A stretch of DNA of 64,000 bases from NCBI GenBank assembly GCA_030704615.1, contig CM060733.1, forward strand, positions 70,246,001-70,310,000, given 5' to 3'. The number at the start of each line of letters is the position of its first letter. Within the stretch, counting starts at the first letter, position 1. The DNA comes from Takakia lepidozioides. Lineage: Eukaryota; Plantae; Bryophyta. Of this stretch, positions 1 to 64,000 are shown piece by piece. The notes under the pieces were generated by a model. It did no database searches, had not been told where the DNA came from, and saw only the letters and a list, made by a program, of their open reading frames with translations. Made by a program: the position numbers and the translations under genes.

Positions 1-139
1 TCCTTTGAAAGAGGATCAGTGGTATGCAATGAAGCCTTCAGACATGACACACAAGACCAGAAGAGCTCCTCTATAAGCTTACTGGTGAAACGATCATCCA
101 GCTTCAAGGATCATGCATAGGTGCCAACTAGCATTTGCT

Positions 140-330
140 GCTGCATTTTTAAGTATCTCCTTGTGTACCCCAAAGCCTCTAGTGACTTGGTAGCTTCAGC
201 GACTGCAATAACAATGGCGGCTCTGGCATCGTCATCCTCCAGGCGTTTCAGGGCACGCTGAATCTTGTGGTCACATTCAATGATATGCTTCTCAAACTAA
301 TCACTACTTATACGCAGGTAATCTTGCAAG
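140..330 (-). pseudogene. LUC7-related (U1 snRNP) gene fragment, degraded
   Basis: Manual minus-strand translation gives EKHIIECDHKIQRALKRLEDDDARAAIVIAVAEATKSLEAL. This resembles the plant LUC7-like segment LIVECDRKIxRALKRLEEEDAKAAIAISVSEVTQ as I recall it. It is flanked by stops and frameshifts. Confidence 0.5.
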
Positions 331-765
331 TGCTAACCCTCAACTCCTACCTTGCACTCACAGGTAAGAGAGCATCTTTCTCGAGTGATAGAAGTCCAAC
401 GAACACACTGTGACACAAAACATGAAAACCAAACCATCACTCTTAGAAAATAGTAGTCGAGCCAGGGGCACCCCAAGCTATGGGGACTCCACCCCACAAC
501 AACCTGTACCCCTACATAAGCACACTCAAATCTAAACACATGCAGGAGCTCGGTCGCGCAGGCTCAACTCGAGAAAGATGAGCCGCGCGACTGCCGCTCT
601 CGTGAAGATAAGACGGACCAGGTGTCAAACTAAACTTGACACCTGATTTAACACTTGACCTAAATCCAAGTGTTAAATACAAATAACTAGTTTTATTCTA
701 GCTGTTTTCACACTGTGCTTATTTAACTTGACAACTGTTCTGAAGTGTGGTTATCCTCTTTGCAG

Positions 766-2151
766 AACATGTCCATTGAGGAAATGGCGGACATGCCATC
801 TTGCAATTTGGCAGAAACTGTGCACAACGCATGGTTGCAGCAGTCTGGGAAACGAGGTCGGGATTTGTATGTGGCAACAACAGATGATTTGATACGTGCC
901 TTGCAACAACAAACCCGATACCGTGATTTCTTACGAGGTGGGGTTGGTGGCAAGGGTCCGGACAAATGGGAGTTGATGTTGCGTGCTGCAAACAGATCTG
1001 GGGATCCAATCAAGATAGCACGGGCGGTGAGCATGTATGCCCAGGGAACGCCACTTGTTTCTAGAGTTCCACATCTTGAAGGGGAGGAGAGATTCGGCTC
1101 CTGTAAGAGGAAATTGAACACTCCACCTGGTTCGGATTCAGATTCCCACAGGGCAGACCGTGATAACTTCTCGAAGCCTTGTGTTCCCCTGCATGACAGC
1201 TCCATGTCCGGAACCTCCATTGTGGAGGAACCTCCAACACGACGGCAAGCTCCAGCATCAAACAGTGCCACTGAAATGGTGCAGGAGAGAAACAACCCCC
1301 TTGATGTGCTTGAGTCCGCATGTCCCGACCACGTTTGGCACATAGAACGCACAAGTGTAGGGTCTCGTGTGAAATGTACAGCGATCAGGGCAACTAATTT
1401 CGAGAAATGCACTTCATCTATATCCAGAGGTGGTGCCCGAACTCCTGCTCCGACTTTCACGGGCTTGATGCGTCCATACGGTCAACCAGAAGCCAAGAAC
1501 CACAAGTTCTGGTTCTGCGCAGATGATTGTGCCAAATGTGTGCATGGAACTGTGCGTCCTTCCGTAGTGATGAAGCCAACTCCTCCAACCATTTGGCCCG
1601 TGAAGGTGGGAACACATCTCAGCTTTCAGGAGATTGAAATGCTGGAGGAGGCAGGTTTTTCCCTTGCGAGACAACCCCAACTCCATGCATGTGCTACTAC
1701 TTCTGCGTCCTCCCGGGTCCCCCCGGCAAATCCTGACTTGTGGCCAACCAAACGAGATGGAAAGCTCGTTCGGCGTTTCCCTCCAACTGCTGAACACTTT
1801 GGCAAAGTGGAGTCCGCAAGAATGCTCCAAGCTCGTGTTGGAAGCACCACGGAAGTACCCGATCCAGGATATGGTCGGGTATTCACAATCATCACTTCCA
1901 CATCTGCTGTTCATGACAGGACCTACGACATCACGGTTTCCAATTTCCCCAATTGCACATGTCCTGATTTTGTGAATATGCTATCAACCAGTTTGGGCAA
2001 GAGAGGTAAATTCATACCCTGCAAACATTTGTATTTCATATTTTTGAGGAGGATGGTTTGCGATCCCAAACGTGACAACTTCATTCACCAGGCCACTATG
2101 AGTTTCAACGAGGTCGATACTCTTTTGCAGCGGGATACAACACATGGGTAG
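766..2151 (+). CDS. Last exon of a Mutator-like (MULE) transposase: catalytic E region plus C-terminal SWIM zinc finger; upstream exons absent
   Basis: A ttgcag acceptor at 765 is followed by NMSIEEMADMPSCNLAETVH (third catalytic residue). SWIM motif CTCPDF...PCKHLY is present. It is collinear with the transposase at 17544-18968, including an identical intron position. Confidence 0.8.
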   Translation, partial: NMSIEEMADMPSCNLAETVHNAWLQQSGKRGRDLYVATTDDLIRALQQQTRYRDFLRGGVGGKGPDKWELMLRAANRSGDPIKIARAVSMYAQGTPLVSRVPHLEGEERFGSCKRKLNTPPGSDSDSHRADRDNFSKPCVPLHDSSMSGTSIVEEPPTRRQAPASNSATEMVQERNNPLDVLESACPDHVWHIERTSVGSRVKCTAIRATNFEKCTSSISRGGARTPAPTFTGLMRPYGQPEAKNHKFWFCADDCAKCVHGTVRPSVVMKPTPPTIWPVKVGTHLSFQEIEMLEEAGFSLARQPQLHACATTSASSRVPPANPDLWPTKRDGKLVRRFPPTAEHFGKVESARMLQARVGSTTEVPDPGYGRVFTIITSTSAVHDRTYDITVSNFPNCTCPDFVNMLSTSLGKRGKFIPCKHLYFIFLRRMVCDPKRDNFIHQATMSFNEVDTLLQRDTTHG

Positions 2152-3186
2152 CATGAACTATGTAATGTGGTATGTGGATGACCATGATTTGAAATGTGTA
2201 ATTCACATCAATTCGTCGGCTGTGCAATGATATGGCCTCCAACTATACGGAGTCAGCTCTGAGTGACAACTTTTAGGTAGTGCACATTTGTCATTGCACC
2301 GTTCGAAGTCTACATGTCTTGCTATCGCTATGCACTACAATCATCTTTTGAAGATGATCCTAACTCTCATTGTTATTTGAGGAGGGAGGAAGGTCTTCCC
2401 GTGGCAGCCTTTATGGCGCACACTTTGTGAGGATATTTTGTCGTCCTCGTAATTGTAAAAGTGAAACAAGCATTTGTAATTGCACAATGTTGGATGCTGC
2501 AATTGTAGGCCTCAATGCTCGTCTTGATTCTATTTAGGCAAGATTCCATGCATTAATTCCACGGTCATAGGACCATCCACGGTTATAGGCGGCGCATGTT
2601 AATGGTGACGTGGCAGATGACGGACAGTGCCATGTCATCATTTACCGCCACATCAGCATGCTGACATGACGCTCACGCCACGTCACTCCTGCGTGAGCGT
2701 ACGCTCGCGCGCTCACGCCATTGCGTCGTTGCTATAGATCTGTGTAGCCACCCAAAAGCACAGGAATCCTTCATCAGAAAATCTACAAGGAGCCTATGCC
2801 TCATACTGAATCAAGTCAGTATGTTGTGATCCTATGAACACAGCTGTCATATGGGCTCAGTATATGCTATGACATATCGACATATTTTACATCTATGACA
2901 GTGGCAGAGGAGTATTGCACTCCTGTGTGCTCCTATGAGCACAACGCTTCCTATATTATTTGTTCACATATTGGCATAGATCCCAGTTAGTGTGGTGTGG
3001 TGCTTAAGAGTCGTGCAAAACTCAGCCCAAAGTATCAGCTGGTTCGAGATATCTCTCTGCAATCCAAACAGAAGCTACAATACCACACACACAGAACACT
3101 GCAAGAGATGCAATGAGGGTGGCATTGTAAACAATGCACAGCTTTAGAAAACTTCATTCAAATGAAAGGTGTGGGGTAACACACAC

Positions 3187-3931
3187 CAGCATGGGAGCCC
3201 ATATGACAGCGATGAGAATTGCAAAGACGAGTACACCACTGCCGAACTTGATCCACATTCCCTGCTTTTGCCCCAACCGATGCCTCTCCCTCACAAGCTT
3301 GATATCACATTGCACGAGAAATAAACTCCCATATATGTCCTCCAGCTGTTCCACATGGTAGAGCCACACCAGCAAGTACAAAGTCTTATATAAGATGTAA
3401 TTTGGGTCAAGTCTGACAACCCCTAGTGAGCTAAGACCCCACAATCGGAGGGTTAGCACCCCACGGGGCCTATGCCCACAAGGGTGTATCACGGTGACAT
3501 TGCTGCTGAAGAGATAATGAAAGCTCACCTTGAGCCAGTCATACATGTTGAGCGCAGTGGTGGTGCACGACCAGTCCAACACGCAGCGCAGCTCAAACAG
3601 AAAAAGGCAGTGCCCGGTACAAATGGAAACCCACCCAGCTAAGAGCATTGACACGTCTTGCTAGAAACTGGCCATACAGGGCACTCTTGTGGAGGGGATC
3701 AAACTTTATTTGCAAGGCTTGCAGTGCCAGTGATAACGCCTTCATCATGTAGAAAAATCGTAATGGCAACAGCTGAAAATGGTAGTTGGTATCACTGTAC
3801 TCCATCCCCCACACAAACTGTGACACATAGGATATGTAGAGACAGAGGCTGAGAAAGTAATAGGCCACCTTGCCGGTGGCAAAAGAGCTAAGATAGAGCA
3901 CACGGTCGACCACAATAAAAAAGAACAGTGT
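3187..3931 (-). pseudogene. PIEZO: PIEZO mechanosensitive channel gene fragment (2 exons: 3931-3529, 3345-3187; 1-nt frameshift near 3601)
   Basis: Translation FIVVDRVLYLSSFATGK...YRALPF/LFELRCVLDWSCTTTALNMYDWLK|LEDIYGSLFLVQCD...FAILIAVIWAPML is the PIEZO anchor/outer-helix region. GT-AG intron at 3346-3528. No flanking PIEZO exons were found. Confidence 0.85.
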
Positions 3932-4742
3932 CTGCATAATGTGCCACCACAACCAACAGGCTCCACACTTCAGTATAACTGTCACCCCCTTGGCATCTAT
4001 CTGGCTATCCATCCCTATCTCAGTCTTTTGTTCATCACTTAAACTCATGGTTGTGCAGGTCTTCTGCTTGACATGAATGAAAAGACTATTCTTCCGACTG
4101 CCTGAGGATCCGTGGGTGTCAGTGGAAAACGACCCATACAATCGCCAACCGATTGGGAGAGACCTATTTTTTAGGGAGTTGGGGGACGTTAGCATCCGTT
4201 GGGATGATATGAATGAGAGGTACTAGGTGCCTTGTCGAGATGAAGGGCCATTTCCTCCAGAGTTGCGCAGAGACCCCCAGCAGGAGGAGGTGTTGGACAA
4301 TTTCAAGGCTGCCATCAGGAGTGTTGTTTGGTATTGGCAGAAGACATGGCGTGACCAAGTTGCCCTTATTCTTGCCACTTCCAAACATACCGGATTTAAT
4401 TGAAAAATTGCATGAAACCGTAGCAAGAGCGACAAACCCGGCTCTGGCAGATGTGGAAGAGAGTCAGCACTCGCCTAGAACGCTACGCATGATGGCAAGG
4501 GTGGACCAGACAACACTGGGTCCCTCCTTGACCACTCGAGCCCAGGCTCGAGCTCTCCGTACTGGTGGAGGCACGTCCTCTACACCCGAAGCATCTTCTT
4601 CAACACCTGGAGATGACGACAACGAAGTAATTAATCTAGATGAAGATGACTAGAAAGGCTAGAAACGTAGGGAGTAGTGTAGTGTGAAAAGAAAGGGCAT
4701 GAATCCCTTCTGTAAAATCTAAATCTGGTTCGTAGTGCAAAG

Positions 4743-4784
4743 TTCCAGATTACAGTCTCAAACAATGACACAGGTGAGTTCCAT
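4743..4784 (+). mobile_element. 5' piece of a 5'-truncated Penelope-like element RT fragment, interrupted by the 15-kb MULE
   Basis: FQITVSNNDTGEFH joins in frame to FQKYDKRR at 19829 when the MULE and one TSD copy are removed. Confidence 0.6.
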
Positions 4785-4868
4785 GGGGGCTGCTATTTCA
4801 TGAGCCATGAGCCATGAGCGGCATGTGCCATGAGCAGAGTCGTAAGTGTGGAAAAAAACCTGAGCAGC
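4785..4868 (+). repeat. Left terminal inverted repeat with tandem CATGAGC motifs
   Basis: ctatttcatgagccatgagccatgagcggcatg..., inverted relative to 19738-19820. Confidence 0.85.
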
Positions 4869-5247
4869 ACTATTTTCCGGAAATGAGTGTCCGCGGGAAT
4901 AGGGTTTAGGGTGCCACGGTCATAGGGGGAGAAGGACCTCCCGATGAAGGAGGTTCGGCAATGTTATTTAGAATTATATATTGAAAGGCAATGTTTCGCG
5001 AATGGAAGGGTGGTACTGCTCTGTACAATGGGGGCCCATTTCAGCCTACCAGCCACTTGCAAAATCCACCCACACTCCCAATCCCAAACGAAATGAGCAA
5101 TGACGCATTCTCGGAACGATGGACACAGAATAGAATAAAAAGAAGGCACAATGAGGTTTTTATTGATCCACATGAATTGCATTTGAAGCACGTCTACTGT
5201 GCTGATTGTGCAATCAAATCTTTAGCCCTGTGCCTACTGAATACAAG

Positions 5248-5811
5248 TCACGTTGTCAATGGGACTTCGACTGCTCTCAGAACTAGCTCATGAGTCATGG
5301 GGCTCCTCCAGGTAAAGTCGATTGCAGCCGTTGTACCGCCCCTAGTGATGTTCACCACAATGTCCTGCCCTTCAATCATACCACCATCGAATATGGAAAT
5401 ATTCACGTTTTCGTCGTCCACACCAATGCGAATGTCCCCATACAATGGAGAAGAGGAGCGCACTCCTTCAGGAGAATAGGTCTCTCCGATGGAGTCCACC
5501 CACGTCCAGTGGCAGCAGTTCCACCGCAACAGCATAGCAGTGCGCCTTCTTCTGCATGGGTGACCGTCGTAGCTGGGAAAATCGGAATCGAGGATGCGCA
5601 GGAGCCATGGACTCCTCAGACCAAGATCGTCACCCCGCTCGAAGGCGTAGTGGCCTAGGATATACTCAAAAGCCACCAATGTTTCCACAATCGAACCAGT
5701 ATCTTCTCTGTAATCTGTGTACCGGATAACAATGTCTCCCGATGTGGCCGAATACATTGCATAATCGATGCCTCCAAATGGGCAGTCATCCCGGTTCCGG
5801 AAGCACGGCAT
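5248..5811 (-). CDS. Unknown ~187-aa protein X1 (TE accessory), paralog of X2
   Basis: Open frame from MPCFRNRDDCP to ELVLRAVEVP. It aligns end to end with 6367-6944. Confidence 0.7.
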   Translation of the reverse strand: MPCFRNRDDCPFGGIDYAMYSATSGDIVIRYTDYREDTGSIVETLVAFEYILGHYAFERGDDLGLRSPWLLRILDSDFPSYDGHPCRRRRTAMLLRWNCCHWTWVDSIGETYSPEGVRSSSPLYGDIRIGVDDENVNISIFDGGMIEGQDIVVNITRGGTTAAIDFTWRSPMTHELVLRAVEVPLTT

Positions 5812-6366
5812 CCTTGCAAAGGAGGACCTGAGGACGACTTGGATGCCGATGACAATGACCTTGCGGACAGCTACGAAGCCCTTAGATTTTGGAAATGATG
5901 CAAAGCGGAAGAGCAGTCCGGCCTCCAATAATGGAGCATCTGGGTCCCACGTACCCACCGACGGAGGTGGAACGTGTTCATCACGCCAGCGGTGGATGAA
6001 CCCATACATCTTTCTCATCAACAAGTTATAGTTTGAGATCTGCCACCGAAGTCCATCCCCCCGGATGGAAATTCGGCGCCGCATTTACATCGAAGAGGGG
6101 ATGGACTTCGTCGTGTCCAGTGGCTATCGGCCCACCTGGCAGTGACTGCCATAGTTTGCATGGCAGGGTAGGAAACTGAAACGGCTACATTCATGCAGCA
6201 GCCAATCTTCATCGGTCCAGGATCCTGTAGGGGGGAAATTTAAATGTGCCCTGGAGTGTTTGTGAGGAATTGCAGCGTTAGCTTGAACTTTTTCCAGCCA
6301 CCGCACTGCTCCTCCTCCATCCGGGAGCTGCTGTCATTGAGCGTACTCCGCTACTCTTTTTCAAGG

Positions 6367-6944
6367 ATGCCGTGCCGCCGAAATCCAGCCGACTGCCCTT
6401 ATCATGGCCACGATTATGCTATGTTCAAACCAGAATCAGGAGACATCATTGTCTGGCTCTCTGTTTTCACAGACGTTGCTGGAATCAAGCAAGAGTCTTT
6501 GCGCGCAATGGAGTATCTGGAGAGCTATTACCGCTTTGAGCGAGGTGAGGGCGAGGGTCAATGCGGTCCGTGGGTCCTGAAATTGTTGACCTCGATATAC
6601 CAAGCTGGAAAGGGATGCCGGACAGATCACGCACGGCCTCGCTTTGGCGCTGGAACTGCTGCCAGTGGACCAGGGAGGACGGCACCGGGGAAAACTATAT
6701 ACGTGCAGATCACTCCGCTCTTCCAGTGTATGGAGACATTCGGTTGAGTTGCGAAGACGAATCGCACGGGCACATGAGGCCCACAGTGACCTTGTCAATG
6801 TATGATGGTGGTATCATTGATGGACATGACATTGTCGTCGGCTCCAGCAAGGGCAGCAGAACGACTGAATTGCAGTTTACCTCGAGGTGCCGCAGCAGTA
6901 ATGAGCTTGTTTTGAGGGGTATCGAAGTTCCGTCGACTTGGTGA
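6367..6944 (+). pseudogene. Unknown ~190-aa protein X2, paralog of X1, one frameshift near 6580
   Basis: MPCRRNPADCPYHGHDYAMF...RWNCCQWT...YGDIRL...SMYDGGIIDGHDIVV...ELVLRGIEVP, split over ORFs 6244-6747 and 6561-6944. Both genes share the start context caaggATGccgtgc. Confidence 0.7.
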
Positions 6945-7199
6945 AGCCCATGTAGAAGGAGGAAGGGCTTAGTTTTGTCTGCAGTTGGTAAATGTGAGAC
7001 ATCGTGTCCGATCAATAAACCCATCGTACCTCACTTCTGTGTGATTGTGTTTCATTCTGTTGAATAACTGTCGGAATTGGACCACTGTTTACAATTTGAT
7101 GTCTCATTTCTACAATTTGTCTATCCGGATGAATATACCAGAGTAACCGGTATGAGAGTCATGTGACAAAGAATATACCAGAGTAACGCCATGTCGGAC

Positions 7200-7936
7200 A
7201 TTGAAATGCGGCACCGCATTTCCATGTCGGCATCGAAATGTATGAACCGCATTTCAGTGTCGGACAATGGAATGCGGTGCATCATTTCCGTCCAGGTACA
7301 CGAAATACCAACACGGGTCTATAAATTGGACAGACAACGAGGTTGGCATTGCAAATGCGGCGACGCATTTCCAGCTTGGCAATGGAAACTTCTTTTTGGA
7401 CAAGGGAATGCGGTGCCGCATTTCCGTCCAACACTTCGGAAAGTGTGACATTTCCGACCAGCGCGATGGAATGCGTTACCGCATTTCCGTGAGAGGGTCT
7501 GCAAATGGACAAATTGCGATGTCCGTTCTGGAAATGCGGCGCCGCATTTCCATGTCCGTCATCGACTTTTTTTTTACAATGGAATGCGGTGCCAATTTTT
7601 GCTGATGGGCCTGCATCTCGAACAACGACCATCCCCAATATGGAAATGCGGCACCGCATTTCCAATTCCGCCATCTCGACCTCCTTGTTCGACCTCCTTG
7701 TTCGACCTCTGTAAGCGTGGTGGCATCCATGAATGAGCGGGAGAGGCCAAAACTGGCGTGTGGACAAAGGAAATTTTGGAAATGCGGCACCGCATTTCCA
7801 ATCGGCCGATTACTTTTTACTATGCCAACATTGAAATGGAAAATTTAGTCCCTCCCCTATTTTGGAAATGCGGTGCCGCATTTCCAAAAGAGGTTTTTAG
7901 AGTTGCCAAAATTTTGGAAATGCGGGCCCCATTTCT
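7200..7936. repeat. Palindrome array 1: about 12 copies of GGAAATGCGG(CG/CA/TG)CCGCATTTCC with variable spacers
   Basis: Copies near 7203, 7269, 7352, 7405, 7468, 7530, 7642, 7778, 7864 and 7916, plus degenerate ones. Confidence 0.9.
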
Positions 7937-8071
7937 GATTTTGGGAGCGTCGTGGTTTGGGCGATTGTGTGGCTGGAATGCACACTAGAGAGGGTCACGA
8001 ATGTCGGGGAGAATTTCCTTTATATACTCTGGAAGAGAATTTACATTTACAGAGACTTCATTAAAATTCTA

Positions 8072-11000
8072 TTAATCTTGAAAATCATCCGAATCCTCAT
8101 CCTGTTCTAGACTGTCCTGCTCCGCCTCCACCCCCTCATTGCCTTTCTCATCTCCAGCGGACTGCTCGTTGGCCAGGCTTTCGAAAATCCCATCTTCCCC
8201 TTGCGGAACTGTCCATCTCACCTCCGTTGGGTCGTCTTCCTCCCTGTCTGCGTCGCTCTCATCCGCTGAATCACATATGTACTTTCGTACCCGTCTACCT
8301 GTCTGAGCTGCTGCCAACTCTTTCCTTATCCTTCTGTCCTCCCTAGCCCTCTCCAAAATCTGCTCTACTTTACTGGGATTCTCACTTCTTCTAATCGCTG
8401 TATTTGCGAGTTTAGCTGCATAACTAGGAAGGGAGTAGTCCCTCACCGGGCTCGTCATAAAGTCGGCCCTCGCAAAGAACGGGACATTCTTCCTGGCAGG
8501 AAGTGTAGGCCCTACATGTTTTGACCCGGACCCTGCAATCCTGCACATGACAATCATCAACGAGACTAATGAGAACCACAGTCCGGAAATTCGTTTGACA
8601 AAAATGACCCAGAAGGCTTTGCAAACTTACAATGTTTTCACTCACTCGTATTCCGGGTTCTCCTCCGCATCAATGTCCACTATGTGTCTTCCTCGGACTC
8701 CGACGAATCCGAGGAGACTTCCGCTCTGTTGGGAGCCTTAACATTCCGTTGCAGCCCTTCCAGATGGGATCCCCACACGGATGAATCCTCCTCGTAGGCA
8801 AAGAGGTGCCGGTCGGAAAACCGCCCAGCCCACATTGAGGCACCTGTTACAATGCCATCCACACATTACAACATGGCGCTTCAGATGTTGCGAACTACAT
8901 CCTAACGAGAATTTGCAGAACAGCATAGATCAAGATTCTGCATACCTGTCCCACAGATGAGGTCGAGCACTGTGCCCTCCACGTCTGTGCATGTCTCCAT
9001 AATTGTCTGAATGAAGGCAGGGCTCCGAGTCCGTGAGTACCGCAGGGGTTCCGTTGAAGTGAGGCTATGAGGGAGAAGTTCCTTGGGAACGTTGTTGAAC
9101 AGAACGTCGTAATCGAGGGGTCGCAGTTCGGGTCAACCTTTCCTCCCTCCTTCCGGAAAGCAAAGGTGGAGTTCTCCTTCACAAAGCAGTATGCATTGAA
9201 CTGCTTCGTCTGCATACACAGGGGGAACGATTAGAAACCGAATGCGGCACCGCATTTGAAAACACCCAAGCAAATGAATGGACGAGTGCCAGTGTCGTAA
9301 TCACCTTCTTCCCTTCCGACCGAAGGCCCAAGTGTTGATGCACGTCCACTTCTTTTTCAGAATTGGGACGGCGCTCTTGCGGGTCCACTTCGCAATTCCT
9401 GTCTGAGTGTTTTTTCCTCTGCTCGCCAGGACAACCACACAGCCTCTGTCGTCCAACACCATGCGGGCAAGCCCGAATCCTTTCTTCCAAAAGTCCTCCG
9501 AGTACCTGTTCCAAGATGGCAAAGCTTGCAGTCCTTCCACAGGCTCTCCGTCCGGAATATCCAAGATGATCATATCGCAAGACCACTCGGTGGCATTTCC
9601 GCCCTCCTACAATCCTTGTCTGCACACACCCTCTCAAAGAACGAGACCATATTCTGAAATCCTGGGGGTGTCGGAAGGCTCTTTGGCAGTCGCCTTCTTC
9701 AGTGCTCTGCCCTTCAGACCCTCCATGGTCTTCATGTATGCCAACTTGGCTGCCCGTCCATCCAAAGCCGCCAAGAAACTCTCATTTACACACTGGACTA
9801 CTGTTTCGGGAGCCACTTTCGGCCTCTTCATTTCCACCGGCTCGAAAGGGTGCCCCCCTGGGGGTTGAAGAGTGCCTTCTTTGCCGAGCCAGTTCTCGTG
9901 CCTCTCGTGACAACGGTGGGCACAGGGGAGGCAGCCTGCGTTTGGGGGGGTGGGCTGGTTGCAAAGTCTCCATCGGAGTCCTCTTCCTCACCCTCTTCCT
10001 GAACAGGCTGTTTTTGCTTCTTTCGTTTTGGCGGGTGTCACAACAGCTGCTCCTTGCTGGCGAGTCCCTCTTCTTCGACCCTTCTGTTGGGCCTGCACAG
10101 CTGCATCCACCGTCTTTTGTGCCATCTCAGCTGCCTTTCTGGATTCTTCCAGAGCAGCAGATTCCTTTGCCGACTTTGGCCCAGTAGGGACACGTCTTTC
10201 CTTTCTCTTCTCTTCTTCTGCCAAGGCATGCAGATCTTTCTCAGACTCGTCAACAATACCGCCAGACATATCCAGGTACCAGGGCATCCAACGAGATGCG
10301 CGGGATGCCATTGTTTCTGCATCTCGGGTGTGTAGACACAGCTTGGGCCCGCCACGGTCCAAGCCATGAAGAACGGGGGCTCTTGAGCCAGGGCCCCTGT
10401 CTGAAGGAGCACGTATTTCATATACCTGCAAGGCAATCAGCATGCGTGAGCATAAGATTGGACGAACCTACTCGCAGAGTGCCACCAAAAACATAAAATG
10501 CGAATGCGGTGCCGCATTTCCGAGACAAACCTCGTAATCAGGCTTCGCATACAAGGGCAGCTGTGCTTCACCTGTAAACAATTCGCATTGCAGCTTTCCC
10601 CGCTCCCTCCTGATGTGTAAACTCCACGCTCCTTCTTGCTGTCTGTAGCTCTCTGGCAAAAGGTTGTCCTTGTACGCACATCTGAAACGTGTCACGTAGT
10701 CTTCCAATGTCTGTGTTCCATCCCATTTGACGTACAAGCCGAACGAATTTGTGTGCATTACGACTTGCTCCTTTGCATTCGACATTACCTGCGATTCCCA
10801 AATGCATTGTCACGTAGCAGTTCAGGGAATTCATTTCATGGTGGGAAATATGGGGAAGTACCTTGAATTACCTGGAACCACCAAGTCATGCGGTTGAGCC
10901 ACACATCCACTGCAGGGTCGGAAACTTCGAGTGGAAAAGACCACATTGTCCTTATGCTCTCGGATGCATTCCAGATCGACAGCCACCGTGTCTGCCATTT

Positions 11001-12996
11001 CCGATCCAATGTCAGGAGCTGGAAGAGAGTGGCTATTGCTAGGAAGGAACTTCAGTGCATTGAAACCTCACCTTCTCTTTCGCCTCAACACATGCCGTTG
11101 AGAGGTGATGCAGTTTCTCCAATTGCATGGTCGGCTGCATGGCCCGAGAATAGTGTTTTGCAATCTCGGGGATGAAGTCCTTTCCAAGTGCCGGATCTGC
11201 AATTGCCACCAGCTTCACAAGCTTTGACTTGTATTTGGTTCTGGACTTGACACCGGCTTCCTTCAAGTGCTCAGTCAATGACTGCAACGTTTTGACCTGC
11301 CCTCACTTTCCATGAAGAAGCGTTTGGCATGGGCCAAATCCAGCTTGATGTTTGACTGCCACAAAAAACATGCAGAAGCGTTACATTCGATTCATGTGGA
11401 AAGATTACTGGAAATTGGGGAAGGATGAGCAGAGGGAAATCGGAGGACGACTTACTTCGTATATCACCTCCACCATTCCATCCATAGTGAGACGATACCA
11501 TGTCCGGTCTGTTTTGCAACGGCTTTCTGAATGAGCTCGGGCTCCAGCATTTCCGCAAACATCTGCGGATCAGTGAGACCAGTTTTCCTCACCCTGTACA
11601 GCATATGTGCCATGTGGTATGCACGTACGCATTCTCAGTGACCCTGCAAGGCACACTCTCCAGTTCAGTACACGGAAGCACGGAAACAAACCAGAATGGA
11701 AACCGAAATGCGGCACCGCATTTCAAACGTGCTAGGGAGGGTATGAGTATCTTACGAGTTGAGGTCCGCCATGGCATTCTTGAGCAGGGAGGAGTCTGCC
11801 GCCTTCACCTTGAGGATGACACACTCCACCATGTAATGCCAGCCAATGTGCTTGGCATGGTTCTGCTTGATGTACTTCCACCAGGCAAGAAGTCGGTGAT
11901 TCCCGTCCCACACAAAGAACATTTTACCCGACATATGGCCGAAGTCTGGATCACCTTCAGCGTCGCCTCGAATTCGTTGTTGCGAGTGGTGCCAGTGGGT
12001 ATCCCACGTTGACAATTCATCGGCAGTGGGTCCACGAGTTTCGCCGTCCTCATTCTCAATGGAAAAACGTAAACGCTGCCGATCCCAGACGGTACCCTTC
12101 TCGAAATGCGAACTTGAGCTTATCCACATCTCCGGGAAGGGCCTGCCTGACGATGGGAAGGGAGACCATGCGACAGAGTGGGATTCAAAGAGTCCGCTGG
12201 AATACCCTGCTGCCCAGAACTCTGCCAATGCTACTGTGTGTCTCCTCCACATTTTTATCCGCTGCACTTTTGAAATCCTCCGGAGACATGTCTGTAGGTG
12301 CCGGTAGTGGCTGAGCAGCTGGAGCATCCTCAACTGGAGCTGCACTCTGGGGCCTGTCTGCGGGCAATTCTGCCATTGCAGAGGCTCCCTCCGAGCCTGC
12401 TTGCTCATCGGTGGTGAGGTCTTGCTGCTTGTGAACGTTGAGCGGCAGCACCCTCCTGCGTACCAAATCGACAGAAATGGTCGATCCCATTGCCTTCGCT
12501 GCAGCAGAGTCGGCCCCAACATCTGCAGGCGGGAAATCCTCCAGGAACTGAGCTTCAGCTCGTGGAAGCGGTTTTTTGCGGGAGATTGTTCGGTCGTCGC
12601 CCTGATTGCCTTCTGCTTCCTCATCCTTGCAGGTGAAGGTGTCTCTGCAATGAATCTGTCTTTTACCCTGCTGCTTCATTCGCGTTGGTGGGGGTGAAAC
12701 GGCTGAGCCGGTTCAGAAACCAGTAGAGGGACGGGCTGCTTCTTCTTCGACTTTGCTGGAGAAGGGCCCGACCCCTGCTGGCGATTCTCCATGACCAAAG
12801 AACGCGAGTCGATCTCTGGGCTTTGAAACTTGCCCTTCGAAGCCGCGTCTTTGAAACGCACAGGGCTAGGCCCGGCAGGAATACCCGCGCTCGGGGATCG
12901 GGTGGGTGTACGTGCTGCAGCTAGCTCCTCGGACTCTTCTTGCGGCTCTTCGGATTCTGCGATCCCTCCAGCACGTCCACCTTTCCTGTTAGGCAT
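8072..12996 (-). pseudogene. Multi-exon gene: ParB/Srx-like domain fused to a beta-class N4C/N6A DNA methyltransferase-like domain; several frameshifts
   Basis: ParB-like segment IPLCRMVSLPIVRQALPGDVDKLK...MFFVWDGNHRLLAW at about 12190-11757. Motif IV-like DMIILDIPDG at 9576-9547, followed by LDDRGCVVV. Splicing intron 8945-8844 gives RTRSPAFIQTIMETCTDVEGTVLDLICGTGASMWAGRFSDRHLFAYEED (motifs X, I, II). Acidic C-terminal tail. The start codon is uncertain (12996 or 13198). Confidence 0.75.
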
Positions 12997-13624
12997 GCAA
13001 ACATGTTCTGCATTCAAGTCTCCTAGCATTCAGTCTAAGAATTACAGAAGCAAAATGGGGGGTTCGGTGCTCGATCAGCTGCGCGCAGCCCGATCGCATG
13101 GAGCTCTCACTGGTGGCTGGGTTGCCTGAGTGGCCTGCTGCTCGGAGATGGCAAATCTCCCCTGTAGACGCATCTGCTTTGCTTCCTCCCTTCGGCATTG
13201 GCCTACGTCCGAAGTATAATTTTCAGAGCTTGCGACGGAGGTCTCCTGTATGGTGACGAACTCCCCCCCTCTCAGGTTCGAGCATATAAGAACAGAGACA
13301 GGGAAAAAAGGAAAGAGTGCAGATGGAAGGGCGCGAGAGGGGTGACTGAGGAGACACGACAAAAGTAGATGAAACGGCGGTGATGCACCACTTGGGTTCA
13401 AAAGGGTTGGACGAAAGTGTCTCCCGTGGACTTCGCGTCATAACGAAAATTCGAATGTTCAGGGTACGCCTGCCGTCCGAAAAACAAACATCATTATCCA
13501 CGGTCAGGCCGCGCCGCCTCATGCCCCTTCAGTCAGATAGAGTGCAGACATGTACCGCAATTCCGTTGCTCCACGTGTTCACATTTCAAGGCATTTTCCG
13601 TCCCAGCGTCTGATGAGTTGAGTG

Positions 13625-14976
13625 AAAATGCGAATGCGGCGCCGCATTTCCGTTAAGTACCATCACGAAGCTACACATCCGTACTTGTTGGAAGAAAATG
13701 CGGCACCGCATTTCCATTCCACCTTCACATACCTTAGTTGTTGAAACGAAATATGGTGCCGCATTTCCGTCCCACAGCTCCATGTATGAATCAAAAGGGA
13801 AATGCGGCGCCACATTTCCGTTCTGGAATGTGTCGAAAGGTGCGATTCGACGGAAATGCGGCACAGCAACATTTCAGTTCCCGTGGTTCATGATTTTCAA
13901 TCTCAATCGAAATACGGTACACGACATTACCGCATTCCGTTCCCCTTCACATACCTTAGTTGATGAACGGAAATGCCGTGCCACATTTCCGTTCGGGAAA
14001 GTATAGAGGTCTCACTGAACAGAAATGTGGTGCCGCATTTCCGTTTCTGGAAAGTTTGAAGGTCTCACAATGGATGGAAATGCGGCACCACTTTCCGATC
14101 CCACAACCAGGCCTCATATACAAAACGGAAATTCGGCGCTGCATTCCGTTCTAGATGTCGGAAGTGCGACTCGGACGGAAATGCGGTGCCCGCATTTCTG
14201 TTCCCGTTGTTCACGATTTTTTCATCAGAACGGAAATGCGTGCCGCATTTGCGTTCTGGAATGTTGGGAGGTGCGACTCGTATGGAAATGCGCTGCCGCA
14301 TTTCAGTTCCGATGGTTCACGATTTTCAGTCAGAACGGAAATGCGGTACCACCAATTTCGTTTCTGGATAGTAATGAATGTCCACGCGGTCGGAATTGCA
14401 CTCGGCTCCATGCCATCATGGAAAGTGCGGCGCCGCAATTTCCGTTCTGGAATGTCGGAAGTGCGACTCGGACGGAAAATGCGGTGCCCGCATTTCTGTT
14501 CCCGGTTGTTCATAATCTGAATCAGAACGGAAATGCGTACCGCATTTCCGTTCCACACCTTCACTACCGTGCTTGCTGGATGGGAAATGCTTTACCCAGC
14601 ATTTTTCCGTTCTGAGAGTGTTAAGGTCTCACCCGGCGGAATGCGGTGCCGCATTTCCGTTCTGGAATGTCGGAAAGTGCGACTCGACGAAAATGCGGTG
14701 CCGCATTCTGTTCCCTTTGTTCATGATTCTCAATCAGAACGGAAATGCCGTACCGCATTTCCGTTCCCACCTTCACATACCGTGCTTGCCTGGATGGAAA
14801 GCTTACCTACCGCATTTCCGTACCACCTTCACATACCGTGCTTGCTGGATGGAAATGCGTTACCGCATTTCCGTTCTGGGAGTATAAGGTTTCCCCCGGA
14901 CGGAAACTCGGTCCGCATTTCCGTCGCTCTGGTGCATGACCAAGATGCATACGGAAATGCGGCGCCGAATTTCCGT
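13625..14976. repeat. Palindrome array 2: about 25 copies of the 22-bp palindrome at ~53-bp period, between the divergent ParB-MTase and transposase genes
   Basis: Copies near 13695, 13748, 13798, 13853, ... 14741, 14795, 14851, 14902, 14953. Spacers of ~31 bp fall into about four recurring families. Confidence 0.9.
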
Positions 14977-15899
14977 CCACCAGCAATCGAAAGAATCACT
15001 CGGGACGGGAATCTGGAACCTGAATAGGTTGCATTGTTTCGAAACAACACAATTGCGGCCAGTCTTGATGAGCACAACTTGGTTGTCTAACCGTTTTAAC
15101 TAACAGTACTGGCACTTGTCAGTGCGAACGTTCCTGTCTGCACCGAGAATACTGCTGGATCCACCCTCAGGAGAACTGTCAGAGATGTTATTTCGTCGCC
15201 GAATCGGCCATCATTGGTCATACTTACTGGCTATGGAATCACACCTCCCACCTTCATGCATGTAGCTTGAAACAATACTTTCCACTTAATGTGCGACTTC
15301 CAATCGTCGATGGACTCCGCATGGTGGCTGTGAGCCTTGGTCTGTCGCTATACTGAACCTCGCACTTTGCCAACTTCGTGCAGTGTTCGATGGCTCCAAT
15401 TCCTACGCTATAGTTTGCTGTCCTCCGCACTTGGGAGAGCCTGGATCCCAAACGAGGGAGGACTTTGCAGAATGACTGAAACTCCCTTGTTCCAAATTCA
15501 AGCTCAAACCGGCACATTTATTTGGAAGAAGAAAGGAAGGATGTTCCTGGACAGGTTGACGAGACCATTGTCCGTGCTAGGTAACGACGGAGGTTGCGGA
15601 ATCGAATGGCACGTACCCCCATCAGACACCATCCTGTACCGAGCTTGGGAATGCCCATTCCCTTTTCGAATTCCGGAACCGACAGGCGGCACTGCCAACA
15701 GAGATGGTATGCAACGAAATCATTCCCGACCCTTGACCGTCAAGACCCTCCATAGCTTCTCGTGTGGACGTATTCAACATTTCCGACGAGGAAGATGATT
15801 GAATTGAGGTACCCAGTCCTTCACAAGGAGTTCAAATCCGGCTATGGACGTCTCTGTAGGTGCTACGCATCGTGCCCTCGAGCATAACTCCAACCCGGT

Positions 15900-18800
15900 C
15901 ATGTGCAGCTCATACGACAACATCACCTCGAGATTCTCGCTCCGAGCTGGCTGCTCCGACTATGCCAAATTCCCAGTCAAAAAGATAAGTTCCTGCCTCC
16001 CGAAGTCGATGGCACTGTCATCTCGAGTTTCCACCTGTTTCTTCGGTCAAACAAAGCATCGGGATTGTTAAAAAAACATGGATCGAAAGCATGACGGACA
16101 ACCCTGGTGGTGTGACGAAGACCAGTAGCACGAAAATTGATGATGGTGTTCGTGTACGATATGTCCTATGTGCGGGGAAAGCTGAGGTGCCTCCAATCCC
16201 ACCTGCTTCCATTTCTCTCCAAAGGAGGGCGGAGAAGAAACGAGACAGATTGGATGGCACAATGCATCATCCATTCATTGTCTCCAGCCAAGCTCCTGAG
16301 GGTTCTTTCAAGTGTGCACATTGCAAAGAACCACCGACGTGCATGTCCATGTGCAGAGCAAGCATATTAAGTTATCCATTTGCTCCCGGAATTGACTAGA
16401 GCTGCATACACGTTGGGGTCACTGCCACCCCTTGGCGAGAGGCAAACATGCGTGAGGCTGTGCAGGAAGCACAGACATAACAAGAGGAGGTGAATTGAGG
16501 CCCCGGAGCCAGACCAAAGCAGATTCAGGGAAGGCAGCCACAAGATTCGGCTTGGCAAAATCATGTTGAAGATGGTTCCGACCCGAGAGCCCTTTACCGA
16601 AGACGGATGCGTGACCTCTTGGAGTCCGTCTCGCACTGTTTGTAGTCCGAATGTGCGGAATCACATCGTATCTTGCAAGCAGGAGTTCGCAGGGGGTCGG
16701 AATGTACTCAATCCTGGAGGTGAAACAAAGATGTATATGACTACATGCCAAGGTAGCAGGTTTCCAGGGCAAGGCAGCGAATACTACGTTGTTACATTTC
16801 AAAATGTCGACGTGTGGGCCTGGGAGTGGAGTCGACTTGGTCACTCGCATGACAACTGGAAACTTGTCGATATGCTTGGGTGATGTTTGATCACATCAAG
16901 AGAATTATAAACCAATCGTTGGGGTGACTATGGGTGCGCATGTTTATGACTATCACTCCAAGAGGCTCATTACAAGTGCAATCTGCGAGATGAAGGGGAG
17001 GCACACAGTATGAGATTCATCGGGGAGGGCATAAACGAGCAGATGCCAAGGGGGGATGCCAGAGCCAATTTCAAGGGATTCATGGCAGACAACGCTCAGG
17101 CAATTGGGGAGCGGTGCCGGCGTGTGTACGGTGAGGAACCCAATGTGCCAATGGAGGGGAAAGAGAGATCCTGTGGATTCCATTGGATGCAGAGTCTATC
17201 CCACTACATACCAAATTTGTTGCGAGTCTATCCCACTACATACCAAATTTGTTGCTAGCTCATTCCAGGCTGAACACCGTGTCCTTTGTACGGCGTGGAA
17301 GGATGCACCCACATTTGATGACGCGGAGGTTAAGTTTGCTATCATCGAGGCTTGGTGGAACACGTCAGGTGCAGTGGAGACAACCAATCTGGGAGCATTG
17401 CACAGCTGGTTGGGGTGGTGGCATTTTCGGTATCGACAGTTCGGACAGTACATGCGGGAGGTAGGCTGCTGTCATTTTCGTTCATTTGTCTTTCTGTTAC
17501 GGACATTTCGATTGGTCCCTCACCATTGTTTGTGTCCTTCTAGGAGCGGTGCTTGGATTCCGACACGGACATGCCGAACACGAATATGGCAGAATCGGTC
17601 CACTCCTCCTGGCGAGCGTCTTCTGCCGCACATCTGGTGGACGTAGTGACGGCCACAACGGAGGACATCGACAGAGCAATCATGCAGCAAGCCACGTACT
17701 ACAAGTTCCTGAGCGGCAAACAATGGGGCTTTGGGCCGGACAGGGAGGAATTGTTGGTACGAACAGCTTCGAGGTCCAAGAATCCACACTGAATGGCGAC
17801 ATCATTGCGAGAGAAGATCAAAGGGACGCCTCTGCACCGCAGAGGTGAACACCTAGAGGGGGACGTCCGGACTCGCCCTGTGAGGCGGAGGATTGAAGAG
17901 GAAACCCGGGTGCGAAGAGGATTCCTGGAGATCCGACAGGAACATTTCGGACAGCACCTCGAGGTCCCGTCATGTTGCCGCACAATGTGTCTTCCAGCAG
18001 TGGAAGCCCAAGAAATTCCAGATCGCCGTCGCCTTCAACCGGGGATTTCGTGCGAGAAATTCCCACCGCTCCCTTGCCCCAGATTCGCCCGCTGTAATGC
18101 AGTATGGCCAAGCCATTGTGGAGACGACTGTGTCTGCATCACAGTGGAGAATTGCTCGCACAAAGCCGTCGTTTCGAGGAAGGTGTTCCGCAATTCGTGT
18201 GGATACACGCAACGTTGTTTAGAGATGATAAGGAGGAATCCCAGATGGGCTGTCCCTGCTCCTACTTTTACAGGAAGATTTGTCCATGCAAACCGTTGCA
18301 GAGGCGACAACCACCCAGTTCTGGTTCTGCAGGCACGACATTATGACTTGCGTGTATGGAAAGCCCAAGTACGGCATACAAACAATTGCCAGAGGCTCCC
18401 CCGGTGTGGCCGGTGGAACCAGGCTGCGATCTGAGTCAGGTTTGAGGCCGACGCCCTTACCGCCGCAGGATTTCGGATGGTGCAGCGCACTGACCCCCCA
18501 GACAACCATTTCCGCTTCCACAGCCTCCACCACCGACCCCTGTGAGAGCAAGAACAATTGGGACACGACAGCTCTAAGCATCCTACACACCGTTGGGAAA
18601 CCGAAGATGGCGGCGACCTCCCTCAAAAGTGAACGAGACAAGGATGGGCACTTCGGATGAACTGTACAATCCAGAGCTCGACAGAAGTGCCCCCACCAGG
18701 ATTCGGGCGTGTGTATCAGATGGCCACGCAGGCTCAGCTGTTCGAAATGAGGTGTACACCATCACCATTTCAGAATTACCCACCAGCAATTGCACCGACT

Positions 18801-18968
18801 TCCAGATCATGGCGAACAAGGGGGCATCATACTGCCCTTGCAAGCATTTGTACTACGTGTACCTAAAGAGACTCCGTTGTAATCCACAACTCATCACTTC
18901 ATACATGCACCAGGGTTGAGCCCCCAGAGGTTCACACTCTTCTGAATATGGATCCAGGGGACCAGTGA
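15900..18968 (+). pseudogene. MULE transposase (GCM/WRKY-like Zn domain, DDE core, SWIM finger), heavily frameshifted
   Basis: Motifs in order: Cys/His-rich CAGKLRC...CAHCKEPPTC; MFDH (~16883); NFKGFMADNAQA; SCGFHW (CxxH); WLGWWHFR; intron 17461-17543; PNTNMAESVH; SWIM CTDF...PCKHLY. The 5' boundary is approximate and may extend to ~15330. Confidence 0.8.
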
Positions 18969-19737
18969 GCTTGGCTTGCGGTCCAATACAATGGTACGCC
19001 CATCCTTTCGGATAGTAGAACTGTATGCTGCCAGTACCTCAGACTCTGGCCACAGAAAGGTCCGACATATGTCTTGCCTACCAGTAACCTGTTTTGCTCG
19101 AACTAAGATATTACTATATCAGTCACTTGTTTCCACGTGCATGTATTTTTGTATGTTGGAGGGTTCATGTTTTTCTGCTTTCCGAAAACTTGCTTTCCTC
19201 ATTCGACCTCCGACAAGGAAATGCCCGGCGCCGCATTTCTAAGTATCGTCGTAGGTACTGGTAGAGGCGGCCTTCGCCAACACCAAACCGCTCCAAAATT
19301 TCGCACGTGCGAACCCTAATGCGGCACCTTATTTCCCAGTTCAGTTGCAAACCTTTCCCGCCGAATACCCGAAGAAGACAGAATTGTGAAGTACTGCAGA
19401 CTCTATTGGTGCAGACTCCATTGGTTAAATCGCGGCAAAAGGGTCAGCTTCATTCCAATGTTAAGGCATGTAAAACTGCGGAATACTCTATACAGGCCAG
19501 TATGCGACGTCCTTTTGCCGTGGTATACTGGATTTCCCGTTGCACGGTCACTTATTTCCATGAGCGGATCTAAAAAACCATGAGCGGACTTGTTACTGAC
19601 GACATATCTTCGCCGCATTACATGATCTGGAACGTCCAAAAACGGCAAGGTCAAATAAAAAAAACTATTATTTTAATACTTGTTTAATCTACCGCATTTC
19701 CAAATTTGGAGGAGTCCGCTCATGAAATCCGCGTATC

Positions 19738-19820
19738 TTAGACTTCGGCTCACCGCTCATGCGGCTCATGCGGCTCATGGCTCATGGCTCATGGTTTCTG
19801 CTCATGAAATAGTAAACCTC
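19738..19820 (-). repeat. Right terminal inverted repeat with tandem GCTCATG motifs
   Basis: gctcatgcggctcatggctcatggctcatgg...gctcatgaaatagtaaacctc, followed directly by the TSD. Confidence 0.85.
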
Positions 19821-19828
19821 AGTTCCAT

Positions 19829-20188
19829 TTCCAGAAATATGACAAGAGAAGACTACTCCCTTTCTCTTACACTCAATATATCCAGTTCTTATCCAATAGG
19901 CCTGTGAATCAATCTTATAACATTGTGATTTCACAAGTTGTGCCTATTCTATACATTTCCAGCAATGCTGATTTGGCTGGGAAGGAGTGTAGCATTCTGA
20001 TTAACACTCTTGGGAGGAATGGTTTCAAGACCAGAAAACTTGCTCGTATCTTGACAAAATTCCTTGAACGTGGTTCATTCCCTGGCCTGCTCTTCCCTGT
20101 ACAAGAGCTTATTGAGAAACTGAAAAGGTACTTTCTAAAAACTTATACAGAGCTAAGTTATACCATTGAACTCTCCGTTCTTTTCTAG
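19829..20188 (+). mobile_element. Penelope-like element RT C-terminal (thumb) fragment, with no downstream GIY-YIG
   Basis: YDKRRLLPFSYTQYIQFLSNRPVNQSYNIVISQV...ISS...LGRNGF matches the PLE-type pattern YDKR...SN.P...SQ...S...L..xG(Y/F). The ORF stops at 20188. Confidence 0.6.
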
Positions 20189-21771
20189 TGATACTATACT
20201 AGTTTTGCTATGATACATTTTATGCCAACGTTTCATTCTTGATCCGAGGAAGTGAGGATGTAGGATTCTATTCTTTTGGATAATATAATATGAGGATAGA
20301 ACTACATGGAAGAGGGAAAACCTTATGAGAAGAGGTCTGGTATGCACTCCCTTACGGGGTGAGTGCATACCACACTCACTCCGTAAGGTTCTGCCATGCC
20401 AGGGATTGGCTGGTGGGTCCCTCTCTCTCCCTCTCTCCCTCTCCCTCTATAACTCTTTGGATTTCATCTGGCCTTAACCTTTTGAGGTTATTTAAATTTT
20501 CATCCCAACCTTTTTCATCCAAATCTGGATGATATTATTATAGGATGATGAAACTTAATGTACAGAAAGCTTGATTTACCATCTATTTCTTTCATCTAAA
20601 CTGGATGAACTACATGAATAATGGTTACCTATTTTAAAATCCAAGAGAATAATAAAACTACCATCATAAATGATGGTAGTTATTAAACCTAAGCCTATAC
20701 CATAACCCTAAAAGATACATTTCTATTGGATGTCATCCATTGACAAAGTGCTTCTCTTGATAAAATGTGATTTTTCATCCACCCTGGATGAGAAATCGGG
20801 AAGTTGTGCCCTAAGCAGGCCGACACATTTCACAGCACTGAACTCGTGCTTCAGTGAACCTTGATGATGCGCCGTATAAACCTGCTCCTCTGCTGCTACA
20901 TGGTACTCGTGATGGCTGGCTCTTGGGATGCGCATTGGTGGTTAGGCAGATTCCTCTCTGGCAGACGACAAAGCGGTGATCGCTTTGATAAGAAACTCAT
21001 GGTTCTTTATTTTGCAGTGGCGCTTTTACTGCTTGTTGGGAAGTACTCTATCCCTATTTATCTACAGATTACATGTTGCTCTCTCTTTGTGTATGAGCCA
21101 TTCTCTATCTGTGAACGCTTCTACTCTGATTGCGTTCTGTTGGAGACGATCTATTGGACGCCATGGCGCAGGGCATACCACAAACACTCAAGGTTTTTTG
21201 AGTTTACCCTTGCTTGAATTATGATCTGTACATGCTTTAGAATTCAACACTGACATGGATAACAACTGTGAAGACCTGCCACTCACCTGCTGCATCCTCA
21301 CTAACACACATCGCTATGTGGTGGTTTTTGGGACGGGCACAGGTGAGGGTCTTGATTTCTTGAAGCTTGCAGCTCCTGTTCTTGCAAATGTGGATTCTGC
21401 TGCTGCCTATGCTGCTGATACCATTTGCTGTTTCAAACTGCCACCATGCCGCTTCAGACCTGCTCCAAGATGGCTCCAATGAGGATCTGCTTCTCTCCTT
21501 ACCCCTGTTTTTGGTTTTTTACAACCACATTTGCATGTGTAGGAGTTAAACTATGAAGGGTACAAGGATACAAAATAGCAGTTATTACTCTGACTGCTTT
21601 GATACTTGGCTCTGAAATGAAACTTCTTGGTATGACTCTGATGGATCAAAAGGATAGGCTTTGATAGATAACACACATTCTTCAAGGCCCTCATATCATT
21701 TTGGTCTCATGGCTTGATAACAAACAGGGGATTCTGAGCTGCTCTTTCACCTTGGCAGAGCTATTTTATGA

Positions 21772-21943
21772 GGCCTTAAAATACCATTCCAGGCCTATAC
21801 CTGCTTGAGGGGGCTCAACCCTGTTGTTTCTTCTTCCTTTTTAAGAATCTTGCTTGTATCTTGGTTCTAAAAACATCAACTTCAAACCAAACTGCAATCT
21901 GGTTTTTGAAATGAGTTTGAAATGAATTTTTGAGATGATGATG
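21772..21943 (+). repeat. Dispersed ~170-bp repeat, second copy at 54675-54846
   Basis: ggccttaaaataccatt...ctgcaatctggtttttgaaatgagttt...gagatgatgatg is nearly identical at both sites. Confidence 0.8.
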
Positions 21944-22760
21944 CATACCATGGTGCTTTCATGATATGAATGACCTGGAATCCCACCCTCCCACCCTGTT
22001 TTTTCAGAGACCCTGAAATGTAATGGGGTATTCAAATGAGACTGTAAACATGAAAGGGAATGTTAGATGGTGTCCTGTAAAGGGGCTGTTTTGTCTTTCA
22101 ATGACAATGACCTTAGCGGTCTTGTCCATGTCTTGACATGACATGTATATCTTCCCTCTCTTTATCTGATCAGTGTACTTAGTGGTTTTTGTACACACCA
22201 TCTACCCTTACCCTTCTCCTTTTCACCTTCTCATTTTGATATATTGACAATTGTTCTCGGGGGGCCTTGACAAAAAGTCACCAAAGGAGGTCCTAGCTGG
22301 AATGAGGACCTCATAGCCCTGGGGTATCAGTCCCCACTACCTCCTCCAATTCCTGCTGTGCAGGCAACCCTCGCACAAGTCACACCAAGTGACTTCCATG
22401 CTGCATTGCAAAAGATGGATACTGAGGCCTTGGAAAATTCAGGTGATGAAAACCCCGTGTTATTACTTGAAACCTTGGCTTTGGAAAATTGGGTTGCACT
22501 TGGCATCATGGCAAATAAGAATGGCAGGTACCTGGAGAAGCTCCAGGAATTCAATACTAAAATGATTGAGGTACTGGAAGATGATGCCGAGGAGCTGATA
22601 CAATGGGAAAAGAAGGGATCAGCGAATGTTCCTTCACGAAGCAGAATGCCTGAAAGATAAGAGTCTACAAAGAAGGAAATGAGAACGTGAGAGGTGGCCT
22701 ACACGTACATGGGCAATTTCGGCGCAGAAATTGGCAGAACAGAGGAAAACCGCAACATAC

Positions 22761-25754
22761 CTTCTGACCATCGTTGACAAGACCCTGCGTGTTGATGCAA
22801 GTCCAGATCTTCTTCAGGATGGGTGTTGCACTTCTCCCCATCCATACTTTGATATCATTCTCAGTGACTTCTCCATCGGCTGCTAGCACAACAACACAGC
22901 CGTCGTCATCCAACATGTTGGCTGCGAACCCGAATGTGTGGCTCCAGTATCTTTCATCATACTTGTTCCACCACGGTAGTTAGCCCAGCCCCTGTAGTTC
23001 CTGCCCATCCGGGATATCCACAAGGATCATGTCGATGGAGGCTTTCACCGCCCTGCCCCCGACTGTGCTCTTTTTGTCGTGGCTCATCGCCACAAAATAC
23101 TCCATCATTTTTGTGAAGCCGGGAGTGTCCTCAATATCATTGCCAGTGGCCTTCCTCTTCTCCTTCCCCTGGTGGGCCTCGATCACCTTCCTCAATCTCG
23201 TTTTCTCCATCCTTCTGGTCAGAGCAGTTAGGAAATTTTCATTAACACACTCCACAATTGTGGGTGTTTTGAGGACTTCCCTGCCCACAATGTGCACCGC
23301 ACGGTAGGGTCTTCCAGGTGCATCCTCGTATAGTGATCTCTTCGCAGCTGAACCCCCGGAGCGCTGGCCCTTGTGAATTTTTGGACGAGGTGTGGCCCCC
23401 TGGGTGTTATCCTGCTGAAAATCGTCGTCGGAATCCTCGTCATCTAGCTGACTATGTTGCTGCTTCTTCTTCTTGGGTGTGGGGCTCTTCGTCTCTTGCC
23501 CTTGTTTGCGCGTTCTTTTCTTCCTGTCCTTGGGCTGCTCAGCTGCCTGCTTCTCCATCTGCTCCTTCGCCACCGCTGTCGCCTTGGCTGACTTTCTCAG
23601 TGCTTTCTGCTTTGCTGCCTCCTCTGCTTTCAAATTTTCCGCGTCCTCTGGTTGGGGATCCAAATGCGCCTTCATAGCCTGGGCATTCGCTTCCTTCTTT
23701 AAGTTAACCTCCGAGAGGTCAACGGTCCCACTTGGGAGATCCACATACCAGGGACAGTCTACCAAATGCTCGGCATGCCACTCCTTCGCCATTACTTCTG
23801 TGTACATCGTACCACAACCTCCAGGTGTCCTCCACGCCTGGAAGAATGGTGGAACCCTTTGAATGGCTCCAGACGGAATGAGAGCAAAATTTATGTACCT
23901 GCAATCACGAGCCAGTTCAACAAAAATCATGCTACTGATGCATCATGCAAGAGGAAGTTCTGAATGCAGAAGGTATTTCGGCACCAAAATACGCAATGGA
24001 CCGTGCCCCAATTACCCAGCATTCACATCTTGCAGAGGGATATTTCGGCGCCGCAATACCCACCGCTGCTTGGCTAAATTCTCAAAACTGCAAATAGGGG
24101 GATGCATTGGTAGCAGATTACCTGAAGAGGACTCGCATTGCCGCTTTGTCAGCACCCTCTTGCTCTTCGATGTATACGCTACGTCTTGCCTTTGCAATTT
24201 CTCTGAAAAAGAGGTTTGCGAAGCGCCCTCGCCAGGACTGCACGTAGTTCTCCATTGTCTCTGGTTTCGTCCAGTCGATCTGTAACTTGAAAGTGGTGGT
24301 GTTGCAATCCAATTGCTCCTGGGAGTGGGTCAGTACTTGCAGCATTGCAGGTCTCCAAAACATTCATGAATTTGAAGAGGAGGAAATTATACCTGAAGCC
24401 ACCAAGTCATCACATTGAGCCAGTCGTTCATTTTGTTGTCTATTGGCTCGATGGGAAAGTGGTACAATAGCTTCGTGTTTGTATGGCCGTTCCAGATTTG
24501 CAGCCACCTTGTCTGCATGGCCTAACATCGGTCAGACAAAAGAACCTCATCATGAGAATCACGAGAAGACACAAAACAAGAACAAACACATGCTAACCTT
24601 CTCCGCCGGCTCAACACCGGACACTGCGATGTGATGAAGTTTCTCCATGGACATTTCCGGTTTCATGGGTCTGGAGTAATGCAGTCCTATCTCCGCCAGG
24701 AACTCGGTACCAAGACCAGGGTCAGCAATTGCAACTTGCTTCATAAGTTTGGACTTGTACTTGGTCCGTGATTGCCTCCCTGCCTGCACAATGTGACTCT
24801 CTATTGACACGTCCGCCTTGTTGGGGGCATCACTCTCAAAGAACTGCCTTTTGGCATAGGCCAAGTCATCCCTGATGTTTGTCTGCATTCCCATACCTAG
24901 CGGATACAGTCAGGCCACTGATCCCTGCAACAAATAGCATTAAATCGGGAAATTTGAGATGAACCTCACCGAATAGAGGATCTCCACCATGGCGTCCAGT
25001 GTTGGTCGGTACCAGGTGCGATCCGCTTTTGCAAGGGACTTCCTGTCCAGCTCGGGATCGAGGGATTTTTGGAAGTCCGTCAGCGGTGTTGTGCCCACTT
25101 CTTGTACTCTGTAGAGTGTATGTGTCAAGTGAGTTTCCACGAAGGCCCTCTCTGTTACCCTGCCATGGAGGAAAAAAAATTGAACAACATGAAAATATGA
25201 TACAAAAATAACCATATTTCGGCACAACAATCCAATTTCCAGTTCATAGAGTGGATGACAGTCAAGAACATTGCCTATTTTGGCGCCGCAATAGGCACTA
25301 CACAAGGATGTAGTACTATACTTACAGATTTATATCCGCCATGGCACCCTTCAGCAATCCTCTGTCCCTCACGTCCACCTTCACGACAATGCAGTCCACC
25401 ATGTAATGCCAATTGATATCTTGCGGATGCATTTCAGCAATGTACTATGTCCAGGCAAGCATCTTGTGGTTTCCGTCTCAGACGAAGAACATCTTCCCTG
25501 CCATGTATGCGAATGTGGGATTAGTCTTCAGAGAGGCTTCAAACTCGGCATTTATAGTGTGCCAGTGGGGGCTCCAATTCTGAAGCTCCTCTGCAGTGGG
25601 GCCCCTTGTGACACCCCTGGTCATTCTCAATGGAAATGTAGAATGTTGCCGACCCCCGTCTGTACCCCTCTCTGAAGTTGTGCTTCAGTCGGTCGATGTC
25701 CCCTGGTTGTGCTTCCCTTACAACTGGAAGGCTGTTCTTTGCATGCTTTAGCAT
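22761..25754 (-). pseudogene. Second, diverged and truncated copy of the ParB/Srx-MTase gene
   Basis: SLPVVREAQPGDIDRLK...KMFFV*DGNHKMLAW; SRTKYKSKL...AIADP; DMILVDIPDG; LDDDGCVVV; PILKKIWTCINT. Intron positions are shared with the 8072-12996 gene. It has nonsense codons and lacks the motif-I exon. Confidence 0.8.
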
Positions 25755-26603
25755 GGAACTCTTGAAGGATGAGGATGGTAAGCTGCAATGGGATCCTACC
25801 TATAGTTTTGGCTTTGTCATGACATCAGGCCTATGACCTGCAATCTGGTTTTTTATATGCAAAAGAGGCTGGATCTCGGCTGTTCAAGCTGCTTGTATGT
25901 ACAAGTCTTGAACCTGCAATTTGACAGGCTGAGTTCACATTCCCTTGACACCTTGTATGATCACATGTCTCGGGGTGAATACAAATGATATGGAATTTAT
26001 TTCATCATGCCCAAGGAGGACTGCTTGGTGACATATTGTGATTCTGACAAATTGCAGGCTGGTCCTTATGCCTTGGCTGATGCATGACCTGCCATAATTA
26101 ATGGCTGAAAAAAGTAAGATGCTGCAACTTGTGGGTCATATCCAAGATGTATGTGTGAAAATGTGTCTTGAAATGGTAATAGGGCAAGCTGGACCATGGT
26201 ACCTTGCCCTTTGCATGACCTCAGCATTTTTATGCTCCTTCAATACATGACCTACTTGGTAAGATATGTGTGCAGGCTGAACCAAGAGGCCTTGCAACCT
26301 GCACAGGGCAGCAATATCTTATCTTGTCCCACACATGAACACATGATTCATTGGCCAAGATGGCCGGATCTCGGGTGTTCAAGATGCTTGCATCCCCTAC
26401 ATGAACAAACCCCGCCCTCCCACCCTGTTTTATCATGACTGATTGGGTGATGTCAATTCATGGGAAGCTATGACAAGAATGGAAATGTTAGATGGTGCCC
26501 TGTTTTGGGTTGTTTATGTCTTTAATTGACAATGACCCTAGTGGGTCTTGTCCATGTCTTGACATGACATGAATATCTTCCCTCTCTTCTGTGCTGCTCT
26601 CTT

Positions 26604-27165
26604 TTAAGCTCCCAACGAGATAAATTCAAGGTCAAATGGTGGGTTTAGCTGCAACATATGTCCAACACCAGATATCCTAAGTTAATCGACTCTATATCTT
26701 GGAAACAGGACCGCCCACCGACCTGTCAAACAGGCTAAGTCCTGGTAGAAGACAGTAGAAGAGATTCTCAAGGACCTGGACCTGGAACCGCAAGTCTTCA
26801 CCCTGCTGGATAAATCTGACTTAGAGGCTGTAGTGTCCAACCATGTCTGTGGGCAACCTGAAGACATTATTCATTTTCTGATACACTTTCCGGGGTTCTC
26901 TCACCAAAGAGACGCTCTCTTCAAATCTATCAAGGGAATTGTGCATGTACCTCTGTTTATTAACTTTGAAAAAATCGAGGCTGAGCCAAAAGTTAGCCCC
27001 TTCTGAGGCCTAGTTTTTGGGCAACTCACACACAGCAAATTGATGCTTATGTGAAGGGATTTGTAGAGGATATCTGGAAAACCCGGATTAATTCTATATG
27101 TGAAGGTAAGTTTTACTACCAACGTCAGCCCCTGACAGAGGTAGGATCTGTCCCTTTTGTTTCCC
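26604..27165 (+). mobile_element. Internally deleted, degraded LINE 3' fragment of the same family as 56519-58091
   Basis: High nucleotide similarity to 57264-57500 joined to 57712-58030. Confidence 0.8.
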
Positions 27166-27171
27166 CAAGAG

Positions 27172-27289
27172 AGGGGGCAACAAAGGAAAAAAAAAAAATG
27201 AGGGGGGGGGGGGGGGAGTGACTGAGCAGTAGCAGCTGCTCAGTCACTCCCCCCCCCCCTACATTCTTTTCTTTTCTTTGTTGCCCCCT
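27172..27289. repeat. Fold-back inverted repeat (~55-bp arms with G/C tracts, 6-nt loop), MITE-like
   Basis: agggggcaacaaag...gggagtgactgagcag-tagcag-ctgctcagtcactccc...ctttgttgccccct. Confidence 0.7.
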
Positions 27290-27769
27290 GATGTCTCCCT
27301 CTCTCTCCCTCTGGAAACTGGGTTTATGGAATTGTCGTCCCGACTTCCATCTTTGAGAAAATTGAAAAAATTGAAAAATTGGGTTGCAGGGAATTTTGGA
27401 TGTTTTTTCATCCAAAATACAAATCTTTCCCTAGTGAAACATTTCTTCACTAAATACCTATGAGGTGCAAAACTCCCGTCAGTCAATCCAACCTGGATGA
27501 AAAAAGGACTTCATCTGACAGGACCTAAATATGGGGCAAGACATGTATAAACCCCCGATGTTTTTCATCTAAAAAAACAAATGACCATCAAAATTGGAAG
27601 CTGGGGATGAGGCTTATAAAAGTTGAGATGGTCATTTGTTTTTTTAAGGATTTCTGCACACATATGTGGATCTGTTCCAGGTGGAGAATATTAACATATT
27701 GGATAAAGTAGACATGGAGAAGCACCGCATTACGAGGCAGGAGACACTACAAAAAGAGCTTCAAAGGGC

Positions 27770-28863
27770 ATACCATGTAACAGGTCCCAGTATAATCGAA
27801 GACGAAATCCCATTCATTCAATGGGCGATTGAATGGTTTCCCATCCAAATGATTTTCGTTTGCTTTCAATCTTTGCCACTATGTTCAACATACCATGTAT
27901 CAGGTCCCGGACTAATATGAGATCAATCGAAATTCATTCGATGGCTCAACAGATGGTTGGCCATCGAAATGATTTTGGTTCGCTTTGAGACTTGGCCACT
28001 ATGTTCAATGTGCCATGTAAGAGGCCCCAGAGTAACATGAGATCAATCGAAATTCGTTCAATGGGCCAACGGATGGTTGCCCATCCAAATGATTTTCGTT
28101 CGCTTTGAAACTCGGCCAGTGTGTTCAATGTACCCTTTGATACGTCCTAGTGTAATACGAGATCAATCGAAAATCGTTCAATTGTCCAACGAGGCGTTCA
28201 CTTGTCATCTGGTTTTTGTTCAATGCGAAAAAGAAATCCTGCAATGCGTGCACGGCTATTGCACCCATTGAACGGATGTGGTTGAAGCCCCTCTTTTGCC
28301 CGCATGTGCTTGAACATGTGTGCGACACATGTGCAGGACACGACAGACGAATAAATCATTTGCCTCCCCATTGTCGCGCTCCCCCCTCAAGCCATTCCAC
28401 AATTTAATCGAGTTTAAATTTATTTTAAGCCAATAAATAGGTTTGCACTGCCTTTCAGTGGGGGTTTCTGGCACGTATCAATTTTGTTCTGCGGCTTCCA
28501 GCATCCCACGGCTACTCCCCCGCCAAAATTTGGACCAATAAAAAATGCCCCCAAAAAAAAGTGTTCTCTTCGCTCACTATTGCTATGAAGAGTGCATGAA
28601 GTAGAACACAAATCAAGTTTGGAGTGCAAAACAGGGAAGAAACTGTGGTTTTGGGTCCAAATGAATTTTGATCGCTCCCAAATTTGGCACGCACGCTGCT
28701 GCATATGGCTACATTACACGCCCCATTCAAAAACGGAATGTGAAAATAATCGTAAGCACGCGAAACACAGTCCAACAGGTCCCAAAGCAATAACAGCTCC
28801 AACGGAATACATTCAACGGGTGAACGGATGGTTTCCCATCCAAATCATTTTTGTTAGCTTCCA
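27770..28863 (+). repeat. 120-bp-unit tandem repeat block, target of the large LINE; continues at 44608-45050
   Basis: Units start near 27781, 27901, 28021 and 28141 (gagatcaatcgaaattc...gatggttg). 27900-28298 recurs at 44651-45050. Confidence 0.8.
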
Positions 28864-28899
28864 GAGAGAGAGAGAAGACTCCGGCCGAAGCCGACGTAA

Positions 28900-31800
28900 C
28901 TAAGAGCCTCTTCGCCTTGCGGCTACTGCCCTTTTTCGAGGGTGGGTCCTATAAAAGCAAGGTGTCATGTGGGACACCAAGTGAGCGTAGAAAGTAGCCT
29001 GTGGTACCCCTAGGTACCCTGGGGAACCGAGGGTGCAATTGAGGTGCTGGATTCCAACGCGTTTGTTGGTGATAATAGCTGTAAGCGAACGGAGAGCTGT
29101 AAGCGAACGGAGTGCTGTGAGGTGAATTGCTTTGAAGCATTTGTGAATGGGAAGAGTGGGAATTTTGAAGTTATCATGTATGTCGGTGATATTGGCATTA
29201 TGAATGCTGCCTCGAGTACCGGCGGTGATGACGGTTAATGGCCCAGTTTTCCAGCCATATCGTCTGATTGCAAGGATAAGCGGGGCATATTTTTGACGTT
29301 TTCCCAAAATCGAGTCCGTGGGGTAGCGATCGTGGCAAAATGTGAATTCAATAAAATGAATGGTGAATTGTGGGGATGGTGAGGTGGGGGGTAGGGTGTT
29401 AATGGGTAGGCCTTGTACAAGGAGTATGTCCGGGCAAAGCCTAGCAGGGCATGAGCATGGTGATCAGGTACATATGCACGGTAGCAGCCAGGGTGGCACA
29501 GTATGGTCGGGTGGCTGACCTTGGTAGGTGCCAGCGTTTATGAGCGAGAACCATCTGGTTTCAGCACGGTTTAGAAAGAGCTTATGGAGATGCCAAACTG
29601 CCTGATTGTGTCGCGTGATGTGAAGGCCATGTATGGTCAGGTGTGTATTTTGGCTGAGAAGATGTGGCCAGGTGTCACGAGCTTGGTGAGTGGTTGAGCA
29701 TAATGGACAGTATGGAGATGGGAACATATGCGGCCAAAAGATGTGTTTGCGCTGGTGACCCATGTATTGGGCGTATCTGAATTTGAGTGTTTGTCGGATT
29801 TGTGCATCAGTGGTAGCATTGGTTAGCCAGAAATAATTTGAGAGTTTATGGTGCAATACATTTGATTGAGTCCATTTTTGGATGTGGAGTTTGGTGTGAC
29901 TGATGGAGGCTGTAGCTTGCTTGTGTGCTTCTCTGGTCAGAGTGGTCAGAAGGTTTCGGATTGGTCTGGGTGCAGGGGGGTCCGGGACGGGGTGGATGAA
30001 CCAGAAGGGGTGGGTATGGGTGATGTGAATAGGGTCGGCTGTGGGTTCGATTGTGGGTTGAGAGGCGCCGAGTTGAGTGAGTAGGTCTGCTTCCTCATTA
30101 CCATGAATGCCAGTGTGCGAGCCGACTTTGAGGAAATGGACTGGGTGGTTTTTGGAAGTGGCTCTTTGGACAATGGCGGTAATGAGGTTGCGGTTGGGGT
30201 GATGATGATGGGAAGAAGGGCGGGAGATGTGGTTTTGAATAAGAAATAGAGAGGTGAGGCTATCAGTGAAGATGTAGTATGAGGGGGGGAAAGCGTCAAT
30301 TAGAGATAGAGCGTCGTGGATGGCCATGAGCTCGGCCCTTAGAATGGTGGCAGGGCCGGGGAGCCGGAGGGCAACACCCCGACCGCTGCCGGCGTGATAA
30401 ATACCATAGCCTGCATTAGGTTTGGTAAGGGATCCATCAGTGTAGTATGAGTTTGTCGGGGGATATTTGAGGATGGTGTTTTGGTAATATATTGCGGGGA
30501 GTGGGGGAGGGGGGGTTGCTGGGCGCGGCTGTGCTATACCCCAGGCTTTGTTTGTTTTGATCCGGGTAAATGTGGTGGTTGTGTGGGTGTGGGGGGGTGT
30601 AGCTGGATAATGGATGGTGGCCTTCATGTTATGAGTTATGGTCAGCAACTGGTCTAGCTGGTGGAAAAAATGTGGCGGTATGTTTGTATGAAGGGGGTTT
30701 TGGACATGTAGAATCAGAGTTAGGGTAGGTTCATCCCTTTTGAGGTACTTGGGAAGAGGGGGCGTATGAGCGTACTTAAGCTGATTTGGGTCAATTGTGG
30801 CGAATAGATTGACCCCTTCTGGGAGTCGTAGAAGAGGGTGGAGGGTGCTAGGTGTATTTTGCTGTGTGAGGATGAGGATTGTGGAGGCAAGAGGAGAGGA
30901 GTGTGCTGCAAATCTTGCCCATTGGAGAGCTTCATGAGCGAGAGGGCCTGAGGGGGAATGGGCAAAGCCCCTACCCTCCCAGATATGTTGGGTAGCGTTA
31001 CCGGTAGCTCCAAAGAGATAATCCCTGTGGTGTGGGCTGGAAAATGTGTGCAGGTCCATAGGACATGTCAGTGGATTGGAGTAATATGAGTGAGTAAGCT
31101 GGAATATATGGGTAAGCAAGGCGGTAATATCTGGGGGTATGGCATGGTGTGTGCATGCCATTTCTAGTCGGGTGAGGGATCGTGGCTTCTTGGGGGGGGT
31201 GTCTTTGAGGTAGCGGTCTACGAGCCAATATAATTCGGTTGCGAAATCTTGTTTTGGGGGTTGTAAAGATTGTGGGTATGAGTTTGCAGCAGAGTACTTC
31301 TCCCACAACCATGTTAATCGGGTATTAGGAATGAGTCCAATGAAGCGGCCGTGTTGAGCGTAAATATGGGAAAGGCGGGGGCCCATGTGAATTAGAGGTT
31401 GGTCATGCTTGACATCTTTGTCGGGGTTACACTCAGTTATGCAGATGTGCACGTTAGGGGCAGAGATCGGCTGATGAACGTATCGATTATCGGTAAGTTG
31501 GGCGGGGGTAATGTGTTGTTGGTGAGTGTGTGCTAAATAGTCCGTGTTGGTATGTTTATGGAAGGAGGTGAGAAGGGCAAGATTATGCTCGGGGTCACAA
31601 TCGTCATGTGGGCCAAATAGGTCATCTTCTATCTGCCATGTGTTGTATTCTGAGGAGTAACCAGCCCATTTACAGTGGTAGTAGGTATCAATACAGGTGG
31701 CACCGAAGGCATCGAGTGATGTTTGGGTTTTGATTCCTAGTATGGCTTCAATGATGTATGCATTACTATTGTCATCGTTGTGTGGAGAAGATGGGGGGGC

Positions 31801-34800
31801 GCTGTGGTGAGTGGTTGGGAGTGGGTGGGGGGGCCTTACATATTACGTGAGAGGTTGACTGGCACATTCGGGTTGTGGTCAGGTTCGGTATGGTGTGTGT
31901 TAGGTATATGAGAGGGGGGGCCGGGTTCGGTGGCTGTGGGGGTATTGGTGGCATATGCCGTTCTAAGTGTTTGGTAGATGGAGGCAGTAGGGGAGGATCG
32001 GTACCGGGGGAGCAGGTCTTGAACCGTATGGGGATAGTATAGACATGGAACATCGCAGTGGAGGGTGCAGGATGCTGAGGGATGGCAGAAGAGGGTTCGG
32101 AGATGGTGCAGGTATCAAGTGGTTTTGGTTGTAGCTCGGGAGAATTTAAGAGTGAATTCGCTTGGTTTTAAAAGTCGATGGCCAGAGGCGGTGGTAAGTT
32201 GGGTGAGGGTGGTAATTTGACGTTCTTTGAAATAGTTGAGGATGGGGGTTTTTAGTTTCGGATGAGAGATGTCGAATTGCGATAAGAAAGGGCTTGTGAG
32301 CCATGCGCGTTCTAGGGGTGACGAGGTGTTAGGGTAATCTGGCAGGTTGGTTTGTATGCTAATTTTCATTTGGCGTAGGATGAGTAGTGTGCGGGCAGTA
32401 GGGGAGTGTAGGCAGGCTCGTGGGTGCAGTGATGGTAGTGAGTAAAGGCCATTGTGTCTTAATGCGAGGTGTTTGAGGAGGCCCTGATAGATGATACCAA
32501 GATGTCCAGGGTCATTGAGTGCTTCTTTTAAATGTGTGCCTAATGTGCGAGCATATGATATGATTAAGGGGTTAGAACCGATTCCGTAGCTGTCAGTTGG
32601 GAGTTGTGTGAGGGCATTAGGGTAACTAGTTGGTAAGCCACATACGCGCTTTGTGAGTTGAATAATGCTTTTATCAAGCTTTTTGATGTCTGGTAATGAG
32701 AAGGGTGCGGCGTGAAATGAGTATTGAATTTGTGTTTGTAGTACGGATTGAATGATAGATAGTTTCGGATGGATGGCAATTGGGGATTTGAGCAGGGCAA
32801 GACTTTTGGTAGCTAGTTTGGATGATGTAGAGTCTTTTTGGATGTGCCAAGTGAGGGAGGGTACTAATTGGATACCCAGGTAGGTGTATGGCTCATCTGG
32901 TCCCAGGAAGGGGAAGGGTGTGTTTTGGTAGTGTACATATAGTTTGCAATGTGAGGCTATGGCTGCTTTAGTGAGCCGACTGTGATGTGTGGCAGCAGTG
33001 ATGGCGCATTTGTGTAAGCTAAGTTCCATGCCTGACCATAGATTGAATTGACATAGTTTGTTAACTTGTCGGTTTAGGTGTTGTGGTTTGTGTGCCAGGA
33101 TGGCGAGATCGTCTGCATATGCTGCAGCTGAGATGTCACTTGAGGAGGTTTTGTATTGATACCCAAGTTTTCCACGGGCGAACCAGCGGAGTAGGGGTTA
33201 TAGGAAGATAATAAATAGGTAAGGACTTAAGGTGTCTCCTTGGATGGTGCCTCGAAGGATGGAGACAGGCGGGGTGGAGCCATAGTAGGCACCAAGTATT
33301 CAGTGGCACTGTTTGTGTAGATGTTTCCTATAAGTTGGACGGCATCAGTGGGGTACCCAAGATCAAGCATGATAGCGAGTAGCCTAGCATGATCTAAGGA
33401 GCCGAAGGCATTTTTAAAGTCAATATATAAGAGATATATGTCTTGCTTTGTAAGTTTAGCGTCTTTGAGGGCGGATAGTACATATTGTATTTGTCTTGTT
33501 GTACTACGCGTAGCTCGGAATCCTTCTTGGGGGTCACTTAGAATTTGGTGTTGTTCGCCATAGCTTGAGAACATTGTGGTGAGCGTGCTGGTGAATAGCT
33601 TATATATGGTGTTGGCCAGTGCTATGGGCCTGTAGTTACTAAGAACTGTAGGGTCACCTTTTTTAAAGAGTAAAATGGTGCGGCTTTGCTTCCAAGAGTG
33701 TGGAATTCGTTTCAGTTTGTAACATAGTTGAAATTTTTTAAAGAAGAGGTGATGAAGTTGAGGGTCCAGTGCTTGAAGTATGGCATTTGGGATAAGATCA
33801 GGGCCCGGGGCTTTAGATTTAGATAGTTTTTTGAGACATGATTCGTAGAGATCTATTGTGAATAAGTCTAGAACGCGGTCCATTGGGGATCCTTTGTTGT
33901 CAATCGAGAAGCCAGCTATATCATGCCATGGGTAGTGTTTAGCTTTACACATACAGTTGGCAATGTGAAGATTAGGGTGGAGACAGTTTGTAACTGTGGG
34001 AGTGTATGTCGAGGATGCTTGTAGCCATATTTCGTGGTTGATGTCCGTTGGATTGGTTAGAAGGTGGCCATGCCTATGTTTGAGACAATCGATTGGTGGG
34101 TTGAGGGCAGGGTTAAAGATGGCTTTGTGAGCTTTTTTGGGGTGGTCGCGCAGCAGTTGGTTAAAAGATGAGACAAATTTTTTGTGATTGGCGGTGGCTT
34201 TTTGTTTGGTAATACTGTAAGCGGCTTTTTTGGCATCTCTTCCACCTTTGGAGAGAGCAGCTATCCAGTTAGGAATATCTTGGGGATTGGCAGGTGGAGG
34301 CATAAGTGCTTGGCATGTTATTAAAGTATTTAGGCAAGTGATACGTGGATCCGATGTCCAGTTATTCCTCGGGTGTATGGGGGTAGTGGTAGGTATAATA
34401 GTAAGGGCGCGTCTGATCGTGTGGTATGTGTTAAGATGTGTTGTCCATGTACGTTTTTGAGTACGGGAAAGGTAGCCACCATTTTGCTTTGAGCGTGGAG
34501 TTTGTGGGATTTCAGGAGGGGCAGAGCAGGTGGCAATGACACATTTGGTCATTTCTTTTATTGAAGTTGTGAGTATGATCTCGGCTTCGATCCAGGCTTT
34601 GTCAGGGGATTGCGCGAGGTTTGCTTCGGAGAGTGTGTCGGAGAGTTTTAGCAAAAGGTGTGAAGATGTTGGTTGGAAGTGCTTTAGAAAGGTGACTATG
34701 TTATTGTGGGGGAATGGGGATAAATTTCTAGATTGCAGCGGTGGAACATGTGTGGGTGGAATGGGTCTAAAGGGGATGAGGGATGGTGGGATGGTTACTG

Positions 34801-36187
34801 AAACGGGGTAATGGTCTGAGTTGCATAGACTATTAATGTGCACATGACTGTTGAGGTATGTTGGGAGGTCGTTATGTGTCTTGAGGTAGAAGCCATCAAG
34901 AAGGCTTAAGGATGAGTAGTTGAGTCCACCTTGTCTAGAATAATGGTGGTCGGCGGGTATATAACGAAGGTGATGTGATTGAGTAAATTTGGCCCATTCC
35001 TGGTCTGCGGGGGATGGAGTTTTGCGTATACCGTTGTATGTGTGACCCATCAGGGCAATGTCCCTGTTGAAATCACCTGCTAGAATGTAGTGTTGGGAGT
35101 CGGTGGAGGTTTGGGTAAGTGTGTTGGAGATGGTAAATAGGATATCAGGGATCAGGGGGAGGTCTTCGGCGTGTGTGGGCATGTACAAGTGTATAAGGAT
35201 AATGGGGAGGAGCGCGGGGAGGTGGAGTTTGATGATTTGAAGGTATGATCGGAGGGGGAGAGCGACAGGTATTTTGACCGTGGTGCTAGGGGAGTGATGT
35301 GTGCGGAGAATACCAAAAGCCACACCGCCCCGGGTAGGATGGTATGGTACAGAGCGTCTAGTTAGGCACTGTGCTGCTGTGAATGAGCTACCATACAACA
35401 TATAATAGGCTGGAAAGAGCTTGTTGATATAAGAACTATTGGGGTTGTGTGTGTTGAGTTTAGTTTCTTGTAATAGGATGATGTGTGGGGATGTAGAGTC
35501 TGTGAGGTGGATTAGGCTTTGAATGCTGGTGGCAAGTGATCCTACATTCCAAGTGGTGATGTTGAGTGAAATGTGTTTGTTGGGAGGGGGAGGTTTATGG
35601 GGATCTAGGGGGTTCTGGAGGCAGGCTACTGAGGGGGTTGTGTGCATTGGGTGGGGGGGGTAGGTGGGAATGGCGTGGTCTGGGGTTGGTATCTAGAGAT
35701 GGTTGTATTGGCTTGCAGGGTGGTAGTGAGAATGTCTCGGGAGAGAAATGGGAATTTGTTGGCGATATCATCTAGTGTTTGTGTGGTACCAGTTGGGTGG
35801 GCCAGGTATTCACCTAGTAGTTTGTGGACTCCTCCGGGCTTGGATTGTAGCAGGTTGAGAGATTCGTGGAGGTCATGGAGGTAGTGTGGGGGTGCTAGGT
35901 AGTTATGGGGTAGTGTGAGTAGATTATGCAGTTGATGTAGTAGTGAGCTGACGCTACTGTCTGGTTGATTCCTGAAGTAGTCGTTGCATATGGAGGATAT
36001 TGGGGAGATGATAATGATTAATGAGAATAGGAGGTGTTGGATAGAGATGGTCCTTGGGGAGATTGTTAATGATGCTAGTGATGGTAGAGGGGCCCGGGTT
36101 TGGGTGAATGTCACCACCACGTAGGAGTATAAGTTTATAGGACGCAAAGTGGGAGGGTGGATGGTGAAAGGAGTGCTTGGAGGCCAA
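28900..36187 (-). pseudogene. Pol polyprotein: 2A-like peptide, APE, RT, chromodomain, PCIF1-like domain, RNase H, CCHC-like finger, RLE; interrupted by stops and frameshifts
   Basis: APE: ITTWNV, ILLQET, LAGDFN, SDHYPV. RT: NYRPIAL, DFKNAF, QGDTLSP, YADD (~33115). RNase H: YYTDGS, AELMAI, FTDS, GNEEAD. RLE: RHNQAV, PDILLV, IEFTFCHD, KRQKY, ITAGTRG. Confidence 0.85.
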
Positions 36188-37960
36188 TGGTTTTTGGTGG
36201 TATCTCCCATGGGGGCAGTGGGTTATGAGGTGGTTCTCAAGGGGCTAGGGAGTAGGGGTGCAGGGAAGATAGTTGGTAGGGAAATGTATGTTGGAAGGGG
36301 ATTTGGTGTCGTCATAATGGGTATGAGTGGAGCTAGTTGTGAGTGTGTGTACGGGTGGTAGTATTGTGATTAGATTCGGGCGGGGTACCATTAGGTGTCC
36401 GCGGGAGTGGCGCCGTAGGGTTTTGTGTTTAGCGGTGGGTGTGGGTATTAGATGGGAGAAAGAGAGAGAGGTGGGTGGGTCGCGGAGATGGATTGAGTTG
36501 GGCATAGGTGCAAGTATGGGTACTTTCAAGTGGGTTAAGTAACGGTCGTGGGTGGTTGGGGGGTGAGTTTGGGGGCTCAGGATAGAGGGGGTTAGGCAAC
36601 ATATGATAGATTGGGGCATTTGGCGAGTGCGGGCTGGGTAAGTACGCGGGATAGTATTTGGTTTATGGGAGGTGATGCTTCTGTATATGAGATGTTGAGG
36701 TAGACGGGATTTGGATGTGGGGGTCCGTTTGCTAGGTCTACTGGCGCAGCAGTACGAGAGAGGGTAAATATTATAGTAGTACATAATTGGAGGTTGAGAA
36801 ATATGTGACAGGGGGTTTTGAAGGAGGGTGGGTATGGGATATGTAGATTGGGAAGTAAAAGAGGATGTGAAGTACAGCGGGCGGATGGCGTCGATAGGGA
36901 GCTCGGTTGAAAAAGGGCGTGATAGAAGAAAATGACGTAGGCGGTTAATGTATTGTGATATAGTTGGATGCAGCCACTGTGCTGGGAGGGGATGGGGATA
37001 GGGTAGGATGGGTGGAATCCATAGGAGTATATTGGGAGGGTGGGGATGGATGAGAGTGGTGGCGGGAGGATGGATGAGTGGGTCGGCGAGGAGTTATGTT
37101 GAATGCGGGAGATGTACATGTATTGGCTATTTATGGTAGGTATGTAGGGAGTGGGAAAGCGGGTGACAGGGTGTAGGTATGCATGGGGAGTCCGTGTACC
37201 GGGGTATAGGCAGGTGGCGGGGGTGTATAGGTTGATTTTTGTACGTAACATGGGAATGGGATGGAGGTAGTTTTGTGGGGGTGAAAAATATAGGGGTAAC
37301 CACCCAGGCCTGGACATGATTGGGTGGCGACTAGTTATATAATAATAGAGAGTGTGTGGTTTTTTGAGGACTGGCGTGGGGGTTAGATATGGTACGAGGG
37401 ATAGGTATGGTAGATATGGTACGGGGTGTATACGGCGGGTAGGGCAATTGAGCGGGTAGGACGCGCTTTTGGGGCGGCCTGGATGTTGTAATTACGGTGA
37501 TAGCAACCCGTGGGAATTGCGGCGGGCTGGTAGGATTTGAATTTGTGGCATTGGTGGGGGGGGGGGGGGGGGGGTTACGTGGCACTGTAGGGCGTGGCAA
37601 GATGTAATGGTGGAATTGGTGCGATTGTGACACATGTGGCAGGGAGGGGAGAGAGTGCAAAAGTGGTGTCTTCGATTGGCAATCCAGGGGGGATCGGGCT
37701 TGTGATGGCGTGAGATGGGGCGATCTTGAGAGTGTAGAGGGTGTAGTGTGGGGGTGCAGAGTAAGTAAAAAGAGGATCTGAACTTAGCGAGTGTAGAGTC
37801 ATGAATTGAAGTTGTAGAAAAAAGGAGTATATAGCATATGAAGTAAGTTGAGCAGAAGAGAGCTATGAGTCCTTTGATAGATGAGATTGAGGTACCATAG
37901 AGATTGCGCGGCGAAGGGAGACTGTGTCATGGGTGCGTAGCCAGAGATTTCTCGATGTGT

Positions 37961-40085
37961 TCACACATTGTCAATGGTGGTATCTACTGGAATTGCACTT
38001 CCGTCGGGGGAGCTGGTGATACGCAGGGTGTGGCCGTTCGTGGCCAATTGCTGGTACGGAGAGCCAGCTGCAGTTTGGGCAAAGGGGGAATCTGCAATGT
38101 TGAAACGCGGAGGGAATGTATGGTGCAGTTCGACCGCAACTGCTGGCCGATACCCACCTGTTAGAGCCTCCGTCCCATCCTTGACCTCTCCCGTTCCTGC
38201 AGAAGGAGTAGCCATACTGGAGGGGGGTGGTAATTTGTTCAGAACCAGGTTAGCATGTCTGTAAAAGCTGGCCAGATTGTCTCCCAGATTCTGGTTGACT
38301 CTTGTAGCAAGACCAGATACGTATGGTGGACTTCCTGTTGTGCTTGAATGGTGGAAGCAACTCTGCCTTCCATGGCTGCAAGATCTCCGCGGATGTCCTT
38401 GCGTATGGAAATAGCATGGTCGGTAAGCCGTTGGTCGATTTCTGACATCATCTGGTCGTGGTTCCGACTGGGACCAGCATTTGGTTGAATGCTGATGGAA
38501 TTAACAGTGTCAGCTAGCGCCTGATTAATGTTCGCCACCTGCATCCGGTCAAGTATCTCTTTGGGTGGAGGGGACGAGCCGTTGAGACTGTGTGCAAGTG
38601 GCTCAAATTTGATCCGTCAATCAATGACCATAATGTCAGGCTTGTGACACCACTGAGTGTAGATACTGGGGTCTTACAGGTGATTAGGACCATACCAGTA
38701 TGTCTTGTTTTTTCCGTGGGAGCCACCGAGTTGTAGTGCAGTTGTGCAATGTTGTCTTTGCCAAAGAGGGAGTGGAAGGCGTTCGTGGTAGCAGTCTGAG
38801 AGTGAAGGGAGTTGAGATTCTTGACCACCAGTGTAAGGGCATCACGTTCTGCAACCAATTCTTGCGGGGTAGCTTTGAGTCCAGTCATACTTGTCTTTTT
38901 GACCCGTAGCTGTGGCCTGAGGAGCGTATGCTCGTAGCGGATTCCATGCATCAACATACGTTGCTTGGTGTCCTCTGAGGCCAAGTAGACAAAGCAGAAT
39001 TTTGACTCTGGGCCTGGCTTGTGCACATGAAGGATTTCGAATTCGTCTTCATGCGAATATGACTCCAGGATGAACTGCCTGGTGAGGGTGTAGCTGAGAG
39101 CTCCCAGTAAGGATTCGTTGGTCAAGTAAAGAGAGAGATACTTGGGGGAGGCAGGCAGATCAAATGCCTTCTCTATTTTTCCTTGGACCTGTAGGCCAGA
39201 GGCCATCTCCATTACAAAGGCACGGTCGCCTTTCAAGAGGGCCACACCGTCAGTGGCGGGGTGTAGGAGCTCAACTTTGAAAAAACCTGCCCAGAGTTAG
39301 CTTGTGTGCGTTGTATATGCTGTGATTGGTGCTAACAGGACTTTGCCGAGAGGGATATTCATAACTTCAAATCTCTTGCGAGCCCTGAACAGAGCCTGTT
39401 CCTTGGGCATGTCAGTGTCGGAGTCAAATCGTATGATGATGTGGTATGGCGTTGCAGGCAGACATGAGACTAGGTCGATTACGGTCCCTTTTGGTAGTTG
39501 CGTGAGCGGGTAGAGTTGCCCTTCTCTCCCATCTGGACGGACCGCGGGATAGAATAATTGAGGGACGTGAGGATAGGCTTTGAGACTGTGCCTCATCTCG
39601 TAGATTTCACTGTTCAAGAGGCCCAGGGCTTGGTGAGCTAACGTGGGGCGGGTCTCCTTGATGTAGGGGAGCTTGGTATCACTTGCATGTTTCTCCAAGG
39701 CGTAGTAGCCCATCCAGAGTGGGGGGTCAACCTGGTAGCTTGAGATCTCCATGATGGGGGAATGGCCCCTGGATTTTTTCGGATCCGAGTGGGAACTCCC
39801 CGCATCGTTGTTGTAATTGCTCGGAGAACGCTTGTGGCGTGGGCTGCTGTTGTGCATCTTTGCTGGGGTACACAGTGCTAATTGTTGCGTTGGCTATTGT
39901 GGACTTGGTGTGTTGAGGGGGTGACCTGATGTGTGCTCCATATGGGAGGCCGTTTGTTTGTGAGCTGAGCGTGTTTGGTATGCTTGAGGGTTGGCGAAGA
40001 ATTTTTCGTCAGAGAGATGCATTTCGCTGACATCAGTGTCATTGTGGAGCAGCATGTCTTCGTCGCCATCGAGGTGCTGCTTCAT
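37961..40085 (-). pseudogene. LINE ORF1-like protein (RRM-like segments and coiled coil), disrupted
   Basis: ORFs 39297-39857 and 38514-39245 share one frame across a single stop. RRM-like segments KFCFVYL and TLVVKNLN...HTGMVLIT. Helical segment at 38239-38544. It lies upstream of pol. Confidence 0.55.
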
Positions 40086-43000
40086 TATGGCAGAGGGGTT
40101 GCGGGCACGGCTGGGGCTAATAGGTGACCTTCGACTGTGAGTTTTTTTTGTCTATGGAGCGGGATTGCTTATGGAGGGTGTGAGACTGTTTTTGGATGCT
40201 ACCTGAACATGCGCTAGTCATGCGTGGAGAGGGGGAGTGGTAGAGTATGAAGCAGAATGGGAATAAACTGTACGTTGTGTTTGAGAGGAGGAGAGGGCAA
40301 AGGTGAGTGTGTGGATTATAGAGGGGGCGAAGTAGGGGGTGGTATAAAGAGAGTGGAATGGCAGAAGAAGAGGCTAAGTGGGTGGTGCATGAGTGAGTGT
40401 AGTAAGGGTGGTGAAGGAGTGGGTGGCAGAGGTTGAGGTGAGGGAGACAGTTACGGGTTGGGTTAGGAGGGGGCGTACCAGATATGATGGCTGGGTTTCG
40501 AGGAGAGATTGTTGTTGTAGAGGGGTGACGGCTTGGTATATTGAATGAGCAGCGCGGGCAGGGGGGAGCCATAACTGTGACAGTCCGTGTATAACTGCAA
40601 AGCGGCGATCTTGTGCTGCGGCTGGGCGAGGAGGCATTAAGGTTTTTGGTTATATTGGAGGTTGGCGAGAGTATGTTGCCAGGGGCAGGCGGCGGGGAGG
40701 GAGATCGCATGTGGGAATGTGGTGGCGCTGTGATGGATTGAGATCGAAGCATTCGATTTTGGCAGATATGACTCTGAAGGGGGGGGGCGCCAGCATTAAT
40801 GGGGCATGAATACAAATAGAGGGCCCGCACAAGAGTGGCTGGGAGGAGATAGGATGCTTGTTGAGAATTTACTCATTGTGTCTCTAGTTGGAAATTAAGG
40901 ATGTGTTGTGAATTCGCACGGGTATTAGGAAAGTTACTCTTCTGCGGGCTTGTGTTGTGTATGAATATTTGGGAGATGAGAGGAGTAGAGTAATGGACTT
41001 GGGGAATAGAGTAGTGAATAGGGGGCAGGGAAGGGATTACGTCAGCTTTTGGAACGTTGGGGGGTTGATTGAATCGGAGTGTTAATGAGCTATGTTGTGT
41101 GACGGGGGGTGTCTTGTGTGGTGATGGGGGGGCAGGCTGGGCCAGACACCTTGGCGAGGTATGGGTGCGGATGAACGCAAAATGGCAGCAAGATAGATTT
41201 TTACAAATGAGAGAGAGTGAGTAAGATGCGAGGGAGATAGCGAGTGTGGCAGAGAGAACAGGATGAGGTTGAGGATTACTTGTATAATGGCGTGGTGGGG
41301 GTATTATGGCAAGGAATTGATGACTTTTAATGTGTAGCGGTAGATAGCCCAGGCTGAGGGGGTGTCTATAGAAAGATTTGGAGAGGATCGTACGTTGGTA
41401 AACCAGCCTTGTGCTAGGTAGAGTGAGGCCCATGTCGGCATGGATTTTTAACATAATAGGGGCTTGGTATATTGAGGTGAGTAGCTTACAGGCTGCACAC
41501 TGAGCATGGGTGTAATGGTGTGTCCATATGTTGGTGACCTGCGCAGCAGGCTGAAGTGAGAACAGGTGGAGCAGGGGGTGACCAGCGATGGCCGATGGAC
41601 TATGTGAAAGAATTATAATGAAAAATGGTACATAGAAAGAGCCTGATTGATTCCAAGTGATTGCGGTGTGGTGAGCGTGGTAGTGGTACATAGAGGAAGT
41701 CAGTTCCCACGTCAGCAGGGAGTGGGTCATGTTGTGTGAAGGGGCAGAAGTATATAACGGGTGTCCAACATTGACGGAGTGTCTACATGGAAAGTGGTGG
41801 AAGGAGGTGGAGTAGAATTGGTACGTAGGGATTGTATATGAGGTTAATCGCAAATACACAGTGAAGCCTACAAAAGGGAGAGGTGTAGCCAATTGGTTCC
41901 AATAGAGGGGTATGAAGTTAGAGTAAGCTATCCTGTTAGAGCAGCCCCACGCTGGGGGCTTGGGTACCAATGGGCTGAAGCGGGAACTTAAGTCAATGAC
42001 ACAACTATATCTAAGTACATAGAGCTGTTCGGAGAGATGAGAGAGCAAAAATGGTGTTAGCTGTTGAATTAGATAAGTCCTGATCAGATTTGGCATGTTG
42101 GTGCCGGCACCCGTGGACTCCGTTGGCTTGGACAGTCCAGATGGAGCTGTGATAGAGTCGTGGGGCAATGACCTTTGGTTGAGGGTGGCAAACCAGCGAG
42201 ACCGAGAAGCTGGAAGAGTGTGAACTTGATATAATTGTTGGGCTAAGACGGCATAGCGGGGGCCTGGGGGGGGACCTTGTTGATGGCAGCATAGTTGCTT
42301 CATGTGGGGAGGGCTGCCGCTTATGTTGATGGAGCTGGCATGTAGTGTATCGGGGCTTGGCGTGCATTTGGTGATGAGAGCAGCCTGAGTGAGTTCCTGC
42401 ACAGGTAATTGAAGTGAGAGAGCAGCACAATCAGCTGAAAAAAGAGGTGGGTATGGGAAAGGGGGGAGAGAGGATGGAGGGGTGCCAGAGAGTGGGCAGC
42501 AGTGTGTGGGTGGGCGTTTGGTGAATGAGCAGCGGTCCGTAGCAAAGAGCTGGGGCTGATATCGGTAACTGAAGTGGTATATGTGTTGGTTCTTAAGCCT
42601 TGTGTAGGTGGGATCCCCACAGATATAGTAACAGGAGCAGTAATGGGGTATAGAGTGGTACATAGTGGCAAGGTAATTGAAGGGGGAAGGGAGTAGATGG
42701 TGGAGAGGGGGAGGTAACTGAGGAGTACAGAGAAGTGGTCTGATAAGGAGAATTAGTTGGACGCCCTTGTAGCTAATTTGTGGGGTGTTGGGGTGGCTTG
42801 CAAGTGAGGTGGGCATGACCTTGCAGGCCAGCGGTTGGAAGAAGCAAGTTTTATGCCATTTGCGAGAGATTAAAAACAGGTTGTGATGAGAAAGAGAGGT
42901 ACTTGGTGTACTCGTGCGCACACATAGACCAAGAAAGGAAAGGAGGCACCTGGTGAGTCCGACGGGGCATAGGGCCAAACCAGCGTTCCAGAGCCTGCAC

Positions 43001-45168
43001 TGTTGGTCCAGTCACTTGAGGAAAAATAGGGAGGGTGGTAACTGCCCGTAGGGTCTCCCGCAACGGCCAGTGGGGAGGGAGCAGTGCAGCTTGTGGTGGC
43101 CCTGGTGAGGGGGGGTCGTTGGGATGTCGGTTTGGGAGGGTTGATGGGATCTGAAGCTGCGTAGCGCGTATGAGATATCCTGCCAGTGCCCACTACATGA
43201 GAAAACCTTGGGACTGCAAAGGGGAGACGGAGGATCTGAGTGTGACCTGGTAGTACACGACAGCATAGTAGCGACAGTATAGAGAGGGTAATTCAAGTGT
43301 CGAGGGGTATGGTGGCAGGTGAGAGTGGGGGTGTGGGGCAAGAGCCCAGAGCAGGGAGAGCTATGCACTTTAAAAGTAGGAGCATGGTACATAGAGCTGG
43401 CTGTTGGGGGATGGGTGTGACAGTGAGAGAGAGACAGATGAAAGCGGAAATTGCAGCATCTCCTTAATGTAAATAAAGTTGGGAATGAGACAAACGGATA
43501 ATTGACCATACATTGCAAGAATCTTATATCTGTGATATGGGTGATTTGGATTCTCTTATGAAGGTAAATGATTGAGTAGTGTGGAAGTGGAAATGAGCAG
43601 GGTGGGATGGGGTAAGTGTAAGGATGAAGAGTGCCTGGAAACGTGGGGCGAAACAGAAGGGGGGATGTGATGGGGGATAAAGTACCTTTTGTGCTTGTGC
43701 TCAGCCAGATAGAGAAAGTGGAAGTATGGCACCTGATACAGGTTCCCTGACCTTGAAGGGAACAAGTGACAGTCTGATGCTGGTACACAAGGGAGGGGCC
43801 GTAGCTTAGGTCGAGGTGGGGTGGGGGGCATTGGGCTGTTGTCGCTGGAGCCATCCGGTGGCGGCCTATCGCGTTGCTGGCTGCTGGTAACATACGCATC
43901 AGTTGCCATTTCCATTCGATCCGTGCTCCAACCTCAAAGAAAGGGCTGTTACGAGAGCTGGGGGTCGAAAAAAGAATTTCTTTCCCTTTCTCAACGAAAG
44001 TGACCATAGGCTGTCTATCGTGCTGGTGTTGGTCATGGAGGAGCTCGCAAAATGGCGGGGGAACTCTGTCGTTGCATTGTGCACTAATCAGCTTCATCTG
44101 CCGGAGCTCGGATCGAGCGATTGTGTGTAGTGGCGTAGATAACCTCTTTGGTAAGTCAATGTCGCGCCTCCAGTAGGGAGTGGCCATGGCAGTGGTGGGA
44201 GGCGTGGGGGCTTGCAAACAACATATGGCACAGAAGCCTCGGAAGCCGAGATCTCCCAGAGAGCGTCGTGAGAATCGGCAGGTGCCTGAATAGGACGATG
44301 GTGAAGAAATGCCGCTCTAGGGGGACCATTCGAATCGTGGTCTCCTGTTGAATACAGAGAAGGAGGGTGCATGCTACTCCATCTGTGGAGCAGGCCTCCT
44401 TGCCGCGCCAAAGAGTGAGGGGACGGGCTATGGCGGCGGGGAGGAGCGGCGGTCGGGCGGTAGTCAAGGCAAGAGTAGCCGAGCCGACATAAAATAAGGA
44501 AATATAACAAAGAATAGCTAATCATATAGTGAGACCCTAAAAAATAAGTCATAATTAGCAGCTTAGCGATGAGAAGAGCAGCGGACTAACAGGGGAGCGG
44601 TACCCACTGTTAGCTTCCAAACTTTGCCAGCACGTTCCAGACACCCTCTCACAGGTCCCGGACTAATATGAGATCAATCGAAATTCATTCGATGGCTCAA
44701 CGGATGGTTGGCCATCAAAATGATTTTGGTTTGCTTTGAGACTTGGCTACTATGTTCAATGTGCCATGTAAGAGGCCCCAGAGTAATATGAGATCAATCG
44801 AAATTCGTTCAATGGGCCAACGGATGGTTGCCCATCCAAATGATTTTCGTTCGCTTTGAAACTTGGCCAGTGTGTCCAATGTACCCTATGATACGTCCCA
44901 GTGTAATACGAGATCAATCGAAAATCGTTCGATTGTCCAATGAGGCGTTCACTTGTCATCTGGTTTTTGTTCAATGCGAAAAAGAAATCCTGCAATGCGT
45001 GCGCAACTATTGCACCCATTGAACGGATGTGGTTGAAGGCCCTCTTTTGCCAACCAACCATCCGTTGAGCCATCGAATGAATTTCGATTGATCTCATATT
45101 AATCCGAGACCTGTGAGAGGGTGTCTGGAATGTGTTGGCAAGGTTTGGAAGCTAACAGTGGGTACCGC

Positions 45169-46830
45169 AAACATAGGCCGTCGCTTCATAAGCGACCGCT
45201 AGCATAGGCGGTCGCTTCATTTTCAAAACATTTAAAATAAATAAGCGACCGCCAATAGGCGGTCGCATTTTCAAAATTTAAAATAAATAAGCGACCGCCA
45301 ACATAGGCGGTCGCTTCATTTAAAAAAAGTTAAAAAAAAAATAAGCGTTCCAACATAGGCGCCCGCTTCATTTTCAAAATATTTTAAATAAATACGCGAC
45401 CGCCAGCATAGGCGGTCGTTTCATTTTCAAAACATTTTAAATAAATAAGCGACCGCCAGCATAGGCGGTCGCTTCATTTTCAAAACATTTAAAATAAATA
45501 AGCGACCGCCAACATAGGCGGTCGTTTCATTGAGAAAAAATTAAAAATAAATAAGCGACCGCCAGCATAGGCGGTCGCTTCATTTTCAAAACATTTAAAA
45601 TAAATAAGCGACTGCCAATATAGGCGGTTGTTTCATTTTCAAAAACTTATAAAAAAATATGCGACCGCCAATATAGGCGGTCGCTTCATTTAAAAAAAGT
45701 TTAAAAAAAATAAGCGACTGCCAATAGCGCTTCATTTTCAAATTTAAAAAAATAAACGACCGCGCGTCGCTTCATTTTCATAACATTTAAAATAAATGCG
45801 ACGCCACATAGGCGGTCGCTTCATTTTCAAAAACTTTAAAAAAAATAAGCGACCGCCAACATAGGCTGTCGCTTCATTTAAAAAAAATTAGCGACCGCCA
45901 GCATAGGCGCTCGCTTCATTTTCAAAACATTTTAAATAAATAAGCGACCGCCAGCATAGGCGGTCGCTTCATTTAAATTTTTTTTTAAAAAAAAAAGCGA
46001 CTGCCAACATAGGCGGTCCTTTCATTTTCAAAAACTTTAAAATAAATAAGCGATTGCCAACATAGGCGGTGGCTTCACTACAAAAAAAAAAAAAAAAAAA
46101 AAAAAACGACCGCTAGCATAGGCGGTCGCTTCATTTTCAAACCATTTTAAATAAATAAGCGACCCCCAGCATAGGCGGTCGCTTCATTTTCAAAGCATTT
46201 AAAATAAATAAGCGGCCGCCAACATAGGCGGTCGCTTCATTTATTTATTTATTAATATAAATAAGCGACTGCCAGCATAGGCGGTCGCTTCATTTTCAAA
46301 ACATTTTAAATAAATAAGCGACTGCCAGCATAGGCGGTCGCTTCATTTTCAAAACATTTTAAATAAATAAGCGACCGCCAACATAGGCGGTCGCTTCATT
46401 TTTTCAAAAAACTTAAAAAAAAATAAGCGACCGCCAACATGGGCGGTCGCTTCATTTCCAAAATAATTAAAACAAATCGACCGTCAGTAATGGCGGTCGC
46501 TGCATTTTGTAAAAACAAAAACTGCCAGTAATGGAAGTGAGGGGAGAATGACTTGGGGCTTATATGCCCCCCCCCCCGGCCTCATTCCTTGCTCCACGCG
46601 CAGGGCAGACCTCGTAGAAGCGACCGGCACCATGGCGGTCGCTCCACTTAAAAACAAAAAAAACGACCGCCAGTAATGGCGTTCGCTGCATTATAAAAAC
46701 AAAAAAAAACTTCAAGCGAAGTGAGGGGAGAATGTCCCGGAGCTTATATGCCCCCTTCCCCCCGCCTCACTCCTCGCTCTATGTGCAGGTCATACTTCGT
46801 AGAAGCGACCGCCACCTTGGCGGTCGCTCC
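45169..46830. repeat. Array of hairpin repeats AAGCGACCGCC-A(A/G)CATA-GGCGGTCGCTT at ~53-bp period, probably hAT subterminal
   Basis: More than 20 copies, for example starting at 46263, 46316 and 46369. A/T-rich spacers. It flanks the hAT transposase. Confidence 0.85.
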
Positions 46831-47102
46831 ATTTAAATAAAAATGAATGCACAGTTGGAAGCGTGGCACAATTGTTCTCCATTTCACAAGCAAATCACCG
46901 AACACAAACATGAGCAAGTGATGGTGCATTTGGCCGACATTTTGGCTGGTATACACATGGGCAACATCTTTTATTTTCCAACACATACACAACACCAATA
47001 CAAATACTCATAGTGACAATGATTACATTGGTATTACTTCAGTACAGAAATATAAACATGTCCACTAAAAAAGTGCTGATGCATGCCTACAGCTGTTTTG
47101 CT

Positions 47103-50100
47103 TCAATTCCTTCTACTGCTTCGATGGCGGGACGAAGAAGATCTTAATCCTAATGCTCCGATGGGTTGAAAATCCGGGTCACCCTCGACTTCACCACCGT
47201 TGCCATGATCAGTGCTGGAATCGTCCTCCCTATCCGACCTCATATGTCCAGGCCTTTGAATCTGCAAGCGACCTCGAACCACATTTAGTTCTCTCTGAGG
47301 TCGACTCCCGCTCCGGTCTTGAATACCATCCACGGTATGACCTGTTTGTGGGCCGATCGCCTAAAAAGGTTGGACTGTTCTCTGTCGTTTATGGACTTGG
47401 GACGCAATCGAAGGTGGTCTCGAAGGCGGTACCGGAGTGGGGACTGCCCGAGATGAACCGACATTAGATGGTCCAGCATGTGAGGAACCACGGGTCTGCT
47501 ATGCAACACGTCGGTTAAGGTGGAATTGTACTGGCAGGTTGTCATCATCCGAGGCTTCAATTTCCGCCCGGTCCAATGCAGCAGAATGATGCATGCGTGT
47601 GGGAAAACAAATCAAACCCTGTTGCTCCTTAATGCCCGCTGTGTTGATGGGGAGCTGGATCGGTTTTGGCATTGTGGTGGAGCTGGTCGTATCGGTGAGG
47701 CATGATCCCGTCCTGTCGACTTTACAATGGGTTCGACACCATCATTTGTATGAACAGGGTTGCGTACGTCGATTGGTCCTGCCAGTACATCACCCCTAAG
47801 CTCCATTGGGGCACTACCGGTGGCTTCAGTGTGTAGTGGGGGGCGAGGGTTGACCCCAACTTCATTTTGAGGACCATGTTCTGGGGATGACACAATTGCA
47901 GCTTCACGTGCATCTGCGATACGCACTTCTTCAAGAAGGTCATCAGAGGTCAGCTAAATATAAACATCATCCTCTGTGAATGTAAACGGGTCATACGCAT
48001 TTTCGGGAGCATCATCCGATCCATCTTCACTATCCGAGGCAGATGATTCCCTCTGAGATGATTCTCTCTGAGGCTCAGTATCGTCACTCATCGAATCAAC
48101 CTCAGAAGAAGAGTCTTCGGAATGCAAATTCCTCTCATACCATGCTGCAGCATCATCCGCTGCCCTCTCACGTAGCAGTCGGCAATTGGTATATACATAC
48201 ACCAATTTGTCAGCCCTCGCGAGATTCAACCTGTTGCGAATCTTGTTGTGAACAAATGAGTAACTGCTCCAATTGCGTTCGCAAGATGAGGCAGAGCACA
48301 CTTGAGCAAGAACACGCTTCGCAATGGGAGCCAATGTTCTTGTTCCAGCTCCAATCAGATCCCACCATTCATGTGGCAGCATATTGAGCTCTTTTGGATC
48401 CGACATGTCCTCAAAAGGGTCGCGGCGATCTGAGAAGCATTGGTACTCGGATATAGCTCTCTTTGCACAGTTCGGCGGAGCCAGTCGCATAAGCACTCGC
48501 ACGAGACCGGCCTTGACATCAGCGTCGTCTCGGAGCATGATATTGTCGAGTAAGAATGGATTGAGCAAAGCCCCCGCATAATGCAAGTCCGTTCGAACCA
48601 TCGAATGACGATCGTAAAATGCATCCTCAGCACTGTCCGCAAGTTCAGGTTCCAAGGAGAAGGGAGGATGCCTCAAGGATTGGACGTGCTTATCAAGATT
48701 TTGCATTAGTAACCATGTCTTGCCCATTACTGGTTGCTTTCCATCAAACTCCCGCAAGACGATTAACACCGGCTCAACCATATAAACAAAGTTTTCATAT
48801 TTATTCCAGAAATCATTGCTGCGAATGCTATTTCGAATTTTTCGACTTTTGCCCAATGACTTGGCTTTTCTGGAATTCCACAATGTCCGTGTGTACGCAT
48901 CTCATTGAGGATCGATGATGGTGTGCTCCAGACTGCTCTTCACCAACCGATCCACCATCAAGAAGTTAGTGGCAAAACGAGTTTCGCCTGGATTGCGGAG
49001 GCTGTATTTGGGTTCGTGTCTCCTATATATTGCCAAAGGGATGTGGCGTGTGCGGATAAACGACACAATAGTCTTCGCTCGCTTGACGAGTTGTTTCACC
49101 CACTATTCTTTTCCCCAATCTTCCAAAAGGAGGTCAAGGATATGAGCAGCACAACCTTGATAGTACATATGGGGATAACGTGCCAATAACATGTTTGCAG
49201 TGTTTCTCATGTTAGCGGCATTGTCTGTGCATATTTGCACGATTCTATCACTTCCGACCTGTTCGATGAAGTCCGTCAATAGTTGGCATTGATAACGTCC
49301 ATCTTTATTCTCGCCGCTAGTGTCGACCGATCCCAAGAATTGTTCCCCAGCTAGACATACGAGCATGACATTGAACAACGATTTGTTTGTGACAGAACTC
49401 CAACCATCGGCACATATAGTGCTTCCACATTTTCTGATGCACTTGCCCGTCTTATCGTTGACCTTTTGGGTAAGCTCGGTCATGGCGTCTTCTAGCAATC
49501 CTGTGCGGAGATTGTGATAAGTCGGAGGCACGTACGTGGATCTGGACTCCGAGGTTGCTCTAACAGCAGAAACAAATGCCGGAAGCCTTGCCACATTAAA
49601 TGGTATGTTGGCCTCGAAGAAAAACTGCGCCCATTTTTTATCCAACTGTCTTTTCGCAGACAAGTTAAGACATTCTTGCATGGATTGCTGCCGTAATCCT
49701 CTACTCCGTTGAAGTGTAGGGGTACAAATAGGTGTTGAAGCAGGTGTTGCTCCGGCACAACCCACTTGTCCAAGGACACCCGAAGCCTCACAAGAGTCGC
49801 CCTGGGTACTAATCGGGGCATCCTGACGGGAAGATGGAGTGTTCTGCTCAGAGGTCATGTCCACATCCAAAGACATTGGAATATTGCCTCCACACTGGGC
49901 AAAGTGGCATTTTACCCGTATAGATGCTTTGGGGCATAAACCCACCCCAACGCTCTTCACACCTTTATAGCCGAGATGAGCGAGCAACCGATCCTTACGA
50001 TAAGAAAGCTTTAATCCACATAGGTTGCACTCAACACTACCAGTGGCACTGATAGTGTTCGGGATTGTCGTATACCAAGGGCTCCATTCCTCCCTCATCT

Positions 50101-50104
50101 TCAC
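47103..50104 (-). pseudogene. hAT transposase (BED finger, DUF659, hAT dimerization domain) with three in-frame nonsense codons
   Basis: VECNLC...LLAHL, CADGWS, QICTDNAANM, GCAAHILDLLLED, ETRFAT, WWDLIG...SASSCERNWS. ORFs 49103-50104, 48902-49099, 47954-48883 and 47612-47926 are all in one frame. The tail to 47103 is tentative. Confidence 0.9.
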
Positions 50105-50577
50105 CCAATATCCACTCCCCTGGGACCTAGCGATGCAAACAACAAAAAATAGTCATCTATAAATGAACGTGTTGTGAATGTAGAGTGCAATGCGATAGCC
50201 CAACACTTCTACACCTGTCAGCAACCCAAGTGGGTCGATGTGGGTTGTAGTGTTGAGCTTATACACAATCTGCTGAAGTAGCTTTGGTGGAAGCCACAAC
50301 GGCAAAAGGTGCACACCCTGCTCTTGGGCTACACTCTTGTTCAATGGAAGATAACATCCAAAGCAACCTCAAGTGTTTGCGCCAAAAGAAGTGAAGAGCT
50401 TGGTGACCCTCCTCCCTTATATATGATCCAAGAGGGATGAAAGTGAGATGAAAGTGAAATGAATAAATGACAAAACAATAGCGCCCACCCAAAAAAGGCT
50501 ATATAACCATATTTGTTGTAATTTTGAAATTAAACAACCACTAATACTACGGTCCGTATTTTTATTTTTTATGAAAA

Positions 50578-50889
50578 ACAAGCGACCGCCACTACTGCGG
50601 TTGCTTTTATTTCCTTTCATTTTGTGCAATGTTGCGGTAACTTCTATTTTGTATATTTTTAAATTTAAGCGACCGCCAAGATAGCGGTCGTTATTTCTTT
50701 TTTTAATCGAAAAATAAAGCGACCGCCAGTGCGACCGCCAATCTTGCTTTTATTGAAAACAAATTTGAAGCGACCACCAATATGGTGGTCGCTATTTCTT
50801 TTTCTATTTCGAAAAATAAAGCGACCGCCAGTGCGACCGCCAATCTTGCTTTAAAAAAAAAACAATTGAAACGACCGCCAATACGGCAG
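50578..50889. repeat. GCGACCGCC subterminal repeat block on the 5' side of the hAT transposase
   Basis: Repeated aaataaagcgaccgccagtgcgaccgccaatcttgc. Confidence 0.75.
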
Positions 50890-50890
50890 C

Positions 50891-52306
50891 CAAGAACTTA
50901 TTTGACTCAGGGAAGTTAACTCATTTGATGCAGCCGGGTTTTGCCTGGTCCCGAGGGATGATATCCCATGTTTTCACATGGAGGAGGACGTTGGTGCCCA
51001 ACAACCCGGAGCTCATCAGAATCGGGACTATTACCCCAAGAGCAGATGGGGCAAACAATATAACCGAAAAAAACACCTTCGACGAAGGTGAGATTGGCGA
51101 TGTCACTGCAAGGTATCGTTCAGAACTTCCGTGATGTTCCTCGACCGGGGATGGGAAGAGTGTATACCATCAGTACTTCAGGCTCAACAACCAATGGGAT
51201 GGTTTATTATGTCTCAATTGGCATTTACCCGGAGTGCACATGTCCCGACTTTGTGAAGATGCGTAATCTGCAAGGAAGGGTACACCTACTGCAATCACAT
51301 ATACTAGATTTTTCTTCGGCATCTCCGCTGTAGTGCTGACAGCCCCACAATTAATTATCCTACTTTGAGTATGAACGAGGTCAGTGCAATCCTTCGTAAT
51401 GATCCCTGTGTTTGGTTGAAATAACATGATTAGAGGTGTCCTTTTGCGAGGGAAGATGAGGAGCATTTGCCTGCGATATCACCTTATGTTCTGGATGCAC
51501 CGCTTTTCGTTCCAATGATCATTCTTTAAAAAACAGTAAAATTCATTCCATACGTCTATTGCCACTTGTCAGAAAGGATCTTGTACTATTTTGCAAGTTT
51601 GTGCCGACTTACCGATGAGCGGTCTCTGACTTTCCGAATGTTCTTCTAGTTTGTTTTTGCTCCTTGTTCAGAAATTGCAAGATCAATTTTTTTTTTTGGT
51701 ATTTTCATATTTTATGACGTTCACCGAGGTAGTGTGCTTGAAGCTGGAAAGTCATGCCAAACGCATTTCATGGTGGGATGGGAATCGGTAAGTCTGTGCA
51801 GACTTTATAGTATATAACAGTATGACATCCGACAAGTCTGTGCAGACTTCTCAACTGCAACTTCTGAAAAATTAAAAAGCTCATAACATTAAATACATAC
51901 ATATTAAACTTACATAATAGATAGCAGGTATAAAATAGGCAGCCGAAGTCTGTGCCGATTTCTCGGAAATGGACTGTCCGTCATCATGAAATAGTCAAAT
52001 TTGTCCACGGTTATACAAGGAAGGCCTAATCCTGTGGTAGCCCCATGACTTGTTTGGAAGACCAGAGTATTGTGGAAGTCGACACCAACTTCCAGATTTA
52101 GAGAACCCCCGAACCTACGTACGCATCTGAACCTGCCTCCAATATCCTATTATCCGGGGACATCTTGGATATTTTAACTGCAAAAAATGCCGAAATGCAG
52201 CTCCACAAGGTCTGAAATGAGGGAATATTCCCCCAAATATGCTCTGCTCATGTTTATTTTTGCTTCTGCTCATGCTTAAATGTGCTCATTGCTCATAGAG
52301 AATCCC
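50891..52306 (+). mobile_element. 3' fragment of a third MULE/SWIM element with a TIR-like right end
   Basis: DVPRPGMGRVYTI...YPECTCPDF...LSMNEV is homologous to the C-terminus of 766-2151. It ends in GCTCATG repeats and gctcatagagaatccc, resembling the 19820 terminus. Confidence 0.7.
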
Positions 52307-52489
52307 GGTTATCAGCGTCACGTCCGTCCGTCAGCGTCAGGTCACGTCAGACCTGATGCTGACAGGACCTCCGTCACGTCAAGTTCGGGGAATATTCTGG
52401 TAAAAATAGTATCAAGTAAAATACTGCCACTTAAGCAGCCACGTCGCCGACACGGCGGCAGTGACAAATACATTTTGAAAATTAACAAA

Positions 52490-53256
52490 ATGAACACGAC
52501 CGCCAATTCACTTTGTTTTTCGAAATTAAAAAAGAAATAGCGACCGCCGTATTGGCGGTCGCTTCAATTTTTATTTTTTTTAAAGCAAGATTGGCGGTCG
52601 CCTTATTTTTTGAAATAGAAAAAGAAATAGCGACCGTCATATTGGCGGTCGCTTCAAATGTGTTTTTTTTCAAAGCAAGATTGGTGGTCGCACTGGCAGT
52701 CGCCTTATTTTTCGAATTAAAAAAACAAATAGCAACCGCTATGTTTGCGGTCGCTTCAATTTATTTTTAAGAAAAAACAAGATTGACAGTCGTATTGGCG
52801 GTCGCCTAATTTAAAAAAGAAAACAAGCGACTGCCGTATTGACGGTCGCACGGTGGCAAATATATTTTTGAAAATTAACAAAATGAACGCGACTGCCAAT
52901 TATGGCGGTCGCTTTGTTTTTCAAAATTAAAAAAGAAATAGCAACCGCCGTATTGGCGGTCGCTTGAATTTTTATTTATTTTTAAAGCAAGATTGGCGGT
53001 CGCACTGGTGGTCGCCTTATTTTTTGAATTAAAAAAACAAATAGCGACCACTATGCTGGCGGTCGCTTCAATTTATTGTTTAAAAAAAACAAGATTGGCG
53101 GTTGTATTGGCGGTCGCCTAATTTAAAAAAGAAAACAAGCGACTGCCGTATTGGCGGTCGCATGGTGGCAAATACATTTTTGAAAATTAACAAAATAAAC
53201 GCGACTGCCAATTATGGCGGTTGCTTTGTTTTTCGAAATTAAAAAAAAAATAGCGA
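52490..53256. repeat. GGCGGTCGC repeat block, inverted homolog of 50655-50889, with an internal ~300-370-bp duplication
   Basis: aaagcaagattggcggtcgcactgg units. 52545-52768 is approximately the reverse complement of 50655-50889. Confidence 0.75.
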
Positions 53257-53385
53257 GGCCATACCTGTGGTGGCTCTGGTTTGTCCTTCGTATCTTGATG
53301 GACTCCCCCATGAACACACTGTTGAATGTCATGAGGACAAAACTAGTACTCATGCAATTTCTTATTTGCAAAAATTGGGTTTTTC

Positions 53386-54443
53386 AGGCAATGCTGCACC
53401 CGTTGAGGGTAGATCAGCCGAGAAGTCTGCACAGACTTCCCCGGACTTATCCATTTTCAGGCATTGCGTGTGTCATTTTCAAGCGATGCACGTGTCGCGT
53501 AGGCACGCGTTGGGGGTAGATCAGCCGGGAAATCTACACATACTTCCAGAATTATCCGTTTCCAGGCACTGTGTGTGCCATTTTCAGGCGAAGCACATGT
53601 CGCGTAGGCACCTGTTGGGGGTAGATCAGCCGGGGAGTCTCCACAGACGTTCCGAAATTCTCTGTTTCCAGGCACTGCGTGTGCCATTTTCAGGCGATGC
53701 ACGTGTCGCGTAGGCACCCGTTGGGGGTAGATCAGCCGGGAAGTCTGCACAGACTTCTCGGAATTATCCGTTTTCAGGCATTGCGTGTGCCATTTTCAGG
53801 CGATGCACGTGTCGCGTAGGCACCCGTTGGGGTTAGATCAGCCGGGGAGCAAACTTCCCGGAATTATCCGTTTTCAGGCACTGCGTGTGCCATTTTCAGG
53901 CGATGCACGTGTCGCGTAGGCACCCGTTGGGGGTAGATCAGCCGGGAAGTCTGCACAGACTTCCCGGAATTATCCGTTTTCAGGCATTGTGTGTGCCATT
54001 TTCAGGCGATGTACGTGTCGCGTAGGCACCCGTTGGGGGTAGATCAGCCGGGAAGTCTGCACAGACTTCTTGGAATTATCCGTTTTCACGCACTGCGTGT
54101 GCCATTTTCAGGCGATGCACGTTCGCGTAGGCAGCCGTTGGGGGTAGATCAGCCGAGAAGTCTGAAGAGACTTCTTGGAATTATCCGTTTTCAGGCATTA
54201 CATGTGCCATTTTTAGGCGATGTTGTATCCGTTGGGGGTAGATGAGCCGGGAAATCTACACAGACTTCCCGGAATTATCCGTTTTCAGGCACTGCGTATG
54301 CCATTTTCAGGCGATGCACGTGTCGCGTAGGCACCCGTTGGGGGTAGATCAGCCGGGAAGTCTGCACAGACTTCCCGGAATTATCCGTTTTCAGGCACTG
54401 CGTGTGCCATTTTCAGGCGATGCACGTGTCGCATAGGCACCCC
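53386..54443 (+). repeat. 106-bp tandem satellite (~10 units) containing the palindrome CCGGGAAGTCTG-CA-CAGACTTCCCGG and a CACGTGTC G-box/ABRE
   Basis: Unit measured from 53921 to 54027. Units are highly similar. Confidence 0.9.
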
Positions 54444-55208
54444 TTAACTGTGCGCAGCAGACTGAGGAGCCGGAGGAGTCTGATGTTAATTGGCGCCACA
54501 AACGCACCTCTAGGAAGGGCAAATCTAAGGCTCACCTTTCCTTCGAGTCCTCTACACGTAGAAATGATGTAGTTTAAGATCTAGCTCCTCCCTGATTGCT
54601 GCAGAACCATCTCCTTAGCTTCTGCAGCCTCCTTCGGTTTTTGGGTCACGGGCCGGTGCTTTCTCAGCTTCCATGGCCTTAAAATACCATTCTAGGCCTA
54701 TACCTGCTTAAGGGGGCTCTACCCTATTGTTTCTTCTTCCTTTTTAAGAATCTTGCTTATATCTTGGTTCTAAAACATCATCTTCAAACCAAACCTGCAA
54801 TCTGGTTTTTGAAATGAGTTTAAAATGGATTCTTGAGATGATGATGTGTACTATTGTGTATCTTTTGAGGTTATTTTTTCCTCTTTTTATAAATAAAATT
54901 CTCAGGGCCACTGTTCCCTGTTTATTTTATAAAAAAAAAAAGCCCACCCCGAAACATTTGAACCCTGAGATTCTGGATCTTTTCAGATATATCTTGACGT
55001 CCATTATTGTAAATCCAACGGTTTAAATTTTAATTCCTATAGGGTCACGGAGAGGACAGTCGGGGGGACGGAAGCTTTGCTCTCCGCGAGGAAGACGAGA
55101 GCTCGCTGTGCCTTGTGGGGGTGGCTCTGCTGCGTGCTCTTGTGGATCACACACAAGTCTTTGGTTTCACCTTGACCGGGTTTCTCAGGTGCTTGAACGC
55201 TTTATCTA

Positions 55209-58200
55209 ATGATTTATACCGTTCTAGACACTTTCTATGTCTCCAGCGATCAAATTGTTAATTCGCCTTCAAGGAAGGATGGCGTCGACGAGAAGACTGA
55301 AGACGTCTTGCGGCACTGTGGCTGCGACATGATACAAGAGAGTGGCATCTTGTTGAGATTGTATCCTCTCAAAAGTACTGCTTACACTCGTACTCCACGA
55401 GTGATGTTTGGCGACACTCTGCATGTTCATGTTCATGAATGCTGTGATGTTCTGTAGTTGTGCAATGCTGAGTTTGAGTTGCTTAGTTTGAATAATCTTT
55501 CCCAGCTTTGCTATGCAGTAGTCAGTTGCCCTGGTCGAAATTTAGGGTTTTGTTTTTTTGGGGGTTTCCATCCTTGACCCGACTTCTGCAGGCCTCAAGC
55601 AGTTATGGCAACAGGGCAAGTACTTTTCCATCGCTTCTATTGCAAGAAATCCTTCGCACGTTTCAATGTTAAGGTATGTTGTTCTGCAGACTCGGAAGTT
55701 CACGTTCGACTTGGTCTGTGTTTACTGTGATTTCCATGTTTCCACGTCCTTGTCGTGTCCCTTAAAATTTCTGATGCTGACTCCCGTTATGTGCAGAGGG
55801 TGGCAGGAAGTTGTGTCTGGTTAGCAGCAAAGCTTGAAGAGAGCCCTCGAAAGATTCGGGATGTTCTACAAGTATTTCACCGAATGGAGCGCCGGCGTGA
55901 AAACCTACCTCTTGAGCTCTTGGAGCTCATGTCCCAGGTATTTCCTGCAATCCAAGGGTATGCAATTGCTTTCCAAGCAAGCAGGCTTTTTAGTTTTATT
56001 TTGTGCCTGCGTGGGACATTGCCTTCATTGACAAAAACTGATGCTTTGGTACATATTGCAGAAGCAAGAGGAGATGAAGACTGACTTGATCAGAACTGAA
56101 CGACATCTGTTGAAGGAAATGGGATTCATATGTCATGTTGAGCACCCTCATAAGTTTATTCTGAGCTATTTGAAGGTGCTTGAAGCAGTTGAGCTCTCGC
56201 AGGAGGCTTGGAATCTTGCAAATGACAGGTGAGAGATGCCAGACAGACTTCATCACCATGGAAGGTGGAATACCGCACTGGTCTACTTTTCTTGGATTTA
56301 CTTTGGCTTTGGAGTTCGACTGTTGAACAATTGCTTTTTCGTTCTGGCAGGCTCGGCTTTAACTGGGAGGATTCTAAAATTATCTTGAATGCTATGAAGG
56401 CTCCACCATTGTTCCAGTTTGCACCTTGAGGTTATAGTGTTGAGCTTGCATCAGTTGTTTGATGCCTTGATATAAGGTGGTTGTATAAATGCATAGGATT
56501 GAATTCTATTTCATCTTGGGATCAAGGGAAAGATGTGGAGAGTTGTCCATAACTTGTATGCTCACACCAAAAGCTGGGTCACTGTTAATGGACAGAAGTC
56601 AACTTCTTTGACATAGACCAAGGTGTAGCTCAAGGATGTACCCTCTCCCCTCTGCTCTTAAATGTTTTCATCAATCAACTCCTCGAGGATGTGGAAAGTG
56701 AGGGATTTGGGTTAAGGGTGGGTGATACCACCACAGCCCTTATGTTTGCGGATGACTTCGCAGGCATAGGGGAGACTCCTTCCAACCTCCAGGAGTTGAT
56801 TGATTGCGCGAAGAGATACTTTGATCTTTGGGGGCTAGAGGCTAATGTCAGTAAATGTGCAGTGGTGGCATTTAACGACAGAGGAGAGGGAGGAAGTGAT
56901 CTCAAGTTGCAGCGGGGTAGCCAAGAGATTCCGGTCCTCCCTTCCTACACTTACCTGGGCGTTGAGTTTTCCTCCAACTGTCATTGAGATGCACATATTC
57001 GGAAAGTTGTTCAAACTGGCAAGGGCAAAGCGCTGGGTCTCACTAAATTTTTCCACTGCAGAGGGGTCAACTCTGAGGTTAAGAAAACCATGCTTTGTCG
57101 CGTTACTAGACCTGCCTTGGAGTACGGATCTGTAATATGGGTCGATAACTCCAACCAGGCTAAGTCTTTAGAATCCATTCAAGTGGGGGTGCTTAAGGAG
57201 TGCATGTCAGCATGCTCCGAAACAGCCAATGTGGCTGTTCGGGGTGAGCTTGGCATCCCGTCCTTAAGCTCCCGACGAGATGAATTCAAGGTCAGGTGGT
57301 GGGGTCAGCTGCAACATATGTCCAACACCAGATATCCTAAGTTAATCGACTCTATATCTTGGAAACAGGACTGCCCGTCAAACAGGCCAAGTCCTGGCAG
57401 AAGAGAATAGAAGAGATTCTCAAGGATCTTGATCTGGACCCGCAAGTCTTGACCCTGCTGGATAAATCTGACTTAGAGGCTGTAGTGTCCAAAGCCATGT
57501 CTGTTGCCATGAAATTGTCTGATGAAAATGAAGTTAGGCAGAAAACTTCCCTGAACTTGTTTCCAGTCTGTGACATGGGGGAGGACATCATGGATGACCT
57601 CAAGGATCTACCCACTCTCGGCACTAGACTGAAATTCAAACTCAGGGCAGGAAGCCTACCTTTGAACAGCAAACAGAAGCAGAGAGGAAAGGGAGAGTGC
57701 AAATGCCCGTTGTGTGGGCAACCTGAAGACAATATTCATTTCCTGATTCACTGTCCGGGGTTCTCTTACCAGAGAGACCCTCTCCTCAAATCTATCAAGG
57801 GAATTGTGCCTGTACCTCTGTTTACCAACTTTGAAAGTCTCGAGGCTGAGCCAAAAGCCCAGGCCCTTCTGGGGCCTAGTTACTGGGCAAACCACACACA
57901 GCAGATTGATGCTTGTGTGAAGGGATTTCTAGAGGATATCTGGAAAACCCGGATCAATGCTCTATACCAAGGTAAGTCTTACTACCAACTTCAGCCCCTG
58001 ACAGAGGTAGGTTCTGTCCCTTTGTGTTCCGCTCAAACTGGGCACGGGGTCAATGGCCCCAAGGCTACGGCAAACAACGTCTTATGAGTACATTCTATTT
58101 CGATCTTGCAGCATGTGCACGTTCATGTATATGCAGGAGATCCTAATGTTAAACTATGGTCATCATTTTTGCAGCTTGCGTACTACACTGTGTGTCCGCT

Positions 58201-59910
58201 TCAGAAGTGAGGTAGTGGCATGCGGAGTTGTGTACGCTGCAGGACGACGATCCAAAGTGCCACTCCCTGACAAGTGGTGGGAAGTCTTTGATGCTAAATG
58301 GAGTGACGTTGAGGAGGTCTGCAGAGTTCTTGCAGGTCTGTACTGTCAGCCAAAGGCTCAGTACACTGAAGTTGGAAGAGGCTCCAATTCATTTGTATTG
58401 ACCAGCAAAGCCTGGGATATCCCAGCAGAAATGCCGGTAAGTGCACTTATCCATGTGTGCTTGCTATTTTTTATGTTACAGCAGGTATCTCCAAGGGATT
58501 TGGTGATTTGACTGCATCTTAGAGGGTGCTTGGTGAAATCACGTTTCCTCAATACTATAGATACTCAGAAGTTGCATGTGTGCAGGAAGGAGTGAAGAAG
58601 TTGATGGCTAATGGAGCAGCAACCCCTATTGATCAAGTACCTACCTCTCCAAGATCTGATGACAGAGTTGCTAAGGATGCTACTTTAGCAGGGACATTAG
58701 ATAGTTTGAAAATTTCTGCAGTGAAGGATGTGAGGAAGGATCTGGAAGAAGTACAAGTGCCTTCTACAAACGGTGAGCTAAGGGATGATGCTGCAGCAGA
58801 AAACAAGGAAACATTAAATCATTCTGCTGATGGAGCAGGGGACAAGGACAGGGATAGATTCAAGGTTCGGGAATGGGAAACTGGCCGAGATTGGGATGGG
58901 GAGCGCGAGAGAGAGCGTGGACGGCATGAAAGGGATAGGGACAGAGAGAAGGTTAGGGGAAAGGAGAGGGAGCGGTACCGAGAAAATGCTAAGGATAAGG
59001 ACTATCGGCACAAAGAGAGAAGCAGGGTCTTAGGTGTGTTATACAAACTGGGTTGCATGTTTTGTGCCGTGTTTTAGGTAGCTTGGAAGGCCCCTCTGTT
59101 TCCTGGTCTGTGACTGCCACCATGGATCCATGGAGGTGCAAAGTAGTAACATTCCACGTATTCTCTTCTTGATAATGTTCTTGGTAGGATCAATATGTCA
59201 ATTGCTTAATGATAAGCATGTGGGCTGATTTCAGTGGATCTCGCCCCCCAGCAGCTGTTGAACGGTCTTGGCTGCCAGAGCAGGAGCTTGGTCATGCTTG
59301 TGTGTGCAGGAGTTTAGGTGATGGATGCATTTGAACCTGGCGAAAATGTTGACTTTTACTTGGGACTCATGGTTGAGGCCGTTCAACAGCTGCTTAGTTG
59401 AGGATTTGGGTTGCATGATGATGACTTTGCTTATACCCAAGCTGTCTGCCCGGTAAGCCTGTGAGTTGACTTGGCTAAGAGTGTGTTTGTTCAAGCACCT
59501 GCCATTTTCCCAGTTCTGTCAATACCTTCATTTCTACGTCTCATACATGTTACATGTACGTATAACTGTCTATAGAGGGAAAATCTTAACAGACTTCTTG
59601 GGGTGGGGGGATTTCGCAGGCCATTCTGAAAAGCTGTGGCCATATTCATCGACTCGAGGCAAGTGTTTAATGTTACCAGTATCTTAGTACTATGGCTGTC
59701 TATTTGAATTGAAGTCTTCAGATTGCATGGTCAGATTGTGGTTGGGCTAGTGATATGACCCTTTGGTGAGAGGCTTTTGCTTTGATGACACATTCATCAT
59801 GGACTATCCGTTCTCATGTATTTGTTGGTTCGTACTTTGCAGATAGAGAAGCTCTGGTAGCCGTTAGAGACAAGGATCGATATCGTAATCATCATCGTCC
59901 AAATGGGTGA
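55209..59910 (+). CDS. CYCL1: Cyclin L1; exons 55209-55360, 55592-55673, 55797-55937, 56062-56228, 58175-58436, 58586-59033, 59620-59658, 59843-59910
   Basis: MIYTVLDTFY...[29 protein letters not shown]...LAAKLEESPRK...EMGFICHVEHPHKFI...AWNLANDSLRTTLCVRFRSEVVACGVVYAA, followed by an RD/RE-rich tail. All exon phases are consistent. The last two small exons are less certain. Confidence 0.92.
56519..58091 (+). mobile_element. 5'-truncated LINE (RT domains 4-7 and C-terminal CCHC) in CYCL1 intron 4
   Basis: QGVAQGCTLSPLL, MFADD, YTYLGV, CPLCGQPEDNIHFLIHC, with stops and frameshifts. Flanking direct repeat ATTCTATTTC(G)ATCTTG at 56503-56518 and 58092-58108. Confidence 0.85.
59250..59394 (+). ncRNA. 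Candidate long intronic RNA hairpin (pre-miRNA-like) in CYCL1 intron 6
   Basis: 59250-59274 pairs with 59370-59394 (16 Watson-Crick pairs, then a G-U-rich extension). Inner stem gtttaggtg/catttgaac. Confidence 0.4.
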
Positions 59911-62900
59911 TGGAGGACCGTGCAGGACATCTGATGATGTTAAGATGTATGATTACAGAACTTAGGGTCCTGTAGTTAGAGTTAGGCATACATGCATGCT
60001 TCTTGTCCTCTCCTTAGTTCATGTTGCTGCGTTGGTAAGTAGCTGGAATGCTGTTCCAGCTTGTGCTTTATCCTTATCTCCATTGAGAGTTGTTTGTAGA
60101 AGCAACTGATGTCCAACAGCGTCATCTGGCAGAATGGCCTGACACAGATGGGACAAGCAGGAGAGGATTACCTGGCTGCAAGCTGTTGTGGACCTGTCGG
60201 CAACTTCACGGTCGGTTCCTGGACTCACGTGCAGTGTTATGGAGCGCTAGCTATGGGTGCTCAGTAGGATTCTGAAATCTGTTGATGATTGGACCATTAA
60301 TGTTACCTTCTGAAGAGTGACGTGGACACTGTAGTTAGCTTTATGTAACACGCAAGACTTTACTGTCAATGATGGAAGAGTGTCTGTGTCATTGGATAAA
60401 CCTTCTGTCCTGGCAATTAACAGGTGGCTTTTGCATTGAAACATGTGGTTTGCCTAACCCTTTTTGAGTTAATGGGAGTTTGCATGCATATATTTTAGAC
60501 TACCGGATTAGTAGGGGATTTGAAGCAAATACCAAAACACCTAAAAAGATCCCAAAATTCTTTTGTAAGCTTTTGTTCATATACATCTGAAACTTGGACA
60601 TACGATGTAGTTAGCTGTAGTCACTGCAACAGACCTACTGCCCTTCTCCTGGCGCTTTGATTAGGTTCTGTAGTGTCTCCTGTTGGGCCCTTGTGCTTTG
60701 AAATGGTCAGCTTACTAACCACGGATGTACATGCATGTGCCCAACACTGTAGCAGCCCCTCGTCCCAGCAGGAAGCACTATCTGTGCTCACAAGGGACAG
60801 CGTGACGTGTTCATCTTTCTACATCCAAGCTGGCGGTAAGTGCGGGCTCGTGGTTTGTGCTGCATTTGCACTGCTGCGGCAGGTATTCCTAACAGACCTC
60901 AGACATAAGCTATGGAGAAGGGGTTTGTCCCCGTTAAATGTGTTACTGCTGGTGGGTGGGATCTAGGTGATGGTGAATGGTAGTTTTTATCCATGTCTAG
61001 TCTATTAAGTAGGACCAGTGTTGACTGGGCTTGCCACTGTCTAGACAAGGTGATTTGCAACACAGACGCAATTATACAAGTAGCACATGGAAGCTCTCAA
61101 CATAGAGGTAGTCAAGAAAGAAATATGCTATTCAGTTTCTCTTGCTGCCAGAGAAATAGAGGTTAAGTCGTCATGCAGGGACACTCTCACATGCATGTGA
61201 TCTCTAGTTGCAGCGTATTAAGTGTTTCAAATTTGTGGGCGAAAGTGACGAGTTGTGTGCGAAGTCTAGCGCGGTCACAGAACAAAAGAAGCAACAGGTA
61301 TGGAATGTTGTTTATTGTGGATCCTTACCTCAGGAGTGGAGATAATGCTGTGTAACCTCCTCAAGACAGATTTGGCATCACTTTGGATTAAAAACTCAAA
61401 GAGTTGCAACTTCTGCTTGTCAGCCCAGTGGTTAGGCAGGGGGCCGGCCAAAGTGAAGTCTTGAAAGTAAAAATCACTCAAGCAGTAAACCCACAGGGTT
61501 GGGTACTCCATAGCTGACCCCAGTCCAGTTGTATATATTGAATTAGGTACTTTTAGGAAAAAGGGGTTCCCGGGGGCAGCTGCCTGACAAGATTGGTGTA
61601 ATTGCCATGCTCTTGGGTCATACTGAGTGGCCCCTGGGAGGTGCCATCTTCTTTAGGAGGCATTAGCTCTTATTGGTGAAAGAGGCTTGTGGTGATACTT
61701 GGCGTCAGCTGGTGTCAATGCAGAAGAGTGTTCATGTATGTTTGGCCAGTTGGCATCATTTCTGGTCTGTTTTGTCTTACACTATCTTTTAATCTTTGGT
61801 TATCTCTCAAATGCGAGTTCAGAGTTTACTAGGCTCTCAACATTGATATATGTTACATCTACCTCAACGTTCGTACCAGCAATGTCAAGTTGCCAAGACT
61901 TGTGGATATGGTAAGCATTTTTGACATAACAAACTTTCACAACATAGTACGTGGATGGATATCTTGATCAACTAAGTTGGCTGAAATTGATATGTAAATC
62001 CATGGAATCTTGTTGTGATGCACAGTTGTTAGGTGCTAAGGTGGTGTTAGGCTCCCTCTGGCCTTTTTACTTTTTATGCACAAAGTGTGAAAAGTTCAAA
62101 ATGTAATGTGATACAGGAGTGGAGAAAGTGCATGTGTGTTGTTTTTATGCTGCCCTGTATGCTGTGAAGAATGGGGTTGGCATTGAAGGAGACAACTTTG
62201 CCTGAATTGAAGATGACCTCTTCTGTCGAATAGAAGTTATCAAGGTGTTATCTTGCAACTGTTGTTTTGTTTTAGCTTGTGTCTTTCTGGAACACTGTTT
62301 CAGAGTGTTTGGTTTGTGCCTCTTTTCGTGTACTTAATCTGTAGCTTCTTTGTCCTGTCTCTGGCTCATGCCGTGGTTGCAAAGGTCGTGCATGAGGAGA
62401 AGAATGGCAAGCCCCTGCTAGAGAAAATGCAAGTGAGTGGTCCAACACTCGCGACAACATTCTATTGTAGGATCCGGCATACCAGATAGCTCAGATCGTA
62501 GCCTCCTTGGTCACGCAGGAGTTCACATAGGCGTCTGGGGAGAGTGACCCGATGCAGTCAATCTAACTGGAAAGATGAAGTTACAGAGGAGACCACTCAC
62601 TCAATAACTGGTTTGCAGCCTGGGGTTATAAGAGGTGTGGAACAACCGTCTACGGGTACAGGTTGTGTGATCATCTGAAATCAGGACTGCCACTTAGATG
62701 TATATTGCTTGAAAGTGGCTTGTGTCCCAGGAAGATGCATCTTCTTTGAAACACATGGGTTTTGTACAATCATTTATGCTTGTGATCACAAGTAAACATG
62801 CATGGCTTATCTTGCAATCTGCGTAAAATTGTGGCTTTCATCATACTGAAGTGGAAGGGGTATCTTTGCATGAATGTGTGGTATTTCTGATCAGAAAAAT

Positions 62901-63574
62901 TGTCAGTTGTTTTGGGGGCTGGGGGACATGAGTGGCAGTGTGGGTAGCTGTCAATGCTGTAGTGAGAATGGGGGCATTGTAAGTTGGGGGACTGATACTG
63001 CGAAGTGGAGAGATTGTATGAGGCTCAACACCAAATAGAAAAAAGTCCCTATAGTGTGCAGTTTGCACAAGCTATGAATGTCCTGGGGCAGCAAGCCCCA
63101 AGATTGCGCACCTGATTGTGCAGTTTGCAGGCCACATGTTATCCAGCTAGGCAATTACCAGGCGTAATATTGTATTATTAGGGATTTTCTTACGTTTCCA
63201 AAGCCGGAGCTACTGGATGAAAATCTGATGGGTTATTTTCAAATTTATCCATTTCAATGAATGAAAATATTTATGGGTTGCCAACTGTCAAAAAGAAAAG
63301 CCCTTTGTAAGAAAAGTTGAGATTCAACGAGGCCAAGAAGATTTCACAGCTGGATGATGAGCAATATTAGGTCGCGTTACCATATTGCCATATCCACCCA
63401 TAACATAATTAGGGATTTGAAAAATTCATGATAGGTTGCAATCTCTCTATGAAAAAACTGATCATGATTTTTTTTTTTTCCATGATTTTTTTTGGCAATT
63501 ATCAGAGATCAAAGTAATGTAGCAATTCTCATTTTGTTGATGGGATGTTTGTGAACAGCTGGTATTTGTCTACT

Positions 63575-64000
63575 CTGCAATCATCGTTTGATATTATCTT
63601 TCTACAAGAGCACAAGTTAGATGATTAAAAAATTCTCTCTCTTGGTTCTTCCTTCTAGTTTGCACAAGCCGCTTGGTTTTCTTGGTTAAAACGGACGGTG
63701 TCTGACTCCCGCGGGGGCACCGCCATCCTTGTTTCCCCCATCTCTTACTTCCCCCTCTTACTTCCTTAGACTTGGGTGCAAGGTTGTGTACAATGTATGA
63801 TCAATGTTTCAACCTCTTGTTTCGGCACACTTGTCTTTCTGAATATCTATGCTCCCAATCTTCCCCCAAACGAATTGCTCTAGGGAACCTTATGACTAAT
63901 AAGGTTTTGGATCAGTCTGATATTCAGAACTGGATCCTTGCATGTGACTTTAATATGGTGGATAATTCAACTGATCGTCTGTTTTCTAATGCTCAATGTA
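63575..64000 (+). mobile_element. Degraded L1/Tx1-like LINE AP-endonuclease fragment running off the window end
   Basis: Manual translation gives FDIIFLQEHKL, SRGGTAILVS, LNIYAPN and WILACDFNMV. Confidence 0.7.

Follow-up and report, generated by a model that had tools for sequence, protein, structure and literature searches.

Judged from sequence, the palindromes in and around the two ParB-methylase genes of the window (the whole stretch of 64,000 nucleotides) are DNA sites under constraint. They are specific to a transposon family and lie in the non-coding parts of Mutator-like transposons that carry ParB-methylase genes. The first gene, copy 1, resides in a 15-kb DNA transposon that we call element 1. 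The evidence fits the second, copy 2, being a piece of a different transposon family, apparently one with many copies (contig depth is not copy number). Copy 2 is a truncated pseudogene of that family and not a host paralog.

Two gene copies and their palindromes

Element 1 ends in terminal inverted repeats of a CATGAGC unit, and an 8-bp duplication of the target site, AGTTCCAT, flanks it on both sides (4777-4784 and 19821-19828). Copy 1 carries GNHR, and its motifs IV and I read DIPDG and DLICGTG, in that order. We used 27 copy-1 sites (54 half-sites), three of them intronic, 23 in two arrays and one alone; degenerate copies also occur near 19220 and 19316. The features of element 1 are:

4785..19820, no strand: element 1
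8940..13029 (5' start approximate), minus strand: copy 1, a frameshifted ParB-fold/methylase-like gene inside element 1
6068..6087, no strand: lone copy-1 palindrome by two small cargo genes
7203..7936, no strand: array 1, copy-1 palindromes on the downstream side of the ParB gene
9239..9258, no strand: copy-1 palindrome in intron 6
10501..10520, no strand: copy-1 palindrome in intron 5 (donor 10571)
11705..11724, no strand: copy-1 palindrome in intron 1, centred 41 nt past the donor
13631..14973, no strand: array 2, copy-1 palindromes between the divergently oriented ParB and transposase genes
15300..18919 (bounds approximate), plus strand: broken SWIM transposase gene of Mutator-like type that faces copy 1 head-to-head and matches the SWIM gene of 727-2151 at 42%

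We take the transposase at 15300..18919 to be Mutator-like on the basis of recognised Mutator motifs. It has no Pfam MULE match, and the SWIM gene at 727-2151 has a weak Pfam SWIM match (E 0.0066, below the cut-off). Target duplications of Mutator-like elements (MULEs) range from 8 to 11 bp, and the terminal inverted repeats and 8-bp duplication of element 1, and of this element only, fit this class; an 8-bp duplication together with SWIM is also compatible with Zisupton/KDZ. Element 1 holds three more unannotated genes (5248-6084, 6244-6944 and 8072-8626). Its CpG observed/expected ratio is 0.83, compared with 0.26-0.42 in the flanks, and is uninformative on loss of host methylation because a hAT element in the window reaches 0.85.

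Copy 2 consists of exon pieces interrupted by stops and frameshifts; it ends past motif IV (DIPDG), and motif I is missing. Numerous public DNA contigs cover it at 90-99% identity, their depth far exceeds that on the DNA immediately to its left, and contigs with loose ends at 22623 indicate that other members of the family run on past the break. The element ends around copy 2 are not preserved, and both ParB-methylase genes of the window are broken. The features of copy 2 are:

22623..25810 (right end approximate), minus strand: copy 2, a truncated ParB-fold/N6-N4-methylase-like pseudogene in seven exon pieces
22714..22733, no strand: palindrome in intron 6 (22665-22760), past the motif-IV exon; arms pair at 9 of 10 positions
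23973..23992, no strand: palindrome in intron 5 (23899-24121); arms pair at 8 of 10 positions, the family majority differing by one base, toward symmetry
24040..24059, no strand: palindrome in intron 5 (23899-24121); arms pair at 8 of 10 positions, the family majority differing by one base, toward symmetry
25214..25233, no strand: degenerate site with one good half, in intron 1; arms pair at 4 of 10 positions
25275..25294, no strand: palindrome in intron 1 (25160-25325), centred 41 nt past the donor; arms pair at 8 of 10 positions

All five copy-2 palindromes reported in the first-pass annotation are present where it had placed them, and the site at 25214 is in effect a half-site because so few of its positions pair. 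Each of the five scores 17-25 bits against a leave-one-out matrix built from the other four. No position in the 45.8 kb of the window outside both copies scores equally, which puts the copy-2 motif above background in the window. Among the 40 bases of the two intron-5 sites, the copy-2 family majority and the window disagree at 2, and in each case the majority base is the more symmetric one; the copy-2 arms are therefore a family trait and not a product of the decay of copy 2. The rest of intron 5 differs at 20 of about 180 bases, and these counts are too few for showing constraint.

The half-site palindrome sequences are GCCGCATTTC for copy 1 and GCCGAAATAC for copy 2, whose half-site consensus reads GCCG(A/C)AATA(C/G) from the centre outward. 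The two motifs share the CCG core and differ in their symmetric arms, as had been proposed. The clearest switch between them is at half-site position 7, which is A in 10/10 copy-2 and T in 52/54 copy-1 half-sites. C at position 5 (3/10 versus 50/54) and T at position 9 (2/10 versus 45/54) also distinguish copy 2 from copy 1; Fisher P values for such differences are overstated, since the sites are not independent.

Copy 1 and copy 2 have six predicted intron positions in common (from GT/AG boundaries and the protein alignment), and in both the palindromes lie in predicted introns 1, 5 and 6, with none in introns 2-4. The intron-1 site is centred at the same distance from the donor in the two copies, whose ParB exons are 49% identical. 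The three pairs of introns are otherwise dissimilar, their global alignments falling within about 1 SD of shuffles. Placement in the same three, positionally equivalent introns thus holds for this pair of genes, but most copy-1 sites (24/27) lie outside introns.

Palindromes across the protein tree

We compared the two window copies with the best 80 of 288 confirmed metagenome matches, giving 82 loci; the homolog loci contain introns, are mostly 1-4 kb long and are partly redundant. Named homologs come from Adiantum and Riccia. A HMMER search returned 230 clusters, and a word-based protein search with the ParB exon returned nothing among longer proteins. None of 51 candidate stretches in viral contigs was confirmed as a homolog, and prokaryote genomes gave a single locus, which is likely plant contamination because it contains introns.

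De novo palindrome families of at least three sites were recovered in 37 of the 82 loci, compared with 2 of 164 shuffles; many of these loci are redundant and some of the families are other repeats. Typically the homolog palindromes are found 0.7-2.5 kb upstream of the ParB motif. C-C-G at half-site positions 2-4 is common to most families (on average 71% for each base among 17 representatives), whose arms differ.

The first-pass annotation had predicted that motif variants would follow protein clades, and our survey agrees with this prediction. Matrices built from single loci match chiefly their own protein clade, and cross-scans are largely block-diagonal on the tree, which was built by a quick method from 204 columns and drew long-branch warnings. 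Loci farther apart on the tree also have more distant arms (rho 0.36, P 0.002, 31 loci, for 8 of which the profile was chosen with a core filter). We distinguished 17 arm classes, labelled by eye with the tree already known and leaving out 35 rows without an assignable motif; they take 17 changes on the 47 labelled rows, compared with at least 27 in shuffles, and 16 changes on 30 rows, compared with at least 18, when near-identical rows are collapsed. Among the exceptions, the palindrome of L030 is AT-rich and lacks the CCG core, the core of L065 is shifted, and the copy-2 motif lies at a distance of 0.35 from its sister copy 1 versus 0.32 from the distant L033. L020/L024 and L026/L027, which also appeared as exceptions, were dismissed, since de novo detection had picked side palindromes there, and the clade half-site is retained in both pairs.

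The intron placement shared by the window copies does not extend to the homologs. None of the 49 homolog loci with a mapped intron 1 has the family palindrome there: among the 51 loci in which this intron was mapped, a palindrome occurs only in the two window copies and, with an unrelated sequence, in L034. The equivalent of intron 5 contains an array in L026/L027 and lacks one in L001, L043, L054 and L055; in L012 and L022, arrays lie downstream of earlier exons. Introns 1 and 5 of the homologs rule out a family-wide intron placement of the motif, and the occupation of the same three introns in two sister families is most simply explained by inheritance from a common ancestor.

Constraint on the sites and their candidate readers

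Several observations bear on how the sites are maintained. Copies are 70-87% alike, whereas their flanks (intron versus array sites, and copy-2 sites with one another) show a similarity of 0.29-0.32 versus 0.29 for random sequence. In copy 1, the central CpG has decayed in 16 of 24 scorable sites, compared with 6 of 52 core CpGs (P 2e-6). L020 and L026 keep one invariant half-site inside repeat units that are otherwise about 65% alike. The modal spacings of 16 lineages, pooled by hand (32, 51, 52, 61, 64, 73.5, 74, 75, 85, 105, 105, 109, 127, 127.5, 136 and 138 bp), peak at a period of 10.55 bp with a mean cosine of 0.76, a fit reached by none of 5000 random sets in a scan of 8-14 bp. The unrelated flanks, the CpG protection, the invariant half-site and the phasing point to a protein reading double-stranded DNA, and not to a hairpin or drift. 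The phasing is not specific to ParB, since the hAT element of the window has its own palindromes at a spacing of 53 bp.

These observations weigh against an account without any protein code, in which the motif was spread by duplication and gene conversion and drifted, and any function would belong to a hairpin formed in RNA or DNA, with splicing as one example. Many homolog arrays are indeed young tandem repeats, a palindromic site can by its nature fold back on itself, and co-inheritance fully accounts for the tracking of the tree. However, the sites stay alike in unrelated surroundings, CpG decay hits their centre and spares the core, and their spacing keeps helical phase; the core persists over tree distances of more than 2.5 changes per site, the half-sites of L020 and L026 have no partner with which to form a hairpin, most sites lie between genes, and homologous introns are usually free of them. 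We regard this account as very improbable. Tracking of protein clades is to be expected from co-inheritance, because gene and motif travel on one transposon, and is no proof of co-evolution. The earlier proposal that a dimeric binder and its site co-evolve is consistent with the constraint and with the clade tracking, but linkage explains the latter, and the transposase is equally linked.

The ParB-methylase is one candidate reader. In structure models of the homologs P0012 and P0171, the N-terminal domain adopts a ParB/Srx fold, the best fold matches being PadC, KorB, SerK, Srx and ParB-N (93-99 aligned, rmsd 2.5-2.9). The top eight VIA rows are all ParB/Srx (Z 5.2-7.2, below 8) and the next row falls to 3.8; Foldseek probabilities for this fold reach 0.96, and neither model has a Foldseek match at E 0.001 or better. 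The GxxR motif is kept as GNHR in at least 90% of alignment A4 and reads GNHK in the broken copy 2. Among ParB/Srx proteins, Srx and SerK are described as not binding DNA (PMC12704722). The helical region that follows the ParB domain (254-430) matched neither a helix-turn-helix nor any other known DNA-binding fold; the models gave generic bundles only, with atlas matches below 0.9.

The C-terminal domain resembles N6_N4_Mtase: the Riccia homolog matches Pfam PF01555 at E 5e-5, below the curated cut-off, the atlas gives 0.94 with 181-185 shared features, and the order of motif IV before motif I fits a PF01555-like domain. Pfam searches of the window exons themselves gave no ParB or methylase match. 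The canonical catalytic motif of N6/N4 amino-methyltransferases is (D/N/S)PP(Y/F). Here motif IV reads D-[ILF]-P-[DETI] in 13/13 rows and the aromatic residue of DPPY/F is never present, which makes catalysis doubtful; a conserved PxWN after motif IV might replace the missing aromatic.

A Mutator-like transposase is a real rival reader, because the readable neighbours in L030, L047, L040 and L073 all encode the same transposase type, so that the linkage data fit either reader. The palindromes would then be internal sites for self-activation or for assembly of the transposition complex, and the ParB gene would simply host them. The motif is linked to the transposase as tightly as to the ParB gene, the largest array sits in a promoter region common to both, a Mutator transposase alone has been described to activate its own family sequence-specifically, and the hAT element of the window has phased palindromic subterminal repeats. 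We nevertheless consider the transposase an unlikely reader and favour the ParB-methylase, because the ends of element 1 use CATGAGC, a unit unrelated to the internal palindromes, because ChIP peaks of the Mutator transposase AtMu1 are reported at its terminal repeats (bioRxiv 2026.08.24.746577), because the sites cluster in and around the ParB gene and not at the element ends, and because non-Mutator elements of red algae are reported with inverted-repeat arrays and ParB genes. There is, in our estimate, only a slight chance that the reader is instead the product of a small cargo gene of the element or a host transcription factor. Array 1 adjoins the three extra genes of element 1, but these genes are unmatched in the 80 homolog loci (most of them short), in which arrays nonetheless recur, and a host factor would not switch arms per family inside one genome.

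On the reading that we favour, each family's ParB-methylase probably loads at the palindromes of its own family; it would bind there in dimeric form and would mark or shield the element that carries it. Half-site positions 2-9 would be read by the protein, with the central base pairs acting as a spacer, and the in-phase spacing would align several dimers on one helix face. Arms and protein would drift together, so that each family would address its own copies only, as VANC proteins do, and introns would offer permissive non-coding space that spreads sites through the gene. Perhaps the ParB domain acts as a clamp that is gated by a nucleotide and spreads outward from the sites. Because its motif IV is non-canonical, the methylase-like domain may either deposit 6mA/4mC or just bind and flip bases; the output of the protein at its sites is the least certain part of this mechanism. 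More broadly, and tentatively, transposons of non-seed plants might use parS-like addressing, in which a ParB-fold clamp would load on phased family palindromes, spread, and mark or shield through its methylase domain, with many orthogonal protein-palindrome pairs built on the CCG core; we think this extension possible rather than probable.

Comparison with known systems

Algal ParB-methylase cargo (PMC12477816) and ParB cargo with inverted-repeat arrays (bioRxiv 10.1101/2025.02.11.637652) are already published. A search for plant ParB-methylase transposons with palindromes, which reached little of the subscription literature, found only these two algal papers. What the window adds is two palindrome variants side by side in one genome, together with tests of constraint and clade tracking. 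The algal ParB cargo is proposed to bind nearby inverted repeats, for which the available text gives neither a defined site nor a test; here a candidate site is defined, with base-by-base constraint and arm classes that follow the protein tree. With two variants in one genome, the binding proposal becomes directly testable, each family serving as the control for the other. Should ParB be the reader, this would be a second, independently built self-recognition system of the VANC type and a parS-like code in a eukaryotic nucleus; if the pairs are truly orthogonal, they would form a natural recognition code, readable from genomes and reusable for targeted epigenome editing.

Plavaka (EnSpm) PAG3 of Bostrychia moritziana (bioRxiv 10.1101/2025.02.11.637652) is likewise a transposon cargo gene with an N-terminal ParB-like domain and adjoining tandem inverted-repeat arrays, and its product is likewise proposed to bind and modify its own element. 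PAG3 joins ParB to a 2OG oxygenase, and another gene supplies the methylase, in contrast to the ParB-methylase fusion described here. The available text on PAG3 gives no motif sequence, intronic sites, clade-specific arms or phasing, and the host is a red alga and the element an EnSpm, as opposed to a plant and a Mutator-like element. Sola1-1_Ec32 of Ectocarpus (PMC12477816) combines a ParB-like domain with an N4C/N6A methyltransferase in the same domain order as here. It too is a giant element with cargo on the strand opposite to the transposase and a proposed self-binding and self-modification; this likeness rests on its description. It differs in being a Sola element of a brown alga, and its main text mentions no palindromes.

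The ParB-parS and Noc-NBS systems of bacteria (PMC7383237, PMC12704722) share the N-terminal ParB/Srx fold with GxxR and the use of palindromic sites, and ParB and Noc are paralogs with switched specificity on related palindromes (PMC7383237). In those systems a helix-turn-helix confers specificity on 16-bp sites, whereas here no helix-turn-helix was matched and the sites span 18-20 bp. Those systems are bacterial; in the plant transposon, Pfam reveals no ParA family among 25 ORFs of 700-25800, and the neighbour is a transposase. ParB-methylase fusions are known from phages and algae (PMC12704722, PMC4738411), and the available text of these two papers yielded no case from a plant transposon.

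The VANDAL/VANC system of Arabidopsis (PMC5735166) shares the Mutator-like context, a cargo protein and short motifs, each specific to its family, that occupy introns as well as intergenic and terminal non-coding DNA, are amplified in tandem repeats and evolve with the protein; family-specific motifs in introns and intergenic repeats are likewise present here. The VANC motifs quoted there are 8-9 nt long and non-palindromic, in contrast to the 18-20-bp palindromes of the present families. VANC removes host methylation, whereas the cargo here combines a ParB/Srx fold with a methylase-like domain. Binding by VANC is proven, whereas the palindromes described here are candidate sites known from their sequence.

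Palindrome arrays at homologous loci

Locus L081, a homolog locus of the ParB-methylase family, carries across positions 1-4691 an intron-containing ParB-methylase gene whose reading frame is largely open, together with an array of palindromes spaced by 106, 107 and 109 bp. The contig bearing this locus is filed under a cyanobacterial assembly and likely represents plant contamination of that assembly. The L081 gene is a good candidate for expression. At two further homolog loci, L020 (array at 1-800) and L026 (arrays at 1-800 and 2900-4193), palindromy has been lost and each repeat retains a single half-site, with a spacing of 74 or 85 bp.

Other repeats, genes and mobile elements in the window

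The remaining features are as follows.

727-2151, fragment of the SWIM transposase type that element 1 also carries
5248-6944, two small head-to-head cargo genes of element 1
8072-8626, third unannotated ORF of element 1
21979-22162 and 26408-26588, dispersed repeat of ~190 bp, one copy on each side of copy 2
27172-27289, inverted repeat of 50 bp with A- and G-runs and an 18-nt loop
29400-44500, minus strand, long retroelement-like region (ORFs judged by eye)
45190-53210, hAT element with DUF659 and Dimer_Tnp_hAT (Pfam)
~50995-51403, second fragment of that SWIM transposase type, inside the span of the hAT repeats

The two small cargo genes share ~45% identity with each other; a Pfam search of both returned no hit, and no match to them was detected among the best 80 of 288 homolog loci, which are mostly short. 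The copies of the dispersed repeat are 78% identical, and this repeat is deeply covered by public DNA contigs. By eye, the retroelement-like region contains ORFs of endonuclease, reverse transcriptase and RNase H-like type, and its GC skew reaches +0.65. The subterminal repeats of the hAT element are palindromic, with a period of 53 bp that corresponds to five helical turns.

Copy-2 arms and the Noc binding site

The Noc binding site is TATTTCCC-GGGAAATA (PMC7383237). The arms of the copy-2 palindrome at window 23973-23992 are similar to this site, with two additional central bases, and we interpret this likeness as probably coincidental.
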